The notes under the pieces are model-generated. The model did not search any database. It was not told the origin of the DNA and was given only the letters and a program-made list of their open reading frames with translations. A stretch of 64,000 nucleotides of DNA from Roseibacillus sp. (GTDB lineage Bacteria > Verrucomicrobiota > Verrucomicrobiia > Verrucomicrobiales > Akkermansiaceae): the NCBI GenBank assembly GCA_051251855.1, contig JBPOGI010000001.1:544001-608000 (forward strand), given 5' to 3'. A program made the translations under genes and the position numbers. Below, piece by piece: positions 1-64,000 of the stretch (positions within the stretch are counted from its first letter, which is position 1; each line of letters starts with the position of its first letter).

Positions 1-2
1 TT

Positions 3-1451
3 GCGGGCACTCCGTTCGAGGTTGCTTTTGACAATGCGGTCGCCGGACTCAGTTCGGGAGAAAGCTCGACCGGCACTCTTCGTTTGACGTGGGTGGCTCT
101 GGACAACGTCACTACCGAGACGATTGATATTTTCTTAAGCGCAACCGCAGATGACTCCCTCGTGACAACGTTCACTTGGGATGGAGGAGGCTCAAACAAT
201 CGCTGGACGGTAGGTGAGAATTGGTTGGGCGATGCTTCGCCTCCGGAGCCCTTGCCTGTCGGGAATTTTACTGATGTGGTTCTCGCGGATGCCGGAAATC
301 GAGTGGTTTCGAATCTCTACAGTAACTTCACAGTTAGAAATCTGGCGGTCGATGCCTCGGTTGATGATGCTTTTACTGTGAATATTTTTCGGTCGAGCTC
401 TTATGTGAGGAGCCTGACTTTTGAGAACGATGGCAGTCCTGCGAGCTTGAGTGTCGATGCCGGCGCGGAGGGGGCTCTTCTTTTTAGCGACTTTGATACC
501 GCTGGGTCGATCCTATTGCACGATGATTTAGAGCTCGTCCACAACGGGACCGGGAATCTGACCTTTGACGTTTCGATTGCCGAGCAGACAGGGGAAGCGA
601 ATGGAGTGACCAGTTCAGGAAGTGGGAACGTGATCATGCAGGGTGTGAATACCTACACTGGCGATACTATCGTGGAGGCCGGTTCTTTGACTTTGGAGGC
701 CGGTAGTTCGCTGAGCTTCGTTCCAACTGCTGATGAGGTGAGTAACCAACTTTCGGGAGTCTCCGCTGGAACAGGGACGGTCAATTTGGCTGGTGAAATT
801 TATCTCGATCTTGAGTTGGCTGAGAGCAGTTTAGGAAATCGCTGGGTTCTGATCGACGATTCTGACCTCAATGTCGTTTATGATGCCGTCAGCTTTAGCG
901 TTAACAGCTCGGAGGGAATGTTTTCTAACAATGCTGGGATTTGGACTCTGCAGGCTGGAGAGGTAGCTTGGACTTTCACAGAGGAGACCGGAGTTTTGGA
1001 AGTCATGGGAGAGCCCTATGAGACGTGGGCTGAAGGCGCTTTCGTTCACCCGTTCACCGAGACTGAACCTTTGGCTGATTTTGATGGCGATGGTCTTGTG
1101 AACTATCTTGAATTTGTTCTCGGAGGCGATCCGACCGTTTTTGAAGCAGACATCGGTCTCTCCTTCGATGTGCAGAGTGACGACGTTGTATTTGTCTTCA
1201 ACCGATCTGATCTGTCGAAAGAGTCAGCTGCCTCTTCGGTGCGGGTAGAGGTGTCTGAGGACCTCGCGTTTATCACGCCGGGGAATGATATTCCGATTAG
1301 CGAGGTCAGTGAAGCTGGCCCAATTGGCGAACTCGAAGCCTCCTACACAGTTTCCAATGGTGATGGGTTTGACGCCGTGGTGGTCACGATACCAAGAGCT
1401 GGACTAGAACAGATTTTTGTCCGTCTCGCCGTAACTTTGCCTATTGAGTAG
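3..1451 (+). CDS. Large secreted protein, 5'-truncated, with an autotransporter-associated beta-strand (passenger-associated) repeat and a Verrucomicrobia-type C-terminal domain
   Basis: The frame is open from position 3 (AGTPFEVAFDN...), so the start lies upstream of the window. Contains WDGGGSNNRWTVGENW and a GVTSSGSGNVIMQGVNTYTGDTIVEAGSLTL repeat. C-terminal part has YETWA...DFDGDGLVNYLEFVLGGDP and ends ...QIFVRLAVT. Very acidic. Confidence 0.75.
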   Translation, partial: AGTPFEVAFDNAVAGLSSGESSTGTLRLTWVALDNVTTETIDIFLSATADDSLVTTFTWDGGGSNNRWTVGENWLGDASPPEPLPVGNFTDVVLADAGNRVVSNLYSNFTVRNLAVDASVDDAFTVNIFRSSSYVRSLTFENDGSPASLSVDAGAEGALLFSDFDTAGSILLHDDLELVHNGTGNLTFDVSIAEQTGEANGVTSSGSGNVIMQGVNTYTGDTIVEAGSLTLEAGSSLSFVPTADEVSNQLSGVSAGTGTVNLAGEIYLDLELAESSLGNRWVLIDDSDLNVVYDAVSFSVNSSEGMFSNNAGIWTLQAGEVAWTFTEETGVLEVMGEPYETWAEGAFVHPFTETEPLADFDGDGLVNYLEFVLGGDPTVFEADIGLSFDVQSDDVVFVFNRSDLSKESAASSVRVEVSEDLAFITPGNDIPISEVSEAGPIGELEASYTVSNGDGFDAVVVTIPRAGLEQIFVRLAVTLPIE

Positions 1452-1525
1452 GCCTGAGCCTCAGAAAGGGGAGAGCTTTCGCCTCTATTAAAATTCCGTG
1501 GCTAAGGTGTTTTCGAACGGATTTT

Positions 1526-1541
1526 ACCCTCTAAACAGGGG
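1526..1541. promoter_or_regulatory. Degenerate copy of the CCCCTC-N4-GAGGGA palindrome upstream of the sulfatase operon
   Basis: ACCCTC-TAAA-CAGGGG, ~92 bp upstream of ATG 1633; two mismatches to the consensus seen at 43897/47349/49730. Confidence 0.4.
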
Positions 1542-1632
1542 GTTACGTGGGGATGCCAGTGCGTGCCATACTTGTGCTATATTCCAGGACCTTAGTCCGT
1601 AAATGACTACGTAGCCTACTTTGAGAATCCTT

Positions 1633-3099
1633 ATGAAACTTGGTCAATCCATCGAAATCTTCCGCAAGTCCTTTTCGTTTTTGCAACAAATCAGTCTGCA
1701 GCGTGGGGCGAGTCTTCTGGCCTCTTGTCTTCTTTTGCCGGTAGTGGGGGCATTTGCCGAAGAACGTCCGAATATTATCTTCATCTTCGCGGATGATTGG
1801 GGATATGGCGATGTGGGGATTCATGGGAGTACCTTTTGTGAGACGCCGCATCTCGACCAAATGGCGAAGGAGGGAATGGATTTTGCCAACTTTACAGTGA
1901 ATAGCCCAGTTTGCACGCCCAGCAGAGTCGCGGTGATGACGGGGCACTTTCCAGCGCGGCACTCGATTCATCAGCATTTCCAAGGAGTAAAGGCGCACAT
2001 CAAGCGGGGGATGCCAGATTGGCTGGATGCGGAGGTGACGATGTTACCGCGTCTCTTACAAGAGTCAGGATATAAGACGGGTCACTTTGGGAAGTGGCAT
2101 TTGGGGAGTTCGGGAGATTCTCCGACCGAGGATGCTTATGGCTACGATCGGTTTGCGACCTTCAATGGTTCTGGGGAAAACGAAATTCCTAAGGAGGGGT
2201 TGGCGTCGGTGGATCATGCTGAGAAATTTATCCGTGAGTTTAAGGATGAGACTTTCTTTGTGAATCTCTGGCTGCACGAGGCTCACTTGGCGCACTATCC
2301 TCAAGAGAGATACATGGAGCATTTTAAGGACCTAGATGAGCAGAAGCAGGTCTACGCCTCTATCATTGCGGAGGGAGACGAAGGGGTGGGACGGATTCTG
2401 ACTTTGCTGAAGGAGTTGGAAATCGACGAGAATACTTTGGTTGTTTTTTCGTCTGATAATGGCCCGGAGGCGACTCGAGATGAGAACGAGAAATTGCACA
2501 ATCTCAAAAAGGCGAAGGCGAAAGGGCAGCCTCATGACGGCGGTCTCGGTGGTTATTATTCGGTGGGTGAGAGTGGGGGCTTGAAGGGGAAGAAGAGATC
2601 GCTTTTTGCGGGAGGAGTTCGGGTGCCCTTTATCGTGCGATGGCCGGGAGTCGTTCCTGCGGGGAAGACGGACAAGAAGTCGGTCGTCACCGCGGTTGAT
2701 TTGTTGCCTACTTTTTTGGAGGTAGCGGGGGTGAAGTTGCCTGAGGGCTACGAGCCGGATGGAGAAAGCGCCTATTCAGCCTTCAAAGGAGAATCTTTTC
2801 AGAGGACCAAGCCTCTCTTTTGGGAATGGCGAGGAGGAAGCGAACAGCCCGACACTTGGCCTTCGCTGAGCGTACGTGACGGCAAGTGGATGTTGTTGCT
2901 CAATAAAGATGAGAAGAAGGCTGAACTCTACGATTTGGAGGCCGATTGGGCGCAGAAGAATGATTTGGCGGCCGAGAATCCAAGGAAGGTTTCCAAGCTC
3001 ACTAAGAAGATCGATGACTGGAAAGCGAGTTTGCCCACGCAACCTAGTAAGAATGCGCTTTCGAAAGCACGTAACAAGAAGACTAAAGATGCAAAATAA
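1633..3099 (+). CDS. Cys-type sulfatase (S1 family, tentatively S1_17-like)
   Basis: PNIIFIFADDWGYGD, CTPSR formylglycine motif followed by VMTG, GKWHLG, SSDNG, GGVRVPFIVRWPG; signal peptide. ATG at 1633 is preferred over TTG 1621. Confidence 0.93.
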   Translation: MKLGQSIEIFRKSFSFLQQISLQRGASLLASCLLLPVVGAFAEERPNIIFIFADDWGYGDVGIHGSTFCETPHLDQMAKEGMDFANFTVNSPVCTPSRVAVMTGHFPARHSIHQHFQGVKAHIKRGMPDWLDAEVTMLPRLLQESGYKTGHFGKWHLGSSGDSPTEDAYGYDRFATFNGSGENEIPKEGLASVDHAEKFIREFKDETFFVNLWLHEAHLAHYPQERYMEHFKDLDEQKQVYASIIAEGDEGVGRILTLLKELEIDENTLVVFSSDNGPEATRDENEKLHNLKKAKAKGQPHDGGLGGYYSVGESGGLKGKKRSLFAGGVRVPFIVRWPGVVPAGKTDKKSVVTAVDLLPTFLEVAGVKLPEGYEPDGESAYSAFKGESFQRTKPLFWEWRGGSEQPDTWPSLSVRDGKWMLLLNKDEKKAELYDLEADWAQKNDLAAENPRKVSKLTKKIDDWKASLPTQPSKNALSKARNKKTKDAK

Positions 3100-4585
3100 T
3101 CGAATTGTTGGAAACGTTATAGCCCTAGCACTTGTCGTTGGAGGTGAAATTACCTCTTTGGTTGCTGCTGAGTCCTTGAAGGGGTCAAAGCCCAATATCA
3201 TTCTCGTGATGACTGATGACCAAGGGATGGGCGACCTTTCCTGTATGGGCAACGAGGTGGTGAGGACTCCGAAGATTGATGCCTTCTTTGAAAAGGCGAC
3301 ACGTTTCACGGATTTTCAGGTGAGTCCTACATGTGCGCCGACGCGAGCGGCGATGATGAGCGGTCGAGTGGCCTTTAAGAATGGAGTGACCCATACCATC
3401 ATGCAGCGCGAGCGTATGGCGTTGGATACCTTTACTTTGCCACAGGCGCTCAAGACCGCTGGGTATGGAACTGGGATTTTTGGAAAGTGGCATCTTGGCG
3501 ACGAGGATGAGTATCTCCCGGGTAGCCGAGGCTTTGATGAAGTGTTGATTCATGGCTCAGGTGGGATTGGGCAGGTGCCTCTGGGGGACTTTCCTCCGAA
3601 TAAGGAGAACCTCTATTTCGACAATGTCCTGCTGCACAATGAGACGATCGTGAAGACGAAGGGCTACTGCACCGATTTGTTCTTTAAAGAAGCAATGGGA
3701 TGGGTTTGGAAGCAGCATGAAGCAAAGAAGCCTTACTTTGCCTACATCTCTTTGAATGCTCCTCATGCTCCCTTGGTGGCTCCTGAGAAATATACCCAAC
3801 GCTTTATTGACCTCGGATACGACAAGGGAACAGCTGGCCGCTATGGGATGGTGGAGAACATCGATGACAACTTTGGACTCTTGATGGACAAGTTGACTCA
3901 ATGGGAGGCGTTGGAGAATACCCTTGTGATCTTTATGACCGACAATGGAGCGACCCACCTCAGTGGAAAGCTCAATGGCAAAAAATTGAGGCACTTTAAT
4001 GCGAACTTGCGGGGCGGTAAGAACTCACCTTTTGAGGGCGGTTCTCATGTGCCTGCCTTTTGGCAATGGAAAGGGGTTTTGGATGAAGGAGTAGATATCG
4101 AGGCGCTCACCGCTCATATTGACCTCTATCCTACGTTTATAGAACTCGCGGGGGCGGAGCTTTCCGAGGAAATTCAGGAGATGGATGGCCGTTCTCTGCT
4201 TCCGCTGTTAGAAGACCCAAAGGCGGAGTGGGCGGACCGAGAACTCTTCTTTCATTGCGGGCGTTGGAATTCAGGCAAGCGCGAGGCGGCCAAGTTTGCC
4301 AAGTGTGCGGTGCGCACTGAGCAGTGGCGTTTGGTGAACAATAAGATGCTCTTTGATATCTCCAAGGACCCGAGTGAGACCACGGACATTTTTGCTGAGA
4401 ATCCTGAGGTAGTGGCGAAGCTTCAGAAGTCCTATGACGCTTGGTGGGAGTCCACCCTTCCGTTGATGGTGAATGAAGGGTTACCTAGGGTGGCCGCTGA
4501 AGACCAATCGCTTTCGATTCGTTACTACAAGCAGCTCGAGGAAAAGGGGATTCCGGACTATGAGCCTCATCTAGAAACTCCCTGA
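3089..4585 (+). CDS. Cys-type arylsulfatase
   Basis: PNIILVMTDDQG, CAPTR motif, GKWHLG, MTDNG. The ATG at 3089 overlaps the upstream stop by 11 bp; the ORF-track start at 2876 lies inside the previous gene. Confidence 0.93.
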   Translation: MQNNRIVGNVIALALVVGGEITSLVAAESLKGSKPNIILVMTDDQGMGDLSCMGNEVVRTPKIDAFFEKATRFTDFQVSPTCAPTRAAMMSGRVAFKNGVTHTIMQRERMALDTFTLPQALKTAGYGTGIFGKWHLGDEDEYLPGSRGFDEVLIHGSGGIGQVPLGDFPPNKENLYFDNVLLHNETIVKTKGYCTDLFFKEAMGWVWKQHEAKKPYFAYISLNAPHAPLVAPEKYTQRFIDLGYDKGTAGRYGMVENIDDNFGLLMDKLTQWEALENTLVIFMTDNGATHLSGKLNGKKLRHFNANLRGGKNSPFEGGSHVPAFWQWKGVLDEGVDIEALTAHIDLYPTFIELAGAELSEEIQEMDGRSLLPLLEDPKAEWADRELFFHCGRWNSGKREAAKFAKCAVRTEQWRLVNNKMLFDISKDPSETTDIFAENPEVVAKLQKSYDAWWESTLPLMVNEGLPRVAAEDQSLSIRYYKQLEEKGIPDYEPHLETP

Positions 4586-4598
4586 GACAGAAAATTAG

Positions 4599-6767
4599 AT
4601 GAAGATAATTCTCACGGTAATCTTGATCTTGGCCGCTTTTTGCAGCTGTCATGGAGCTTCACCACGCGTTGATTTTTATCTGTCACCCAACGGCTCGGAT
4701 GATTGGTCGGGGACACGTGCTGAACCAAATCAACAGAGGACTGACGGACCCTTCGCTACTTTGGAGCGCGCTCGCGATGCCGTGAGGGTTTTGAAGAGGA
4801 GCAAAAGGAGAGACCTTCGGGTGCAAGTGAGAGGAGGGAACTATTCTCTGGAAAAGACAGTTGTCTTTGAACTCCAAGACTCGGGACGTGGAGAGGCAAA
4901 AGTCATCTACGAAGCATATCCTAACGAGAAGCCCATCTTTGATTCAGGACAGCCCATCACAAACTGGCGAAAGGTTACCACTACAATTCCGGGATTGCCT
5001 GAAAACGCTCAAGGGAAGGTCTGGGAAGCCGACGTTTCGAAGCAGTTTTTTACGCTGTATGATGAAGAGGGAATGCTACCGCGGGCGCGGTCGAAGGGAT
5101 TCATTCCGCTCAAAGGAAGCACTCGGGACCGTGTTATTTTTCCAAAGGGGATGTTGAAGGGGTGGGCCAACCTCAAGGACGTGGAAATTGTGGTGCGTCC
5201 GAACCATGCTTGGATCGTAAATATTCTTCCTGTCGTTTCAGTGGATGAAGAGAAGCAGCGAGCTGAATTGTCTGTGGAGTCTACCTATGTGATGTCTGAA
5301 CTTCATTTCTTAAAAGGGACAGAGTCTTGCTGGGTTGAAAACGTGGTGGAGGCCATTGATGAGCCTGGGGAGTGGGCTCTCAATACGGATGCGGGTAAAG
5401 TCTACCTATGGCCGCGTAATGATTCACCTCCAGTTCGAGTCTCTGCCCCTCGTCTGATGGAGTATATCAGGGTGGAAGGTCGTATCGACAAAGAGGGACC
5501 GAAGGATGCTCCCGTGAAAAACCTCTCCTTCCGAGGACTGACTTTCATCAATGGTGAACGCTATTCCATGAGAGCTGACGATGCTGGGCTTCAGCACGAT
5601 TGGGACTTTCACGACAAGGGCAATGCTTTGCTTCGCCTACGAGGAACGGAGAACTGCGCTGTGGAGAAGTGCCACTTTGCTCATAGCGGGGGCGGCGCTA
5701 TTCGAGTGGATCTACACGGACAGAAGAACATGATTTCGGGCAATGTTATCGAGCACATGGGCGGTACGGGAATTCTGCTTTGTGGTTATGGTCCTGGAAC
5801 GAAGGATGTGAATCACGATAATGTCGTATACAATAATCATATTCACCATCCGGGGCAGATTTATGCTCACTCGCCGGGTATTATGATTTGGCAGAGTGGT
5901 AAGAATCGAGTGGCGAATAATCTGGTGCATCATACTCCTTACACCGCGATTATTCTTTCAGGATGTGTCACCGAATTTTTCAAAAAAGATAAGGGGCGGG
6001 AAGTCGGCAGAACTATTCGGAGGCATGAGGTTCACAAGCTTCCAAAGGGCTATGGTTTGGAGGATGTGCGGCCCTACTTGCACACCAAAAGTAACCTTAT
6101 TGAGCTGAACGAGATTCATCATGCCATGGAGAAACTAGGCGATGGCAACGGGATCTATATTCGTGGCGCAGGGGCGGGGAACGTGATTCGGAAAAACTAC
6201 ATTCATCATCTTGTTGCCCCCATGATTATGCAGGCCGCAATCCGAACTGATGGCGGGCAGAAGGATACTTTGATTGCGGAGAATCTCATCTACAAATGCA
6301 CTTCTCAGGGAATTTTGATAAAGCTCAATAATCGTTGCGAGAACAACATCGTTGCGGACATCATCGCTCCACCTAGAGGTTACTATCTTTCGCTGCGCGA
6401 AGGGCCCATGGATGGCGCGACGATCCAGCGGAACATTCTTTACTCTTCGGGGACTGAAGTGACCTTTATGGATGAGTTGAACGCTCGGAAAAAGAATCCC
6501 TCGGAAGATCGACGGGGACGGGAAATCGCGCGGGCAAAGGACGCAGATACGGATTATAACCTCTATTTTTGCGCAGCTGATCCGACACTAAGTGATGAAT
6601 GGTTGCGTTCCCAAGTGGCTTTGGGGATGGACGAACATAGCTTGGCGACCGATCCGCTTTTTGTGGATGCGGACAATGGTGACTTTCGGTTTCAACCCGA
6701 TTCACCCGCACACAAGCTTGGGATCGTGCCAATTGACCTCACCCAAATCGGCTTAAGGGAGGAATGA
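4599..6767 (+). CDS. Right-handed parallel beta-helix protein, GH141-like (putative alpha-L-fucosidase/fucanase)
   Basis: Signal peptide; N-terminal DFYLSPNGSDDWSG...DGPFATLERARDAVR; ENVVEAIDEPGEW; repeated N-x-I-x-x-N-x-I-H-H beta-helix turns; C-terminal DPLFVD...GDFRF...SPA. Confidence 0.75.
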   Translation: MKIILTVILILAAFCSCHGASPRVDFYLSPNGSDDWSGTRAEPNQQRTDGPFATLERARDAVRVLKRSKRRDLRVQVRGGNYSLEKTVVFELQDSGRGEAKVIYEAYPNEKPIFDSGQPITNWRKVTTTIPGLPENAQGKVWEADVSKQFFTLYDEEGMLPRARSKGFIPLKGSTRDRVIFPKGMLKGWANLKDVEIVVRPNHAWIVNILPVVSVDEEKQRAELSVESTYVMSELHFLKGTESCWVENVVEAIDEPGEWALNTDAGKVYLWPRNDSPPVRVSAPRLMEYIRVEGRIDKEGPKDAPVKNLSFRGLTFINGERYSMRADDAGLQHDWDFHDKGNALLRLRGTENCAVEKCHFAHSGGGAIRVDLHGQKNMISGNVIEHMGGTGILLCGYGPGTKDVNHDNVVYNNHIHHPGQIYAHSPGIMIWQSGKNRVANNLVHHTPYTAIILSGCVTEFFKKDKGREVGRTIRRHEVHKLPKGYGLEDVRPYLHTKSNLIELNEIHHAMEKLGDGNGIYIRGAGAGNVIRKNYIHHLVAPMIMQAAIRTDGGQKDTLIAENLIYKCTSQGILIKLNNRCENNIVADIIAPPRGYYLSLREGPMDGATIQRNILYSSGTEVTFMDELNARKKNPSEDRRGREIARAKDADTDYNLYFCAADPTLSDEWLRSQVALGMDEHSLATDPLFVDADNGDFRFQPDSPAHKLGIVPIDLTQIGLREE

Positions 6768-6778
6768 ACTGAGTTCGC

Positions 6779-9700
6779 ATGAGAGGTAAGAAAAATAGAG
6801 TAAGAGGAGTAGATCGGGACCGGGCCGGATTTTCGCTCATCGTAACGGTGACGGTGATGATTCTCCTCAGCCTGATCGCAGTCGGTTTACTTTCACTTTC
6901 GACCACGGTTTTGCGCAGCGCTACAAGTGACCGAGATAGGCAGCTGGCTCGTAGTAATGCGCGTTTGGCATTGATGTTGGCGATGGGTGAACTCCAAAAA
7001 TACGCAGGCCCGGATACACGCATCACGGCTCCTTCTGAATCGCTGGCGGGGGTCAATGGTTCACGCTTCGTCACGGGTGCTTGGCGGTCTTGGGAAGGAG
7101 AGGACCATGATCCTCGGACAGGTCAGCCTCTTCAGCCCGACTATGATTCAAAGGTGGAACCATACGATTCGGATAATTCGCTCGATGGACGCTTCCTAGG
7201 ATGGTTGCTCTCTGGGCCGGAGCAGGGAAACGGTGCGGAGTCACCGCCAAAGGTATCGGCCTCTGGTAAGTCGATTCCGATTCTCGGTCCGGGAACCCTT
7301 GGAAAGGGAACGGGCAAGGAAGTTCATCTAGAGCCAACGACTGTTGGTGAAGAGGGGGCCTACGCTTGGTGGGTGGAAGGGGAGAATGTGAAGTCTCTGA
7401 TCACTCATGATGGGGAAGAACTAGAAGAGGTTGAGGAATGGGCTGGGAGGTTGGCTTCGTATGGCCAGCCTCGTGTGGAGTCCTTCGGTCTCGCGGATTC
7501 AGTAGATTTGGCGAGTTCACCCAGCCGCAAGACTCTTGACCTAGCCGACAGCGGGGATGAAGAGGGGGGTGATGAAGGGAAGTCCGAAGGGGTGGGGAAA
7601 TACTTTCATGAACTCTCTGTTAGGAGTCGGGGCCTACTCACCAACTCGGCCAATGGTGGCTGGCGCCGAGACTTATCTCTTCTCACCGAGCAATGGCTGG
7701 ACGTCAAGGAGAGCCTTCAAGGGCCAGGAGGAACTGGACTATTTACATTGGCTCCGGGAGTGGAAGCGCCCATGAGCACTGCTGGTCTGATCTATCCTTG
7801 GGGGATGGAACAGGATTACTTGGTGATTGGAAGCGAGAAAAACAACAATATTTCGGAGGAGGGAGGCCCCTCTTCGAGTTGGGATGCCTTGGTTGATTTT
7901 GCGGGCCAATATAAAGAGGCTCAAGGTGGCGCTGGCGTGAGCTCGTTCTCGATTCGGCAGGGTGGGAGGGACGAGGTCGCACGACGGCCCATCATTACCC
8001 GCTTCCATTGGGTGTATTCCTTTGGTTCAGAGAGGCAAGGTGACGGCCAGTATCGAGCCTTTCTGAACGTCAACCCTGTCTTTACTTTTTGGAATCCCTA
8101 CAATGTAGAGATTGAGGACTTTGATCCTTTTGACATCCGCATTACTGAACCAATGCCCTATGGCCTCAGATTTAAAGTTGGGAACACAGTGCAGAATGCG
8201 TTCTTTCCTTTGGATAAACTGGCGAGAGATGGGGAGTTGACGATGAAGATCCAAGGTGCGGGTGGGGAACCTTGGCAGCCGGGAGAAGCTCGTCTCTATA
8301 GCGCGACTAGAGCTCTTGCGGCTAAAATAATACGAATGGAACGAGGCTTTCGAACGGACACGGGATTGAGGATACCGCTCTTTCGAAGTTATGAATCTAT
8401 TGCGGCAGGTAAATTTAAAGGAGTCGATGAACTCGTTGGAGCGGGAGCTGACCGGTTCTCCGTTGAAGTGCAAAAGTATGACGATGCTAAGTTCACCATC
8501 GAGTGCTACAAGGTGGGTGGCCATGAGATGAGCATGGAGATGCTCTATGTCCTGCCGCAGGACCTTACCGACTCCTTTTGGCCTGCCTTGGAAATCGTCA
8601 ATGATAGCGTAACCCTGAGGGATGTCGATGGAGGAGTCGATGGAGGCTCACCGTTTTTGGTCTCGATTATGCAGCACCGAGGAGTCTTTATTGAGTCGGA
8701 CAGGGAGTCGACAAGCACTCGTGGTTACTCGGACAATAAGTTCTTTGTGAATTTCACGAGTCCAAATACCTATAAAACGAATTACACACCGGAGAATTAC
8801 CCCGACGGATTCCCCTACGATTGGCTCTTCTTCACTCCCAACGATATTATCGATACCGAGGGGATGCCTCAGGCTGCGGGAAGTGATACTGATATTGGTT
8901 ACGTGGGAACGGGCTTTCGAGCGGATACAGGGTTGACCAGTTTAGTGACAGCCGAGTTGCCTTCTCGTCCTCTGAGTTCTCTGGGGGAGTTACAGCACTT
9001 TGATATTAGTAGCCATAACCCCTTCCCACCCTATACGTCGAATGCCGTTGGGAATAGTAGTGCCACCTTTGCGATAGCTCCAGACAAGGTCTATTCTGAA
9101 GAGGGAGCTCCGGAGGAACTGAGAACGGGATTCGATCATAGCTACGTTTCTAACCATCTTTTCTTCGATGATTGGTTCGTCTCTTCGATTGCCCCAGATG
9201 TTGTGGAGTCGCGCACCACCAAAGATGTCTACAATGAGTTCCTTACGGGAGAGAGGGACTTGCCCAATCACCTTTACCGTCCCGCCGAGGTTCAATCTTC
9301 GGCGAAGGCCAAGGAGAAGTCCGATGGATTGTTAGGAGATGACAAGGCTTGGGCTCAGATCGCTTCGGAGCTTGAGGTCGAGGGGATGTTCAATGTGAAC
9401 TCTACTTCCGTGGAGGCATGGTCTGCCCTGCTCAAGCACTTGCAGAATGCGAGTGTTCCTCAGATTGTGAATGAGGAAGACTCTTGGTCGATTGAGTTGG
9501 GGGAGGAAGAGGATCACCCGGTTACACGGACGACGATCACCGGAGACGCCAATGGACAGATCGATACTGACATCAGCCAGCTGGCCAGCCCGAGTCGCTT
9601 CACTGACCAGCAGATTGATGCGCTCGCTGAGGAGATCGTCCTACAGGTGAAAGAGAGAGGGCCGTTCCTCTCTCTTTCTGAGTTTGTAAACCGGAGGCTG

Positions 9701-10192
9701 ACGACTGAAGAAGACGCTAACCCCTTAGGGCTAGCTGGGGCGATAGAGACGGCTCTCGTAAGGCTTTCCGACAGACCTGAAGAAGAGAACCCTTTTAACG
9801 ATCTACAAGAGTTCTTTACGGCAAGGGTTAATGAGACGGTAGCAGTGGATCGCCCGTTTAATGAGGCTGCGCAGGGCTATCGGGCCTACGGTTTTCCTGG
9901 ATGGGCTCGCCAAGCAGATATCCTTAGGCCCCTAGCTCCTATTCTTTCGGTTCGCGATGATACCTTTGTGATTCGCGCCTATGGTGAGAGTCGGGACTCC
10001 TCAACTGGAACGGTTATGGCGCAAGCTTGGTGCGAGGCCGTGGTGCAACGTCGGGCAGATTATCTTGACCCAAACGCTGATGAGGCCACGGTTCTCCCTA
10101 GTGAGGAGACCTTGAATTCGAAGGTCAATCAGCGCTTTGGTCGTCGTTTTTCCATGGTCTCCTTCCGATGGTTAGCTCCAGGTGAGGTCTAA
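6779..10192 (+). CDS. Large PilX/GspK-like prepilin-type protein (Verrucomicrobia family resembling Verru_Chthon cassette protein A)
   Basis: Basic leader then G|FSLIVTVTVMILLSLIAVGLLSLS (class III signal, no Glu at +5); ARSNARLALMLAMGELQKYAGPDTRITA; FNVNSTSVEAW; RGPFLSLSEFVNR; C-terminal DILRPLAPILSVRDDTFVIRAYG...CEAVVQR...FGRRF. Confidence 0.75.
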   Translation: MRGKKNRVRGVDRDRAGFSLIVTVTVMILLSLIAVGLLSLSTTVLRSATSDRDRQLARSNARLALMLAMGELQKYAGPDTRITAPSESLAGVNGSRFVTGAWRSWEGEDHDPRTGQPLQPDYDSKVEPYDSDNSLDGRFLGWLLSGPEQGNGAESPPKVSASGKSIPILGPGTLGKGTGKEVHLEPTTVGEEGAYAWWVEGENVKSLITHDGEELEEVEEWAGRLASYGQPRVESFGLADSVDLASSPSRKTLDLADSGDEEGGDEGKSEGVGKYFHELSVRSRGLLTNSANGGWRRDLSLLTEQWLDVKESLQGPGGTGLFTLAPGVEAPMSTAGLIYPWGMEQDYLVIGSEKNNNISEEGGPSSSWDALVDFAGQYKEAQGGAGVSSFSIRQGGRDEVARRPIITRFHWVYSFGSERQGDGQYRAFLNVNPVFTFWNPYNVEIEDFDPFDIRITEPMPYGLRFKVGNTVQNAFFPLDKLARDGELTMKIQGAGGEPWQPGEARLYSATRALAAKIIRMERGFRTDTGLRIPLFRSYESIAAGKFKGVDELVGAGADRFSVEVQKYDDAKFTIECYKVGGHEMSMEMLYVLPQDLTDSFWPALEIVNDSVTLRDVDGGVDGGSPFLVSIMQHRGVFIESDRESTSTRGYSDNKFFVNFTSPNTYKTNYTPENYPDGFPYDWLFFTPNDIIDTEGMPQAAGSDTDIGYVGTGFRADTGLTSLVTAELPSRPLSSLGELQHFDISSHNPFPPYTSNAVGNSSATFAIAPDKVYSEEGAPEELRTGFDHSYVSNHLFFDDWFVSSIAPDVVESRTTKDVYNEFLTGERDLPNHLYRPAEVQSSAKAKEKSDGLLGDDKAWAQIASELEVEGMFNVNSTSVEAWSALLKHLQNASVPQIVNEEDSWSIELGEEEDHPVTRTTITGDANGQIDTDISQLASPSRFTDQQIDALAEEIVLQVKERGPFLSLSEFVNRRLTTEEDANPLGLAGAIETALVRLSDRPEEENPFNDLQEFFTARVNETVAVDRPFNEAAQGYRAYGFPGWARQADILRPLAPILSVRDDTFVIRAYGESRDSSTGTVMAQAWCEAVVQRRADYLDPNADEATVLPSEETLNSKVNQRFGRRFSMVSFRWLAPGEV

Positions 10193-10209
10193 ACCTATTC
10201 AATGATAAA

Positions 10210-10902
10210 ATGATAACTTTGAAGCTTCTATGGTCGATCGGATTGCTCTCCGTGCTCTTCTTCTCGGTGGACTCGGCACAAGGAGAACGGGTGGCGCGCA
10301 TCCTCTATTATGGTGCGCCGAAGGACGCTCCCGAGACGGCCTTCGTTCATCAGAAGGGCTCGAAAGTGCAGGAGGTGCCTCTCCCTCGAAACAATTTTTC
10401 GGAGTCCTTCGAGCTGGGCGCGGGTGCACTCCGGCTAGCCTTTTTTCCGTCTGAATCACTCGAAGAGATCGAGAATCCGGAAGCGGCTCCCTTCTTGGAT
10501 ATCCCCGAAGGTTGGGGGAAAGTGCTTATTCTTGTTTTTGAAGATCCGGATAACACGTTGCTACCAATCCGCTTGAAAGCCATCAATGCCAACGACAACC
10601 AGTTTGGCCCTGGGGACTTGTATTTCGTCAATTTTTCTAAGCGGACGATATTTGGGATGGTGGGGGACGAGAAGATGAATCTAAAACCAGAGGGGACGAC
10701 TATTGTATCCAGTCCTCGCAAAGCGAGAGGGGATTACAACGTGCAGTTGGACTCAGTGAAGGGAGAGGAAAAAGGCTCCCGGCGCTGGTTGCTGAGGCAA
10801 ACTTGGCGCCATCAACCAAGTGTGAGGAGAGTAGTTTTTGCAATACCTCTGCCTGCTCCTCGTAACATTAAACTCTATTCGGCACCCATTCGGAATTTCT
10901 GA
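10210..10902 (+). CDS. Exported hypothetical protein, partner of the upstream PilX-like protein
   Basis: 230 aa with a signal peptide and a beta-rich sequence; 17 bp downstream of the PilX-like gene and 25 bp upstream of the next gene. Confidence 0.7.
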
Positions 10903-10927
10903 GCGAAGTGCCTCCCAATTTACCGAT

Positions 10928-11932
10928 ATGAAGAAGTCAAAAATTCTGCTGTTCACCCTATTCTTGATGCCCTGTTTCCTCTTTGCGGAGCAGGAAGCGC
11001 CTGTTTTGGATCCACCTGTAAAAAGGGAGAGAGGCAAAAAGGTGCAGTCTTACCTCAAGACAACAGGGGAGCAGAAGAGGGACCTTGTGTATAAAAAGAT
11101 TGGGCGACGTGAGTTGCAGCTGGACCTTTATTATCCTACCGCGAAACGTGAAGAGTCGTCGCCGGTCATTATCTATACTCACGGAGGAGGTTGGGCAGCG
11201 GGAAGTCGGGCCGGAGTGACGAAGGGTTTGTTTTCCAAGGTTTTCAGGGAACTTCTAGGAGAGGGCTTCTGCGTGGCCTCTGTTGATTATCGTCTTTACA
11301 ATAAAGGGGGGACGGTGGCGATGCGTGACTGTGTGATCGACTCCAAGGATGCGGTGCGCTACCTCGCTAAGAATGCGGAGTCGCTGGGTCTTGACTCGGA
11401 ACGCTTCTACGTGATGGGCGATTCGGCAGGGGGGCAAATTGCTCAAATGCTTTTACTGACTCCGCCAGAAAGTTTGACAGGAGACTTGGAACTTGCGGAT
11501 GCTCAATATCAAATTTTAGGTGGAGTGTCTTGGTATGGACCCTGTGACTTTGAGGATCAGAGTTTGTTTAATCACGATGATCGCCCGGATTTTAAGGACC
11601 GTTTTGGTCCAAGGATTGTGGTGTCAGAAGTGACTCCTGAAGAGAGATTGAAGCTCTATCGCGAGATGAGTCCTATCAATTTCCTGAAGAAGGACAGCCC
11701 TCCCTTACTCATGATTCAAGGGGATAGCGACACCACCATTCCGGTGAAGCACGCGCACTACATGAAGAAAAGGGCTCTAGAGCTGAAGGCACCCGTGGAG
11801 GTTCTCATCGTTAAAAATTCAGGCCACAATTGGCGGAAGGTGGGGGCGGAGATTGAACCGTCGAGGGAGGATATTCTTGCGGAGACTGTTCGATTCTTTG
11901 TGGGGCATGAGAAGAGTTCGTCGAAAGATTGA
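10928..11932 (+). CDS. Alpha/beta hydrolase (HSL/BD-FAE-like carbohydrate esterase)
   Basis: HGGGW oxyanion motif, VDYRL, GDSAGG nucleophile elbow, QGDSDTTIP and a C-terminal GH; signal peptide from ATG 10928. Confidence 0.88.
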
Positions 11933-11967
11933 GCCTTCTTTCCCAGTTGAGATTGGGACACTTCCTC

Positions 11968-13731
11968 ATGAATTTTTATCGTAAATCTTTAAGGCTGTTT
12001 TTTACTCTGGGCCTTCTGTTTATCATGGGCTCAACGGCACAGTCCAAGGAGCAACCCAACGTGATTTTGATCATGACGGATGATCAGGGCTACGGTGATG
12101 TGGGGATCCATGGGAATCCGATTTTGAAGACCCCTGAGCTGGACAAGCTACACGGGGAGTCGGTTCGCTTTACGGACTTCCACGTCAGCCCCTTTTGCAC
12201 GCCGACGAGAGCAGCCTTGATGACGGGGCGTTATCCGGCTCGAACGGGGGCCTATCGGACGAGTTCGGGGCGCACTATGATGCATACCGATGAGCGTACG
12301 ATTGCGAATGTTTTTGCGGATAATGGATATCTTACTGGGATGTTCGGAAAGTGGCACTTAGGAGACAACGCTCCGCACCGGCCTCAGGATCGAGGATTTC
12401 AAGATGTGGTTTGGCATCGCTGTGGCGGGATTGGGCAGTCTTCTGATTACTGGGGGAATGATTACTTTGATGATACCTATGAGCGGGTGCGCCCGGGGAG
12501 TCAGGAAGGCTCTTTCGAAAAGTTTGAGGGTTACTGCACGGATGTCTTTTTTAGGGAAGCGATTCGTTTCGTGGAGGAGAGTAAGGATAAGCCCTTTTTC
12601 CTCTATCTACCACTGAACGCGCCGCATGGTCCTTACTTTGTGGCACCGGAGTGGTCTGAGCCGTATAAGAAGACGTCAGAAGGGAAGCCCTTTGCGAACT
12701 TCTTCGGGATGATTGCCAACTTTGATCATAACGTGGGTTTGCTGCGCCAGCGATTGGAGGCGTTGGAATTGGCTGAGGATACCATCTTGATTTTTATGAC
12801 CGATAACGGCACGTCCGCTGGAGCCAAGTTCAAGGGCTTGGACTCGGAGGCGGTGCTGGGATTCAACGCGGGGATGCGCGGGAAGAAATCTTCTCATTAT
12901 GAAGGCGGGCATCGGGTTCCTTTTTTCATTCATTGGCCAAAGGGGGGCTTGGTGGGGGGCCGTGATGTGCTCTCGATGAGCGCTCATATCGATGTCTTGC
13001 CGACCTTGGCAGAACTTTGTGGTATCGAGGTTCCAGAGTCTCACCAGCCAGATGGAATTTCCTTTAAGGAGGTGTTGGAGAATCCTGAGGCTCCTCCTCA
13101 TCGCGATCATCTCATTGTGCAGTTTCAAGGAGGACCCCATTTCAAGTCGGAGGCTGAGCCTTGGACTTCGAGTTGTGTGATCCAAGAGAACTGGAGGCTG
13201 ATGGATGGAATGGAGCTCTACGATATGAGTTCGGATTTTGCCCAACGCAACGATATTGCTGCGGAGCATCCTGACAAGGTGGCGGCTTTGCGTGAGCTTT
13301 ACTTGCCGTTTTGGGCGTCGGTTTCTCCTCGAATGACGCCGGTTTCAATCGATGTGGGGAATCCCAGCGAGAATCCCACGACTCTTTGTTCGCAGGATTG
13401 GTATATGCCCACTGGGAATCCACCGTGGAATTTTAGAGAGATTCAACGACTTCCGCGAAGAACGGGTCCTTGGCATGTCGATGTGAAGAAGGCGGGTAAG
13501 TATCGCCTCACGTTGAGGCAATTTCCCAAGGAAGCGGGTAGGGAAGTGGTCGCGGTACGGGCACGCGTCGAGATTGCCGGGCTGGAGAAAGAGGTCACGG
13601 TGGAGGCTGGTAGCCAAGGGGTGGTCTTGGAGATGGAGCTGCCGGCTGGGAAGACGCAGTTGGTGACTTACCTGTATGATGAAAAGGGTAAGGCTGGAGG
13701 CGCGTATTTCACAGAGGTGGAGGCACTTTAG
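11968..13731 (+). CDS. Cys-type arylsulfatase with an extra C-terminal beta domain
   Basis: PNVILIMTDDQGYGD, CTPTR motif, GKWHLGDN, MTDNG, YEGGHRVP; ~110 aa C-terminal extension (GKYRLTLRQFP...). Start could also be TTG 11929. Confidence 0.93.
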   Translation: MNFYRKSLRLFFTLGLLFIMGSTAQSKEQPNVILIMTDDQGYGDVGIHGNPILKTPELDKLHGESVRFTDFHVSPFCTPTRAALMTGRYPARTGAYRTSSGRTMMHTDERTIANVFADNGYLTGMFGKWHLGDNAPHRPQDRGFQDVVWHRCGGIGQSSDYWGNDYFDDTYERVRPGSQEGSFEKFEGYCTDVFFREAIRFVEESKDKPFFLYLPLNAPHGPYFVAPEWSEPYKKTSEGKPFANFFGMIANFDHNVGLLRQRLEALELAEDTILIFMTDNGTSAGAKFKGLDSEAVLGFNAGMRGKKSSHYEGGHRVPFFIHWPKGGLVGGRDVLSMSAHIDVLPTLAELCGIEVPESHQPDGISFKEVLENPEAPPHRDHLIVQFQGGPHFKSEAEPWTSSCVIQENWRLMDGMELYDMSSDFAQRNDIAAEHPDKVAALRELYLPFWASVSPRMTPVSIDVGNPSENPTTLCSQDWYMPTGNPPWNFREIQRLPRRTGPWHVDVKKAGKYRLTLRQFPKEAGREVVAVRARVEIAGLEKEVTVEAGSQGVVLEMELPAGKTQLVTYLYDEKGKAGGAYFTEVEAL

Positions 13732-13747
13732 GGAGAGAGATTTTAAG

Positions 13748-15154
13748 ATGATAAATTTGATAACACGATTCAAGACAGGCCGCGTGCTGAGCACAGCCTT
13801 TGGGGCCTTAATTTTGGCCAATGGAGCGACTGCCAAAGACAAGGTGAAAGAGAAGGAAACTTCGAAGCCGAACTTCGTGATCGTAGTCGCCGACGATATG
13901 GGGTGGGGGGATTCAGGAACTTATGGCAATGAGCTGATTAAGACTCCTAACATGGATCGTATGGCGGCCAAGGGAGTGAAGTTTACGCAATGCTACTCGG
14001 CGTGCGGAGTTTGCTCGCCCTCGCGCTCGGCGATTCTCACCGGACGTACCCCGTATCGGAATGGAGTGTGGCGGCACTTGTCGGGTAATCATGAAGCGCA
14101 TTTGCGGGAGAGTGAGATTACCTATCCAGAGCTTCTCAAAACGAAGGGGTATGAGACCTGTCACGTAGGAAAGTGGCATTTGCTTTCTAAAAATCAGTTC
14201 AACAATCCTGATTACCCTCAGCCGGGGGACCATGGCTACGACTACTGGATGTATACCCAGAACAACGCCATCCCGAGTCACAAGAACCCGAACAATTTCT
14301 TCAGAAATGGAGAGGCGGTTGGGGAGACCGAGGGATATTCTGCGCAATTGGTCGCAGCTGAGGCTGGGCATTGGTTGAAAGAGGTGCGTGATTCCAGTAA
14401 GCCTTTTGCACTTTCGATTTGGTTTCATGAACCACACTCACCCATTGCCACGGATTCTAAATTTCAAGGTCTCTACAAAGGGCACAAGAATGCAAAGTAT
14501 ATGGGAAATATCACCCAGTTAGACAATGCGTTGGGGATGGTGCTGGATGCCTTGGAAGAGCAGGGAGTGAGTGATAACACGCTCGTTTTTTTCACATCTG
14601 ACAACGGGCCTGTTCCAAGCTTTGGCGGCTCTGCGGGAGGTCTACGTGGTAACAAACGTAGCGAGTACGAGGGTGGTATTCGAGTGCCTGGTCTTGCGTG
14701 CTGGCCTGGTAAGATTGAGCCCGGAAGCGTGAGCGAGGTTCCTGTGGTTGGAACGGACGTGTTCAGCACAGTACTAGACATCGTAGGCGTGCCGCTTCCT
14801 GAGGATCGCACCATCGATGGCGCGAGTATGATTCCTGCCTTCACAGGGAAGCCGATTGAGAGGAAGGTTCCTCTCTTCTGGCGGACACATGTTTCAGGAC
14901 CAGAGGACCGGGTGGCGATGCGTATTGGTGACTGGAAGATTGTGGCTGACGAGACTTTGACCAAGTTCCAACTGTTTGAAGTTCAAAAGGACTGGAAGGA
15001 AGAGACCGACCTAGCCGCTGAAAACCCTGAGAAGACAGAAGAGATGAAGGTGAAGCTCCTGAAGCTCTGGGAAGAAATCAAAGAAGAAGGTCCCAACGAG
15101 TGGTGGGAGTCATCAACGCAAAAGCCCAAGAAGGGTGGAAAGATGAGCTACTAA
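13748..15154 (+). CDS. Cys-type sulfatase
   Basis: PNFVIVVADDMGWGD, CSPSR motif, GKWHL, TSDNG, YEGGIRVP. Confidence 0.93.
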   Translation: MINLITRFKTGRVLSTAFGALILANGATAKDKVKEKETSKPNFVIVVADDMGWGDSGTYGNELIKTPNMDRMAAKGVKFTQCYSACGVCSPSRSAILTGRTPYRNGVWRHLSGNHEAHLRESEITYPELLKTKGYETCHVGKWHLLSKNQFNNPDYPQPGDHGYDYWMYTQNNAIPSHKNPNNFFRNGEAVGETEGYSAQLVAAEAGHWLKEVRDSSKPFALSIWFHEPHSPIATDSKFQGLYKGHKNAKYMGNITQLDNALGMVLDALEEQGVSDNTLVFFTSDNGPVPSFGGSAGGLRGNKRSEYEGGIRVPGLACWPGKIEPGSVSEVPVVGTDVFSTVLDIVGVPLPEDRTIDGASMIPAFTGKPIERKVPLFWRTHVSGPEDRVAMRIGDWKIVADETLTKFQLFEVQKDWKEETDLAAENPEKTEEMKVKLLKLWEEIKEEGPNEWWESSTQKPKKGGKMSY

Positions 15155-16566
15155 TGATGAAGGCTTCAGCGCTTTCGAAAATTGTAATAGCGCTGGGGCT
15201 TTGTTTGTTTGCGAAGGCGGGTGCGGAACCCGAGAAGCCTAATGTCGTTCTTATTATGGCGGATGACGTCAGCTGGGAGGCTTTTGGTTGTTATGGGGCG
15301 GTGGATTATGAAACGCCTAATCTCGATCGTTTGGCGGCGGAGGGGGTGCGATTTGAGCACTGTTATTCCACCCCGATTTGCACCACTTCGCGGGTGATGC
15401 TCATGACTGGAGAAGAGAACTTTCGGAACTATACTCATTTCGGTTACCTCGATCCTGAGGAGAAGACGATTGGTCACCTCATGAAGGAGGCAGGCTACAA
15501 GACCGCGATTGCGGGTAAGTGGCAGTTGAGCGGCCTTTATAACAAAGACGAGTTCGCGGACCATCAAGATGTCACGCGTCCGAATCGGGCGGGTTTCGAT
15601 GAGTATTGCCTTTGGCAGCTGACGAAGGGGAAGGAGCTCGGGGAACGCTTTTGGAGTCCGCCCTTAGAGAAGAATGGGGAATTTCTGACAGCGGAAGAGA
15701 ATCAGGGAAAGTATGGTCCGGATCTCTTTCGTGATTTTATCTGTGATTTCATGGAGCGAAATCGAGAGGAGCCTTTCTTTGTCTACTATCCGATGGTGCT
15801 GGTTCACGATCCTTTTTTACCAACACCTGATAGTATTGGTGAGTCCGGCCTAGGTAAGGGGAGCAAGAAGGGGACAGGGAAACAGAGCGTAGAAGTGAAA
15901 AAGCGCAACTTCGTCGCGATGGTTCGATATATGGACAAAATTGTGGGACAGATTTTTGATAAGATCGATGAACTTGGCGAGCTCGAGAACACTCTCATTC
16001 TTTTTACGGCGGATAATGGTACTGACCGAAGGATCACCTCAAATTGGAATGGGCGTAGCATCCGAGGAGGAAAGGGAGGGATGAAGAATAGCGGAACTCA
16101 TGTGCCTTTGATTGCTTTTTGGAAAGGGCAGTCGGAGCAGGGACTCGAGTGTCAGGACTTGGTTCAGTTTAATGACTTCTACCCTACTCTTGCGGAGCTG
16201 GCAGGGCTCGAGCTTGATGAAGACGATCCCAAGAGTGGGCAGAGCTTTTTGCCTCAGGTTTTGGGGGAGGAGGGGGAGTCCCGTCAGTTTGTGCTTTGCC
16301 ATTACCAGCCTTATTGGGGAGCGAGCGTGAATGCAGGAGCTTTCGTGCGAACGGAGCGCTTCAAGCTCTATGACGATGGTCGCTTCTACGACGTGTCTCA
16401 TGATTTGGAAGAAGAGAAGAATTTCGCAGAGGCTCTTGAAGGGGAGGAGGTCATCGAGGCTTACCAGTATCTTTCGAAGCTCATTGAAAAAATTCCTCCG
16501 GTGCCGAAAGGTAGTAGAAAGAGTCGAAATCGGCCCGTTCATGCTGATTGGCCACTTGTGAAATAA
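15154..16566 (+). CDS. Cys-type sulfatase
   Basis: [19 protein letters not shown] motif, GKWQL, TADNG; TAATG stop/start overlap with the previous gene. Confidence 0.92.
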
Positions 16567-16570
16567 CTTT

Positions 16571-18112
16571 ATGAAAATGTATTCAATCCTTCAAAGTCCT
16601 CAGAAAATGGCGGCGCTCGTTGTTGTGGGCTTTATTAGCTTAAGCAGCGCAGGGGCGGCAGAGCGGCCTAATATTATTTATCTGATGGCGGATGATCAGA
16701 ATATCTTGTCGGTGGGTGCATACGGTAATGATGAGGTGCAGACCCCGGAGATGGATAAGCTGGCGGCGGAGGGAGTGACCTTTGACCGGCACTACAATAC
16801 CACTGCGATTTGTATGGCGAGTCGAGGGAACGTTTTCACCGGAATGTATGAATACCGGACGGGCACGAACTTCAATCATGGCGATATGAAGCCTGAGATT
16901 TGGGCGAAGACTTATCCCGTGCTCTTGCGTGAGGCGGGGTATTTTACGGGGTTTGCTGGCAAGTTTGGGATGGATGTCATTGGTTTGGGCGAGGGGAAGA
17001 AGAATGCTGGGCTGCCAGCAGAAGACTTTGATGTTTGGGCTGGTTCTCCTGGGCAGACCTCCTATGCGACCAGGCAGAACGAATCGATGAGGAAGTATGC
17101 GGAGAAGTATCCTCACTCGACTTTGTCCTATGGTGCCTTTGGGCAGGATTTCATTCGTGAGGCGGCGAAGCAGGAGAAGCCCTTTTGCTTGTCGATTAGC
17201 TTTAAGGCTCCTCATCAGCCGACGACGCCAGACCCTCGGTTTGACGATGTCTACAAGGGGAAGACGTTCACTAAACCCGAGAATTATGGTCGCGAAAAGG
17301 GCGAGCACCTCTCGCCGCAAAGTAAGATGGGGCGTCAGTATGAACGCTTTATCTCTTGGAAATACGACAGCGATTACGACCGAGTGATGGCGACCTATTA
17401 CCAACAGGTGTATGGAATTGATGTTGCGGTTGGGATGATTCGTGAGGAGCTGGAGGCGCAGGGGTTGGCTGATAATACGGTCATTATTTATACCAGTGAC
17501 AATGGTTTTATTTGCGGTTCTCACGGATATGGTTCGAAGGTGTTACCGATGGAAGAATCTTCTCGTGCGCCTCTGATGATTGTGGACCCACGCAGTTCTT
17601 CGGCAGGGAAGAAGCTTCGAAGTGGGGTCTTGACTGGCAATGTGGACTTTATGCCAACCATTATGGAGTTGGCAGGTTTGCCTGTTCCGGATGGGCTGGA
17701 TGGAGTGAGCCTTTTGCCTTTGTTAGAGGAGCCAGATAAGGACCTTCGAGAGGAAATGGCGTTCATCAATGTTTATGGGCCCGATCCAACTAAGTCCCTC
17801 ACTGTTTTGACCAAGACGGTGAAGTATACTTATTGGTGGTTTGGAAGTGAGGAGATGGAGCCGGCGGAGGAGCTCTTTGACTTGGCTGAGGATCCTCTTG
17901 AGTTGACGAATCTAGCAGGAAGTGAAGAGGCGGCGGCCAAGCTGGAGGTGATGCGTCAGGAGTATGATAGACAGCTGGCTCTCTGGAAAAAGCATGCCGA
18001 TAAGGAAGGCGCCTACGCAAAGTATGGCACTCTCTTTGACCGCTCCATTCCTTGGCAGGAGAAGACGAAACTTATGAAGCGAAAACGCAAAGCTGAAAAG
18101 GCTTCGCGGTAG
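16571..18112 (+). CDS. Cys-type sulfatase (tentatively S1_25-like)
   Basis: [16 protein letters not shown] motif, [32 protein letters not shown]. Confidence 0.92.
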
Positions 18113-18272
18113 GATGCAGGCGGGAGTGAGATAGGGGTGACGCTTTCACTATGGACTAGGTGATTGTGGAGGCTGTAGCTGGTTAGTGGCTTCTCACTCT
18201 GTTTTTTCTGTCGCTCTCTTATCGAGCAAGCATTGCTCCTCTCGGTTGCGCTTTGGTTGGGAGGCGTCCACC

Positions 18273-18304
18273 CCAAAGCGGCAGCAAGCTGCGCGCGCTC
18301 GAAA
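18273..18304. repeat. REP-like extragenic palindrome
   Basis: CCAAAGCGGCAGCAAGCTGCGCGCGCTCGAAA between convergent genes, with a degenerate inverted partner at ~18222-18256. Confidence 0.5.
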
Positions 18305-18322
18305 TCGAGCTTTGGGCTTTCT

Positions 18323-19309
18323 CTAGGTCAGTTTGAGACTTGCGAGGTCTTGAGAATCGACGAGCCCAAGGACTCGGTTACTGGTGTCGTCGAGTACGAT
18401 AAGGTCATCGATGTTTCGTTCGCTGACAATGCGGACAGCTTCGGCTGCAAGGGCGTTGGCAGAGATAGAGATGGGGTTGACCGTCATTAAGGCGGAGACG
18501 GATTGATTGCCAATGTCGGGGTTGGATTGAAAGGAGCGCGCGAAGTCTCCGTGGGTGAAGATACCGGCCAGAGATTCGTCGGGATTGAGAATGATGGCTG
18601 CTCCTGACTTGGCCTTTGTCATGGCGGTGAGGGTTTCGAAAACGGTATGGGTAGGAGTGGCGGTGGCGAGGCGCTCACCGGTTCGCATGATTTCGCCAAC
18701 GGTGGTTAGGAGGGCGCGACCGAGCGAGCCGCCGGGATGGAATTGAGCAAAGTCTTCGGCGGTGAATCCGCGGGCGTTCATGAGAGTCATTGCAATAGCA
18801 TCGCCAGCAACCAACATGGTGGTAGAGGAGGAGGTGGGGGCGAGTTCGAGCGGGCAGGCTTCGCGAGGAACTGAGGTGTCGATGGTGTGGTCGGCGTGGG
18901 TCGCGAGCGTGGAGGCTGGCTTTCCGGTGAGGGCGATGAGGGTGGCCGAGCGACGTTTGAGATAGGGGAGAAGATCGAGAAGTTCGCTGGTTTCTCCTGA
19001 GTAGGATAGAGCAATGACGGCGTCGCCTTCCGAGAGGAGGCCTAGGTCGCCATGGAGGGCGTTTTGAGAATGGAGGACGACTGCAGGAGAGCCTGTCGAG
19101 GTGAGGGTAGCCGCGATTTTGTGGGCTATGTTGCCGGACTTTCCAATGCCTACGAGAACGATTTTTTTGCCACTGTTGACGATAGGTAGAAGATCTTCAA
19201 CTGCTGTGACGAAGGTTTCATCAAGTCGGTCTCCGAAATTCTGCAGGGCTTCGCTCTCAAGTCGAATGACTTGGCGGGCGGTGGAAAGGTGGTCGCTCAC
19301 GAGGACCAT
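18323..19309 (-). CDS. kdsD: KpsF/GutQ family arabinose 5-phosphate isomerase (SIS plus two CBS domains)
   Basis: GIGKSGNIAHKIAATLTSTG, HGDLG, SYSGET, EACPLELAPTSS, FHPGGSLG; C-terminal CBS pair. Confidence 0.93.
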   Translation of the reverse strand: MVLVSDHLSTARQVIRLESEALQNFGDRLDETFVTAVEDLLPIVNSGKKIVLVGIGKSGNIAHKIAATLTSTGSPAVVLHSQNALHGDLGLLSEGDAVIALSYSGETSELLDLLPYLKRRSATLIALTGKPASTLATHADHTIDTSVPREACPLELAPTSSSTTMLVAGDAIAMTLMNARGFTAEDFAQFHPGGSLGRALLTTVGEIMRTGERLATATPTHTVFETLTAMTKAKSGAAIILNPDESLAGIFTHGDFARSFQSNPDIGNQSVSALMTVNPISISANALAAEAVRIVSERNIDDLIVLDDTSNRVLGLVDSQDLASLKLT

Positions 19310-19390
19310 TCAAGCGGGTAGAAGGGCGAAGCGCAAAGGTCCTTTCGGTCTTATCGAGCAGTGGGGGAGGAGTTGGTGCTCCGCGCGTCT

Positions 19391-21028
19391 TTAATCCATG
19401 GAGATGGTCTTGGGCCACCCTGAGAATTGTTTGGCGTCGGGTTGGGTTACGTCGGAGAAGCGCGGCCAGCACTCGAAAGTGACATCTTGCTCGTCTTTGT
19501 GGAAGCGGATGATTCCCCAGCCGTCGGCGCGGCCTTGCATGTTCTTTTTCGATCTGTCTTCGTCTGGATTGGCATAGGCATGCATGGTGACTTTGTTGTT
19601 AAAGCCATCCATGTAGTCACCGACCCAAGGAAGAGTGGAGCCTTCGGGAGCATTGGGACCAGCCTTCTCGTCCTCGGGCCACCACCAGCGTCCGTAGTAG
19701 CTGTTTACGATGGCGGGAACAACGAAGGCCCAAGGACCGTCGCTGTAGTCGTCGATGCCATGCTGGATGAGGGTGGCGAGGTGTTGGTCGCCAGCGATGT
19801 GAACGGCGTTGGCCTTTTTGATGAGTTTGAGAGCGTTGTTACGTCCAGTCTGGGGCCATCCGTTAGAGTCCATGTCGGCATGGAGGCGGTTCTCGGGCTT
19901 GCCGTGTAAGTGGGCGCCGCCGCAGAAGCCAGTCTGCGAGAGAACGGCCTTCATGGAGATGCCGTCGGTGTTGTCGGCCCAATCTTCCAAGAAGAAGAGT
20001 TGGCGGTCGCCGAGAAGTTTGAGGCCTGGAACGTCGACGACGGTAGGATCATACTCGGGGTCACGAATGTGGTCGGGGCGAGGCCCCTTCATGGGATGGC
20101 GGCCCATGGGACCGGTCTTGAATTTGCGGTCCTCGAGAATCGCGAAGTCGATCCCTCCTAAGATGAGATTTGTGTAGTAGACTCCAATGCCTTGTTCGAT
20201 GGGAGTGGCATCATAGGGATCGGGGAGGTGTGCGCATTGTTGGCGCTCGACCATTTTGACGTATTCAGGGTGAAAGACGTAGCCGCCATCATGACCGACC
20301 TTGGTCGTCGACTTCTTTCCATTCTCTCCCCAAAGGTTGCCTTGCCCAATATCATGGTCATCGGGAATGGTGATGCAGGGACGAGTGCGGAAGAGCTCTT
20401 TGAAGGCGAGTCCGAACTTGAGCCAGGCGGCAGTGTGCTCCTTGTGATCGTATGACTGGTCACCCGCGAAGAAAACGAGGTCGGGGTCTTGAGCGCTGAT
20501 GTTGCGGGTGTATTCTTCGCGAAGACCTCGGTCTCTGTTTGAGTTGCAAGAAAGAGCAGCCAGCACGATCTCTTTCTTATCAGTCGGATCTTTGCGGATG
20601 AGTCCTTCGAAAGTGGCTTTTTCGCCATGGAGGAGACGGTATTTTATGTCTTTGTCCATTTCCCACTCTTCGATGCGGAAGGCGGTGGACCAGCCGAAGT
20701 CACTGACTTCTTGTTTGCCAATTTCAACCCACTTGCCATCGCGATCGACTTCGAGGCGAACGACGCGGGTTTCTTTAGGGTAAAGGGGATAGAGCTGGGC
20801 TGAGAGCTTGAGGATACCGTTGTGGGTGGTGTAGATACCAAAGGCGATTGTCTGATCGCGTGGGACCTTGAGGTCGATGATGGGAGACTCCTTCCTGTTC
20901 CACCAATCATTGGTGGCGAGGGAGTCTTCGCCCATCTCGAAAGGGGCAGTCACGGGCGGTTCGCCGTATTCGTCGGCATAGAGAAGTCCTGCGGTGAGCA
21001 GAATGAGAGTGGAGGGAAGTACCTTCAT
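19391..21028 (-). CDS. PhoD-like (alkaline phosphatase D family) metallophosphoesterase, secreted
   Basis: ALSCN, FFAGDQSY, IPDDHDIGQGNLWG, LEDRKFK, DMDSNGWPQTGRN, IAGDQHL; signal peptide. Confidence 0.8.
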   Translation of the reverse strand: MKVLPSTLILLTAGLLYADEYGEPPVTAPFEMGEDSLATNDWWNRKESPIIDLKVPRDQTIAFGIYTTHNGILKLSAQLYPLYPKETRVVRLEVDRDGKWVEIGKQEVSDFGWSTAFRIEEWEMDKDIKYRLLHGEKATFEGLIRKDPTDKKEIVLAALSCNSNRDRGLREEYTRNISAQDPDLVFFAGDQSYDHKEHTAAWLKFGLAFKELFRTRPCITIPDDHDIGQGNLWGENGKKSTTKVGHDGGYVFHPEYVKMVERQQCAHLPDPYDATPIEQGIGVYYTNLILGGIDFAILEDRKFKTGPMGRHPMKGPRPDHIRDPEYDPTVVDVPGLKLLGDRQLFFLEDWADNTDGISMKAVLSQTGFCGGAHLHGKPENRLHADMDSNGWPQTGRNNALKLIKKANAVHIAGDQHLATLIQHGIDDYSDGPWAFVVPAIVNSYYGRWWWPEDEKAGPNAPEGSTLPWVGDYMDGFNNKVTMHAYANPDEDRSKKNMQGRADGWGIIRFHKDEQDVTFECWPRFSDVTQPDAKQFSGWPKTISMD

Positions 21029-21185
21029 ATAGCTAAGAACGTTGACAGTAGGGGGAAAACTAACGAGAAAATTCGTTTTTTTACTAAAGTGGCTTTGTTG
21101 TTACCGCGGGGTACAGTTTCAGGGTCACTTACTGGTGACGATTGAAGACGAAAAAAAGCGTGAGAAATTTGAGATTGGCCGTTGA

Positions 21186-21599
21186 ATGAGGGTGATGAGT
21201 CGTAAAAAGAAAAAAGAGTTTCGTGGCGAGGACCCGTCACCACTTCCGAATGCTTTTGGGGCTTTGGACGGGCTTGGTGATTTGCCATCGGGACCGGCGG
21301 GGGAGCTTCCTGAGGTATCCGGAAAAGCTTCCAAGCGAGGTCAAAAGAATATGAGTCGCGGTCGCGTCGATATCATTCGGCAAACGGCTCATCGTGGTGG
21401 CAAAGCGGTCACCATTGTGAGTAACTTTACCGGTATTGGTTTGCCCGAGAAGCAAGCTCTGGCAAAGAAGATTCAGAAATCCTGTGGGGTCGGAGGAACG
21501 GTGAAAGATGGTTGCATTGAAATTCAGGGCGACAAACGAGACGAGGTGAAGCGCATTCTCACTGAGGCCGGCTTTCAACCGGTTTTTTCGGGCGGTTAG
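21186..21599 (+). CDS. yciH: SUI1 family translation initiation factor (YciH-like)
   Basis: RGGKAVTIV...LAKKIQKSCGVGGTVKDGCIEIQGD. Confidence 0.88.
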   Translation: MRVMSRKKKKEFRGEDPSPLPNAFGALDGLGDLPSGPAGELPEVSGKASKRGQKNMSRGRVDIIRQTAHRGGKAVTIVSNFTGIGLPEKQALAKKIQKSCGVGGTVKDGCIEIQGDKRDEVKRILTEAGFQPVFSGG

Positions 21600-21827
21600 A
21601 TTTTCATTTTATACAGATATTTTAGGTCTTCAGCCGTAAATATTTATAATGTGGGTTTGTGATAGGAAGTGGTGTGCGATTCAAGGTTGCGCACGAAGGA
21701 TGATTCTAACTAGCCTACAGAACGATAAATATTATCGAGAACACTGACGTTAGGATTGGAGAGCCTTCGGTCCTTCATCGGTCAGAGGCTCTTGATTCTC
21801 TTGAAACTTACTCAGCTGCTGAAAATC

Positions 21828-22652
21828 ATGAAAAACACCTTCTTCTTTCTCACCCCACTGAGTCTCCTTGTTGTCGGTCTCACTAGTGACGCCGCCATTC
21901 TTGCAGGTTATGATTTCGATGATGGAACTGGAGCACATGGGCCTACGCATGATCTTAGCGCAGTCCCAGCAGTCTTTGATGCGGGCACTCTTGTTGGGAC
22001 TTTAACTGCGACAGTTTCGGATGCTCAAGTGACGGCGAGCAGTTTTGGGACTGGAAGTGGTCTGAGCAACCTTATCAATCTTAGTAATGGGAATAGCAAC
22101 TTCAGCGACCTCGATGCGGAAGGAAATGTTTTTGGTTCGGCCAATGGAGTTGAGTTCGGAGGCGCTCGCAATGCTTTTGGTTTCACCGACATGAACAATG
22201 CTAACAACCTAGGGTTAGCGATTACTAACAATGACTACATGACCTTTTCGGTGACGCCAGATGCGGGCTCTCAGCTAGGGCTCTCGAGCTTCACCTTTCG
22301 GACTCGCTCCAATCAATCAGGGAATTCAGCCGAACGTTGGGCGCTGTTCTCCTCTGTGGACGGTTTTACCACGGGCAACCAAATCACTGCTGGTCGCACA
22401 ACCAATATAGGGACTTGGGGAGGGGCTACTAACAGTGTGGTTGTTGATTTGTCGGCAGCAAGCCTTCAGGACCTGACGGGGACTACCGAATTTCGACTTT
22501 ATATCTATGGTGGCAACAATGCCGGTAGCTCTGCGACCTTGTTCGATAAAGTGATTTTGAATGGTGCGGTTACGCCGATTCCCGAGCCCAGTTCACTGAT
22601 TCTGTTGGGACTTGGCCTCAGCGGTGTGACGTTTATTCGTCGCCGAAAGTAA
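21828..22652 (+). CDS. PEP-CTERM sorting domain protein
   Basis: Signal peptide; C-terminal IPEPSSLILLGLGLSGVTFIRRRK. Confidence 0.92.
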   Translation: MKNTFFFLTPLSLLVVGLTSDAAILAGYDFDDGTGAHGPTHDLSAVPAVFDAGTLVGTLTATVSDAQVTASSFGTGSGLSNLINLSNGNSNFSDLDAEGNVFGSANGVEFGGARNAFGFTDMNNANNLGLAITNNDYMTFSVTPDAGSQLGLSSFTFRTRSNQSGNSAERWALFSSVDGFTTGNQITAGRTTNIGTWGGATNSVVVDLSAASLQDLTGTTEFRLYIYGGNNAGSSATLFDKVILNGAVTPIPEPSSLILLGLGLSGVTFIRRRK

Positions 22653-22742
22653 TCCGATTTTTGTTGGCTATCTGGCCTCGTGATCCCCCTTTAGCTTCCT
22701 TCGAAATTAAGCGTGTTCTAGCAATTGAAAATATCCAGACCC

Positions 22743-25325
22743 ATGAGAAATACCCAGTTTGTTGTTTCCTTCCTTAGCATCCTCGCAGGAGCGAGTGCTG
22801 CCCGTGCCCAAGTTATCGCAGGGTATGATTTTGACGATGGAGCGGGAGTAGCCACTACGGTGGTTACTGTGAGAGCCTCTAATACTACCGCTACCGATTT
22901 TGGAGTCGGAGGAGGGCTTCTTTCGAACGTCAATGGACCTAATGGCAATAGTAATGCGAGTGACCTCGATGCTGAAGGGAATGTATTTGGAACCGCGACA
23001 GGGTTGGAGTTTGGTGGAGCTCGGACTCAGTTCGGTTTCACCGACATGAACAACGCTGACAATTTAGGTCTGGCCATCACTAACGATGACTACATGATTT
23101 TTACCGTCACACCAGATGCGGGGTTTGAGCTGGGGCTTAGTAGTTTCACTTTCCGGACTCGAGCCAATAACGCGAGCAATTCGGCCCAAAGATGGGCTTT
23201 GTTTTCTTCTGTGGATGGCTTCACGAATGGCGACCAAATTGCCACTGGAGTAACGACTGACCTAGCAAACTGGGACGCAGCTTCAAACAATGTGGTGGTG
23301 AGTCTTGCTGAATTAAAATTTCAAAGCCTGACTACGGCCACCGAGTTGCGTCTTTATGTCTATGGAGGTAATAACTCAGGTTCCTCTGCAACCTTGTTTG
23401 ACAAAGTGATTCTCAACGGTTCCGTTACTGCCGCGGGGAACCCTGACAGTGACAATGACAATCTTCTTGATGCGTGGGAGAATTTAACGGCAGGGAACTT
23501 GGTTGATTTGACGGGGTTGGTCAGCGGCCCAGGACCTGGAACGGGCACAGGAGATTTTGATAATGATGGTCTCACAGACCTTGAAGAATTCAACCTGGCA
23601 GTAACCAATGCGACTTTCCCCGACTTGGACCCAACGGAACTCGATAGTGATGGCGATGGGCTCAATGATGGTGATGAGGTGAATGGCTCTCCGGCGACTG
23701 ATCCTACTGATTCCGATACGGATGGTGATGGTTTGTCCGACCATCAGGAGATTCTAGGGCAGGATCAGAATGGTGATTCAACTGGATTCGGAGCTTCTAA
23801 CCCAATCTTGGTAGATTCCGATATGGATGGTGTGAGTGATGGTAATGAGGTTAGCTACTCGCCTGCGAGTGACCCGAATACTCCCGATGATACCGATGGT
23901 GACGGTCTTGCAAACGCGATCGAGGACTTCAATCTTAACGGTATTGTTGATGGCTTTGAGACCGATCCTCTTAATCCAGATACCGATGGCGACAATCTCT
24001 TGGATGGGGTTGAAGATGCGAACCAGGACGGAATTTTTGATGGGAATGAGACGGATCCACTTGCGGCAGACACTGATGTGGATGGCTTGAACGATGATGT
24101 TGATAGCGACCCTCTCGATCCAGATCAGGACGACGACGGAGTTCTGGATGGAGATGACTCTTCTCCTAATGACCCAACAAATGATTCCGATGGGGATGGC
24201 ATCGGCAACAACGATGAATTGCTTGGTAACAATGCCAGCGGCACTTCCCATGGATATGGTGCGACAGATCCTAATGCGGCGGATTCGGACAATGACGGCT
24301 TAGATGATGAACAGGAAATTGCGGGGCAGGGTGCCGATGATCTGTCCACTGGCTTCGGCCCCACCAACCCGAACGCTAATGATTCTGATACTGATGGTTT
24401 CGCTGATGGTAATGAACTGGTCTATGGCGGAAATCCAAATTTGATTGAAAGTGTGCTCCCTAATGCGGTCTTGGGTTACACTGCTACTGGAGGCGATTGG
24501 CTGACTGCTTTCGCTGCCAATGATATCGATGGCGATGGAGCCCTTGGAAGTGACGGCTCTATCTTCTATGGTTCCTTCACAGGCACTCAGGTTAGTGGGC
24601 AACCTTATAGTCTGAATGTGGAGAGTTCTCCGCTGCCAAGCTATTTGGTTTCTCATGGACCGGGCAGTGACTTCGTTTCTACGGCATGGGGATTTGCGAG
24701 TTACGGTATGATCGACGATCCCAACTTGCTCAATGACACCGACCAATTCGGGGGAGTGGCTGTGGGAAATGGGGGGAGCGCGGGCTCGACTCTTGAACTC
24801 GTCACCTTTGAGATTGATGGCCTGGCTGTAGGCCAAACAGTTCGTGTCGGTGTTTTAGGTGGTGTTGAAGGAAATGCAGGTGGGATTTGGGATTCTACCG
24901 AGATTATTCTCTCTGGTCCGAATTTCTTGATGGCTGGGCTTGGCCTCGAGGCGAATCCAGATGGCCTCGACGCTGGTTGGTTATTCTTCGATGTTTCTGA
25001 GAATGGCGTCTACACGGTATCCGGAACACGGCGAGCTAACAACGGTGGTGCAAGCATCGGGGGACTCACCTTCGACTCGATTGGTGGCCCTGAGGGGACT
25101 GTCCTCTGCGTCGAGAATGCAGCCAATGGGAGTGACCTTGTTTTTACTTGGGAAAGCCAAGCGGGTAAGCTCTACGATATTCGTCAGAGCACAGATCTCA
25201 GTGCCGATCCTTTCACATGGAGTGTCTGGCAGGCTGATATCGTTGCCGACGCATCAGGAACAAATGTGGAGACCTTTGCGCGTCCCGCGGACCTGAAAAG
25301 CTTCTTCGTCCTCGTTGAAAAGTAG
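22743..25325 (+). CDS. Large secreted protein: N-terminal domain paralogous to the adjacent PEP-CTERM protein, thrombospondin type-3-like Ca-binding repeats, a second globular domain and a C-terminal domain
   Basis: Signal peptide; about a dozen D-x-D-x-D-G-x-x-D repeats; ends ...FTWESQAGKLYDIRQSTDL...KSFFVLVEK. Confidence 0.85.
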   Translation: MRNTQFVVSFLSILAGASAARAQVIAGYDFDDGAGVATTVVTVRASNTTATDFGVGGGLLSNVNGPNGNSNASDLDAEGNVFGTATGLEFGGARTQFGFTDMNNADNLGLAITNDDYMIFTVTPDAGFELGLSSFTFRTRANNASNSAQRWALFSSVDGFTNGDQIATGVTTDLANWDAASNNVVVSLAELKFQSLTTATELRLYVYGGNNSGSSATLFDKVILNGSVTAAGNPDSDNDNLLDAWENLTAGNLVDLTGLVSGPGPGTGTGDFDNDGLTDLEEFNLAVTNATFPDLDPTELDSDGDGLNDGDEVNGSPATDPTDSDTDGDGLSDHQEILGQDQNGDSTGFGASNPILVDSDMDGVSDGNEVSYSPASDPNTPDDTDGDGLANAIEDFNLNGIVDGFETDPLNPDTDGDNLLDGVEDANQDGIFDGNETDPLAADTDVDGLNDDVDSDPLDPDQDDDGVLDGDDSSPNDPTNDSDGDGIGNNDELLGNNASGTSHGYGATDPNAADSDNDGLDDEQEIAGQGADDLSTGFGPTNPNANDSDTDGFADGNELVYGGNPNLIESVLPNAVLGYTATGGDWLTAFAANDIDGDGALGSDGSIFYGSFTGTQVSGQPYSLNVESSPLPSYLVSHGPGSDFVSTAWGFASYGMIDDPNLLNDTDQFGGVAVGNGGSAGSTLELVTFEIDGLAVGQTVRVGVLGGVEGNAGGIWDSTEIILSGPNFLMAGLGLEANPDGLDAGWLFFDVSENGVYTVSGTRRANNGGASIGGLTFDSIGGPEGTVLCVENAANGSDLVFTWESQAGKLYDIRQSTDLSADPFTWSVWQADIVADASGTNVETFARPADLKSFFVLVEK

Positions 25326-25393
25326 GCAGATTTGAGACCAAAGGACCTAGTTGTTTCACCAGTTTGACTGCTCAGATCGCGATCAGGCTGGTC

Positions 25394-25951
25394 CTAGTTT
25401 AACCAAGGATGCTCAGGGCAGAGGGCGAGGAGGCGGTGGAATGCGGAGAGTCCGTTGAGGGTATCGTTCCAAAGAGTTTGGTCGTGAGTCATCCCGAGGA
25501 AGTTTTCTGGGGCCGGGGAGGGCACCCAAGAGTTACGTTCCAATTCATCTTCGAGCTGTCCCGCAGTCCAGCCTGAGTATCCAGTGAAGGCTCGGACAAC
25601 TACGCCGGACTGCTTACTGCGTTCGATAGCGTCTTCTGCTGAAATTCTAATGGAAAAGCGAAGCTCCTTCTCTGGAGAGAGCCAGAAGGCGGCAAAGGTG
25701 AGGTGCTCGCGGGCGACGGGGCCACCGACATGAACGGGTATGCGGGCGAGTGCGGCGAGTGCTTCGTCCTTTAGAAAATCACCGACCGTATGCTCAGAGG
25801 GTTGGTTGAGAATGAGTCCGAAGGCGCCTTCGTTGGAGTGCTGGGCGAGGAGAACGACTGATTTGTGAAAAATGCCATCTCGCAGAGAGGGATCGGCGAG
25901 GAGAAGGTCCCCTTGTTTAAGGCTTTGATCTTGAGAGGATTTTTTCTCCAC
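25394..25951 (-). CDS. YqgE/AlgH family protein
   Basis: GDLLLADP...FHKSVVLL...GAFGLILNQP, GGPV, GYSGWTAGQLEDELERNSW, final PWLN. Confidence 0.92.
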   Translation of the reverse strand: MEKKSSQDQSLKQGDLLLADPSLRDGIFHKSVVLLAQHSNEGAFGLILNQPSEHTVGDFLKDEALAALARIPVHVGGPVAREHLTFAAFWLSPEKELRFSIRISAEDAIERSKQSGVVVRAFTGYSGWTAGQLEDELERNSWVPSPAPENFLGMTHDQTLWNDTLNGLSAFHRLLALCPEHPWLN

Positions 25952-26118
25952 AACCCTTAGTCTTCACATTCTTTGGATGGGGTCAAGAAAGCCTCTCTCG
26001 AAAATCTGTTAGGTTTTCTTAACGACATCGGTCGGAAGGAGGATCCATGAAGATTCCCTTTGTTGCTTTGGCCGAAAACTGGTCTTGGGTTTTATCGGCG
26101 TGTCCCTAGGGTGCGCGC

Positions 26119-27336
26119 GTGTCAGAACGTGCACTCCAGTGGCGAATCTCTCTCGTCTTTTTCCTGCTCGCAGCCATGCCTGGCTGCTGGGTGCCGGTGC
26201 TTTCAATTGTGCTGGAGGCAAAAGGGTGGCAGCACCTCACGGATTGGGTCTTTGTGATTCCCTCTCTAGGAGCGATTATTTCGCCTCTTTTTCTGGGAGC
26301 GCTCGCCGACCAGCGGATCAATGCGGAGAGAGTGTTGGCGGGAGTGATGCTGATAAATGCGATCTGTACAGCCTCTGCGTTCTGGTTTCTGGGTAGTGGT
26401 AATTCGGAGGGGTGGTTCCTTGTTTTTCTGGTAGCGAAGTCTTTGTTGGGGGCTCCCGCTTGGTCGTTGTTGATGGCGATTACTTTGACCCATCTCGCGG
26501 AACCGGAGCGACAGTTTGGAAAAGTTCGCGTTTGGGGGACCGTGGGCTGGATGATGGCGGGGTGGGGCATTAGTTGGTTTGCGCTCGATCAGTCACCTCT
26601 AACCGGCTTGGTGGCATCGGTGCTGGGGCTGATTGCGGCAGGGTGCTGTTTGACTCTGCCCGCGACTCCGCCTACCGGGGTTGCGAGCAAGTCTCTGGTC
26701 GATATTTTGGGCTTGAAGGCGTTTCGAATTTTGAAGGACCGAGATACGGGAGTCTATTTTCTTACAGCCTTTCTGTTCTCGATTCCGGTGGCGGCCTACT
26801 ACCCTTATAGCGCGAAATTTTTAAAGGTGTTAGGGGTCGAGAATGTGGCGACGATGTTATCCATTGGTCAGACTTCTGAAATCATAGCGATGCTTCTGAT
26901 GGGATGGACTTTTCGACGTTTAAGGCTGAAGTGGATTTTTCTCATCGCTTTGGGAACTGGGGTGTTGAGGTATCTTTTCTATCTCGTTCCGGCGTCGAGC
27001 GGTGAGGTCTCGCCGATGCAGGTGACTTGGGTTGTCTTGGGCATCTTTATGCATGGGTTCTGTTGGACTTTGTTTTTTGAGTCGGGTCGCTTGTTCGTCG
27101 ATCGCCGGGTGGAGACTGCGATGCGGAGTCAGGCACAGGCCCTTTTAACGGTTTGGACCGGTGGGGTTGCTACCATTATCGGGGTGTTTTTCTCGGGCTG
27201 GCTTTACCGCTGGTGTGTCGAGGGCGGAGGGCCAGGGTGGTTGGGTTTCTGGGCCATTTTAAGTGTTCTGTGTGGGGTGGCCCTCGTGGTGTTCGCGATT
27301 GGGTATCGGGGGCAACCGGTTCGTGAGCAAGGTTGA
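26119..27336 (+). CDS. MFS transporter, nucleoside:H+ symporter (NupG-like) family
   Basis: About 12 hydrophobic segments; GALADQR, FGKVRVWGTVGW, SIGQTSEI, HGFC, RSQAQAL. Confidence 0.85.
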   Translation: MSERALQWRISLVFFLLAAMPGCWVPVLSIVLEAKGWQHLTDWVFVIPSLGAIISPLFLGALADQRINAERVLAGVMLINAICTASAFWFLGSGNSEGWFLVFLVAKSLLGAPAWSLLMAITLTHLAEPERQFGKVRVWGTVGWMMAGWGISWFALDQSPLTGLVASVLGLIAAGCCLTLPATPPTGVASKSLVDILGLKAFRILKDRDTGVYFLTAFLFSIPVAAYYPYSAKFLKVLGVENVATMLSIGQTSEIIAMLLMGWTFRRLRLKWIFLIALGTGVLRYLFYLVPASSGEVSPMQVTWVVLGIFMHGFCWTLFFESGRLFVDRRVETAMRSQAQALLTVWTGGVATIIGVFFSGWLYRWCVEGGGPGWLGFWAILSVLCGVALVVFAIGYRGQPVREQG

Positions 27337-27339
27337 TGT

Positions 27340-28560
27340 CTACTCGTTGGTGCTTGTGCTCTGCGAGACCGAGGAGGGGAGTTGGATGGTAAAGGTGGTG
27401 CGTTGACCTGGAGTGGAGGTGACGGCAATGGTTCCTTGATGAGCCTCCACGGCACGCTTGACGATAGAGAGGCCGAGGCCTGTTCCCTTGATGCTATCTT
27501 GGCTGTGATGCTTTTCGACGCGGTAAAAACGCTTAAAGACAAAGGGGAGATCGGTGCTGGGGATGCCGACTCCGTTGTCGGATACCCATAGTGTAACCTC
27601 GCCGTTTTCGTCAGATTTTCCGCCTACTGCGAGATTGAGAGGTTTTGAAGGGTTTTGCTTGAGGGCGTTTTCAATGAGGTTGAAGAAGACCTGCGTCCAA
27701 TAGAAGCGGTCGCCGAGCAAGGTGAGATGTTCGTCGATGTCATTGAGTTGAACGGTAGCTTTTTGTTGATTGATGACCGACTCTAAGCGTTCGACTACAT
27801 CGTGAATGCAGCTGGAGTAGTTGAATGGTGAGAGATTGAGGGAAGTGATTTCGCCGGATTCTAAGCGCGAGATCATGAGCATATCTTCCACGATGCGGGC
27901 AATACGCTCGCCATGCTTTTGCATGATAAGAAGGGAGCGCTTAATAAATTGAGGGTCGTCGATTTCTCCTTCGACGAGATTCTCGAGGTAGCCGTTGATG
28001 ATGGAAAGGGGGGTGCGGAGTTCGTGGGAGGCGTTTGCGACGAAGTCTTTGCGAACTTGTTCGGTCTGATGTTCGGCGGTGATGTCGCGAATGACCACTC
28101 GGGTGATGGGTTTGGTGGCGTTTTTGTTGAGGGGGGAGGCGTCGATGAGCCAAGCCGTTTCACCGCGCTTTTCGGCCATGCCACGAGGGGAAGCTTGTTG
28201 GGGAAGCACCACTCGTTCGATGGCTTCGCGTCCCGTGGTGAGAGATTTTTCGATGGCTCGAGTTAGACGCTCATCAAGAAAAATCTCTTTGATGTTTCGC
28301 TCAAGGACAAGGCGGCCGGCCACGAGCTCGGTGGTCACCTCGTTGGCGAAAAGAATCTGGCCATTGGGATCGACGAGAAGGAAAGAGTCACTGAGAGCGT
28401 CGAGGAGTTGGTCTTGTTCTTTTCGAAGGCGTTTCTTCTGTCGTTTGAGGGAGGTCTTGACCTTTTCGGATGCGCGTTGGGTCGCCTTTTTTTGCCTCAG
28501 CCAAAGGGCTAGAAATACGAGTGCTGCGATGGCGCAGCAAATGGCGAGGAGGTGAGACAT
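27340..28560 (-). CDS. phoR: Sensor histidine kinase, PhoR-like
   Basis: N-terminal TM helix, PAS-like region, RKDFVANASHELRTPL, NLIENALK, DNGVGI, FKRFYRVEK, GTGLGLSIVK. Confidence 0.85.
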   Translation of the reverse strand: MSHLLAICCAIAALVFLALWLRQKKATQRASEKVKTSLKRQKKRLRKEQDQLLDALSDSFLLVDPNGQILFANEVTTELVAGRLVLERNIKEIFLDERLTRAIEKSLTTGREAIERVVLPQQASPRGMAEKRGETAWLIDASPLNKNATKPITRVVIRDITAEHQTEQVRKDFVANASHELRTPLSIINGYLENLVEGEIDDPQFIKRSLLIMQKHGERIARIVEDMLMISRLESGEITSLNLSPFNYSSCIHDVVERLESVINQQKATVQLNDIDEHLTLLGDRFYWTQVFFNLIENALKQNPSKPLNLAVGGKSDENGEVTLWVSDNGVGIPSTDLPFVFKRFYRVEKHHSQDSIKGTGLGLSIVKRAVEAHQGTIAVTSTPGQRTTFTIQLPSSVSQSTSTNE

Positions 28561-29250
28561 CTAGGAACCTTTAAGACGATAGCCGATTCCGCGTACTGTT
28601 TCCACAAGATTGGCATGCTCGCCCAGTTTGTTGCGGAGGCGCTTCATATGAGTGTCGAGGGTGCGGCTGTGAACTTCGTCGGAGTAGCCCCAGACGTTGC
28701 GCAGGATTTCGTTGCGATCTTGCGGGGTGTCAGGACGCTCGATGAGAAAGAGGAGAAGCTTGAATTCGGTGGAGGTGAGATCGACTTTCTCGTCTTTTAA
28801 GAAGAAGGTCATATTGTTTTTGTCGAGGCGGAAGGGCCCAGTTGTCACTTCGACGGCACCGGGGCTGGCTTCGAGGCGTCGCATAATGGCGTTGACGCGG
28901 AGGACGAGCTCTTTGGGGGAAAAGGGCTTGGTAAGGTAGTCGTCGGCACCGGCTTCAAATCCCTTAATGCGGTCCTCGATTTGGGCGCGAGCGGAAAGCA
29001 TGAGGACGGGGGTTTGGACTGTGCGGCTATCGCGGCGAAGCTCCTTGAAAACCGAATAGCCGTCTTTACCGGGAAGCATGAGGTCGAGGATGACGAGGTC
29101 AGGCCGTTCCTTGAGAGCCATGTCTTGTCCGGTGAGACCGTCGTTGGCGATCAGGATTTGGTAGCCCGCTCGCTCCAAATTGAAGGAGATCAGGTCTGCG
29201 ACATCGCGCTCGTCCTCGACGATAAGAATGGTTCCAGAGTTGTCGGGCAC
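28561..29250 (-). CDS. phoB: OmpR/PhoB family response regulator
   Basis: ILIVEDE, DLVILDLMLP, GADDYLTKPFSPKELVLRV, LTSTEFKLL, VWGY...SRTLDTHMKRLRNKL, ETVRGIGY. Probable GTG start at 29250; its stop abuts the phoR ATG. Confidence 0.85.
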   Translation of the reverse strand: MPDNSGTILIVEDERDVADLISFNLERAGYQILIANDGLTGQDMALKERPDLVILDLMLPGKDGYSVFKELRRDSRTVQTPVLMLSARAQIEDRIKGFEAGADDYLTKPFSPKELVLRVNAIMRRLEASPGAVEVTTGPFRLDKNNMTFFLKDEKVDLTSTEFKLLLFLIERPDTPQDRNEILRNVWGYSDEVHSRTLDTHMKRLRNKLGEHANLVETVRGIGYRLKGS

Positions 29251-29304
29251 GGGGCGGTATAGGCATAAAGAAGCGATTGATGGGAGCCAGAAGGTGTCCC
29301 AAGT

Positions 29305-29324
29305 CTGTGACGAATTCGTCACAG
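29305..29324. promoter_or_regulatory. Perfect 20-bp palindrome / Pho-box-like site upstream of phoB
   Basis: CTGTGACGAATTCGTCACAG. On the minus strand it reads CTGTGAC-GAAT-TCGTCAC, then 10 nt, then CACCTT (-10-like). Confidence 0.6.
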
Positions 29325-29401
29325 GAGGAGGCTGATTGTGATAAAATGGCTCGACCGAGCGTTGACGGGGCGGTGGGCGGCTGGTTAAGACATCCTAAGT
29401 A

Positions 29402-31246
29402 ATGGCTAGTTACACCGAAGACGACATCAAGAGCTTGGATTGGCGCGAACACATTCGTCTGCGCCCTGGCATGTATATTGGTAAGCTGGGCGACGGTTCT
29501 TCGCAGGATGATGGTATCTACATTTTGCTCAAGGAGGTTATCGACAACGCTATCGACGAGTATGTGATGGGCCATGGTAAGGAGATCCACATCGAGATTG
29601 ATGATGAAGGTCGAGTCGAGGTGCGGGACTTTGGTCGGGGGATTCCGCTTGGGAAGCTCTTTGACTGTGCTGCGCAGATTAACACGGGGGCGAAGTATGA
29701 TTCTGAGGCTTTCAAGAAGTCGGTGGGACTGAACGGAGTCGGAATCAAGGCGGTGAACGCCCTGAGTAGCTTCTTTGAGATTCAAGCCTGGCGGGAGGGC
29801 AAGACCAAGGCCATCGAGTTTTCGCAAGGGGGGGTGGTGGACGAGATGAAGAAGCCCAAGGCCGATAAGGGGGTGAATGGCACCCGCTTGGCTTTTGAGG
29901 TGGATACAGAAATTTTCCCGAAGCGTTTGAAGTGGCGTAACAATTTTGTGGAGCGCATGTGCCGCTACTACTCCTTCCTCAATCCTGGACTCTGTTTGGT
30001 ATTCAATGGCACCAAGTATAAGTCCAAGCATGGTCTGCTCGATCTTCTTAAGGAGGAGATGGATGATGAACCCCTCTACGAGCCTATCGTGCTCAAGGGA
30101 TATGATATTGATGTCGTTTTCACTCACACGATGGGCAGTGGTGAGGAGTATTATTCTTTCGTCAATGGTCAGCATACCACGCAGGGAGGAACACATTTGG
30201 CCGCTTTTCGGGAGGCGTTGGTAAAGACGATTCGCGAGTTCTATAAGAAGCAATGGGATCCGGCGGACATTCGGTCGGGGGTTGAGGCTGCGATTAGTAT
30301 CCGAGTCGAGGAGCCCGTCTTTGAAAGTCAGACAAAGACTAAGCTAGGAAGCACCCACATTGCTCCTGATGGTGAGACGGTAAGGACTTTCATTGGTAAC
30401 TTCTTGAAAGAGGAGTTGGACAACTATCTCCATAAGAATAGCGCTGTTGCAGAAGCATTGCAGAAGCGAATCTTGCAAGCAGAGCGCGAGCGTAAGGAGC
30501 TGAAGGGAATTAAGAAGCTTGCGCGTGACCGATCTAAACAAGCTAAATTACATAATAAAAAGTTGCGTGATTGTAAGGCGCACTTTGACACTAAGCACAA
30601 ACGCCGAGAGGCTACTACCATCTTCATTACAGAGGGGGATAGTGCCAGTGGTTCCATTACCAAGTGTCGCGATGTTGAGACTCAGGCCGTGTTTTCGCTA
30701 CGTGGTAAGCCACTCAATACCTTTGGGCTCAGTCGTAAGATCGTCTACGAGAATGAGGAGTTTGCGCTCCTGCAGGCTGCGCTCAATATCGAGGATGGCC
30801 TCGACGGTTTGCGTTATAATCATGTCGTGGTGGCGACGGATGCTGACGTCGATGGAATGCATATCCGGTTGCTGCTACTGACTTTCATTCTGCAGTTCTT
30901 CCCAGAGTTGATTCGGGAAGGGCACCTTTCGATTTTGGAGACGCCGTTGTTCCGCGTAAGGAACAAGAAGAAGACCCATTATTGCTATGACGAGGCTGAG
31001 AAGGATGCCGCTCTGGCGGAGTTGGGGAAGACGGCTGAGGTGACGCGATTTAAGGGGCTCGGGGAGATTTCTCCAGATGAGTTTGGCTTTATGATTGGAC
31101 CTGAAATGCGTCTGGACCCGGTCTTGATGGAGGAAGGGAAGAGTCTCAAGGAGATGCTCACTTTCTACATGGGAAAGAACACCCCGGACCGTCAGGGCTT
31201 CATCATTGAAAACCTGCGTGCCGATGTCGATACCGCCGAAGTCTAG
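29402..31246 (+). CDS. parE: DNA topoisomerase IV subunit B (type IIA topoisomerase B subunit)
   Basis: [64 protein letters not shown]; short 614-aa form. Confidence 0.88.
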
Positions 31247-32379
31247 AGGATGGCGAGAGCTTGATTAAGTTGGTCGATGTCGCTTGGTTTATGAGCTGCA
31301 TTGATCGTGATGCGCAGGCGAGCGGTGTTCTTGGGGACCGTGGGGTAGCGGATAGCCGGAACAATAAGGCCTGCATCGAGGAGTTTTTTTGAGGCGGCAA
31401 GGGCAGCCTCGTTTTCACCTAAGATGCGGGGGATGATGGAGCTAGGACCCAGAGTTGGAGTGTTTGGGAAGTCGAGTAGACTGAGGTTTTGACGCAAGCG
31501 TTCGCGGAGTGTCTGCCCCTCCTGCGAGGAGATGATTTGTAAGGCGGCCAAGGAGGCGGCGACTTGGGCAGGAGGAGGCGCGGTGGAATAGATGAAGGAG
31601 CGTGCCTTGTTGGTGAGAAGGTCTATCCATGTCTGGTTGGCGGCAAGGTAGCCTCCTGCTGAGCCTGCGGCTTTGCCGAGGGTGCCCATTTGAAAGTCGA
31701 CTCTGTTTTGTAGGTTCTCTTTTTCGGCAAGACCGAGGCCACGCTTTCCGAGAATACCGAGGGCGTGGGCTTCATCGAGTAGAAGGAGCGCTCCGTATTT
31801 TTCTTTGAGTTCGACGATCTCAGCCAGTGGGCAGAGGTCTCCATCCATCGAGAAAACGGATTCTGTGACAATGAGAGTTCGAGTGGTGGGGGACGACGAC
31901 TCGCTTGTTTTTCTGAGAATCGCTTCAAGGCGTTCCATATTGTTGTGGGGAAAAACGCGGATGGTGGCACCAGAGAGTTTTGCTGCGTCGATGAGGCAGG
32001 CGTGGCTCAGTTTGTCGAGGATGACGGTGTCGCCCTTTCCTACGACCGCTGGAATGGAGCCCATGGCGGTGCAATAGCCATTGGCAAAGAGACGGGTGTC
32101 GTCGGTTTCTTTGAGTTGGGCAAGGTGCTCTTCTAGCTCACGATGATAGGAGAAGGTTCCGCAGACGAGTCGAGAGGCGGTGGCTCCGGTGCCGTGAAGG
32201 CGGGTGGCCTCTATCGCTGCTTGGCGGAGGGCTGGGTGTTGGGCGAGGCCGAGGTAGTCGTTGGATGAGAAGTTAAGGAGTTTTTCCCGGGAAGAGGGGG
32301 CTTCCGAGTCCCAGACTTTGAGTGAGCGAAGGAGGTCCGCTTGCTGGAGAGCTTCAAGCTCGTGGATTGGAGAACGCAT
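31243..32379 (-). CDS. bioF: 8-amino-7-oxononanoate synthase
   Basis: [53 protein letters not shown] (PLP lysine), AIRYPTVP...RLRIT. Confidence 0.9.
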
Positions 32380-32544
32380 TTTTGACTGAAAGAACGGGAG
32401 AATCTTGGCGGCTAGCCTCGAGCTCTGTCGACTCTTTTGCTGAAGAATAGTCCTCGTTCTCGGTTGAAATCGCGGAAATCGGAAAAAGTCACAAGAAAGT
32501 TTTGAGGGCTTGTCATAGAACTTTAAATAGTTTATGACACCAAA

Positions 32545-35193
32545 ATGCTACGCACTCCAAAATATCTTACATTCCTAATGAGTGGTCTAGCGACCGCCTT
32601 TTTGCCTGCGCAGTTCATGATCAACGAGATCGAGGCAGATACTCCGGGTTCAGACACGGGAGAATTCGTTGAAATCTATCGTCTCGATGGTTCAGGCGAC
32701 AGCCTGGCTGGACATGTTCTCGTATTCTTTGATGGCAGCGATCCTTCCGACTCAGTTTATCGAACAGTAGACTTGGGATCGTCTACTTTCGACCCAGGAG
32801 GCTTCTTTGTGATTGGAGGCAGCGACTTCGGTCCCTTTGACGTCGACCTCATGTTCGGTCCTGGTGAGGACTTTATTAAGAATGGGGCCAATGGGGTGGC
32901 TCTCTATTCTGGCTCGACAGCGACAGATTATTTGAGCGGGACCCTGACGATCCCTGTAGCAAACGGGGATTTAGTCGATGTCGTGATTCACCGCGTTGGA
33001 GCTTCTGAGGATGCGAGTCTCGCTGCGACGTTTGGAATCGTGGACCAGCCTGATGAGAATGAGAACTTTGACTCGGCGAATCATTCGATCCAGAGAATAC
33101 CGGATGGAGGCGCCGCCTTTGTTTCAACTGACCCCACTGCGCGCTCAACCAATACTCCACTTCCTCGTATCCAAGTTCTTCCAAGTCCGAATCAGGTCAA
33201 TGAAGATTCAGGGGTAGGGGCATCGACTGTCACCTTGACGCGAGAAGGCGACGTCAGTCAGTCATTGTCTGTCGAAATTCTGGTCTTTCCCTTCGAGCCC
33301 AGTCGCCTCTCCGTTCCTAGTTCCGCTTTTTTTGGCGCTAACGAGTCAACGACGACTTTCACAATCGATACTTTTCAAAATATGAATGTGGATGGAAATG
33401 CCATCTACGAACTCACAGTCTCTGAGGCACTAGGTGGTCCAGGTGGTCCAGGTGGTCCGGGTGGTCCCGGAACGGAAGCCAGTTATCAGAGCGGCACGGC
33501 TAGCCTTGTTCTCAAGGACGATGAGAGTATCTCTCCGACCTTGGTGATAAACGAGATCTTACGAAGTGGCGAGGGAGGTCAAGGGGCAGAGTTTATCGAG
33601 ATCTTTAATGTGGCGAGCATCGTCGACTTATCGAACTATAAGGTGGTGTTTTATGGTGCGGATCCCGATCAGGATTTTGGGGTAGAGCTTTTTTCTGTGA
33701 CGATTCCGAGTGGTTCGCTTGCTGCTGGCGGATTCTATACGATTGGCAACTCGGCTTTGTCTTCTGTCTATGGCGTTAGCCCTGACCTTGAGATTGCTTC
33801 GTTGAACCTGCCAAACGATGATGTCTCGGTTGTTCTTTTCAACTCGGCAGGGAATCCCGAGTTCTCGGTTTTAATGCAGGATGATGAGCGCGACGCGGTG
33901 ACTAATACTGGAGGAGTTCCTCTAGCTGCTGATATTCTGGTGGGTCAGGATGAAGGGGATAATCCGGCAGGATATTTTCTCACCACCAATGGTGGGGCAC
34001 TGGCGCAGATTCTTGAGAGTGTGAATGCCAATGAGGAAGCTGATTCGGCCACTCCAGGGGCCCCCAATGTGGATTCTCCCACGTTGTATCTCACGCGCGA
34101 TTTGGAACTCATTGATGAGGATGACTCGGGGGGCGTCACCTTCACTGTCACTCGTGTTCCCGATACGGTGGGAGATTTGACTGTTTCTATCGGCAATACT
34201 AACAACCTTGAACTGGCTTTACCGGGAACAGTAACGATTCCGAATGGCCAAGCCTCGGCGACTTTTACGGGGATTCCACAGATGGACGGAGTGCGTGATG
34301 GGATTAAATTGGTAGAGATTCAGGTTTCGGCTTCAGGGTATACCTTTGATGCCACTGAAGTGGCGGTGTTAGATTCTGACGTGCCAGATTTGGGGCCGTG
34401 TGATATTGCCTTTGTTGCATCCATTTCTGATGGGCCCAATGAGGTTTTTGCCTTCGTAACTTTGACGGAGATTTTCTCAGGAACGAGGATCACGCTCACC
34501 GATCGGGGTTGGAAGGCGGCAGGAGGGTTCCGAGCAGGAGAAGGTGAGATGAACTGGCTCGCGATTAATGATGTCCCTGTCGGCACGGTGGTGACTTTCA
34601 CGGATAACAGTCCCAATGTAGGAACAGCCAACTCGGGGAGTTTGAATTTGTCGGACAGTGGAGACCAGATTTTTGCCTATCAGGGGAGTGGTTCTTCTCC
34701 GACATTGATTGCTGGAATTCACACGAATGGTGCTTGGGATGCCGATGCCACTGATGCTCATACTTCGGCGCTACCGGCGGCACTGGCGAGTGGAGGAGCT
34801 GTTGCGATTGATCCTGAGCGAAACAATGCCGTCTATACCGGACCGACTTCGGGTACAGTAGCGTCACTCAAGGCGCTCTTGTCTTCGGATAGTAACTTTA
34901 CGTCGGGCAACGATAGTGGCACTGCAGGAGCAATCTTGATTCCAAGCTCTTTTTCGACCAATTCCAGTGTTTTGTATGAGGTTGTGATGGAAGATTTTTC
35001 GCTTTCTCAAGGACAGGTAAACATCTCATTCACTGCGAGTGGTCTCTCGGATATCTATGTTTCTAGTGACCTCGAGAACTGGTCACTGGCCAGTGGAGGA
35101 AAAGATGTCGCGTCGGGATCTTACTCTGACAGTGTGGAGCCTGCAGGAAAGGCTTTCTACTTAGTGCAGGAGGCTGACGCACCAGCTCCTTAA
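32545..35193 (+). CDS. Secreted lamin-tail-domain (LTD) protein with Calx-beta/Ig-like spacers and a C-terminal domain
   Basis: INEIEADTPGSDTGEFVEIY and VINEI...EFIEIFN (two LTDs); VTLTR/VTFTVTR spacers ending in ...DDE; C-terminal SSDLENW...KAFYLVQE. Confidence 0.8.
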   Translation: MLRTPKYLTFLMSGLATAFLPAQFMINEIEADTPGSDTGEFVEIYRLDGSGDSLAGHVLVFFDGSDPSDSVYRTVDLGSSTFDPGGFFVIGGSDFGPFDVDLMFGPGEDFIKNGANGVALYSGSTATDYLSGTLTIPVANGDLVDVVIHRVGASEDASLAATFGIVDQPDENENFDSANHSIQRIPDGGAAFVSTDPTARSTNTPLPRIQVLPSPNQVNEDSGVGASTVTLTREGDVSQSLSVEILVFPFEPSRLSVPSSAFFGANESTTTFTIDTFQNMNVDGNAIYELTVSEALGGPGGPGGPGGPGTEASYQSGTASLVLKDDESISPTLVINEILRSGEGGQGAEFIEIFNVASIVDLSNYKVVFYGADPDQDFGVELFSVTIPSGSLAAGGFYTIGNSALSSVYGVSPDLEIASLNLPNDDVSVVLFNSAGNPEFSVLMQDDERDAVTNTGGVPLAADILVGQDEGDNPAGYFLTTNGGALAQILESVNANEEADSATPGAPNVDSPTLYLTRDLELIDEDDSGGVTFTVTRVPDTVGDLTVSIGNTNNLELALPGTVTIPNGQASATFTGIPQMDGVRDGIKLVEIQVSASGYTFDATEVAVLDSDVPDLGPCDIAFVASISDGPNEVFAFVTLTEIFSGTRITLTDRGWKAAGGFRAGEGEMNWLAINDVPVGTVVTFTDNSPNVGTANSGSLNLSDSGDQIFAYQGSGSSPTLIAGIHTNGAWDADATDAHTSALPAALASGGAVAIDPERNNAVYTGPTSGTVASLKALLSSDSNFTSGNDSGTAGAILIPSSFSTNSSVLYEVVMEDFSLSQGQVNISFTASGLSDIYVSSDLENWSLASGGKDVASGSYSDSVEPAGKAFYLVQEADAPAP
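33433..33468 (+). repeat. In-frame 9-bp tandem repeat (GGTGGTCCN x4) encoding GGP x4
   Basis: ggtggtcca ggtggtcca ggtggtccg ggtggtccc. Confidence 0.9.
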
Positions 35194-35259
35194 TCTCTTG
35201 AAAAACAGCTGCGATTGGTTCGCGGCAAGACTTTCTTACAAGGGTCACTAGGTTCTACA

Positions 35260-35290
35260 GCCTTCTCCTTAGGAGAAGGTCTTTTTTATT
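35260..35290 (+). terminator. Rho-independent terminator after the first LTD gene
   Basis: CCTTCTCC-TTA-GGAGAAGG followed by TCTTTTTTATT. Confidence 0.75.
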
Positions 35291-35427
35291 TTGAGGGATT
35301 TAATGTTAATGTTTTACAGAGCTTTTGTGACGAATTCGTTTCGAGGTTTGGTATTATTTTGGTCGCAATAGGCCCGGTTCCTGCTGAAGGTTGTGGTGAT
35401 CGGGTCGATCAATAACCAACCAACCCC

Positions 35428-37968
35428 ATGAAAACAAAATTCTTCTACGGTCTGATGGCCGCCATTGCTGCTCCGTTTGCCTATTCGCAGACGTTTACGA
35501 TTAACGAGATTGATTCTGATACCCCAGGGACAGATGCCCTCGAATTCATCGAACTCTATGATGGTGGAGTGGGTAATAGTTCTCTCAACGGCCTCGTGCT
35601 AGTTTTGGTGAATGGCTCTGATGACCAAACCTATTCAGACAGCTACGACTTAGATGGCTTCACGACGGACGCGAATGGTTACTTCGTGATTGGGTCGGTT
35701 CCTGAGGCTGACACTCCTTTCGCAGGTGCTACGAATCAGTTGCAGAATGGCGCTGATGCGGTGGCTCTCTATATGGGAGACGCGACGGAGTTTCCGAACG
35801 ACACCATACCAACAGTCACCAATCTGGTTGATGTTGTGCGGTATGGTACGGGAGATGGTAACGATACTGGGTTGGAGGGGATTTTCGGGGGAGACCAGCA
35901 GGATGAAAGTGCGAATGGAAACAATGACATTGAGTCGATTCAGCGCAATCCGGATGGGGCGGCAGCTTTCATTACTTCGGCCCCCACTCCGGGTGCTTCG
36001 AACGACCAAGATCCTATTCTTACTTTGACTCTTGATCCTTCTGCAATCAGCGAGGGTGACGGTGCTCAAGCTTCTTTTGGCCTGGTCATTCTCCCGGAAG
36101 CAGTCACCGCAGACCTCGTGCTTACTATTTCCATTGATGATGGAACGGAGGCTTCTGGTCCTACTTCGGTGACAGTTCTTAGCGGAGATGATTTTGCAGA
36201 GTTCGAGCTTGATGCGGTAGACGATACCGATGTCGATGGCCCTCAATCTGTCGAGATTCGAGTCAGCGCGGCGGGCTATCAAGACGGAGTTGCGACTCTC
36301 ACTGTAGCGGATGACGATTTGGTTTTACCGGATATTGTGATTAACGAGATGCAGGTCAAAGCCAGCGGCTTCGACCCTCAGTTTGTGGAGTTGTATAATA
36401 ATCAGGGAACTGCGGTCGATATCGCAGGGTGGTCTGTGAAAGCGTATGGAAGTGATACCGCTGAGGCTGACTATGGAACTGAGGTGGGTTCTTTCACGAT
36501 TCCTTCAGCGAGCGCTGTGATGCTCGCCCCTGGTGAGTTTTACCTCGTCGGAGATGCCGTTTTTGAAAGTCTTTATGGAGTTGTTCCTGACTTACAAGCA
36601 GAGACTGGGTTTAGTGCTTTCGACATCACAATGATTCTTTTCGATGACGCTGGTAGCGCTGTCTACACGGTCTTGAATGCTGATGACGATGCGACAACTC
36701 AGGCAAACAATGCAGGAGGTCCTGCAGTATCGGATGTATCTGTTACAAGTGGTGACGGTTTCAGTGCTGCCGGTTATTATCTCGATCCGGATGGAGGAAC
36801 TTCGGCATCCGTCTTCGGTTTCTTCGACCCTCAACCAGCAGCGGAGGCAACTCCGGGACAAACAAATAGCGTCTTCATTGAGCGTTTGCGGTTGGATTTG
36901 GACACCACCTTTTTTACTGAGGTAGATGGAACGGGTGTTGCAACAGCCACTATCACTCGGGTCAACAATACAAGCGGAGATCTTGTCGTTACTCTCGATA
37001 GTGCGGACACCAGTGAGGTGGTGTTTCAGTCAGCGACTGTCACCATCCTTGATGGTGATGAGACTGCGACTGTATTGCTAGATGCCGTGGACGATTCTGA
37101 CGAAGACGGCCTCCAAGAGGTTCTACTCACCGTCAGCGCTGCAGGTTTCCTTGAAGCGACAAAGTCAGTCTCTGTTGCAGATGACGAGACAACTATGGGA
37201 GCTTCCGATATTCTCTTTACTCAGATTTACGAGGGAAGTGGTAATAACAAGCATTTGGAAATCAGTAACGTCGGGGCGAGCGCGATTACTCTTGATGGTT
37301 GGTCCTTCACGATTTGGGTGAACGCGAGAACGGAAGACTGGAAGACGGCAACGGCATCTAGCGACCCCATTCAAGACCTGTCAGGAATAACGATTCCCGC
37401 TGGAGGAAGTATTGTCTTTTCTAACGCGAATGCGGTGGACCCGAGCGGGATTACATCGACAACGAGTTCTGCTATTAATCATAACGGCGATGACTCATAC
37501 GCTCTTTATAACGGAGCGCTCAACCCTGCAAATCTTGTGGATGTGATCAGCTTTACCGATGTTGGAAACGAGGGGTCGAATACGAGTTTTGTCAGAGCGA
37601 CTCTCGACACGGGCTGGAATACAACTCCAGGTTCTAATATTACCGATTTCCCTTCTGTTTGGACAGAGGTGGACACCGCTACTGTGGATGTCGCAATGAC
37701 TGGCGATACGAATTACCTGGGCTTCTGGGCACTCGGGACCGCAACAGCTTACGAGGTAGAAATCGTCGACTGTTCCGCTTCAGGTGGTCAGTTCGTGATT
37801 AACTTTACGGCTACAGGGAATTCTGACGTTTATGTTTCGACAGACCTTGAAAACTGGGTTGGTGCCACCAACGGAGCGGGAGTCGCTTCGGGAACTTACA
37901 CTGATACAGCCCCTCCAGGAGCGAAGGCGTTCTACTTGATTCAAGAAGCTGGCACTGCCGCGCCTTAG
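35428..37968 (+). CDS. Secreted lamin-tail-domain protein (three LTDs), paralog of the upstream gene
   Basis: INEIDSDTPGTDALEFIELY; VINEMQV...QFVELYN; LFTQIYEGSGNNKHLEISN; C-terminal STDLENW...KAFYLIQE. Confidence 0.82.
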   Translation: MKTKFFYGLMAAIAAPFAYSQTFTINEIDSDTPGTDALEFIELYDGGVGNSSLNGLVLVLVNGSDDQTYSDSYDLDGFTTDANGYFVIGSVPEADTPFAGATNQLQNGADAVALYMGDATEFPNDTIPTVTNLVDVVRYGTGDGNDTGLEGIFGGDQQDESANGNNDIESIQRNPDGAAAFITSAPTPGASNDQDPILTLTLDPSAISEGDGAQASFGLVILPEAVTADLVLTISIDDGTEASGPTSVTVLSGDDFAEFELDAVDDTDVDGPQSVEIRVSAAGYQDGVATLTVADDDLVLPDIVINEMQVKASGFDPQFVELYNNQGTAVDIAGWSVKAYGSDTAEADYGTEVGSFTIPSASAVMLAPGEFYLVGDAVFESLYGVVPDLQAETGFSAFDITMILFDDAGSAVYTVLNADDDATTQANNAGGPAVSDVSVTSGDGFSAAGYYLDPDGGTSASVFGFFDPQPAAEATPGQTNSVFIERLRLDLDTTFFTEVDGTGVATATITRVNNTSGDLVVTLDSADTSEVVFQSATVTILDGDETATVLLDAVDDSDEDGLQEVLLTVSAAGFLEATKSVSVADDETTMGASDILFTQIYEGSGNNKHLEISNVGASAITLDGWSFTIWVNARTEDWKTATASSDPIQDLSGITIPAGGSIVFSNANAVDPSGITSTTSSAINHNGDDSYALYNGALNPANLVDVISFTDVGNEGSNTSFVRATLDTGWNTTPGSNITDFPSVWTEVDTATVDVAMTGDTNYLGFWALGTATAYEVEIVDCSASGGQFVINFTATGNSDVYVSTDLENWVGATNGAGVASGTYTDTAPPGAKAFYLIQEAGTAAP

Positions 37969-37992
37969 GGCGAGGTGCTCCAAGAATTTTTC

Positions 37993-38026
37993 AAAACCCG
38001 AGGCTCTCTTGAGTCTCGGGTTTTTT
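37993..38026. terminator. Rho-independent terminator, probably bidirectional
   Basis: AAAACCCGAGGCTC-TCTT-GAGTCTCGGGTTTTTT between convergent genes. Confidence 0.85.
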
Positions 38027-38061
38027 CGTGTGAAGAGTGGGGAGAGTGTTCTTGAGAGGAA

Positions 38062-38457
38062 TTAGCTTTCTCGATTGAGGGTGTCGATCTTGCCGTTCAA
38101 GGTGCAAAAATCGTAGGCCCAACCAATGCCGAACAAGCCTCCGGTGAAGAGCCAGAGAAGGCCGGTACCCCACTTTCTCAAGTAGAAACGATGAATGCCA
38201 AGGTAGCCTAGGAAGGTTTGGAGAATCCAAGAAATGTCGTAGTCGTACTGCCCCTTGGTGAATCGATGGTCGGCCTTGCTATCCATACTAGGAATCAGAA
38301 AGAGGTCGATGATCCAACCCACGAGGAAAAGTCCTCCGGTCAAAAGCCAGATAACGCCGGTGATGGGCCGTCCGTAGTAAAATCTGTGGGCACCAGTGAA
38401 TCCGAAGATCCAAAGGAGGTAACCAATCGTCTTTGAGTGGGTGTCGTTGTTGTTCAT
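38062..38457 (-). CDS. TM2 domain membrane protein (two TM2 repeats)
   Basis: GYLLWIFGFTGAHRFYYG and FLGYLGIHRFYL...GGLFGIGW; ATG at 38457. Confidence 0.88.
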   Translation of the reverse strand: MNNNDTHSKTIGYLLWIFGFTGAHRFYYGRPITGVIWLLTGGLFLVGWIIDLFLIPSMDSKADHRFTKGQYDYDISWILQTFLGYLGIHRFYLRKWGTGLLWLFTGGLFGIGWAYDFCTLNGKIDTLNRES

Positions 38458-38603
38458 AGGGCCAAGATAGGGGAGGCACGAGTTTGTGCCATTGCAGAAG
38501 GCGGTGGATTTTGCACCATAGCCGTCAATTTGTTGAAATGGAGTCATTGGGCGTAAAATCCCTTCGCTAAGCTCCGTTGTATCTCCCAGACTCACTTTCC
38601 CCT

Positions 38604-41312
38604 ATGATTCGAAAACTCTTATTAGGACTGCCCTTGGTTGCGGCTGCGCAAACAGATGTCATCAAGAACACTGATTCCAACGGGATAGGCCCTGGCTTGC
38701 CTCCGCAGAAGGTTGAAACTGATTATTTTCGGCTTCCCGAGCATCTGGAGGTCACGGTTTGGGCGTCGACTCCGCAGCTTTTCAATCCCACCAATATCGA
38801 TATCGATGAGAAGGGGCGGATTTGGGCCTGTGAAGGAGTCCGCTACCGTCGTCATGAAAAGCGCCAACCAGAAGGAGACCGGGTGGTTGTTTTGCAAGAT
38901 ACTGATGGGGACGGGAAAGCGGATTCCTCGCATACTTTTGTGCAAGAAGAAGCACTCGTTGCGCCTCTAGGGATCGGGGTTTTTGGGAACAAGGTATTTG
39001 TATCGCAGCCTCCCGAACTGATTGTTTACACGGATGTGGACGAGGATTTGGTATTTGACCCGAAGGTGGATAAGCGCGAGGTGATTCTGACAGGGTTTAA
39101 CGCAAAAAATCATGACCATTCGCTTCACTCGGTGACGATGGGGCCGGATGGGAAGTTTTACTTCAACGTGGGAAACTGTGGCGCGATTTTTAAGGACGGA
39201 GATGACCGCGAATTTGTGATTGGTGGCCCTTACCGTGGCGGCGGGGGAGAGTGGTTTGTCGAAAACCAAAAACGAGGGGGTGAAAAGTCTGCTGATGGTC
39301 ACGTCTGGATGGCAGGAGCGACGTTCCGGATGAATGAAGACGGCACCGGACTCGAGGTGGTGGGCCATGGTTATCGGAACTCTTATGAGCAAGCGGTGAC
39401 TTCGTTTGGAGACATGTTTCAGAACGACAACGATGATCCGCCTGCTTGTCGGGTTTCCTACATTTTGGAGTATGGATGTGCTGGTTATTTTTCTCGTGAT
39501 GCTCGGCGGACTTACAAATCCGAGAAGAGGCGTAATCAGGAACATTGGCGCAATCATTGGCGTCAGGATGATCCCGGGACTATGGATGCGGGCGATGTTT
39601 ATGGGGGAGGCTCGCCTACAGGGGTGGCCTTCTACGAAAATGGGGCCCTTGGAGATGATTTCGTCGGGACTTTTCTCTCTTGTGAGCCAGGGAAGAACAC
39701 CATTTTTAGCTACCAGCCTCAGCCGAAGGAGGGAACATTCAGTTTGGACCGCCACGACTTCGTGACCACCAATGCGAAGAAAAATTTTCTTGGGAGCGAC
39801 TTTGTTGGTGGCACCCAAGGGAAAGAGCAGAAGGATATGGAAGACTATTTGCTCTTCCGCCCCTCAGACATCGCGGTGGGACCGGATGGCGCTCTCTACA
39901 TTGCGGATTGGTATGATGCTCGAGTTGGGGGACATGCGGACTTGGACGACTCGTGTTCCGGCACGATCTATCGTATTGCTCCGAAAGGATTTCAGCCGAA
40001 GGTGCCGCAGTTCGACGCGGCTACTGTGGAAGGCGCTTTGGAAGCCTTGAGGTCTCCGGCAGTGAACGTGCGTTACTTAGGATTTCAAACTCTGAAGTCA
40101 AAAAGGGATGAGGGGCTCGCCGCTATTTCCAAGTTTATCGAGACAGAGAAGAATCCTTTTGTTTCGGTGCGTGGCGTGTGGCTTCTGCCTCATTTGGGCG
40201 AGGAAGGATTGGCCGCGTGTGAAGCATTGTTAGAGAGTGAAAGCTCTCAGGTTCGCATCGCCGCTTTAAGGGCTTTGCGACGGACTGGGGTGGATATCTT
40301 GCCCTTTGCAAAATCTCTCGCAACTGATTCGGACCCAGGAGTCAGGCGTGATGTGGCGCTTGCGCTTCGGGATATTCCCGCAGCACAAACGAAAGAGGTA
40401 TTTGCGACTTTGGCTGGTTCGGTCAATGTGAACGACAAGAACTCATTGGAGGCGATTGGACTCGGTGCCGCTTTACAGGAAGATGTAATTTGGCTTCACC
40501 TCCGTGAGGTCATGGGGGCTACGAACCCATTGAAGTGGGACGAGCGCTTTACCAAGCTGACTTGGCGGCTTTGGCCTGCGGCTGCTGTCGATGACTTGAA
40601 GGCGAGAGCTTCGGCTTCGAATCTTTCGCAAGAAGAGCGTATTTTTGCGGTGGAGTCGATTGCGTTCATTGATGCCCCTGAGTCCGTGAGTGCGATGTTG
40701 GCCTTAGCTGAAGAAGGTTCTGCGACTCGTCTCGAGGCGATGGACTGGCTTTTTCGAAGGGGAACGGGTGAGTGGCAGAAATATGATGTTATGCCTGAGT
40801 TAAAGAAGCGTGGCATCTACGATCCTGACAAGATTGTGGTTACTGAGGTGAAGGTGCCTGCTCCTCCCAAGAAGCCAAGTTACACTACTCAGGAAGTTCT
40901 CGCTCTCACAGGAGACGCAGAGAAGGGCAAAGCGAAAGCGATGGGCTGCGTGATGTGCCATGAGTTCAACGGGGTGGGAGTCAATTATGGACCTAATCTC
41001 AAAAGCTGGGGCAAAGGGCAACCAATGGATGTCATCGTTCGCGCGCTTGTTGAACCTTCGGCTGATATTGCTCATGGCTTTAAGGGGAGTGCCGTCGTTA
41101 CCAAGGATGGGAAAACGGTTCACGGTCTGGTGATCAATCCCGGAGACCCAGTGGTCATTGTTTCGACAGGAGCGGTAGAGCAGGTCATTCCTCGGAAGCA
41201 AGTGAAGGCGCTGAGGAAGTTCAACCGTTCTTTGATGTTATCATCGGAACAGCTGGGTATGAAGGCGCAGGACGTAGCTGATGTGGCCGCCTTCTTAAAA
41301 GAGTATGAGTAA
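38604..41312 (+). CDS. PVC-type heme-binding CxxCH protein (putative membrane-bound dehydrogenase beta-propeller, HEAT repeats, cytochrome c)
   Basis: NPTNIDIDEKGRIW, DTDGDGKAD, GYRNSYE, FRPSDIAVGPDGALYIADW, HEAT-like region, CVMCH followed by GPNL and PSADIAHGF. Confidence 0.88.
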   Translation: MIRKLLLGLPLVAAAQTDVIKNTDSNGIGPGLPPQKVETDYFRLPEHLEVTVWASTPQLFNPTNIDIDEKGRIWACEGVRYRRHEKRQPEGDRVVVLQDTDGDGKADSSHTFVQEEALVAPLGIGVFGNKVFVSQPPELIVYTDVDEDLVFDPKVDKREVILTGFNAKNHDHSLHSVTMGPDGKFYFNVGNCGAIFKDGDDREFVIGGPYRGGGGEWFVENQKRGGEKSADGHVWMAGATFRMNEDGTGLEVVGHGYRNSYEQAVTSFGDMFQNDNDDPPACRVSYILEYGCAGYFSRDARRTYKSEKRRNQEHWRNHWRQDDPGTMDAGDVYGGGSPTGVAFYENGALGDDFVGTFLSCEPGKNTIFSYQPQPKEGTFSLDRHDFVTTNAKKNFLGSDFVGGTQGKEQKDMEDYLLFRPSDIAVGPDGALYIADWYDARVGGHADLDDSCSGTIYRIAPKGFQPKVPQFDAATVEGALEALRSPAVNVRYLGFQTLKSKRDEGLAAISKFIETEKNPFVSVRGVWLLPHLGEEGLAACEALLESESSQVRIAALRALRRTGVDILPFAKSLATDSDPGVRRDVALALRDIPAAQTKEVFATLAGSVNVNDKNSLEAIGLGAALQEDVIWLHLREVMGATNPLKWDERFTKLTWRLWPAAAVDDLKARASASNLSQEERIFAVESIAFIDAPESVSAMLALAEEGSATRLEAMDWLFRRGTGEWQKYDVMPELKKRGIYDPDKIVVTEVKVPAPPKKPSYTTQEVLALTGDAEKGKAKAMGCVMCHEFNGVGVNYGPNLKSWGKGQPMDVIVRALVEPSADIAHGFKGSAVVTKDGKTVHGLVINPGDPVVIVSTGAVEQVIPRKQVKALRKFNRSLMLSSEQLGMKAQDVADVAAFLKEYE

Positions 41313-41470
41313 GCCAAGTTGCTCGGGCCTGTTGGAGTGTCGTAGCATCAGCTTGCTAGCGCTGATGCTCGCAAAGTGCTCTTGCTTATTGGGTCTCACA
41401 AGGCTAGCGCCTATCGTCATCACTTCTCGCAAATGACTGCCCCCTTCACCAAGTAGATTTTCAACCCACA

Positions 41471-42967
41471 ATGAAGCATATTTCAAACCCTGACGTGGTC
41501 CTGATTGGATCTGGGATTATGTCCGCTAATCTGGGCGCGCTCCTCAAGTCGCTAGACCCCAAATTAAAGGTCCAACTCTACGAGGTCACCGATGAGTTTG
41601 CCAAGGAGGCATCCAACGGTTGGAACAACGCGGGAACGGGGCATGCTGGAATTTGTGAGCTGAGCTATACTCCGGACCAGGAGGAAGATGGTTCGGTAGA
41701 TGTCTCGAACGCGGTTCAGATTTTCGAACAGTTTGAGGCTTCACGGCAGTTCTGGGCCTATGCTGTGGAGAAGGGAATGATAGAGAATCCAAGCGACTGT
41801 ATCAATCCGGTGGCTCACATCTCTTTTGTTCATGGGGAGAAGCAGGTCAATTTTTTGAAGGAGCGTCACAAGGGGATGGCAAATCATCACTTCTTTGAGT
41901 CGATGACTTATTCTACCGACCGCGAGGAAATCGCCGAGTGGGCGCCCTTGCTCGTTGAAGAACGTGACCCGAAGGTCCCCATTGCGGCGACTAAAATGGT
42001 AGAGGGCACCGATGTCAACTTTGGAGCCATTGCGTTGAGCTTGGTCAACTGGCTTGATCAGCAAGAAGGTTGCTCTGCACTGACGGGGCACAAGGTGGTC
42101 GGGCTCGAGAAGACCGAGCGGGGTTGGGATGTGCTAGTGGAGGATTTGGCAACCGAAGAATTGACAGTGACTTCGGCGAAGTTCGTCTTTGTTGGTGCGG
42201 GAGGAGGGAGCTTGCAGCTTTTGCAAAAGGCTGGCATCCCGCAAGCGCAAGGCCTCGGAGGATTTCCGATTGGGGGGCAGTGGCTGATTTGTCAGAACCC
42301 CGAGGTTGTGGAAAAGCATCAGGCGAAGGTATACGGACAGCCTCTTGATGCCGCTCCCACGATGGCAGTGCCTCATCTGGATACTCGGATTTTGGATGGT
42401 GAAAAGTCGCTGCTCTTTGGCCCTTTTGCCTCTTGGACTACTAAGTTTTTGCACGGCAAGGGGTCTTTCCTGGACTTGCCAGGCACGGTGAAACCTCACA
42501 ATTTGGCGACCTTATTAAAGGTGGGAATCAGCAATCTTCCGCTAGTGAAGTATTTGGTTCAGCAGGGGACGCAGTCGATGCAGGATCGGATCGACGTGCT
42601 GCATGTCTTTTATCCGGGAGCGAAGGTCGAAGACTGGAAGCTGATTGATGCAGGCATCCGAGTGCAGGCGATTAAGAAGGAAGATGGCGAAGCGGGGATT
42701 GTGCACTATGGCACGGAAGTGATTACCTCGGACGATCGCAGCATCTCGGCATTGTTAGGAGCCTCGCCGGGAGCCTCTGTCTCGGTTCATATCGTCTTGG
42801 AGGTGATCAAGAAATGCCTACCTGAAATGCTGGAAACGGAAGAAGGGAAACGGAAAATCTTGGAGATGATTCCCAATTTTAACGAAGACCTGAAAGAGCC
42901 GTCGAAGGCGGAACGCTATCGTGAGTTGGCTCAGTCGGCGATTTCTCGCCTTGGTTTGAACTATTAG
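41471..42967 (+). CDS. mqo: Malate:quinone oxidoreductase
   Basis: DVVLIGSGIMSA, SNGWNNAGTGHAGICELSYTP, VFVGAGGGSL, MAVPHLDTR, AGIRVQ, LLGASPGASVS. Confidence 0.95.
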   Translation: MKHISNPDVVLIGSGIMSANLGALLKSLDPKLKVQLYEVTDEFAKEASNGWNNAGTGHAGICELSYTPDQEEDGSVDVSNAVQIFEQFEASRQFWAYAVEKGMIENPSDCINPVAHISFVHGEKQVNFLKERHKGMANHHFFESMTYSTDREEIAEWAPLLVEERDPKVPIAATKMVEGTDVNFGAIALSLVNWLDQQEGCSALTGHKVVGLEKTERGWDVLVEDLATEELTVTSAKFVFVGAGGGSLQLLQKAGIPQAQGLGGFPIGGQWLICQNPEVVEKHQAKVYGQPLDAAPTMAVPHLDTRILDGEKSLLFGPFASWTTKFLHGKGSFLDLPGTVKPHNLATLLKVGISNLPLVKYLVQQGTQSMQDRIDVLHVFYPGAKVEDWKLIDAGIRVQAIKKEDGEAGIVHYGTEVITSDDRSISALLGASPGASVSVHIVLEVIKKCLPEMLETEEGKRKILEMIPNFNEDLKEPSKAERYRELAQSAISRLGLNY

Positions 42968-42982
42968 GGCCATCAGCTCCTC

Positions 42983-43023
42983 AAAAAAAGAAGCCCAAAC
43001 CGCCGGGCAGCGGATCGGGCTTT
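42983..43023 (-). terminator. Rho-independent terminator between mqo and the convergent PEP-CTERM gene
   Basis: Minus strand AAGCCCGATCCGCT-GCCC-GGCGGTTTGGGCTT followed by CTTTTTTT. Confidence 0.75.
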
Positions 43024-43044
43024 GCTTTCGAAAAATTTAAATTT

Positions 43045-43809
43045 TTATCGGCGGTTCCGGCGTCTCAGCGTGAGAAGTAAGCTCAACGCAGAGAGGCTCA
43101 TAGCCGAAGGTTCTGGTATCGCGGTGTATTCGATGACTGGCCATTCACCCATTTGTCCAGCTTCGCGAACGGTGATTTTATAGGCGTCCCAACCGGCAGC
43201 TAAGCTGTCAGAGCCGTAACTCAAGCGCAGAAAGACGAAGTCTCCGGCACCCGCCCCGCTCGCATAGGCTGTGTTTAGGTAATTTAGGAGTGCCGCATCA
43301 CCTAAGGCATTGGTGTTGTTGTTTGGAGCCCCCACAAATCCCACCGAACTAGCCGGGGTGAGGAAACTCTCCTGGATCAAGGTTGCGCTGCCATCGAAAG
43401 CAGACCCATTGTACCAGTCGCTGATGAGGATCGCAGGGGTTGCACTGGTCCTGACAGCATAGAGATCGAGATCGGTGATCGTGGCATTGCCCATCTCGTG
43501 GACCATCACACCGAGATCAGCGCTGGTAAACGGGTTGGTAACCGCGCCTAGCGACGGCAACTCGAAGGGCAGGACGATCGTGGTCAAACCTGGCCCAAAC
43601 CATTCGCCGGCGTTCGCAGAGAAAAAGCCGTTAGTGTCGGGGTGAACCTGAGGCCAAGGATTCGTAGGAGGAAGGTTGTCGCGAACTTCGAGGAAGCCGT
43701 CATTGGCATCTGAGAAAATGAGCGCGGCTTCTGCTCGGAGAGGAATCAAAGTTGCGGAGATTCCAAACAGGGCCGTCGTTGCCGAGGCAAGTTTTGTTTT
43801 TAGGTTCAT
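43045..43809 (-). CDS. PEP-CTERM sorting domain protein
   Basis: Signal peptide ending AEA|ALIF; C-terminal IPEPSAMSLSALSLLLTLRRRNRR; ATG at 43809. Confidence 0.92.
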   Translation of the reverse strand: MNLKTKLASATTALFGISATLIPLRAEAALIFSDANDGFLEVRDNLPPTNPWPQVHPDTNGFFSANAGEWFGPGLTTIVLPFELPSLGAVTNPFTSADLGVMVHEMGNATITDLDLYAVRTSATPAILISDWYNGSAFDGSATLIQESFLTPASSVGFVGAPNNNTNALGDAALLNYLNTAYASGAGAGDFVFLRLSYGSDSLAAGWDAYKITVREAGQMGEWPVIEYTAIPEPSAMSLSALSLLLTLRRRNRR

Positions 43810-43896
43810 CTTAATTTGGTTGCTGGGTAGAAGAGTTGGGGTGAATGTTTTTTCCAACTTCTTTTAAGATTTTTGGGGGTTTTTAAAGGGATGTCT

Positions 43897-43912
43897 TCCC
43901 TCGATAGAGGGG
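43897..43912. promoter_or_regulatory. Palindromic operator, copy 1
   Basis: TCCCTC-GATA-GAGGGG, 88 bp upstream of the PEP-CTERM start. Confidence 0.75.
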
Positions 43913-43933
43913 TAAGCGCTTGGTTTTCCGCAG

Positions 43934-43969
43934 AAAAAAACGAGCCTTAGGATTTCTCCCAAGACTCGC
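43934..43969 (-). terminator. Rho-independent terminator after the 1094-aa protein
   Basis: Minus strand GCGAGTCTTGGGA-GAAA-TCCTAAGGCTCGT then TTTTTT. Confidence 0.85.
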
Positions 43970-43994
43970 TGTGTAGAGGGGTTAAGAATTCGCG

Positions 43995-46900
43995 CTAGGG
44001 AGCGACGAACTCTTCCGCGCGGAAGAACTGTTTAGTGTTCGTTCCTGAGTTGGCGGGAATGCTAATACTAGTCGCCGTGGAGTTGTCAAAGGTGACGCCC
44101 GTTGGAGTGAAGCCAGTCAGGGTGGTGGAGCTGGTGATATGGTAGTTCTTACCACTTTCGGTTCCTGTTACATTCACCACAAAGTTAGAGCCGTTGTAGC
44201 TCACGAGGTCGATATCAAGTCCGTCAGGCAGACCAAGAATGAAGAATTGATCTCCCGCTAAGGCGCTAAAGTCGACAACGCTGGATGCTCCAAGGTTTTC
44301 GGTTCCTACAGGCATGCCTGGGAGCGACTGGTTGGACATGAAATCGTGGCCACCGTTATTGAGTAGGACCATAATTTTCATCGAACCGGAGGAGGCTCCG
44401 ATATCCGCGAGGGCGACAGACAGTTCGACTCCGGTGGTGACGGCAAGGGCTGCCGTTTGGTCGGCTGCAGTGCCTCCACCTTCTTCAAGAATTCCAGCGG
44501 TATTGCTGTTGTTGAGGGCGAAGGACAATGAATCACCATTCACCGTGCCAGTCGCGGTAGTTCCAAAGCCGGTGCCGCTGCCCCCAAAGACATCAACGTA
44601 GCTGTCGAAGGCTGCTGTGCCAATGTCTGCGATATCGGCATCGAATCGAAACCCTTGGCGTACCGTGATTTGATAGTCGGGTGCGAAGCCGATATCGAAC
44701 GTCATGCCGTTTAGGTTAGCGGTAGAATCGTTACCAGCGGCTGTCATCACATTAGTGGTAATGGTATCGTTGGTGTCGAAAAAGAAATCCAGCTTGTTGA
44801 AGTTGTTTTCCAAGTTGCCGGTGACCATCAGGTTGAGCCTTCCGTTGACTACTGAAGCATAGACCGCATCGAGTTGGTTGAAGTTGAATGCCGAGTTGAT
44901 GGTCTGCACTGCACTTGCTGCCGGATAGAGACTGTCTTTGGCTCCATCGATCAGGATGATTCCTGCTGCGGTCGGATTACTTGCGCCATCATTGGGGTCG
45001 AACCCAAAGTTGACTTCCACAAGATCGTCGAAGGTGTCGGAATCGGAGTCTGCGAGAAGAGGATTGGTTGGAGCTCCATCGAAGGTGTTGCCAGTACCAT
45101 CGATTTCAGGTCCATCTTCGATGCCGTCGCCGTCGCTATCGGCGTCACATGGATCCGTCCCAGAGCTATTCACTTCTACATCGTCATTGGCGCCATCTCC
45201 ATCAGTGTCGCTAAGGATTGGGTTTGTGCCTGCGGTCTGCTCTGCCAAGTTATTGAGAGTGTCAGAGTCTCCATTGGCTATTGGATCAGATACTCCAAAG
45301 CCAGCTTCGAAGCTGTCTCTGAGACCGTTGCTATTTGCATCGGCAGGAGCGGTTTGCAGATCGGCCCAGGTCGTAACCACCAAGATGTTGTCCCATTCCG
45401 TGACATCACTGCCGCCAGAGGCGCAGCGAATCGCGGTGAGGTCAAAGGGATTGAAGGCTCCGAAGATATCGGTGTCGTTGATGGGATCGGGTTCCGCGCC
45501 GCTGAGATCGGGATTGAGGTAAACGTCGAGTTCACCAAGCGGGATGTTGACTTTCATGACCACAGTGTTGGTGTCGCCATCGACAAGGAATTTGCCCGAG
45601 CCCGTGTTGTTGACGCCACCCGGCTCTTCATAGCCGAGTTCGTCGGTAGCGGCTTGGATGCCGGGAACACCGATGAAGACTTTTTCCTCGCCATAGCTAA
45701 AGAGGCTCACGCCTGACCACACCGCGCCTGCTGAGCGGGAGATGTCAAATTTCATCCAAATGACGTCGGTCGTTTGGTTGGTTACACCGGGAGAGGCTAG
45801 GATAGCTCCGGTGGCCTCGGAACCGCTTGCGCCTTCGCTAAGCCCGTTGAATTGACGGATGATTCCGCTTTCGCGGGTTTGGAGCTTCTGGCAAAAAATG
45901 TTGCTGTCTCCAAATTGGGAGGTCCAGTCAGATGCCGATCCGGTGTGGCCAGTGAAGGCATCGGGGCTATCGAGGTTATCGAAGTCGAAGCCATCACCAC
46001 CAGCAAGTCCACTCGCATTACCGTCGGGATAGTCGAATCCTTCCAAGCCGATGAAGGTAATGGAACCATTTGAGGTGGGGTCGTCGCCGGCGTTTCCGGT
46101 TTGGGGAAGAGTGCCAACGGCGATTTCGATACCATCGGGGGTTCCTCCGCCATCGGTGTCGGCAAGATTGGGGTCGGTGCTGTGTGTATTGACTTCAGCG
46201 CCGTCAGTGAGTTCGTCGTTATCGCTATCGGGGTCGAGAGGATCGGTGCTATGCATGGTGAGCTCGGGGCCGTCATTGAGACTGTCGTCATCGCTGTCGG
46301 CGTCTTGAGGATCGGTTCCGCCACTGAATCCGGTGACGCCAGTGCCATCAAATTCGGCAATATTGGTAAGACCGTCTGCGTCAGGATTACCGAGAGCGCC
46401 ATTGGGGCCGTCCTTGGCTCCTAGGGAGGTTTCGCCAATGGTTCCGTCGTCGGAATCGTCGAGACCATTTGCAAGTTCAAAGTCGAGAGGCATTCCGTCA
46501 CCATCGGCATCGACGAAATCTTGCAGTCCCACATCACCCGGGTCGGTGGCTACGGTGAGGTCGTCCCAGCTGACGCTTCCACCTGAACCGATTCGGACGC
46601 GGGAGGCCCAGTTGGAGTTGGTGAAAGGAGCGGTGATATCAGCACTGTTTGAAGCACCAGCGGTCCAGTAGTCGGTGACATCGGGATCCACCCACATGCC
46701 GACAAGGTCGTTATCAAAATCGACGACGGTCACAATGGTGTAAGCTTGGTCATCAACAAAGGCGGGAAGGGATCCGGTGAAGGTTCCGTTCTCAGGATCG
46801 GCGTTGGAAATTTCGATAGTAGGAATGTCGTCGGTTCCAGCGGCCCCAAACTTCACTTTTTCGGTTCCAAAGTCGCTGTGCATGATCCATCCCCACTCGG

Positions 46901-47279
46901 CGGTGGAACTTCGAGTCATCTTGACTTTGTAGAAAAATCTGCCAGCAGCTTTGACTGCCCCATTCCCTTCGTCTTCGCCATATTTGCGTTCGTGTGCTCC
47001 ACCGTTAGAAACAACAACACTGTTTCCTCCTAAATCGGTAATGACAGAAGCGGTGCCAAAAGGAGTGGTCCAAAGAGCAGCTCCGATGGCGTTGTTGGTC
47101 TGGTCTTGGGTATCATTGTTCCATTCCCAGCCCGTTCCGTTGGAATCGTTAGGAGGGGTAGTGATGTCACCAGGAGTGCCTTCAAAGTCATCGATACCGA
47201 TGATGTTTCCAGAGAGGGGAAGAGCGAAAATGCCCAATGAAAGCAGGATTAGTTTAGTCGTCGGTTTTCGCAATTGCAT
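43995..47279 (-). CDS. Large secreted protein with two internally duplicated beta-sandwich domains, TSP3-like repeats, a third globular domain and a C-terminal domain
   Basis: Signal peptide; duplicated blocks WTTPFG..EKVKFG..RIGSGG..WDDLTV and WTSQFG..EKVFIG..RCASGG..WDNILV; many D-S-D-x-D repeats; ends ...YHITSSTTL...KQFFRAEE. Confidence 0.82.
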   Translation of the reverse strand: MQLRKPTTKLILLSLGIFALPLSGNIIGIDDFEGTPGDITTPPNDSNGTGWEWNNDTQDQTNNAIGAALWTTPFGTASVITDLGGNSVVVSNGGAHERKYGEDEGNGAVKAAGRFFYKVKMTRSSTAEWGWIMHSDFGTEKVKFGAAGTDDIPTIEISNADPENGTFTGSLPAFVDDQAYTIVTVVDFDNDLVGMWVDPDVTDYWTAGASNSADITAPFTNSNWASRVRIGSGGSVSWDDLTVATDPGDVGLQDFVDADGDGMPLDFELANGLDDSDDGTIGETSLGAKDGPNGALGNPDADGLTNIAEFDGTGVTGFSGGTDPQDADSDDDSLNDGPELTMHSTDPLDPDSDNDELTDGAEVNTHSTDPNLADTDGGGTPDGIEIAVGTLPQTGNAGDDPTSNGSITFIGLEGFDYPDGNASGLAGGDGFDFDNLDSPDAFTGHTGSASDWTSQFGDSNIFCQKLQTRESGIIRQFNGLSEGASGSEATGAILASPGVTNQTTDVIWMKFDISRSAGAVWSGVSLFSYGEEKVFIGVPGIQAATDELGYEEPGGVNNTGSGKFLVDGDTNTVVMKVNIPLGELDVYLNPDLSGAEPDPINDTDIFGAFNPFDLTAIRCASGGSDVTEWDNILVVTTWADLQTAPADANSNGLRDSFEAGFGVSDPIANGDSDTLNNLAEQTAGTNPILSDTDGDGANDDVEVNSSGTDPCDADSDGDGIEDGPEIDGTGNTFDGAPTNPLLADSDSDTFDDLVEVNFGFDPNDGASNPTAAGIILIDGAKDSLYPAASAVQTINSAFNFNQLDAVYASVVNGRLNLMVTGNLENNFNKLDFFFDTNDTITTNVMTAAGNDSTANLNGMTFDIGFAPDYQITVRQGFRFDADIADIGTAAFDSYVDVFGGSGTGFGTTATGTVNGDSLSFALNNSNTAGILEEGGGTAADQTAALAVTTGVELSVALADIGASSGSMKIMVLLNNGGHDFMSNQSLPGMPVGTENLGASSVVDFSALAGDQFFILGLPDGLDIDLVSYNGSNFVVNVTGTESGKNYHITSSTTLTGFTPTGVTFDNSTATSISIPANSGTNTKQFFRAEEFVAP

Positions 47280-47348
47280 GGTTTTTAAGGTTAAAATAGG
47301 GCTAAGGTCCTAGGCTAGAAAGGATGGCAGCACAAGCATTCCTGTCCA

Positions 47349-47364
47349 TCCCTCGATGGAGGGG
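47349..47364. promoter_or_regulatory. Palindromic operator, copy 2
   Basis: TCCCTC-GATG-GAGGGG, 70 bp upstream of start 47279; followed on the minus strand by TGGACA-16nt-CATCCT. Confidence 0.75.
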
Positions 47365-47377
47365 GGGCTACTCGGCT

Positions 47378-49669
47378 TTATGGTGTAATAGGAGTGACAG
47401 GATGATAGTGCTGGATTTTAGGTTTTTCGAGGATTGCGATTTGTCCTCCGGGCCAGTGGACCGTTATGGTTTCGACCTCTTCATCGTTTGCGAGACCGAA
47501 GTGTTTCTGGGCGGGATGCTGGCACATGAAGGAGTCGCCGCTCACGATAACGGATTCAATGACTCTTTGATTCGTCTTGAGAGAGAGCTTTGCGCCGTTA
47601 GGCGAAGATTCCTTGGATGTTTCGAGGGTCACGCCAATCCAAGGTCGTTTTTCCGCTTCGGGAAGAGTGTTCTGCATGATGAGGAGGGCGGGAGGTTCGA
47701 CGTCAGTCTCGCCATCGTGGAAGAATCCTGAGGTGCCTTCGATCCGACCCACTGCGAGGTCGACGCGTCCATCGAGGTCTAAGTCAGCGGCAATAACGCG
47801 GCGACAATCGAAATCAAATCCGATATCAAGAAGAAACCCGAAGTCTTGGAATCCGATCCCATCTTGATTGATAAGGAGGGGATTGATTTGAAAGCCATCC
47901 CAAGACTGTTCTTCCATTTGGGGAAGGGTCTCAAGATATCCTGAAATGGCGGGGAGCTTAAAGTCTTTCATCACATAGACATCGCGGCACCAGAAGTTCG
48001 AGCAATAGTCGCGTGAGGTTTTTCCTGAGATATGACCGTTGGCGGCATAGATGTCGTGGTCGCCATCGTTATCGAAGTCAGCAGATGCAGAGCCCCAGGT
48101 CCAGCCGGTGCGGGCGACTTGAGGTTCAAATTCGGGAGCTTTATAGCCGCCTTCCTTGCGTCCCAGATACATCCGGTTTCCAAATCCCATCACGCCGCGC
48201 ATTTTGTTATGCTCGGGGTGTTGTTCGGGGTTGGCTTTCATTTGGTCGAGACGTCGGGCAGTGGTGGAGCCCATACCGAGAACATAAAAATCGAGTAGAC
48301 CGTCAGCATCGTAGTCGGCAACGGTGTGCGACATTCCAAAAGAGTATGGATTGCCGACGTAGGAGTCTTCTTGTTCGGAGAATTTTCCTTGGCCGTTATT
48401 GAGGTAGACGTCGACACCGTGAAAATCACTGATCACGAGAAGGTCGAGGTCTTCATCTTGGTCGAGGTCGAGAAAGGATCCCGAATAGGCGCGGCGATAG
48501 CGCTTCTGGGCGAGGCCGGAAGCCTCGGTCCGGTCTTCGAAGGTTCCGGTACCATCGTTGATGAGAAGAGTATTTCCAAAGCCGTCGTTGGCGTCCCAGA
48601 AGGTGTCAGGCATCTTTTCGTAAAGGGATCGCCATTGGCCCACATAAAGGTCGAGGTCGCCATCTTGGTCGCAATCACCTGCGGTGATGAAGGAGGGAAC
48701 ACGCAGTCGGTAGTCGCCAAGTTTGATACGGCGGGGCACTTTTGCGAATTTGCCGCCTTCTTCACCGAACCAGAGAGCGAGGTCACCTTCTTTGGTGTCG
48801 CTGAGCCAATCTAACAGGCCGTCACCATTGAGGTCAGCGGTGAGACCGATGACGGAGTCGAAGAAGAGTCCGCCGGGGTCGACGATAGGTTGAGGCTCAA
48901 ACTGGAAGTTACCTTTGTTCCAGAGGATCTTGTTTGAATTGCCCAAGATGATTTCGGGGAGTTGATCGCCATTGAGATCGTAGACCGATATGGCCCCCAT
49001 GTCGTCGCGTTCGGTGGGGTTGGGATTTCCGCCCTCGATGACCGCTCGGGTGGTGAAGGCGGCAGGTCCGCGTCGCTGCGCGGAAGTCGCTTCTAAAAGA
49101 GTGATGGTGGAGGGCCGAAGTTTTTCCTCTGACTCATCCCATACGATGCGGAGTGTGCCTTTGAACTGGAGGCGTTCGGTTCCTTCCTTACGCGAACCCT
49201 GAAGGTTGAAGGTCACTTCGGAGATCGCTTTTTCTGCTTCGTTGCGCTGGAAAGAACGATGATGCCAGTCGCTGTGGACGAGGGAGTAGCCGGCTTGGCG
49301 GTAGCTTTGGAGAATTTCCGCGAACCCTTCGCAAGAGAGCGTTTCTCCACCGGAGGTGATTTGGCGTGTGGTGATACCTAAGTCGTGGCGTGTGGGAGCG
49401 CCTGCCTTGCCTAGAGTCAAGGTGTCGAAGGGGACGGCGGCGAGGAGTTCCAGTCGTTTGCCAAGAGGAGCTTGTAGAAGCGAGTCCCAGAGGGGAACGA
49501 TACCTTCGAGTTCGATTTCGCGCGCTTCGCTTTCGTTTTCGAAGGCTTCGGCTTCGAGGGAAACAATTTTTTCGATGAGAAGAGCGGGATCAGCGATCTC
49601 GCCGACGGTCACGATGGTTGAGAGAAGGAGCGATGTCGCAAAGAGGGGGAGGCAAGAATGGGTTTTCAC
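47378..49669 (-). CDS. CRTAC1-like protein: FG-GAP/VCBS repeats plus C-terminal ASPIC/UnbV domain
   Basis: Repeats DLNGDGLLD, DCDQDGDLDLYV, DYDADGLLD, DFDNDGDHDIY; C-terminal SPNGAKL...GDSFMCQ...HFGL...VHWPGG. Probable GTG start at 49669, before the signal peptide. Confidence 0.85.
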   Translation of the reverse strand: MKTHSCLPLFATSLLLSTIVTVGEIADPALLIEKIVSLEAEAFENESEAREIELEGIVPLWDSLLQAPLGKRLELLAAVPFDTLTLGKAGAPTRHDLGITTRQITSGGETLSCEGFAEILQSYRQAGYSLVHSDWHHRSFQRNEAEKAISEVTFNLQGSRKEGTERLQFKGTLRIVWDESEEKLRPSTITLLEATSAQRRGPAAFTTRAVIEGGNPNPTERDDMGAISVYDLNGDQLPEIILGNSNKILWNKGNFQFEPQPIVDPGGLFFDSVIGLTADLNGDGLLDWLSDTKEGDLALWFGEEGGKFAKVPRRIKLGDYRLRVPSFITAGDCDQDGDLDLYVGQWRSLYEKMPDTFWDANDGFGNTLLINDGTGTFEDRTEASGLAQKRYRRAYSGSFLDLDQDEDLDLLVISDFHGVDVYLNNGQGKFSEQEDSYVGNPYSFGMSHTVADYDADGLLDFYVLGMGSTTARRLDQMKANPEQHPEHNKMRGVMGFGNRMYLGRKEGGYKAPEFEPQVARTGWTWGSASADFDNDGDHDIYAANGHISGKTSRDYCSNFWCRDVYVMKDFKLPAISGYLETLPQMEEQSWDGFQINPLLINQDGIGFQDFGFLLDIGFDFDCRRVIAADLDLDGRVDLAVGRIEGTSGFFHDGETDVEPPALLIMQNTLPEAEKRPWIGVTLETSKESSPNGAKLSLKTNQRVIESVIVSGDSFMCQHPAQKHFGLANDEEVETITVHWPGGQIAILEKPKIQHYHPVTPITP

Positions 49670-49729
49670 GCACGGAGAAGAGTGAAGTTGAAAGAGCGCT
49701 CTGCAAGTTGAAAATTGGCGACTTCTTTC

Positions 49730-49745
49730 TCCCTCAGATGAGGGG
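49730..49745. promoter_or_regulatory. Palindromic operator, copy 3 (between the divergent ASPIC gene and histidine kinase)
   Basis: TCCCTC-AGAT-GAGGGG. Confidence 0.75.
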
Positions 49746-49832
49746 GGATAGAGTCGCGAGGAGGCGCTAAAGTATGTAACCCGGTAAATCAAACTCCGAG
49801 GTGCGTTCGTTTTTCAATGGACTTTTGAACGT

Positions 49833-52067
49833 GTGAACTTGAACTTGAGAACTTTGAAAATCACCGTGACAATTGCGTTCTGGTTCACTTTGCAAGCGAT
49901 GCTCGTGGGAGTTGAGCAGTCCGAAGATCCCGTGCTCACAACGGCGATGGATGTGATCTCGTTAACGGGTGAGGAGGCCGCTCAGTCGATTCCCGTCTCA
50001 CTCACTGGCGTAGTGACTGTTTCGTATCCTCATTGGGGGGGGCGATTTTTCGTGCAGGATGAGACGAGTGGTATCTTTGTCGATTCATTAGAGGATGAGA
50101 GACCGATGCCGGGTGATCGGATTAGCTTGAGCGGGCTGAGTTATCCCGGAGGGTTTGCTCCTTCAGTTTTTAGCGCGCAATGGAAAAAAACTGAGGAGGA
50201 GCCATTGCCTGTGGCGCGAGTTGTTCCGATCGAGGTGCTGCTTTCGGGAGCCGAAGATAGCCAGCGGGTGGAAGTTACTGGAGTGGTTCGGACGGCTACC
50301 TTGAATGAGAACGAGCTATCGCTGTATCTCGTTTCCGATGGTCATCGTTTGCAGGCTTTGCTGCCACCCGCCACGGTGACTGAGCCTCAATCTCTAATTG
50401 GAGCCACCGTGCGGGTGAGGGGGACGGCTGCGGCAACGTTCAATGGTGAGTCGCGTCAGGTGATTTCGATGAATCTTTTCGTGCCAGTGTCGGATGATTT
50501 CCTCGTGGTTCAGCGGGAGAAAGTGAATCCTTTGGAAAAAGAGGTGCTCTTGATTGGGGCGCTAGGGAAATATAGTCGAGCGATTTTACCTCATGATCGG
50601 GTGCGCTTGCGGGGAGTAGTGACTTATCAACAGTTGGGGGAAGAGCTGTTTATCCAAGACGAAACAGGAGGCTTGCATGTGCGTAGCTCTCAATTGATTG
50701 ATGTCGAGCGGGGTGCGCTGGTTGAGGTGGTGGGGTTTCCTGGGGCAGAGGACAACCTGCCGGTCTTGCAGGATGCTTCCATTCGTTTGATTGAGGGTTC
50801 GAAGGTTCCGGAGGCGTTTCGCTTTCAGTTGGAGGAGTTGAAAAAGAGCCATCGGTTTGGACAGTTGGTTTCATTAAAAGCAATCTTGTTGGATCGTTCA
50901 GTGAGAATGGCGGCTGAAGGTTCGGAAGGGCAATTGGAAGAGAGGGTGACTTTGATGTTAGAAGCGGAGGACGAGGTCTTTACTGCAGATGGTTCTTTTG
51001 CTGGCGCAGGGACGAGCTTTTTGAACCTAGAGGTGGGGAGTCAGGTGAACGTGGAGGGAATTTGCTCTCTCGATATTCGTGATGATGGCGAAGTGACGAG
51101 CTTCCAGATTCTCTTGCCCGACGCGGAGAGTGTAACGGTGCTCGTGAGGCCGAGCTGGTTGAATGCGCGGAGGTTGAAGTATGGGCTTGGTATTTTGGGA
51201 GGAGTGGTTTTGTTATTTTTAATTTGGGCTGCAACTTTGGCTCGAAAGAATCAGATGTTGAAGCGCTCCATTGAGGGGCGAGCCAGAGCGCAAGCGGAGT
51301 TGCAGAAGGTCAATGAGACTTTGGATTTACGGGTACAAGAGCGGACGGCTCAGTTGAAGTCCGAGATGGATGAGAGAAAGAAAGCGGAGGTGAGCTTTAA
51401 GGCGACCTTGGCGGAACGAACGCGACTTGCGCAAGAGTTGCACGATACTACGGAGCAAAGTTTGGCCGGAATCGGGTTGCAGTTGGATACCTCCGCCAAA
51501 CTTCTTCCGAATGACTTGGAGGAGGGATTGAAGCCATTGGATTTGGCGCGAACGTTGATCGGGCAGAGTCATCAGGACCTTAGACGTTCGATTTGGAATC
51601 TGCGCTCGCGTGAGCTGGAAGAGTTTAACTTCTCCGATGCTGTTCGCATGAGTGTGCGTGAGGTCTTGTTGGGCACTGGAATCGAGTTTGAGAAGGTTGA
51701 GCAGGGCGTTGCGCGGTCTCTTCCTGAGGTGGTGGAGGAAAATTTGCTACGGGTGGTTCGAGAGGTCGCTACCAACGCTGTGAAGCATGCCGACGCTTCG
51801 AAGTTAGAAGTGACATTGTCTTATCGAGAAGGTGAGGTTGAGCTCACGGTGAGTGATGATGGGCGAGGCTTTTCTTCGGAGAGTGCGCCTGGTGCGAAGG
51901 AAGGTCACTTTGGATTGTTAGGTATTTCTGAGCGAGTGAAGAGGTTCGATGGAATCCTTGTTCTCGATTCGAAGGTGGGGCAGGGCACCACGGTGCGAGT
52001 GACGGTTTCAACTGCGCGTTTGACGAGTGATGTGGCGACCGCGCAGACTAACGGAATGAAATCATGA
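49833..52067 (+). CDS. Sensor histidine kinase (HisKA_3, NarX/UhpB type) with a large periplasmic region of repeated OB-fold-like units
   Basis: ERTRLAQELHDT, EVATNAVKHA, DDGRGF, HFGLLGISERV; periplasmic repeats GVVT..FFVQDETSG and GVVT..LFIQDETGG; TM helix after RPSWLN. Confidence 0.92.
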   Translation: MNLNLRTLKITVTIAFWFTLQAMLVGVEQSEDPVLTTAMDVISLTGEEAAQSIPVSLTGVVTVSYPHWGGRFFVQDETSGIFVDSLEDERPMPGDRISLSGLSYPGGFAPSVFSAQWKKTEEEPLPVARVVPIEVLLSGAEDSQRVEVTGVVRTATLNENELSLYLVSDGHRLQALLPPATVTEPQSLIGATVRVRGTAAATFNGESRQVISMNLFVPVSDDFLVVQREKVNPLEKEVLLIGALGKYSRAILPHDRVRLRGVVTYQQLGEELFIQDETGGLHVRSSQLIDVERGALVEVVGFPGAEDNLPVLQDASIRLIEGSKVPEAFRFQLEELKKSHRFGQLVSLKAILLDRSVRMAAEGSEGQLEERVTLMLEAEDEVFTADGSFAGAGTSFLNLEVGSQVNVEGICSLDIRDDGEVTSFQILLPDAESVTVLVRPSWLNARRLKYGLGILGGVVLLFLIWAATLARKNQMLKRSIEGRARAQAELQKVNETLDLRVQERTAQLKSEMDERKKAEVSFKATLAERTRLAQELHDTTEQSLAGIGLQLDTSAKLLPNDLEEGLKPLDLARTLIGQSHQDLRRSIWNLRSRELEEFNFSDAVRMSVREVLLGTGIEFEKVEQGVARSLPEVVEENLLRVVREVATNAVKHADASKLEVTLSYREGEVELTVSDDGRGFSSESAPGAKEGHFGLLGISERVKRFDGILVLDSKVGQGTTVRVTVSTARLTSDVATAQTNGMKS

Positions 52068-52693
52068 GTAAGGAGAAGACGATCAAGGTGCTGATTGCCG
52101 ATGACCACTATGTGGTGCGCATGGGCCTAGCGGCGATGGTGAAGACGGAGTCGGACATGGAAGTGGTGGGGGAAGCGGAAGACGGGAGGGAGGCGATCCG
52201 GCTCTATGAGCGGTATCAACCTGATATCTTGCTGATGGACTCTCGGATGCCGGTCTTGAATGGGGTGGAGACGACGATTGAGATTTTAAAGAAGTATCCA
52301 AAGGCGCGCGTCCTCATGATTTCGGCCTACGATGGTGATGCCGATATTCAGCGTGCTTTGGAGGCGGGAGTGCAGGGCTATGTTCTCAAGCAATCAGCGG
52401 GGGACCGTTTGTTGCCTGCTATTCGAGCGGTGGCGGCAGGGAAGAAGTGGCTCTCGCGGGCGGTGGCGGGAGAGCTGGCGTTGAGAAAATCTTACGAACA
52501 ACTCACCCCGCGTGAACTAGATGTGCTGAAGGAGATATCACTGGGGTTGGCGAACAAACAAATTGCGGATTCCTTGGGTATCTCTGAGCATACGGTGAAG
52601 GACCATGTCAAAAATGTGCTCGCTAAATTGCGGGTCTCCGACCGCACCGAGGCAGTCGCGGTGGGAGTGAAGCGAGGCTTTATTCATCTTTAA
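52064..52693 (+). CDS. NarL/FixJ family DNA-binding response regulator
   Basis: VLIADDHYVVRMGL, PDILLMD, LTPRELDVL...GLANKQIA..LGISEHTVKDHV; ATGA overlap with the kinase. Confidence 0.95.
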   Translation: MSKEKTIKVLIADDHYVVRMGLAAMVKTESDMEVVGEAEDGREAIRLYERYQPDILLMDSRMPVLNGVETTIEILKKYPKARVLMISAYDGDADIQRALEAGVQGYVLKQSAGDRLLPAIRAVAAGKKWLSRAVAGELALRKSYEQLTPRELDVLKEISLGLANKQIADSLGISEHTVKDHVKNVLAKLRVSDRTEAVAVGVKRGFIHL

Positions 52694-54635
52694 TGGAGGT
52701 CTGTGCAGGATCCTTTGCTTCGGGATAGCTGAGACCATAGCCGACGGGATAGCGCAGGCGGCTCTGCTCGTGAGTCGAGGCTGGCACTTCCTTCATCGAG
52801 GCGGGCCAAGCGTAGGAGAGCTTTCCGGTGAACGGCTTCTTTGCTAACAGGACATCGGCGACTCCTGCTCCTTCGCTGCCAGGTAACCAAGCAGCGACGA
52901 TGGCGTCTGCTTGCGAGCGGGCGGCATCTAGAACGAGGGGGCGGCCGGAGATGATGAGGAGTGCTACTTTTGAACCGGTTGCGTGAGCGTTCGCGACAAG
53001 GTCTTGATCGGATTGGCTGAGGGTGATGTTTTCGCGATCGCCCTTCATCTCGGCATAGGGATCTTCACCCACGACCACAAGGATGAGGTCGGCACCTTCA
53101 CTGCCATTGACGTTGGGGGAGTGGGTGACTTTGGTTTCAGGAGAAACTCCGTTTTGGAGGCCTTGTAGAATGGTGGAGCCGCCATTGACGGTTGGGCCGC
53201 GGCCTCCTTGCCAACTGACGGTCCAGCCACCGCATTGCATGCCAACGTCGCTGGCTGCGGAGCCTGCCACGTGGAGATGGCGGCAGTCGTTGGTAATGGG
53301 GAGAAGATTGTCTTTGTTTTTGAGAAGGACCAAGGATTCCGAAACGGCTTGTCGGGCAACGGCGCGGTGTTTTTCGGAGCCGAACTCTTTCTGGAGTTCT
53401 TCGTTGGGCCAGAGTTGGGGGCCTTTTTCCATCATGCCTGCCGCAAATTTGACGCGCAGGATGCGAGTGACGGCGTCGTCGATACGAGACATGGGCACAC
53501 GACCTTCCTGAACAAGTTCTTGAAGGAAGGTGATGAATTTTTTGTAGTGGTCGGTGACCATGACCATGTCCATGCCGGCGTTGATGGAGATTTCGATGCA
53601 GCGCTTATAGTTAGGCGTCTTGACCTGACCGGCGGCATTGTTGCTTTCGACTTGTTGAAACCCACCTTCAGGCCAGACGAGTTGGTCGATAGCGTTGTAG
53701 TCCGAGATGAGCATGCCCTCGAAGCCGAGCTGTTCCTTGAGGACGTAGGTTAGGAGGTATTTGTTGCCGGAGAGTTTGATGCCGTTCCAACTAGAGTAGG
53801 AGGGCATAATAGTGGCGACGCCGGCATCGATGGCGGGGATGTAAGGAGTGATGTGGAGGCGACGGAGTTCTTCCTCGCTGAGTTGGGTGTTGCCTTGATC
53901 GAGTTTGGATTCGCCTCGGGTGGAATCGTAGGTTGTGCCGCCATCGGCGACCCAGTGTTTAGCGCAAGCCACGACTGAGTAAGGGGAGGCGAGGTCGTCT
54001 CCTTGCAGTCCTTTGACGGCGGCTTCGCTATAGAGGGAGACCACTTCGGGGTCTTCGGAGAAGCCTTCGTAGGCGCGCCCCCAGCGGATGTCGCGCGGGA
54101 CGGTGAGGCAGGGAGCAAAGGTCCATTGAATGCCGGTGGCTCGTATTTCGCGGGCAGTGATGCGGCCAATTTCTCTCACGAGGGCAGGGTTGCGGGTGCA
54201 GCCGAGGCCGATGTTGTGAGGAAAGATGACGGCGTCGGGGAGGTTGCTATGGCCGTGCACGGCATCGACGCCGTAGATGAGCGGGATGCCGAGCCGGGTC
54301 TTGAGCGCTCTTTCTTGGCAATCTCGATAGAGGTTGGACCAGTTGGCGAGGCTGTTGCCTGATTTGGGGTCAGAGCTGCCTCCGCTGAGAATGGAGCCGA
54401 GGGCGAGGCGCTCAATATTGTCGAAGTCCTTGACCGAATTCAGGTCGGGCTGGGTCATTTGACCGACCTTTTCGGCGAGAGTCATTTCGGCGACGAGTTC
54501 CTTGATTTTGTCATCGTGAGCGGTGAGCCATGCTGGAGAAGCTGCTGGGACACTTAATGAGAGAGAGACGGAGAGCGAGAGCGCGACAAGGTGGATTTGG
54601 AAGCGAGAAAATCGAAATTGAATTGTTGATTGCAT
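52680..54635 (-). CDS. Glycoside hydrolase family 3 (beta-glucosidase / exo-beta-glucanase type), secreted
   Basis: EKVGQMTQ, YGVDAVHGH, FPHNIGLG, RWGRAYEGFSEDP, ACAKHW, ISDYNAI (nucleophile Asp), GEDPYAE, AAWLPGSEG. Confidence 0.93.
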   Translation of the reverse strand: MQSTIQFRFSRFQIHLVALSLSVSLSLSVPAASPAWLTAHDDKIKELVAEMTLAEKVGQMTQPDLNSVKDFDNIERLALGSILSGGSSDPKSGNSLANWSNLYRDCQERALKTRLGIPLIYGVDAVHGHSNLPDAVIFPHNIGLGCTRNPALVREIGRITAREIRATGIQWTFAPCLTVPRDIRWGRAYEGFSEDPEVVSLYSEAAVKGLQGDDLASPYSVVACAKHWVADGGTTYDSTRGESKLDQGNTQLSEEELRRLHITPYIPAIDAGVATIMPSYSSWNGIKLSGNKYLLTYVLKEQLGFEGMLISDYNAIDQLVWPEGGFQQVESNNAAGQVKTPNYKRCIEISINAGMDMVMVTDHYKKFITFLQELVQEGRVPMSRIDDAVTRILRVKFAAGMMEKGPQLWPNEELQKEFGSEKHRAVARQAVSESLVLLKNKDNLLPITNDCRHLHVAGSAASDVGMQCGGWTVSWQGGRGPTVNGGSTILQGLQNGVSPETKVTHSPNVNGSEGADLILVVVGEDPYAEMKGDRENITLSQSDQDLVANAHATGSKVALLIISGRPLVLDAARSQADAIVAAWLPGSEGAGVADVLLAKKPFTGKLSYAWPASMKEVPASTHEQSRLRYPVGYGLSYPEAKDPAQTSIKDE

Positions 54636-54702
54636 ATTATTTGGCTCTCAGTGGGAGCTGGGAAATTTCGTGGAGTGTGAAGTAGAATTTGTTTGTTGAA
54701 AA

Positions 54703-54718
54703 TCCCCACAAGGAGGGG
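54703..54718. promoter_or_regulatory. Palindromic operator, copy 4
   Basis: TCCCCA-CAAG-GAGGGG, 68 bp upstream of the GH3 start; followed on the minus strand by TTTTCA-17nt-CACACT. Confidence 0.65.
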
Positions 54719-54816
54719 GATAGGCTCCTATTTGAACTTTAGTGCGTGAGGAAGGTGGGAGATCGTCTGGATTGCGATCTTGTAAGATGGGGGCGAAGGT
54801 GTTCGTCTTGGGGAGT

Positions 54817-56943
54817 ATGTTTCGAATACGTGTCGCTGCGCTAGTGGTTTCTCTGGGGGCTGGAGCCTCCTTTGGTTACGGGGAAAGCCTATTCAATGGT
54901 GAAGATTTGAAGGGATGGAGCTCAAAGCCTGGGGAATTGCAGAGTGCTCATTGGGCGGTCGAGGGTGGGGAGATAGTGGGCGAGAATCTTGATAAGAAGA
55001 ATTCGGTCCTGTGGACGGACGAGCAATTTGGTGATTTTGAGCTGTCTCTGGACTACAAAACGCCTTCTCCAGATTACGATTCGGGAATTTTTTTACGAGG
55101 TCAGAGTCATCAGGTGCAGATTGGGATTTCGCGCTCTCTTAAGGTCGATCTGACAGCTTGCATTTATGCGCCTAAAGATGGCAAGGGTGGGTATCCGGCG
55201 AAGTCGGATAAGGTTGCGGCGACGCATAAGTTGGGTGAATGGAATCACCTGCGTATTGTGGTGGAGGGAAAGCGGATTCAGACCTTTTTAAATGGGGAAG
55301 CGTTCGTGGATTATGTGGGAGAGACGATCCAAGCAACGGGGCCGATTGGGTTGCAGCTGCATGCAGGGGTGCATCAGAAGATGCAGTTCAAGAATTTGGA
55401 GCTTAAGAAGATCGCGGTTGAAGAGGAGCCAGCGCCTTCGAAGCCAAATGTGGTGATTATTTACGGTGATGATGTGGGTTATGCCGATTTGGGATGTTAT
55501 GGGGCAGAGAAGATTCCGACTCCGAATTTGGACAAGATGGCTGCAGAAGGATTGCGCTTTACCGATGCTCATTGTGCAGCGGCGACTTGCACGCCGTCAC
55601 GTTATTCACTGCTGACGGGAGAGATGGCTTTTCGCAAAAAAGGGACGGGGATTTTGCCAGGAGATGCCGCGATGGCGATTCATCCGGACCAGTTCACGAT
55701 GGCAGATGCTTTTCAGGCTGCAGGATATACCACAGGAGTGGTTGGCAAGTGGCACTTGGGTCTGGGTGATGGGGTGACTCCTATTGATTGGAACAAGGAG
55801 ATTAAACCGGGGCCTCTGGAGATTGGTTTTGACTATTGTTTCATGCTGCCATCGACGAATGATCGGGTTCCTTGTGTCTACTTGGAGAATCATCACATTG
55901 TGAACCTCGACCCTGAGGATCCGTTGACGGTTTCGTATAAAAAGAAGATTCCAGCGGAGGTGCCGGGAACGGTTTATCCGGATGGACGTGAGGACCCTGA
56001 GGCAATGACTTACTACATGAATACTCATGGCCACAACATGTCGGTCATCAATGGGGTGGGTCGGATTGGGATGATGAAGGGGGGGAAGTCTGCGCTTTGG
56101 AATGATGAAGAGATGGCGGACAAGCTTGTGGAGAAGGCGGGTGCCTTTATTGAAAAGAACAAGGGGGAGCCCTTCTTCCTCTTCTTCTCGTCGCAGGATA
56201 TTCATGTGCCTCGGACGCCGCATCCCCGTTTTCGAGGGAAGAGTGATTTGAGTTATCGGGGTGATGCGATGGTGCAGTTGGATTGGACCACGGGAGCGAT
56301 TCTGGAAGCGCTGAAGAAGAACGGAATCGACGACAACACGGTCGTAATTTTCAGTAGCGACAATGGACCTGTTTACGATGACGGCTACCAAGATGGGACT
56401 ACGGTAGAGACTTCAATGGAAGAGGTGGACCGTGGGCATGATGGCTCAGGACCTTATCGTGGTGGGAAGTATCAGCTATATGAGGGAGGGACCCGGGTTC
56501 CCTTCATCGTGCGTTGGCCTGAGGGAATCGAACCGGGAGTCTCCAATGCTCTGGTCACTCAGGTTGACCTCTTGAAGTCATTCGCTGGACATTTGAAGGT
56601 CGAGATTCCTTCTGGTCACGCTATCGATAGCCGCGATTATTTACCTGCGTTTCTTGGTGAAGACGAAAAGGGCGCCGATATCATTTTGGAGCAGGCCAAG
56701 GCGGTTGCTATTCGTAAAGGTCCTTGGAAGTACTTTGATGGCTGGCCGGGCCACATGTTTAAGAAGGCCAAGGCCAAGAACGGCAAAAGCAAGAATGTGA
56801 AGAATGTGAAGAATACGCCTATGTTGTTCAATGTGGAACAGGACAAGATGGAAAAGAGCAATCTTGTGGAAGAAAAGCCTAAGTTGACGGAGGAACTCGC
56901 TGAGCTTTTGAAGAAGTATCAGGAAGAAGGACTCGCTGAGTAG
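54817..56943 (+). CDS. Fusion protein: N-terminal DUF1080 (3-keto-disaccharide hydrolase family) plus C-terminal Cys-type sulfatase (S1_15-like)
   Basis: SLFNGEDLKGW...FGDFELSLDYK...DSGIFLR...GEWNHLRI...GPIGLQLH...QFKNL, then PNVVIIYGDDVGYAD, CTPSR, DRVPCVY, SSDNGP, RGGKY. Confidence 0.9.
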   Translation: MFRIRVAALVVSLGAGASFGYGESLFNGEDLKGWSSKPGELQSAHWAVEGGEIVGENLDKKNSVLWTDEQFGDFELSLDYKTPSPDYDSGIFLRGQSHQVQIGISRSLKVDLTACIYAPKDGKGGYPAKSDKVAATHKLGEWNHLRIVVEGKRIQTFLNGEAFVDYVGETIQATGPIGLQLHAGVHQKMQFKNLELKKIAVEEEPAPSKPNVVIIYGDDVGYADLGCYGAEKIPTPNLDKMAAEGLRFTDAHCAAATCTPSRYSLLTGEMAFRKKGTGILPGDAAMAIHPDQFTMADAFQAAGYTTGVVGKWHLGLGDGVTPIDWNKEIKPGPLEIGFDYCFMLPSTNDRVPCVYLENHHIVNLDPEDPLTVSYKKKIPAEVPGTVYPDGREDPEAMTYYMNTHGHNMSVINGVGRIGMMKGGKSALWNDEEMADKLVEKAGAFIEKNKGEPFFLFFSSQDIHVPRTPHPRFRGKSDLSYRGDAMVQLDWTTGAILEALKKNGIDDNTVVIFSSDNGPVYDDGYQDGTTVETSMEEVDRGHDGSGPYRGGKYQLYEGGTRVPFIVRWPEGIEPGVSNALVTQVDLLKSFAGHLKVEIPSGHAIDSRDYLPAFLGEDEKGADIILEQAKAVAIRKGPWKYFDGWPGHMFKKAKAKNGKSKNVKNVKNTPMLFNVEQDKMEKSNLVEEKPKLTEELAELLKKYQEEGLAE

Positions 56944-57088
56944 AGCTGATTTGCGACTGCTTCTACGCCTGCGAAGTGGTAGCTTTGCGTCCTTTTTGGG
57001 CGCTGAGGCCTAAGCCGAGGGTGCCGGAGAGAGTCGGAAACTCGGTCGAGAAATCAGGGCCCTGCGGCCAGAAATACAAACTACGACT

Positions 57089-58165
57089 TTACTGAGGAGT
57101 CGCTACCAAGGGAGAGTGACCAAGGTCTGTAGCGAGCTTGTTGAAGCCGTCGACTTCTTCTTGCGTGAAAAGGAGGGCGTCTGCTTCGTCGGAGCGATTA
57201 CGGAACTGGGCTTCCATCTGTCCAGGGATGTTGGCGTCGGGGTTGCCGCGTAGGATGTCGGCGAGCACGTGCTTGAGGTTATCGAGCTGGCTGCGACCCA
57301 TGCCGAAGTTATTGGAAGAAAGAGCTTCGGGGTGGATGACCTGAAAGTAGAAGGTCGCGGTGTTCTTCTCGCGTGCATTCTCGGTGAGACGTCCGCGTAA
57401 AGAGGGCAAGGAGCCACCAATAAACGCGGCGAGGACCTCATTAATAAGAGAAAGACCGTAGCCCTTATGTGTGCCGAAAGGGAGAAGGGCATGAACACGA
57501 TTGGGGTCGGTTGTTACTTTTCCGTCGCGATCAATGGCTGAATCGGCGGGGAGCTCTTTACCGCTGTTGCGGGCGGACTCGACGCGATACATGTCGATAT
57601 TGGAGGTGATCCAGTCGACGAGGAGAGGGAAACCAAGGGCGGGAGAGGTGGGGAAGGCCCAAGAATGAGGGTTGGTGCCCAAGGTGGGGCGGTTGCCTCC
57701 GAGAGGCGCTACTTCGGCAAGAGGCGAGGTGGCGTGGGTGTAGGCAATAAAGCCTCGTTCGGCGGCAGCCATGACATAGCCAGCTCCCCAAAGGTAGGGC
57801 GAGGCATTGTCGACCGAGATTTGCGCGACTCCATATTGGTTAGCGAGCTCGATGGCACGGTCGATGGCGCGATAGGCCACGGCGGGACCAAATTTCTTGT
57901 TTGCGTTCCATGTTTCGGAGGCGGGAAAACGAGAGGGGACGACTTCCACTTCGGCGCCGGGGACGCAGCCTCCTGTGTTGGAACCGAAGTAATGGTCATT
58001 GTAGAGAGCACGGAGGGCAATGTGCGGCCTGACACCGTGTCGGGCCGCCTCAGCGCAAAGGTAGGTTCCCGGTGCGACTTCATCGGCCTTGAAGCCTCGC
58101 TTCAAAAAGGCGGTAGCGACCAAGGCATCGTGGTCTTTTCGGGAAACAGCTAGAAAGTCGGACAT
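57089..58165 (-). CDS. Ldh_2 family (malate/L-lactate/ureidoglycolate dehydrogenase-like) oxidoreductase, divergent
   Basis: APLGG..PTLGTNP, AIDRDGKVTTDP, LLPFGTHKGYGLSL, C-terminal IPG. Confidence 0.8.
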   Translation of the reverse strand: MSDFLAVSRKDHDALVATAFLKRGFKADEVAPGTYLCAEAARHGVRPHIALRALYNDHYFGSNTGGCVPGAEVEVVPSRFPASETWNANKKFGPAVAYRAIDRAIELANQYGVAQISVDNASPYLWGAGYVMAAAERGFIAYTHATSPLAEVAPLGGNRPTLGTNPHSWAFPTSPALGFPLLVDWITSNIDMYRVESARNSGKELPADSAIDRDGKVTTDPNRVHALLPFGTHKGYGLSLINEVLAAFIGGSLPSLRGRLTENAREKNTATFYFQVIHPEALSSNNFGMGRSQLDNLKHVLADILRGNPDANIPGQMEAQFRNRSDEADALLFTQEEVDGFNKLATDLGHSPLVATPQ

Positions 58166-58361
58166 GATTCTTTGCTGCTAGGTAAAACCTTTAAGGAGGG
58201 AAACGGAAGTGCGATCTCTGGCAGAGTGTCAGCAAAGCGTGTCAGGATTGGCAAGAAAAGGGGCGGCAATGGCCTTCGAATGAAGGCTGTGGGACTGTGA
58301 CGGGCCCGTTTTTCCAGTGCTAGAGAACGAAAGCAAGGTTGACGAGAAGGGTTCTTGGGTT

Positions 58362-58979
58362 ATGGAAACGGGCGTGAACGAAGAATTGGAAGAAGTTGTT
58401 GCTAAGGAGGAGACTGCTCCTGTTGAGGGTTCAGCTCCCCAGCAGGGAGCTGAAGGGGAGGAGAATCTTGCTGAGCAACCGGAGGAATTGGACCCAATGG
58501 CGGCCTTGGAAGCCGAAGTTCAGAAGTATAAGGATGAGTCGCTCCGTCGAGCCGCTGAGATGGATAATTACCGTAAGCGGATGGCTAAGGAGCTGGAGCA
58601 GAGCCGTAAGTTTTCCAATCAAGGTTTGTTAATGGAGCTTTTACCGGTGCTTGATAATTTCGGGATGGGGATGCAAATGGCGGAGAAGGAACAGGGTTCG
58701 ATGCTTTTCCAAGGCATGTCGATGGTACAAGGGCAGTTGAGCGAGTTTTTCTCGAGTCAGGGCGTGAAACCAGTGGCAGTCGATACGGGAAGTGATTTCG
58801 ACCCCAACTTTCATGAGGCTGTGAGCCAAGAAGTTTCTAACGAGGTCGAGGAAGGCAAAGTGCTGCGCGTGGTTCGCGGAGGATATTTCATTGGTGATCG
58901 TCTTCTTCGTCCCGCGAATGTGATTGTTGCTAGGTCTCAAGAGAGTGCCGATGCGGCTGGAGAGGAGGAGGCGAAGTAA
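58362..58979 (+). CDS. grpE: Nucleotide exchange factor GrpE
   Basis: AEMDNYRKR, LLPVLDNF, FDPNFHEAV, GYFIGDRLLRPANV. Confidence 0.95.
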   Translation: METGVNEELEEVVAKEETAPVEGSAPQQGAEGEENLAEQPEELDPMAALEAEVQKYKDESLRRAAEMDNYRKRMAKELEQSRKFSNQGLLMELLPVLDNFGMGMQMAEKEQGSMLFQGMSMVQGQLSEFFSSQGVKPVAVDTGSDFDPNFHEAVSQEVSNEVEEGKVLRVVRGGYFIGDRLLRPANVIVARSQESADAAGEEEAK

Positions 58980-60146
58980 ATGGCTGAGCGCGACTACTAC
59001 GAGGTTTTAGGAGTTTCGAAAGGAGCTTCGGCTGCTGAAATTAAGAAGTCCTATCGCAAGATGGCGATGAAGTATCATCCGGACCAAAATCCAGATGATC
59101 CCAAGGCTGAGGAAAAATTTAAGGAACTGGGTGAGGCCTATCAAGTTCTCAGTGACGAGGATAAGAAGGCGGCCTACGACCGTTATGGGCATTCTGCTTT
59201 CAAGCAGGGTGGCATGGGCGGAGGAGGCGGTGGCTTCGGAGGAGGTGGCGGCTTTGGCGACCCGATGGATATCTTTTCACAAGTCTTTGGTGGAGCCTTT
59301 GGCGGCGGCGGAGGTGGTTTTGAGGACCTCTTTGGCGGAGGTGGGGGACGACGTCGTGATCCTTCCGGAAAGCAGCGAGGAAGCGACTTGCGCTATGATT
59401 TGGAGATTAGCTTGGAAGAAGCGGCGAGTGGCGCAGAGAAGGAACTCGAAATCGAGCGTTCGATGCCTTGTAGCACTTGTAAATCCTCTGGCTCCAAAGG
59501 TGGAGGAAGTTCGGCCTGCACAAGTTGCGGTGGCCGTGGAGTGGTGACACGTCAAGCGGGTATCTTTGTGCAACAAACGACGTGTCCCGAGTGTCGGGGG
59601 GCGGGTCAAACGATTTCGGATCCTTGTAATGATTGTCACGGAGATGGTCGCATCGAGAAATCAGATCGGATTAAGATTAAGATTCCACCAGGGGTTGACG
59701 ATGGCATTCGATTGCGGTCCTCCGGGAATGGTGATGCGGGAATGCGTGGAGGTGCTTCAGGCGACCTTTATGTCTTCTTGCATGTTCGGGCTCACAATGT
59801 TTTCCAACGCGAAGACGATGACCTTTTTTGTGAAGTGCCAGTTCCGTTCTCAGTAGCGGCTTTGGGAGGAGAGATTGATGTGCCAACCTTAGAGGGCAAG
59901 GCGTCGATTAAGGTTCCTACCGGAACGCAAGGAGGCACCGTCTTCCGTCTGCGCGGTCGCGGAATGCCGGAAGTGGGTGGTGGTCGTAAAGGTGATCTCC
60001 ACATTCAGGCCAGTGTGGAAGTTCCAACGAACTTGGATTCGAGCCAGAAGGAAAAGTTGCGTGAATTCGCGGAGTCCATTGGTCAGAAAAATTCTCCCAT
60101 GCAAGAAGGCTTCCTCGAGCGAACAAAGAAGTTCTTTGGTAAGTAG
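58980..60146 (+). CDS. dnaJ: Chaperone DnaJ
   Basis: [11 protein letters not shown] motif, G/F-rich region, four CxxC zinc-finger repeats, GDLYV. Confidence 0.97.
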
Positions 60147-60157
60147 TTTCTTGGGCC

Positions 60158-60883
60158 ATGGACCGGTTCTTTCTTTTTCCTACAGACTGGAGCCCCGAGA
60201 GGCTCTCGTTAGCGGGTGAGGAAGGTCATCACGCTGTGCGGGTGATGCGCAAGAAGGTGGGAGACTGCATCGAAGTATTCGATGGCGCTGGGCGTTGGGC
60301 GCGTGGAGAGGTCACCACGGTGGAGCGAGCTGGGTTGACGATGGATATCAGAGAAGAAGGGACGTCGCCTGAGGTGGCCACCCAAGTCTCTCTAGCGGTG
60401 TCGGTTCCTAAAGGGAAGACGATGGACCTGGTGGTGCAAAAGGCGGTTGAGTTAGGAGTGAATAGGATTCAGCCCTTGGTGACGACCAATAGCGTGGTGA
60501 AGATTGGAGAGAAAGACGCCGCAGAGAAATCGCAGAAGTGGCAGCGAGTTGCCTTGGAGGCCTGTAAACAGTGTGGGCAGAATTTTTTGCCCGTGGTAGA
60601 GCCGGTCAAGACTCTCACCCACTATCTAGCTGAAGAGAGACAAGGAGAGGCGATTATAGCCTCTTTGGCTCCAGGTGCAGTTCCCGTAAGGGAGACTCTG
60701 GAGGGACTGCCCGATGATTGTGGGCAAGTGTCCTTTTTGGTGGGGCCCGAGGGGGATTTTTCTCTCAGCGAAGTTGGAGATGCTCTTGCTGCTGGCTTTC
60801 GACCGGTAAGTTTAGGTGAGATTGTTCTAAGGGTTGAAACTGCCTGTCTGTTCTTAGCTTCGTCGGCTCGTTATCGATTTTAG
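60158..60883 (+). CDS. rsmE: 16S rRNA m3U1498 methyltransferase
   Basis: HHAVRVMR, QKAVELGV, EACKQCG, VGPEGDFS, LGEIVLRVETA. Confidence 0.94.
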   Translation: MDRFFLFPTDWSPERLSLAGEEGHHAVRVMRKKVGDCIEVFDGAGRWARGEVTTVERAGLTMDIREEGTSPEVATQVSLAVSVPKGKTMDLVVQKAVELGVNRIQPLVTTNSVVKIGEKDAAEKSQKWQRVALEACKQCGQNFLPVVEPVKTLTHYLAEERQGEAIIASLAPGAVPVRETLEGLPDDCGQVSFLVGPEGDFSLSEVGDALAAGFRPVSLGEIVLRVETACLFLASSARYRF

Positions 60884-60907
60884 CTTGGAGCAAGCTCGTT
60901 ACTGATC

Positions 60908-61576
60908 CTAGAGAAGATCCGGGCGATTTTCGCGGGTGCGCTGGAGGGCTTGTTCTTTCTTCCAGGCTCCGATTTTGGCATGGTGTCCGGAGAGGAGTAC
61001 CTCTGGGACTTGGAGTCCGCGAAATTCGTTGGGCTTGGTGTAGGCGGGGGCCTCAAGAAGATTAGGGTCGGAGAAGGACTCCTCTTCGGGGGAGCGTTCG
61101 TCGCCGAGGGCTCCAGGGAGAAGGCGGATGATGGCGTCACAAAGGACTGCGGCAGCGATGGCGCCATTGGTGAGCACGTAGTCGCCGATGGAGAGTTCGA
61201 GGTCGACAAGTTCGGTGATGACGCGGTGGTCAACGCCCTCGTAGTGTCCGCAGATAAGGATAAGATGTTGCTCGGATGAGAGTTCGCGGACAGTTGCTTG
61301 TTTGAGAACTTGGCCTTGGGGGGTAAGGAGAACGACCTTTGAATTGGCGGAGCGCAGTTCTTCGATGGCCGCAAAGAGGGGCTCGGGTTTCAGGAGCATG
61401 CCTTGGCCGCCACCGCAGAGATATTCGTCAGTTTTGCGATGCTTGCCGGTGGCCCAATCGCGGAGTTGGTGCGCGTGGACTTCAGCAATATTGTGTTGGC
61501 GGGCGCGCTTGATGATGCTCTCAGAGAGAGGAGCAAGGGCAACCTCAGGAAAGAGGGTAATAATGTCGACGCGCAT
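60908..61576 (-). CDS. trmD: tRNA (guanine37-N1)-methyltransferase
   Basis: IITLFPE, GGGQGMLLKPEP, LLTPQG, ICGHYEGVDHR, SIGDYVLTNG, VPEVLLSGHH. Confidence 0.96.
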   Translation of the reverse strand: MRVDIITLFPEVALAPLSESIIKRARQHNIAEVHAHQLRDWATGKHRKTDEYLCGGGQGMLLKPEPLFAAIEELRSANSKVVLLTPQGQVLKQATVRELSSEQHLILICGHYEGVDHRVITELVDLELSIGDYVLTNGAIAAAVLCDAIIRLLPGALGDERSPEEESFSDPNLLEAPAYTKPNEFRGLQVPEVLLSGHHAKIGAWKKEQALQRTRENRPDLL

Positions 61577-61626
61577 ACGGGGCCCAAGTCTCAACACGGG
61601 TTGACTTCATGAGCAATAGCGGACTT

Positions 61627-62103
61627 TTACCACTGCTTATAAATAGCGGGCTGCGGGTTGTAGGTGTAGTCCGTCAGGCTTCCACCACCACCTGTGCAGA
61701 TGTAGAGTTCGCCGTACGCTGGGATGATGTCGCCACTACCAGCTACGAAGTCAAAGTTCTGGCCTGATACGGGGTGTTCAGGCAACTCTCCGTCTTCTTT
61801 AGGAAGTCCTGTGCCTCGGTCGATTCCGTTGGGAACATATTTCCCTTGGCCAAAGATAAAGTCGGGTAGGTCTGTGAGTGTAGACCCTTCAATTCCTTCG
61901 ATTTGACAATGAGTGCGCATTCCCATCTGAGCGCTGCGAATCTCTAAAATCGCAATTGTGCGGTCGCTTCCTCGTTTCCATGCGCTGACGCCAACGAAGG
62001 TCACGCCAATAAGACTGAAAATCACAAGAATGACGACCGTCAGCTCGATAAGCGTCATGCCGGACTTGGCAGTGAAGGTTCTCTTTGAGGGGGAAGATTT
62101 CAT
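61627..62103 (-). CDS. Type IV pilin-like protein (prepilin N-terminal cleavage/methylation domain)
   Basis: KSG|MTLIELTVVILVIFSLIGVTFVG with Glu at +5; AWKRGSDR; two Cys. Confidence 0.85.
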   Translation of the reverse strand: MKSSPSKRTFTAKSGMTLIELTVVILVIFSLIGVTFVGVSAWKRGSDRTIAILEIRSAQMGMRTHCQIEGIEGSTLTDLPDFIFGQGKYVPNGIDRGTGLPKEDGELPEHPVSGQNFDFVAGSGDIIPAYGELYICTGGGGSLTDYTYNPQPAIYKQW

Positions 62104-62313
62104 AGTTAAGATGCTTTAAATGTCAGCAACGAGAGTCTTTTAGCATACATAGACCGTTTTTTTTATAAAAATCTTGGGGAAATACTCGTTTATTTCGATT
62201 CTTCTCCTCGAGAGATTAATCCGTAGGCTTCCTGTTTCCTGACTCATTGAGAGTGTGATATCGCTATCAAATTGATAATCAGTTACGGAGAGACGAGATT
62301 TGATAGCTCTTTT

Positions 62314-63999
62314 TCACCGAGAGTGGAGATAGCTCCAAATTGCTTCGAACTGTTGAGATCTGTCGTTACCGAAGTCAAGCAGGGGTGTTTTGCCCTCCTC
62401 GTCGGCGTAGCGCGGCATTTTGGTTGCTGAATTGATTCGAGTGGGATTGTGCATCCAGCGGTAGAAAAAGGTCTCTCGAAGGCGGTGTTTGGTGAGATCG
62501 AAATTGATGCCGACCACTTCGAAGGCGGCAGTAGGTGCGGCTTCGCCGACACCGTGACATGTCGTACAGCCGAATCCCGCTTCGGAGCCAATGAGCTTTT
62601 CCCCTATTGTGATGCTCTCTAGGTCGGTTATTTTTTCCACCGGTTGGGATGGGCTGAGACCGTGAAGAGCGGCGATTCCAGCCGCGAAGGTGTCGGGAGA
62701 ATGATTGGCGAATCCAGGCATGCGGGCATCGAGCCAAGGGCGCGGTCGAGGTTGGGCTTCTCCTTTAAGGATAGACGAGAGGTAGCTGGTGTGGAGCATT
62801 TCTCCGGTGTGGGTGAGGCTGGGGAGACTTTGGTCGACTTTTTCTTCGATCTTGAGGTGGGCAGCAAGGAAGGCTGATTGTGAGTGCTGCGAGCCAAGCA
62901 AAGCGGGCATGTCATCTTGGCTGTGGCAGGCGGTGCAGCGAAGAGATCGCAGTTGGCGTTCTGCTAGGGAGACTGGGGTGTCTTTTTTGAGAGATTCGAG
63001 ATGCTGGCTGCGCAGGGATTCCAGAGCTTGGCCTGCTTCGGGTGGCAGGTTGAGGTGGCTGGTTTCGGATTCGTAACAGGGGGCCGACTCCCAGGGCGTT
63101 TTGACAATGGATTCAAAGGGGGGCATGGCTGAGGGGTCAAAGGGCAGGCCGGCATGGCACGCTCCGCACTGCATTTTAGTGGAAAGGGCTGGACCGTTGG
63201 CGGCATTTCCAGTGGGGAAAGTGATGGTCTTGGTCTCCCCTTTGGAAGTGGCGTCGAGAAGGTAGCTGGTGAGATTGGCTGCTTCCTCTTCGCTGAGACG
63301 AAAATCGGGCATGCGGGTGTGAGGCGAAAGTTTCGAGGGCTCGAGGAGAAAGTCCCTGAGAGCGCTGGGCTTGAATTTGGCAGAGAGATGGCTGAGGGGA
63401 ACTCTGTCGTGAGAAGGGGTGGTCTCGTCGGGGAGTTCGTGGCAGGTGACGCAGGCAAGTTTGTGGAAGGTGGCACCGCCTTCTTGGATCGAACCCGCAA
63501 TAGGGGGCGACTTGGCACCGGTCTTCATGGTCATCAGGTAGGCGGCGAGATCGGCAGCTTGTTGGCGGCCCTCTTCGTTGTCAGCAACGAGGCGGGGCAT
63601 GTTGGTGTCGGGGCGAATGGAGGCAGGGTTGGCGATCCAATGGGCGAGCCAAGGTTCGTTGAGGCGGTCGCCGGTGAGTCCAAGAATGGGCGGAATTTGA
63701 GTAAGTTCAGGCATGGCTTGGCTTCCGAATCCTTCAGTGGGGAGGTGGCACTTGCTGCAAAGGTGGCGTGCGAAGATTTCGCGGCCCTGATAGACGAGGG
63801 TGTGCTCGGCGAGGGTAGGATCGACTTCGCCGAAAGCGCTGGGAGGAATGGGTTCGCGAGGAAAGGCCCGCTCTTCCCAGAAAAGCTGAAAGCGCGCTTC
63901 TTCTTCGTCCGAGGGTGACTGATAGTGGAGGGTAAATTCGTGTTCGCCCGAGTTGAGACGGAGGCGTTCAGATTGCGCTGTCCCGAGGGTGCCAGATTC
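62314..63999 (-). CDS. Multiheme c-type cytochrome (at least five CxxCH) preceded by a PA14-like segment; 5'-truncated
   Basis: The frame stays open from 63714 to the window edge: ...RLNSGEHEFTLHYQSPSDEEEARFQLFWEERAFPREPIPPSAF...LCSKCH...; CxxCH motifs are CSKCH, CVTCH, CGACH, CTACH and CTTCH. Confidence 0.85.
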   Translation of the reverse strand, partial: ESGTLGTAQSERLRLNSGEHEFTLHYQSPSDEEEARFQLFWEERAFPREPIPPSAFGEVDPTLAEHTLVYQGREIFARHLCSKCHLPTEGFGSQAMPELTQIPPILGLTGDRLNEPWLAHWIANPASIRPDTNMPRLVADNEEGRQQAADLAAYLMTMKTGAKSPPIAGSIQEGGATFHKLACVTCHELPDETTPSHDRVPLSHLSAKFKPSALRDFLLEPSKLSPHTRMPDFRLSEEEAANLTSYLLDATSKGETKTITFPTGNAANGPALSTKMQCGACHAGLPFDPSAMPPFESIVKTPWESAPCYESETSHLNLPPEAGQALESLRSQHLESLKKDTPVSLAERQLRSLRCTACHSQDDMPALLGSQHSQSAFLAAHLKIEEKVDQSLPSLTHTGEMLHTSYLSSILKGEAQPRPRPWLDARMPGFANHSPDTFAAGIAALHGLSPSQPVEKITDLESITIGEKLIGSEAGFGCTTCHGVGEAAPTAAFEVVGINFDLTKHRLRETFFYRWMHNPTRINSATKMPRYADEEGKTPLLDFGNDRSQQFEAIWSYLHSR

Positions 64000-64000
64000 T

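What the first reader, a model, noticed from the sequence alone, without database searches (positions are those of the whole stretch)
6779..10902. A giant PilX/GspK-like prepilin plus a small partner sits in the middle of a sulfated-glycan operon, where SusC/SusD would normally be
Seen: the 1137-aa protein has a class III (prepilin peptidase) leader G|FSLIV with no Glu at +5. It is followed 17 bp later by a 230-aa exported protein. Both lie between the GH141-like enzyme and the esterase with gaps of 11-25 bp, so they are probably co-transcribed with six sulfatases. The operon has no TonB-dependent receptor, ABC or MFS transporter, and no other pilus genes. Established: absence of Glu+5 marks tip-located minor (pseudo)pilins of the GspK/PilX class, and Bacteroidota PULs use SusCD for glycan capture. 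Inference: this is a locus-specific, exchangeable pilus-tip module. Its conserved N- and C-termini would dock on a shared type IV/T2SS-like machine encoded elsewhere, while its ~700-aa middle binds the polysaccharide or its particle. That would be a pilus-based glycan capture or uptake system.
Basis: partly seen in the sequence, partly recalled or inferred. Interest (0 to 1): 0.8.

Follow-up and report, generated by a model that had tools for sequence, protein, structure and literature searches.

The report
Swappable giant pilus-tip cap family
This sugar-degradation operon encodes a giant protein predicted to have the fold of the cap on bacterial type IV filaments, plus a secreted partner predicted to dock on its variable head; the genome holds nine such pairs and one cap-less set of tip pilins, so the pairs likely act as interchangeable, substrate-specific filament tips.

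Summary
Observation confirmed. The 1137-aa protein (A) has a class III leader without Glu+5; its model (pLDDT 90) matches GspK/XcpX (Z 10.2-10.8). The 230-aa partner (B) is a tandem transthyretin-like protein predicted to dock on A's variable head (0.88 versus controls 0.00). The genome has nine A-B pairs; relatives have up to about 33. New here: (1) an H-I-J minor-pilin cluster lacking any cap gene in 21 of 21 regions read co-occurs with A; (2) A's docking helix is matched to the host genome (80% identity within genomes, 31% across orders) while its body is not; (3) one related genus carries an invertible expressed/silent pair that differs in the head. So A-B pairs likely are interchangeable filament caps. 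The glycan link is real but partial: about twofold sulfatase enrichment and strong in this subfamily (14 of 16 loci), weak in another (4 of 14). Glycan binding, uptake, co-transcription and A-to-I/J docking are untested; 'replaces SusC/D' is an analogy. This scan noted the A-B pair before on other genomes; my ten paper searches listed no description.

The parts
6779..10192 (+). Protein A: 1137-aa giant K-type (GspK/XcpX-fold) tip pilin
6779..6829 (+). Class III leader peptide ending in Gly (residues 1-17)
   Evidence: sequence
6830..7006 (+). Pilin alpha1 helix (18-76), no Glu+5; first 30 residues host-matched among paralogues
7694..8953 (+). Variable head (306-725), with a predicted beta-sandwich at about 405-640 (7991-8698) and the main predicted B-docking loop 688-717 (8840-8929)
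9374..10189 (+). Conserved C-terminal part (866-1137): helical region read as GspK alpha-domain-like (inferred) and terminal strands (1059-1137) that the fold match places in the pilin core
10210..10902 (+). Protein B: 230-aa secreted tandem transthyretin-like (PepT2-ECD/AlgF-like) cognate partner of A
4599..6767 (+). Beta-helix protein, GH141-like (weak GH141_M hit), upstream neighbour
1621..4585 (+). Two sulfatases upstream (1621-3099; about 3089-4585)
10928..11932 (+). BD-FAE family esterase, downstream neighbour
11929..18112 (+). Four sulfatases downstream

Best explanation
A is predicted to be the cap subunit of a type IV filament and B its predicted cognate partner; the pair likely completes, in trans, a cap-less H-I-J pilin set encoded once elsewhere, giving a filament tip whose variable head likely recognises this locus's substrate, a sulfated fucose-type glycan or the particle carrying it. 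Steps: prepilin peptidase cleaves A at G|F (inferred from motif; the enzyme is in the genome); B is exported by Sec and binds A's head (predicted); A's host-matched helix and terminal strand join I-J and prime the filament (inferred from fold and co-occurrence); the filament passes a secretin, perhaps the MUL2-like one (which one is unknown); the head holds substrate at the cell for the co-encoded sulfatases and hydrolases (inferred). Which cap is made would follow the induction of each locus (inferred).
For: Fold: XcpX Z 10.8 (207 aligned, rmsd 3.0), GspK Z 10.2 (233 aligned, rmsd 3.5), ComZ Z 7.1, aligned ranges spanning both termini (model pLDDT 89.9). No Glu+5 in 0 of 96; K subunits lack it and GspK supplies its terminal strand in cis (PMC13533445, passages). 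A(270-1060)+B scored 0.88, best of 3 controls 0.00; runs agree in at least 97% of contacts, partner pLDDT at least 89; the mark was reached by 116 of 157 solved and 2 of 215 mismatched pairs, roughly applicable with my alignments. B follows 9 of 9 own paralogues and 70 of 80 loci. H-I-J cluster with no E5-less pilin, A or B in 21 of 21 regions of 6-19 kb and none after J in 30 of 30 short loci; 47 of 51 genomes with a strong A hit have the J orthologue. Helix identity 0.80 within genomes although bodies are under 42% identical (38 pairs), 0.32 across orders although bodies exceed 50% (31 pairs); synonymous codons not shared (0.26 vs 0.29 expected); the nine own bodies are not one clade (p-AU 1e-56). 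Expressed plus silent copies in both orientations in genus g2, differing at mature residues 400-750. Sulfatase within 10 kb: 6 of 9 own (33% background, P 0.04), 14 of 31 in G294 (19%, rotation P 0.017). 14 of 16 loci of the query's clade hold a sulfatase or glycoside hydrolase, often GH29, GH95 or a beta-helix protein.
Against: No binding, localisation or expression data. The head matches no lectin clearly (Ig/FnIII-like rows at Z 3.8 or less in a whole-protein search). A is net acidic (K+R 99, D+E 171; head 25 vs 33), awkward for a polyanion without cations. Enrichment is modest, not significant at 5 kb (P 0.35 own, 0.12 G294), and the own count includes the locus that raised the idea. A second subfamily has a sulfatase or GH in only 4 of 14 loci; four G081 loci have no sulfatase or classical GH; G099 has about 17 copies but 2 sulfatases. 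Six genomes have J with no A hit and 15 have a (mostly weak) A hit with no strong J (cut-offs set after seeing the lists; kin are not independent). The genome has other pilin sets with their own K, so which machine A joins is not shown.
Confidence: 0.5

Rival explanations
1. A-B is a swappable cap of a periplasmic T2SS-like piston. It selects the enzymes encoded beside it (sulfatases, hydrolases, PATR proteins) for export through a secretin, with B as adaptor or folding partner, and does not touch the glycan.
For: Best fold matches are T2SS caps; HIJK contacts secreted effectors in T2SS (PMC10191384, passages); B's fold matches AlgF-C (Z 8.8) and the PepT2 extracellular domain (Z 12.9), recalled as protein-interaction modules; neighbours include proteases and other secreted proteins as well as CAZymes; acidic head.
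Against: The genome's GspG-bearing T2SS operon has its own 321-aa K. Cassette switching of the head in genus g2 fits an exposed domain better than a periplasmic one. Several paralogues have no recognisable secreted cargo beside them.
Confidence: 0.2
2. A-B is a surface-exposed variable adhesin tip for cells, proteins or surfaces in general, diversified to change targets or evade phage or host recognition. Its place in glycan loci reflects co-transfer with substrate islands rather than glycan binding.
For: Many copies outside glycan loci; tandem arrays (L031); expressed/silent switching in g2; only about twofold enrichment.
Against: Locus type follows subfamily (14 of 16 vs 4 of 14) and A-B sits inside tightly spaced CAZyme runs; in sulfatase-poor G099 all 3 loci read are next to GH92, GH5 or GH125 genes.
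Confidence: 0.22
3. A no longer enters a filament: it is an inner-membrane-anchored periplasmic binding or sensing protein, with B, that handles oligosaccharides already imported.
For: No pilus gene in the locus; two-component or AraC regulators are frequent neighbours.
Against: G-1/F+1 invariant in 92 of 92, the C-terminal strands are the most conserved part in close homologues, and the helix is host-matched, all expected only if it still docks on partner pilins; the cap-less trio co-occurs.
Confidence: 0.08

Closest known systems
GspK/XcpX cap of the T2SS GspHIJK tip complex (PDB 3ci0_K, 5vtm_X)
   Same: Class III leader, no Glu+5, pilin core built from both termini around an insertion.
   Different: About four times larger; extra beta-sandwich head; dedicated partner B; encoded apart from H-I-J and in 1 to about 33 copies; NF037980 not hit.
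Verru_Chthon cassette protein A (TIGR02600)
   Same: Giant E5-less prepilin of Verrucomicrobiota; weak N-terminal hit; UniRef names some homologues so.
   Different: 18 bits against a cut-off of 332; no B/C/D pilin genes adjacent; followed by protein B.
Modular pilins: Streptococcus sanguinis PilC/PilA and Thermus ComZ
   Same: A binding module grafted on a tip pilin; PilC binds glycans (PMC9934059, abstract and opening); ComZ and PilA are fold hits.
   Different: Single copies; here a multi-copy family with a non-pilin partner, and no binding shown.
Interchangeable tips of the Myxococcus Kil/Tad pilus (PMC12075869, abstract)
   Same: Several alternative tips with variable exposed domains on one filament.
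   Different: Tad system, four multi-pilin tips, predation; here only the K cap plus B vary and H-I-J is shared.
MUL2 type IV-like pilus locus of Akkermansiaceae (PMC13174399, whole text)
   Same: Same family of bacteria, pilus-linked glycan attachment and uptake proposed; a MUL2-like secretin locus is in this genome (G000:C9:326430-333763; gene order read by eye, secretin).
   Different: A and B are not MUL2 genes; the main text does not describe such a family and six pilin terms found nothing in the 2 supplements held.
SusC/SusD of Bacteroidota
   Same: Possibly a locus-specific recognition module inside a glycan locus.
   Different: No barrel, no SusD fold, no lipoprotein; unrelated architecture.

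Membership tests
GspK/PilK tip pilin | Class III signal (G|F plus hydrophobic tract) | tested here: met
GspK/PilK tip pilin | No Glu at +5 | tested here: met
   0 of 96 aligned rows, 0 of 53 locus ORFs
GspK/PilK tip pilin | Pilin fold with C-terminal strand supplied in cis | tested here: met
   model 46-1137 aligned to GspK 29-315, Z 10.2, rmsd 3.5, 233 residues; predicted, not solved
GspK/PilK tip pilin | Forms a complex with I and J pilins | not tested
   the one complex job went to A+B; only co-occurrence and helix matching
Canonical T2SS GspK (NF037980) | Scores to the family model and lies in a gspHIJK operon | tested here: not met
   no hit at E 0.1; no pilin gene adjacent
Verru_Chthon cassette protein A (TIGR02600) | Score over the curated cut-off | tested here: not met
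   18.1 vs 332.3 bits, residues 17-75 only
Verru_Chthon cassette protein A (TIGR02600) | Adjacent cassette B, C, D pilins | tested here: not met
   none beside any of 9 own paralogues
Lectin-bearing modular pilin (PilC type) | Grafted module has a lectin fold | tested here: inconclusive
   head gave only Z 3.8 or less within a whole-protein search; not folded alone; Atlas lists only unnamed clusters
Lectin-bearing modular pilin (PilC type) | Binds glycans | not testable with these tools
   needs a binding assay
PilC/PilY1 tip adhesin (for B) | Large beta-propeller protein donating a strand to PilK | tested here: not met
   B is 207 aa mature, two beta-sandwiches, predicted to bind A's head
SusC/SusD | TonB-dependent barrel plus SusD lipoprotein in the locus | tested here: not met
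   no such Pfam hit in the locus; 6 barrels elsewhere, SusD not found in the genome

The most novel reading that the evidence does not exclude
Verrucomicrobiota run one retractable type IV filament with a library of up to about 30 locus-encoded caps; each cap-partner pair binds the glycan of its own locus and pulls it through the secretin into the periplasm, doing the job of SusC/D. In one small-genome genus the cap's head is switched by DNA inversion or conversion.
Probability: 0.3. Interest if true: 0.92.

Novelty: new variant of a known kind. Interest (0 to 1): 0.74.

Why it matters
How Verrucomicrobiota capture and import fucoidan and mucin-type glycans without SusC/D is open (PMC13174399 calls acquisition in aquatic members largely understudied). 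This names a testable specificity element (A head plus B), a shared platform (the cap-less H-I-J cluster, one knockout) and natural allelic swaps. Even if the target is not glycan, splitting the HIJK tip into one shared trio and many dispersed caps with host-matched helices is an arrangement my searches did not find described.

Tried and rejected
Pfam: no hit for A or B, none recurring in 97 B members. PDB sequence profiles: nothing for A, only E 0.024 or weaker for B. Foldseek on the whole A model: nothing at E 0.001. Atlas: only unnamed Verrucomicrobiota clusters, AlgF at 0.78-0.79 as a lead. Promoter and terminator scans at shuffle level. No RNA holder was listed; no evidence either way. 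Profile comparison of B with the 225-aa gene after the C6 cassette (probability 2%) and of A with the C6 and C1 K proteins (31%, 3%; helix only) was inconclusive. Recent gene conversion as the cause of helix matching rejected for the own genome. The '0 of 54 with Glu+5' was circular (the pattern excluded Glu) and was redone. The careful tree did not finish; the quick tree was used, with several long own-genome branches. Two papers on the mucin utilisation loci were not held, so published transposon data could not be checked. Ten paper searches (one aimed at precedents) listed no description of this family; subscription papers and bioRxiv supplements were not visible.
Full report
Observation. 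The two ORFs, the gaps of 11, 17 and 25 bp, the leader G|FSLIV and the six sulfatases are as described. No transporter or other pilin gene was found in the run or in the 14 kb upstream. Named homologues are all Verrucomicrobiota. The genome has 101 sulfatase ORFs by my profile, 6 TonB-dependent barrels and no SusD hit (95% complete).

What A is. A has no Pfam hit and only an 18-bit N-terminal hit to TIGR02600, but at least 1438 relatives among 7999 candidates scored. The model from 120 homologues has pLDDT 89.9. Its best matches are XcpX (Z 10.8, 207 aligned, rmsd 3.0), GspK (Z 10.2, 233, 3.5) and ComZ (Z 7.1), with aligned ranges reaching both ends of A. Glu+5 is absent in 0 of 96 aligned rows (24 rows gapped) and 0 of 53 locus ORFs. 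K subunits lack Glu+5 and sit most apically, and GspK gives its terminal strand in cis (PMC13533445, passages). Identity among the nine own paralogues is 65% in the helix, 49% in the terminal strands and 13-19% in residues 306-725, which hold a predicted beta-sandwich with only weak Ig-like matches.

What B is. B follows 9 of 9 own paralogues and 70 of 80 distinct loci; 3 ORFs lacking a C-terminus were dropped, and most of the 10 misses are short loci or genus g2. Its model (pLDDT 95.5) is two transthyretin-like sandwiches, matching the PepT2 extracellular domain (Z 12.9, 171 aligned, rmsd 3.2) and AlgF-C (Z 8.8). A(270-1060) with B scored 0.88 against a best control of 0.00; contacts agree at 97% or more and partner pLDDT is at least 89; 116 of 157 solved and 2 of 215 mismatched pairs reached that mark, counts that hold only roughly with my alignments. 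The interface is mainly A 607-624 and 688-717 with B's second domain. It supports binding and does not show it. B's divergence tracks A's body (rho 0.5-0.6) and not the helix (0.19).

The missing platform. The genome has a prepilin peptidase, five secretin genes and several assembly ATPases, a GspG operon with its own 321-aa K and two further pilin cassettes with large K-like genes. It also has an H-I-J cluster at G000:C7:135143-137535 flanked by non-pilin genes. The J orthologue is essentially single-copy across the sample. No pilin leader follows J in 30 of 30 short loci, one 24-aa chance hit aside, and 21 of 21 regions of 6-19 kb hold only Glu+5 pilins and no A or B; in 11 of them one or two further pilins precede H. 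A was found in 67 of 301 genomes of the phylum. Of 51 with a strong hit, 47 have J at about 1e-10 or better; 6 genomes have J and no A hit, 15 have a mostly weak A hit and no strong J (cut-offs chosen afterwards, kin not independent). Since a K subunit caps and primes the tip complex (PMC10191384, passages), a cap-less trio and trio-less caps likely complete each other. This was not modelled.

Host-matched helix. The query's closest bodies (43-46% identity, several from Opitutales) share mostly 13-23% of the first 30 helix residues, while own paralogues at 29-30% body identity share 70-97%. Over 48 pairs, helix identity is 0.80 within genomes and 0.31 across my two order-level groups (grouping of handles inferred from family labels). 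Synonymous codons are not shared, and the own bodies are rejected as one clade (quick tree, long branches). Selection thus appears to fit each cap's helix to a host factor, as expected for a shared docking site.

Natural switching. In small-genome genus g2 of the same family (probably Akkermansia, inferred), a full gene faces a leaderless copy starting near mature residue 300, joined by inverted repeats (L068: 349 nt at 92% and 1789 nt at 100%; L069: 2965 nt at 100%). Such repeats were seen in L068, L069, L127, L128 and L129; leaderless copies also in L130 and L135; six other g2 loci (L070, L132-L134, L137, L138) and L136 showed a single gene. Orientation relative to the flanks differs between L068 and L069, and the two L068 copies differ at residues 400-750 (44-67% per 100 residues against 94-100% in the rest of the shared part). 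Inversion within a culture is not shown.

Glycan link, for and against. Own genome: 5 of 9 paralogues lie in clear glycan loci (this one, a lambda-carrageenase locus, its neighbouring sugar-acid catabolism locus, a GH97 locus, a sulfatase/CBM6 locus), 1 is weak, 3 are not. Sulfatase within 10 kb: 6 of 9 (P 0.04), not significant at 5 kb. G294: 14 of 31 loci (33 genes merged from 38 rows) against 19% at random, P 0.017; 5 kb P 0.12. The query's clade has a sulfatase or GH in 14 of 16 loci, often fucosidases (L020 too short); a second clade in 4 of 14. G099 has about 17 copies and 2 sulfatases, but its 3 loci read lie by GH92, GH5 and GH125 genes; 4 G081 loci show no sulfatase or classical GH. 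These loci were picked by similarity to the query. A is net acidic. So the family is substrate-locus associated, not sulfated-glycan specific.

Mechanism. Most likely a filament cap whose head, with B, recognises the locus substrate (0.5). Rivals: cargo-selecting cap of a secretion piston (0.2), general variable adhesin (0.22), membrane-anchored periplasmic binder (0.08). That A-B are interchangeable K-type caps is firmer (about 0.8, my estimate) than what they bind.

Known context. MUL2 pili are proposed for glycan attachment in this family (PMC13174399, whole text). A PulG-like pseudopilin with 67 homologues lies in an alginate-induced cluster of another verrucomicrobium (PMC13274419, passages); I did not compare it with A. 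Glycan-binding modular tip pilins (PMC9934059) and interchangeable Tad tips (PMC12075869) are precedents (abstracts). Also seen as passages: PMC11685898, PMC10540074, PMC4960237, PMC11131199, none describing this family. Earlier notes of this scan report the A-B pair on other genomes; two word look-ups for the cap-less trio and the switching locus returned nothing.

Verdict. Real, and a new variant of a known kind; interest 0.74. The glycan-uptake reading stays a hypothesis (0.3).

Noticed in passing
L068:7697-15203, L069:7587-14731, L127-L130, L135 (genus g2): Expressed plus silent leaderless copy of the A gene between inverted repeats, both orientations seen, alleles differing in the head: looks like an inversion or conversion switch.
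   Followed up: partly
L088:11144-13536 (G000:C7:135143-137535): Cap-less H-I-J minor pilin cluster, conserved single-copy across A-carrying genomes; preceded by one or two more pilins in 11 of 21 regions.
   Followed up: yes
L072:1-10052 (G294): TPR protein, MotA/ExbB and short genes directly upstream of an A-B pair, resembling the MUL1-type transport arrangement (resemblance recalled).
   Followed up: no
L010:5677-11694 (G000:C6:723676-729693): Complete H-I-J-K cassette with a different 1106-aa K and a 225-aa secreted gene after it; homology to A or B not shown.
   Followed up: partly
window 61627-62103; G000:C8:56994-57479: Two similar Glu+5 pilins with a Met at +1; the C8 one lies in a locus with a secretin and ATPases. 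Candidate major pilins; link to A untested.
   Followed up: no
L006:6679-7356 and G000:C1:1561101-1561820: Extra B genes: a second B after one pair, and an orphan B next to two sulfatases.
   Followed up: no
L031, L024, L030, L073, L084: Tandem arrays of two to four A-B pairs.
   Followed up: no
window 84-1451; L083, L017, L085, L087: PATR-repeat proteins recur near A-B pairs, often just upstream.
   Followed up: no
window 32545-37968: Two tandem lamin-tail-domain proteins of 882 and 846 aa.
   Followed up: no
G000:C9:326430-333763: MUL2-like locus with an 866-aa secretin, a candidate channel for the filament.
   Followed up: no
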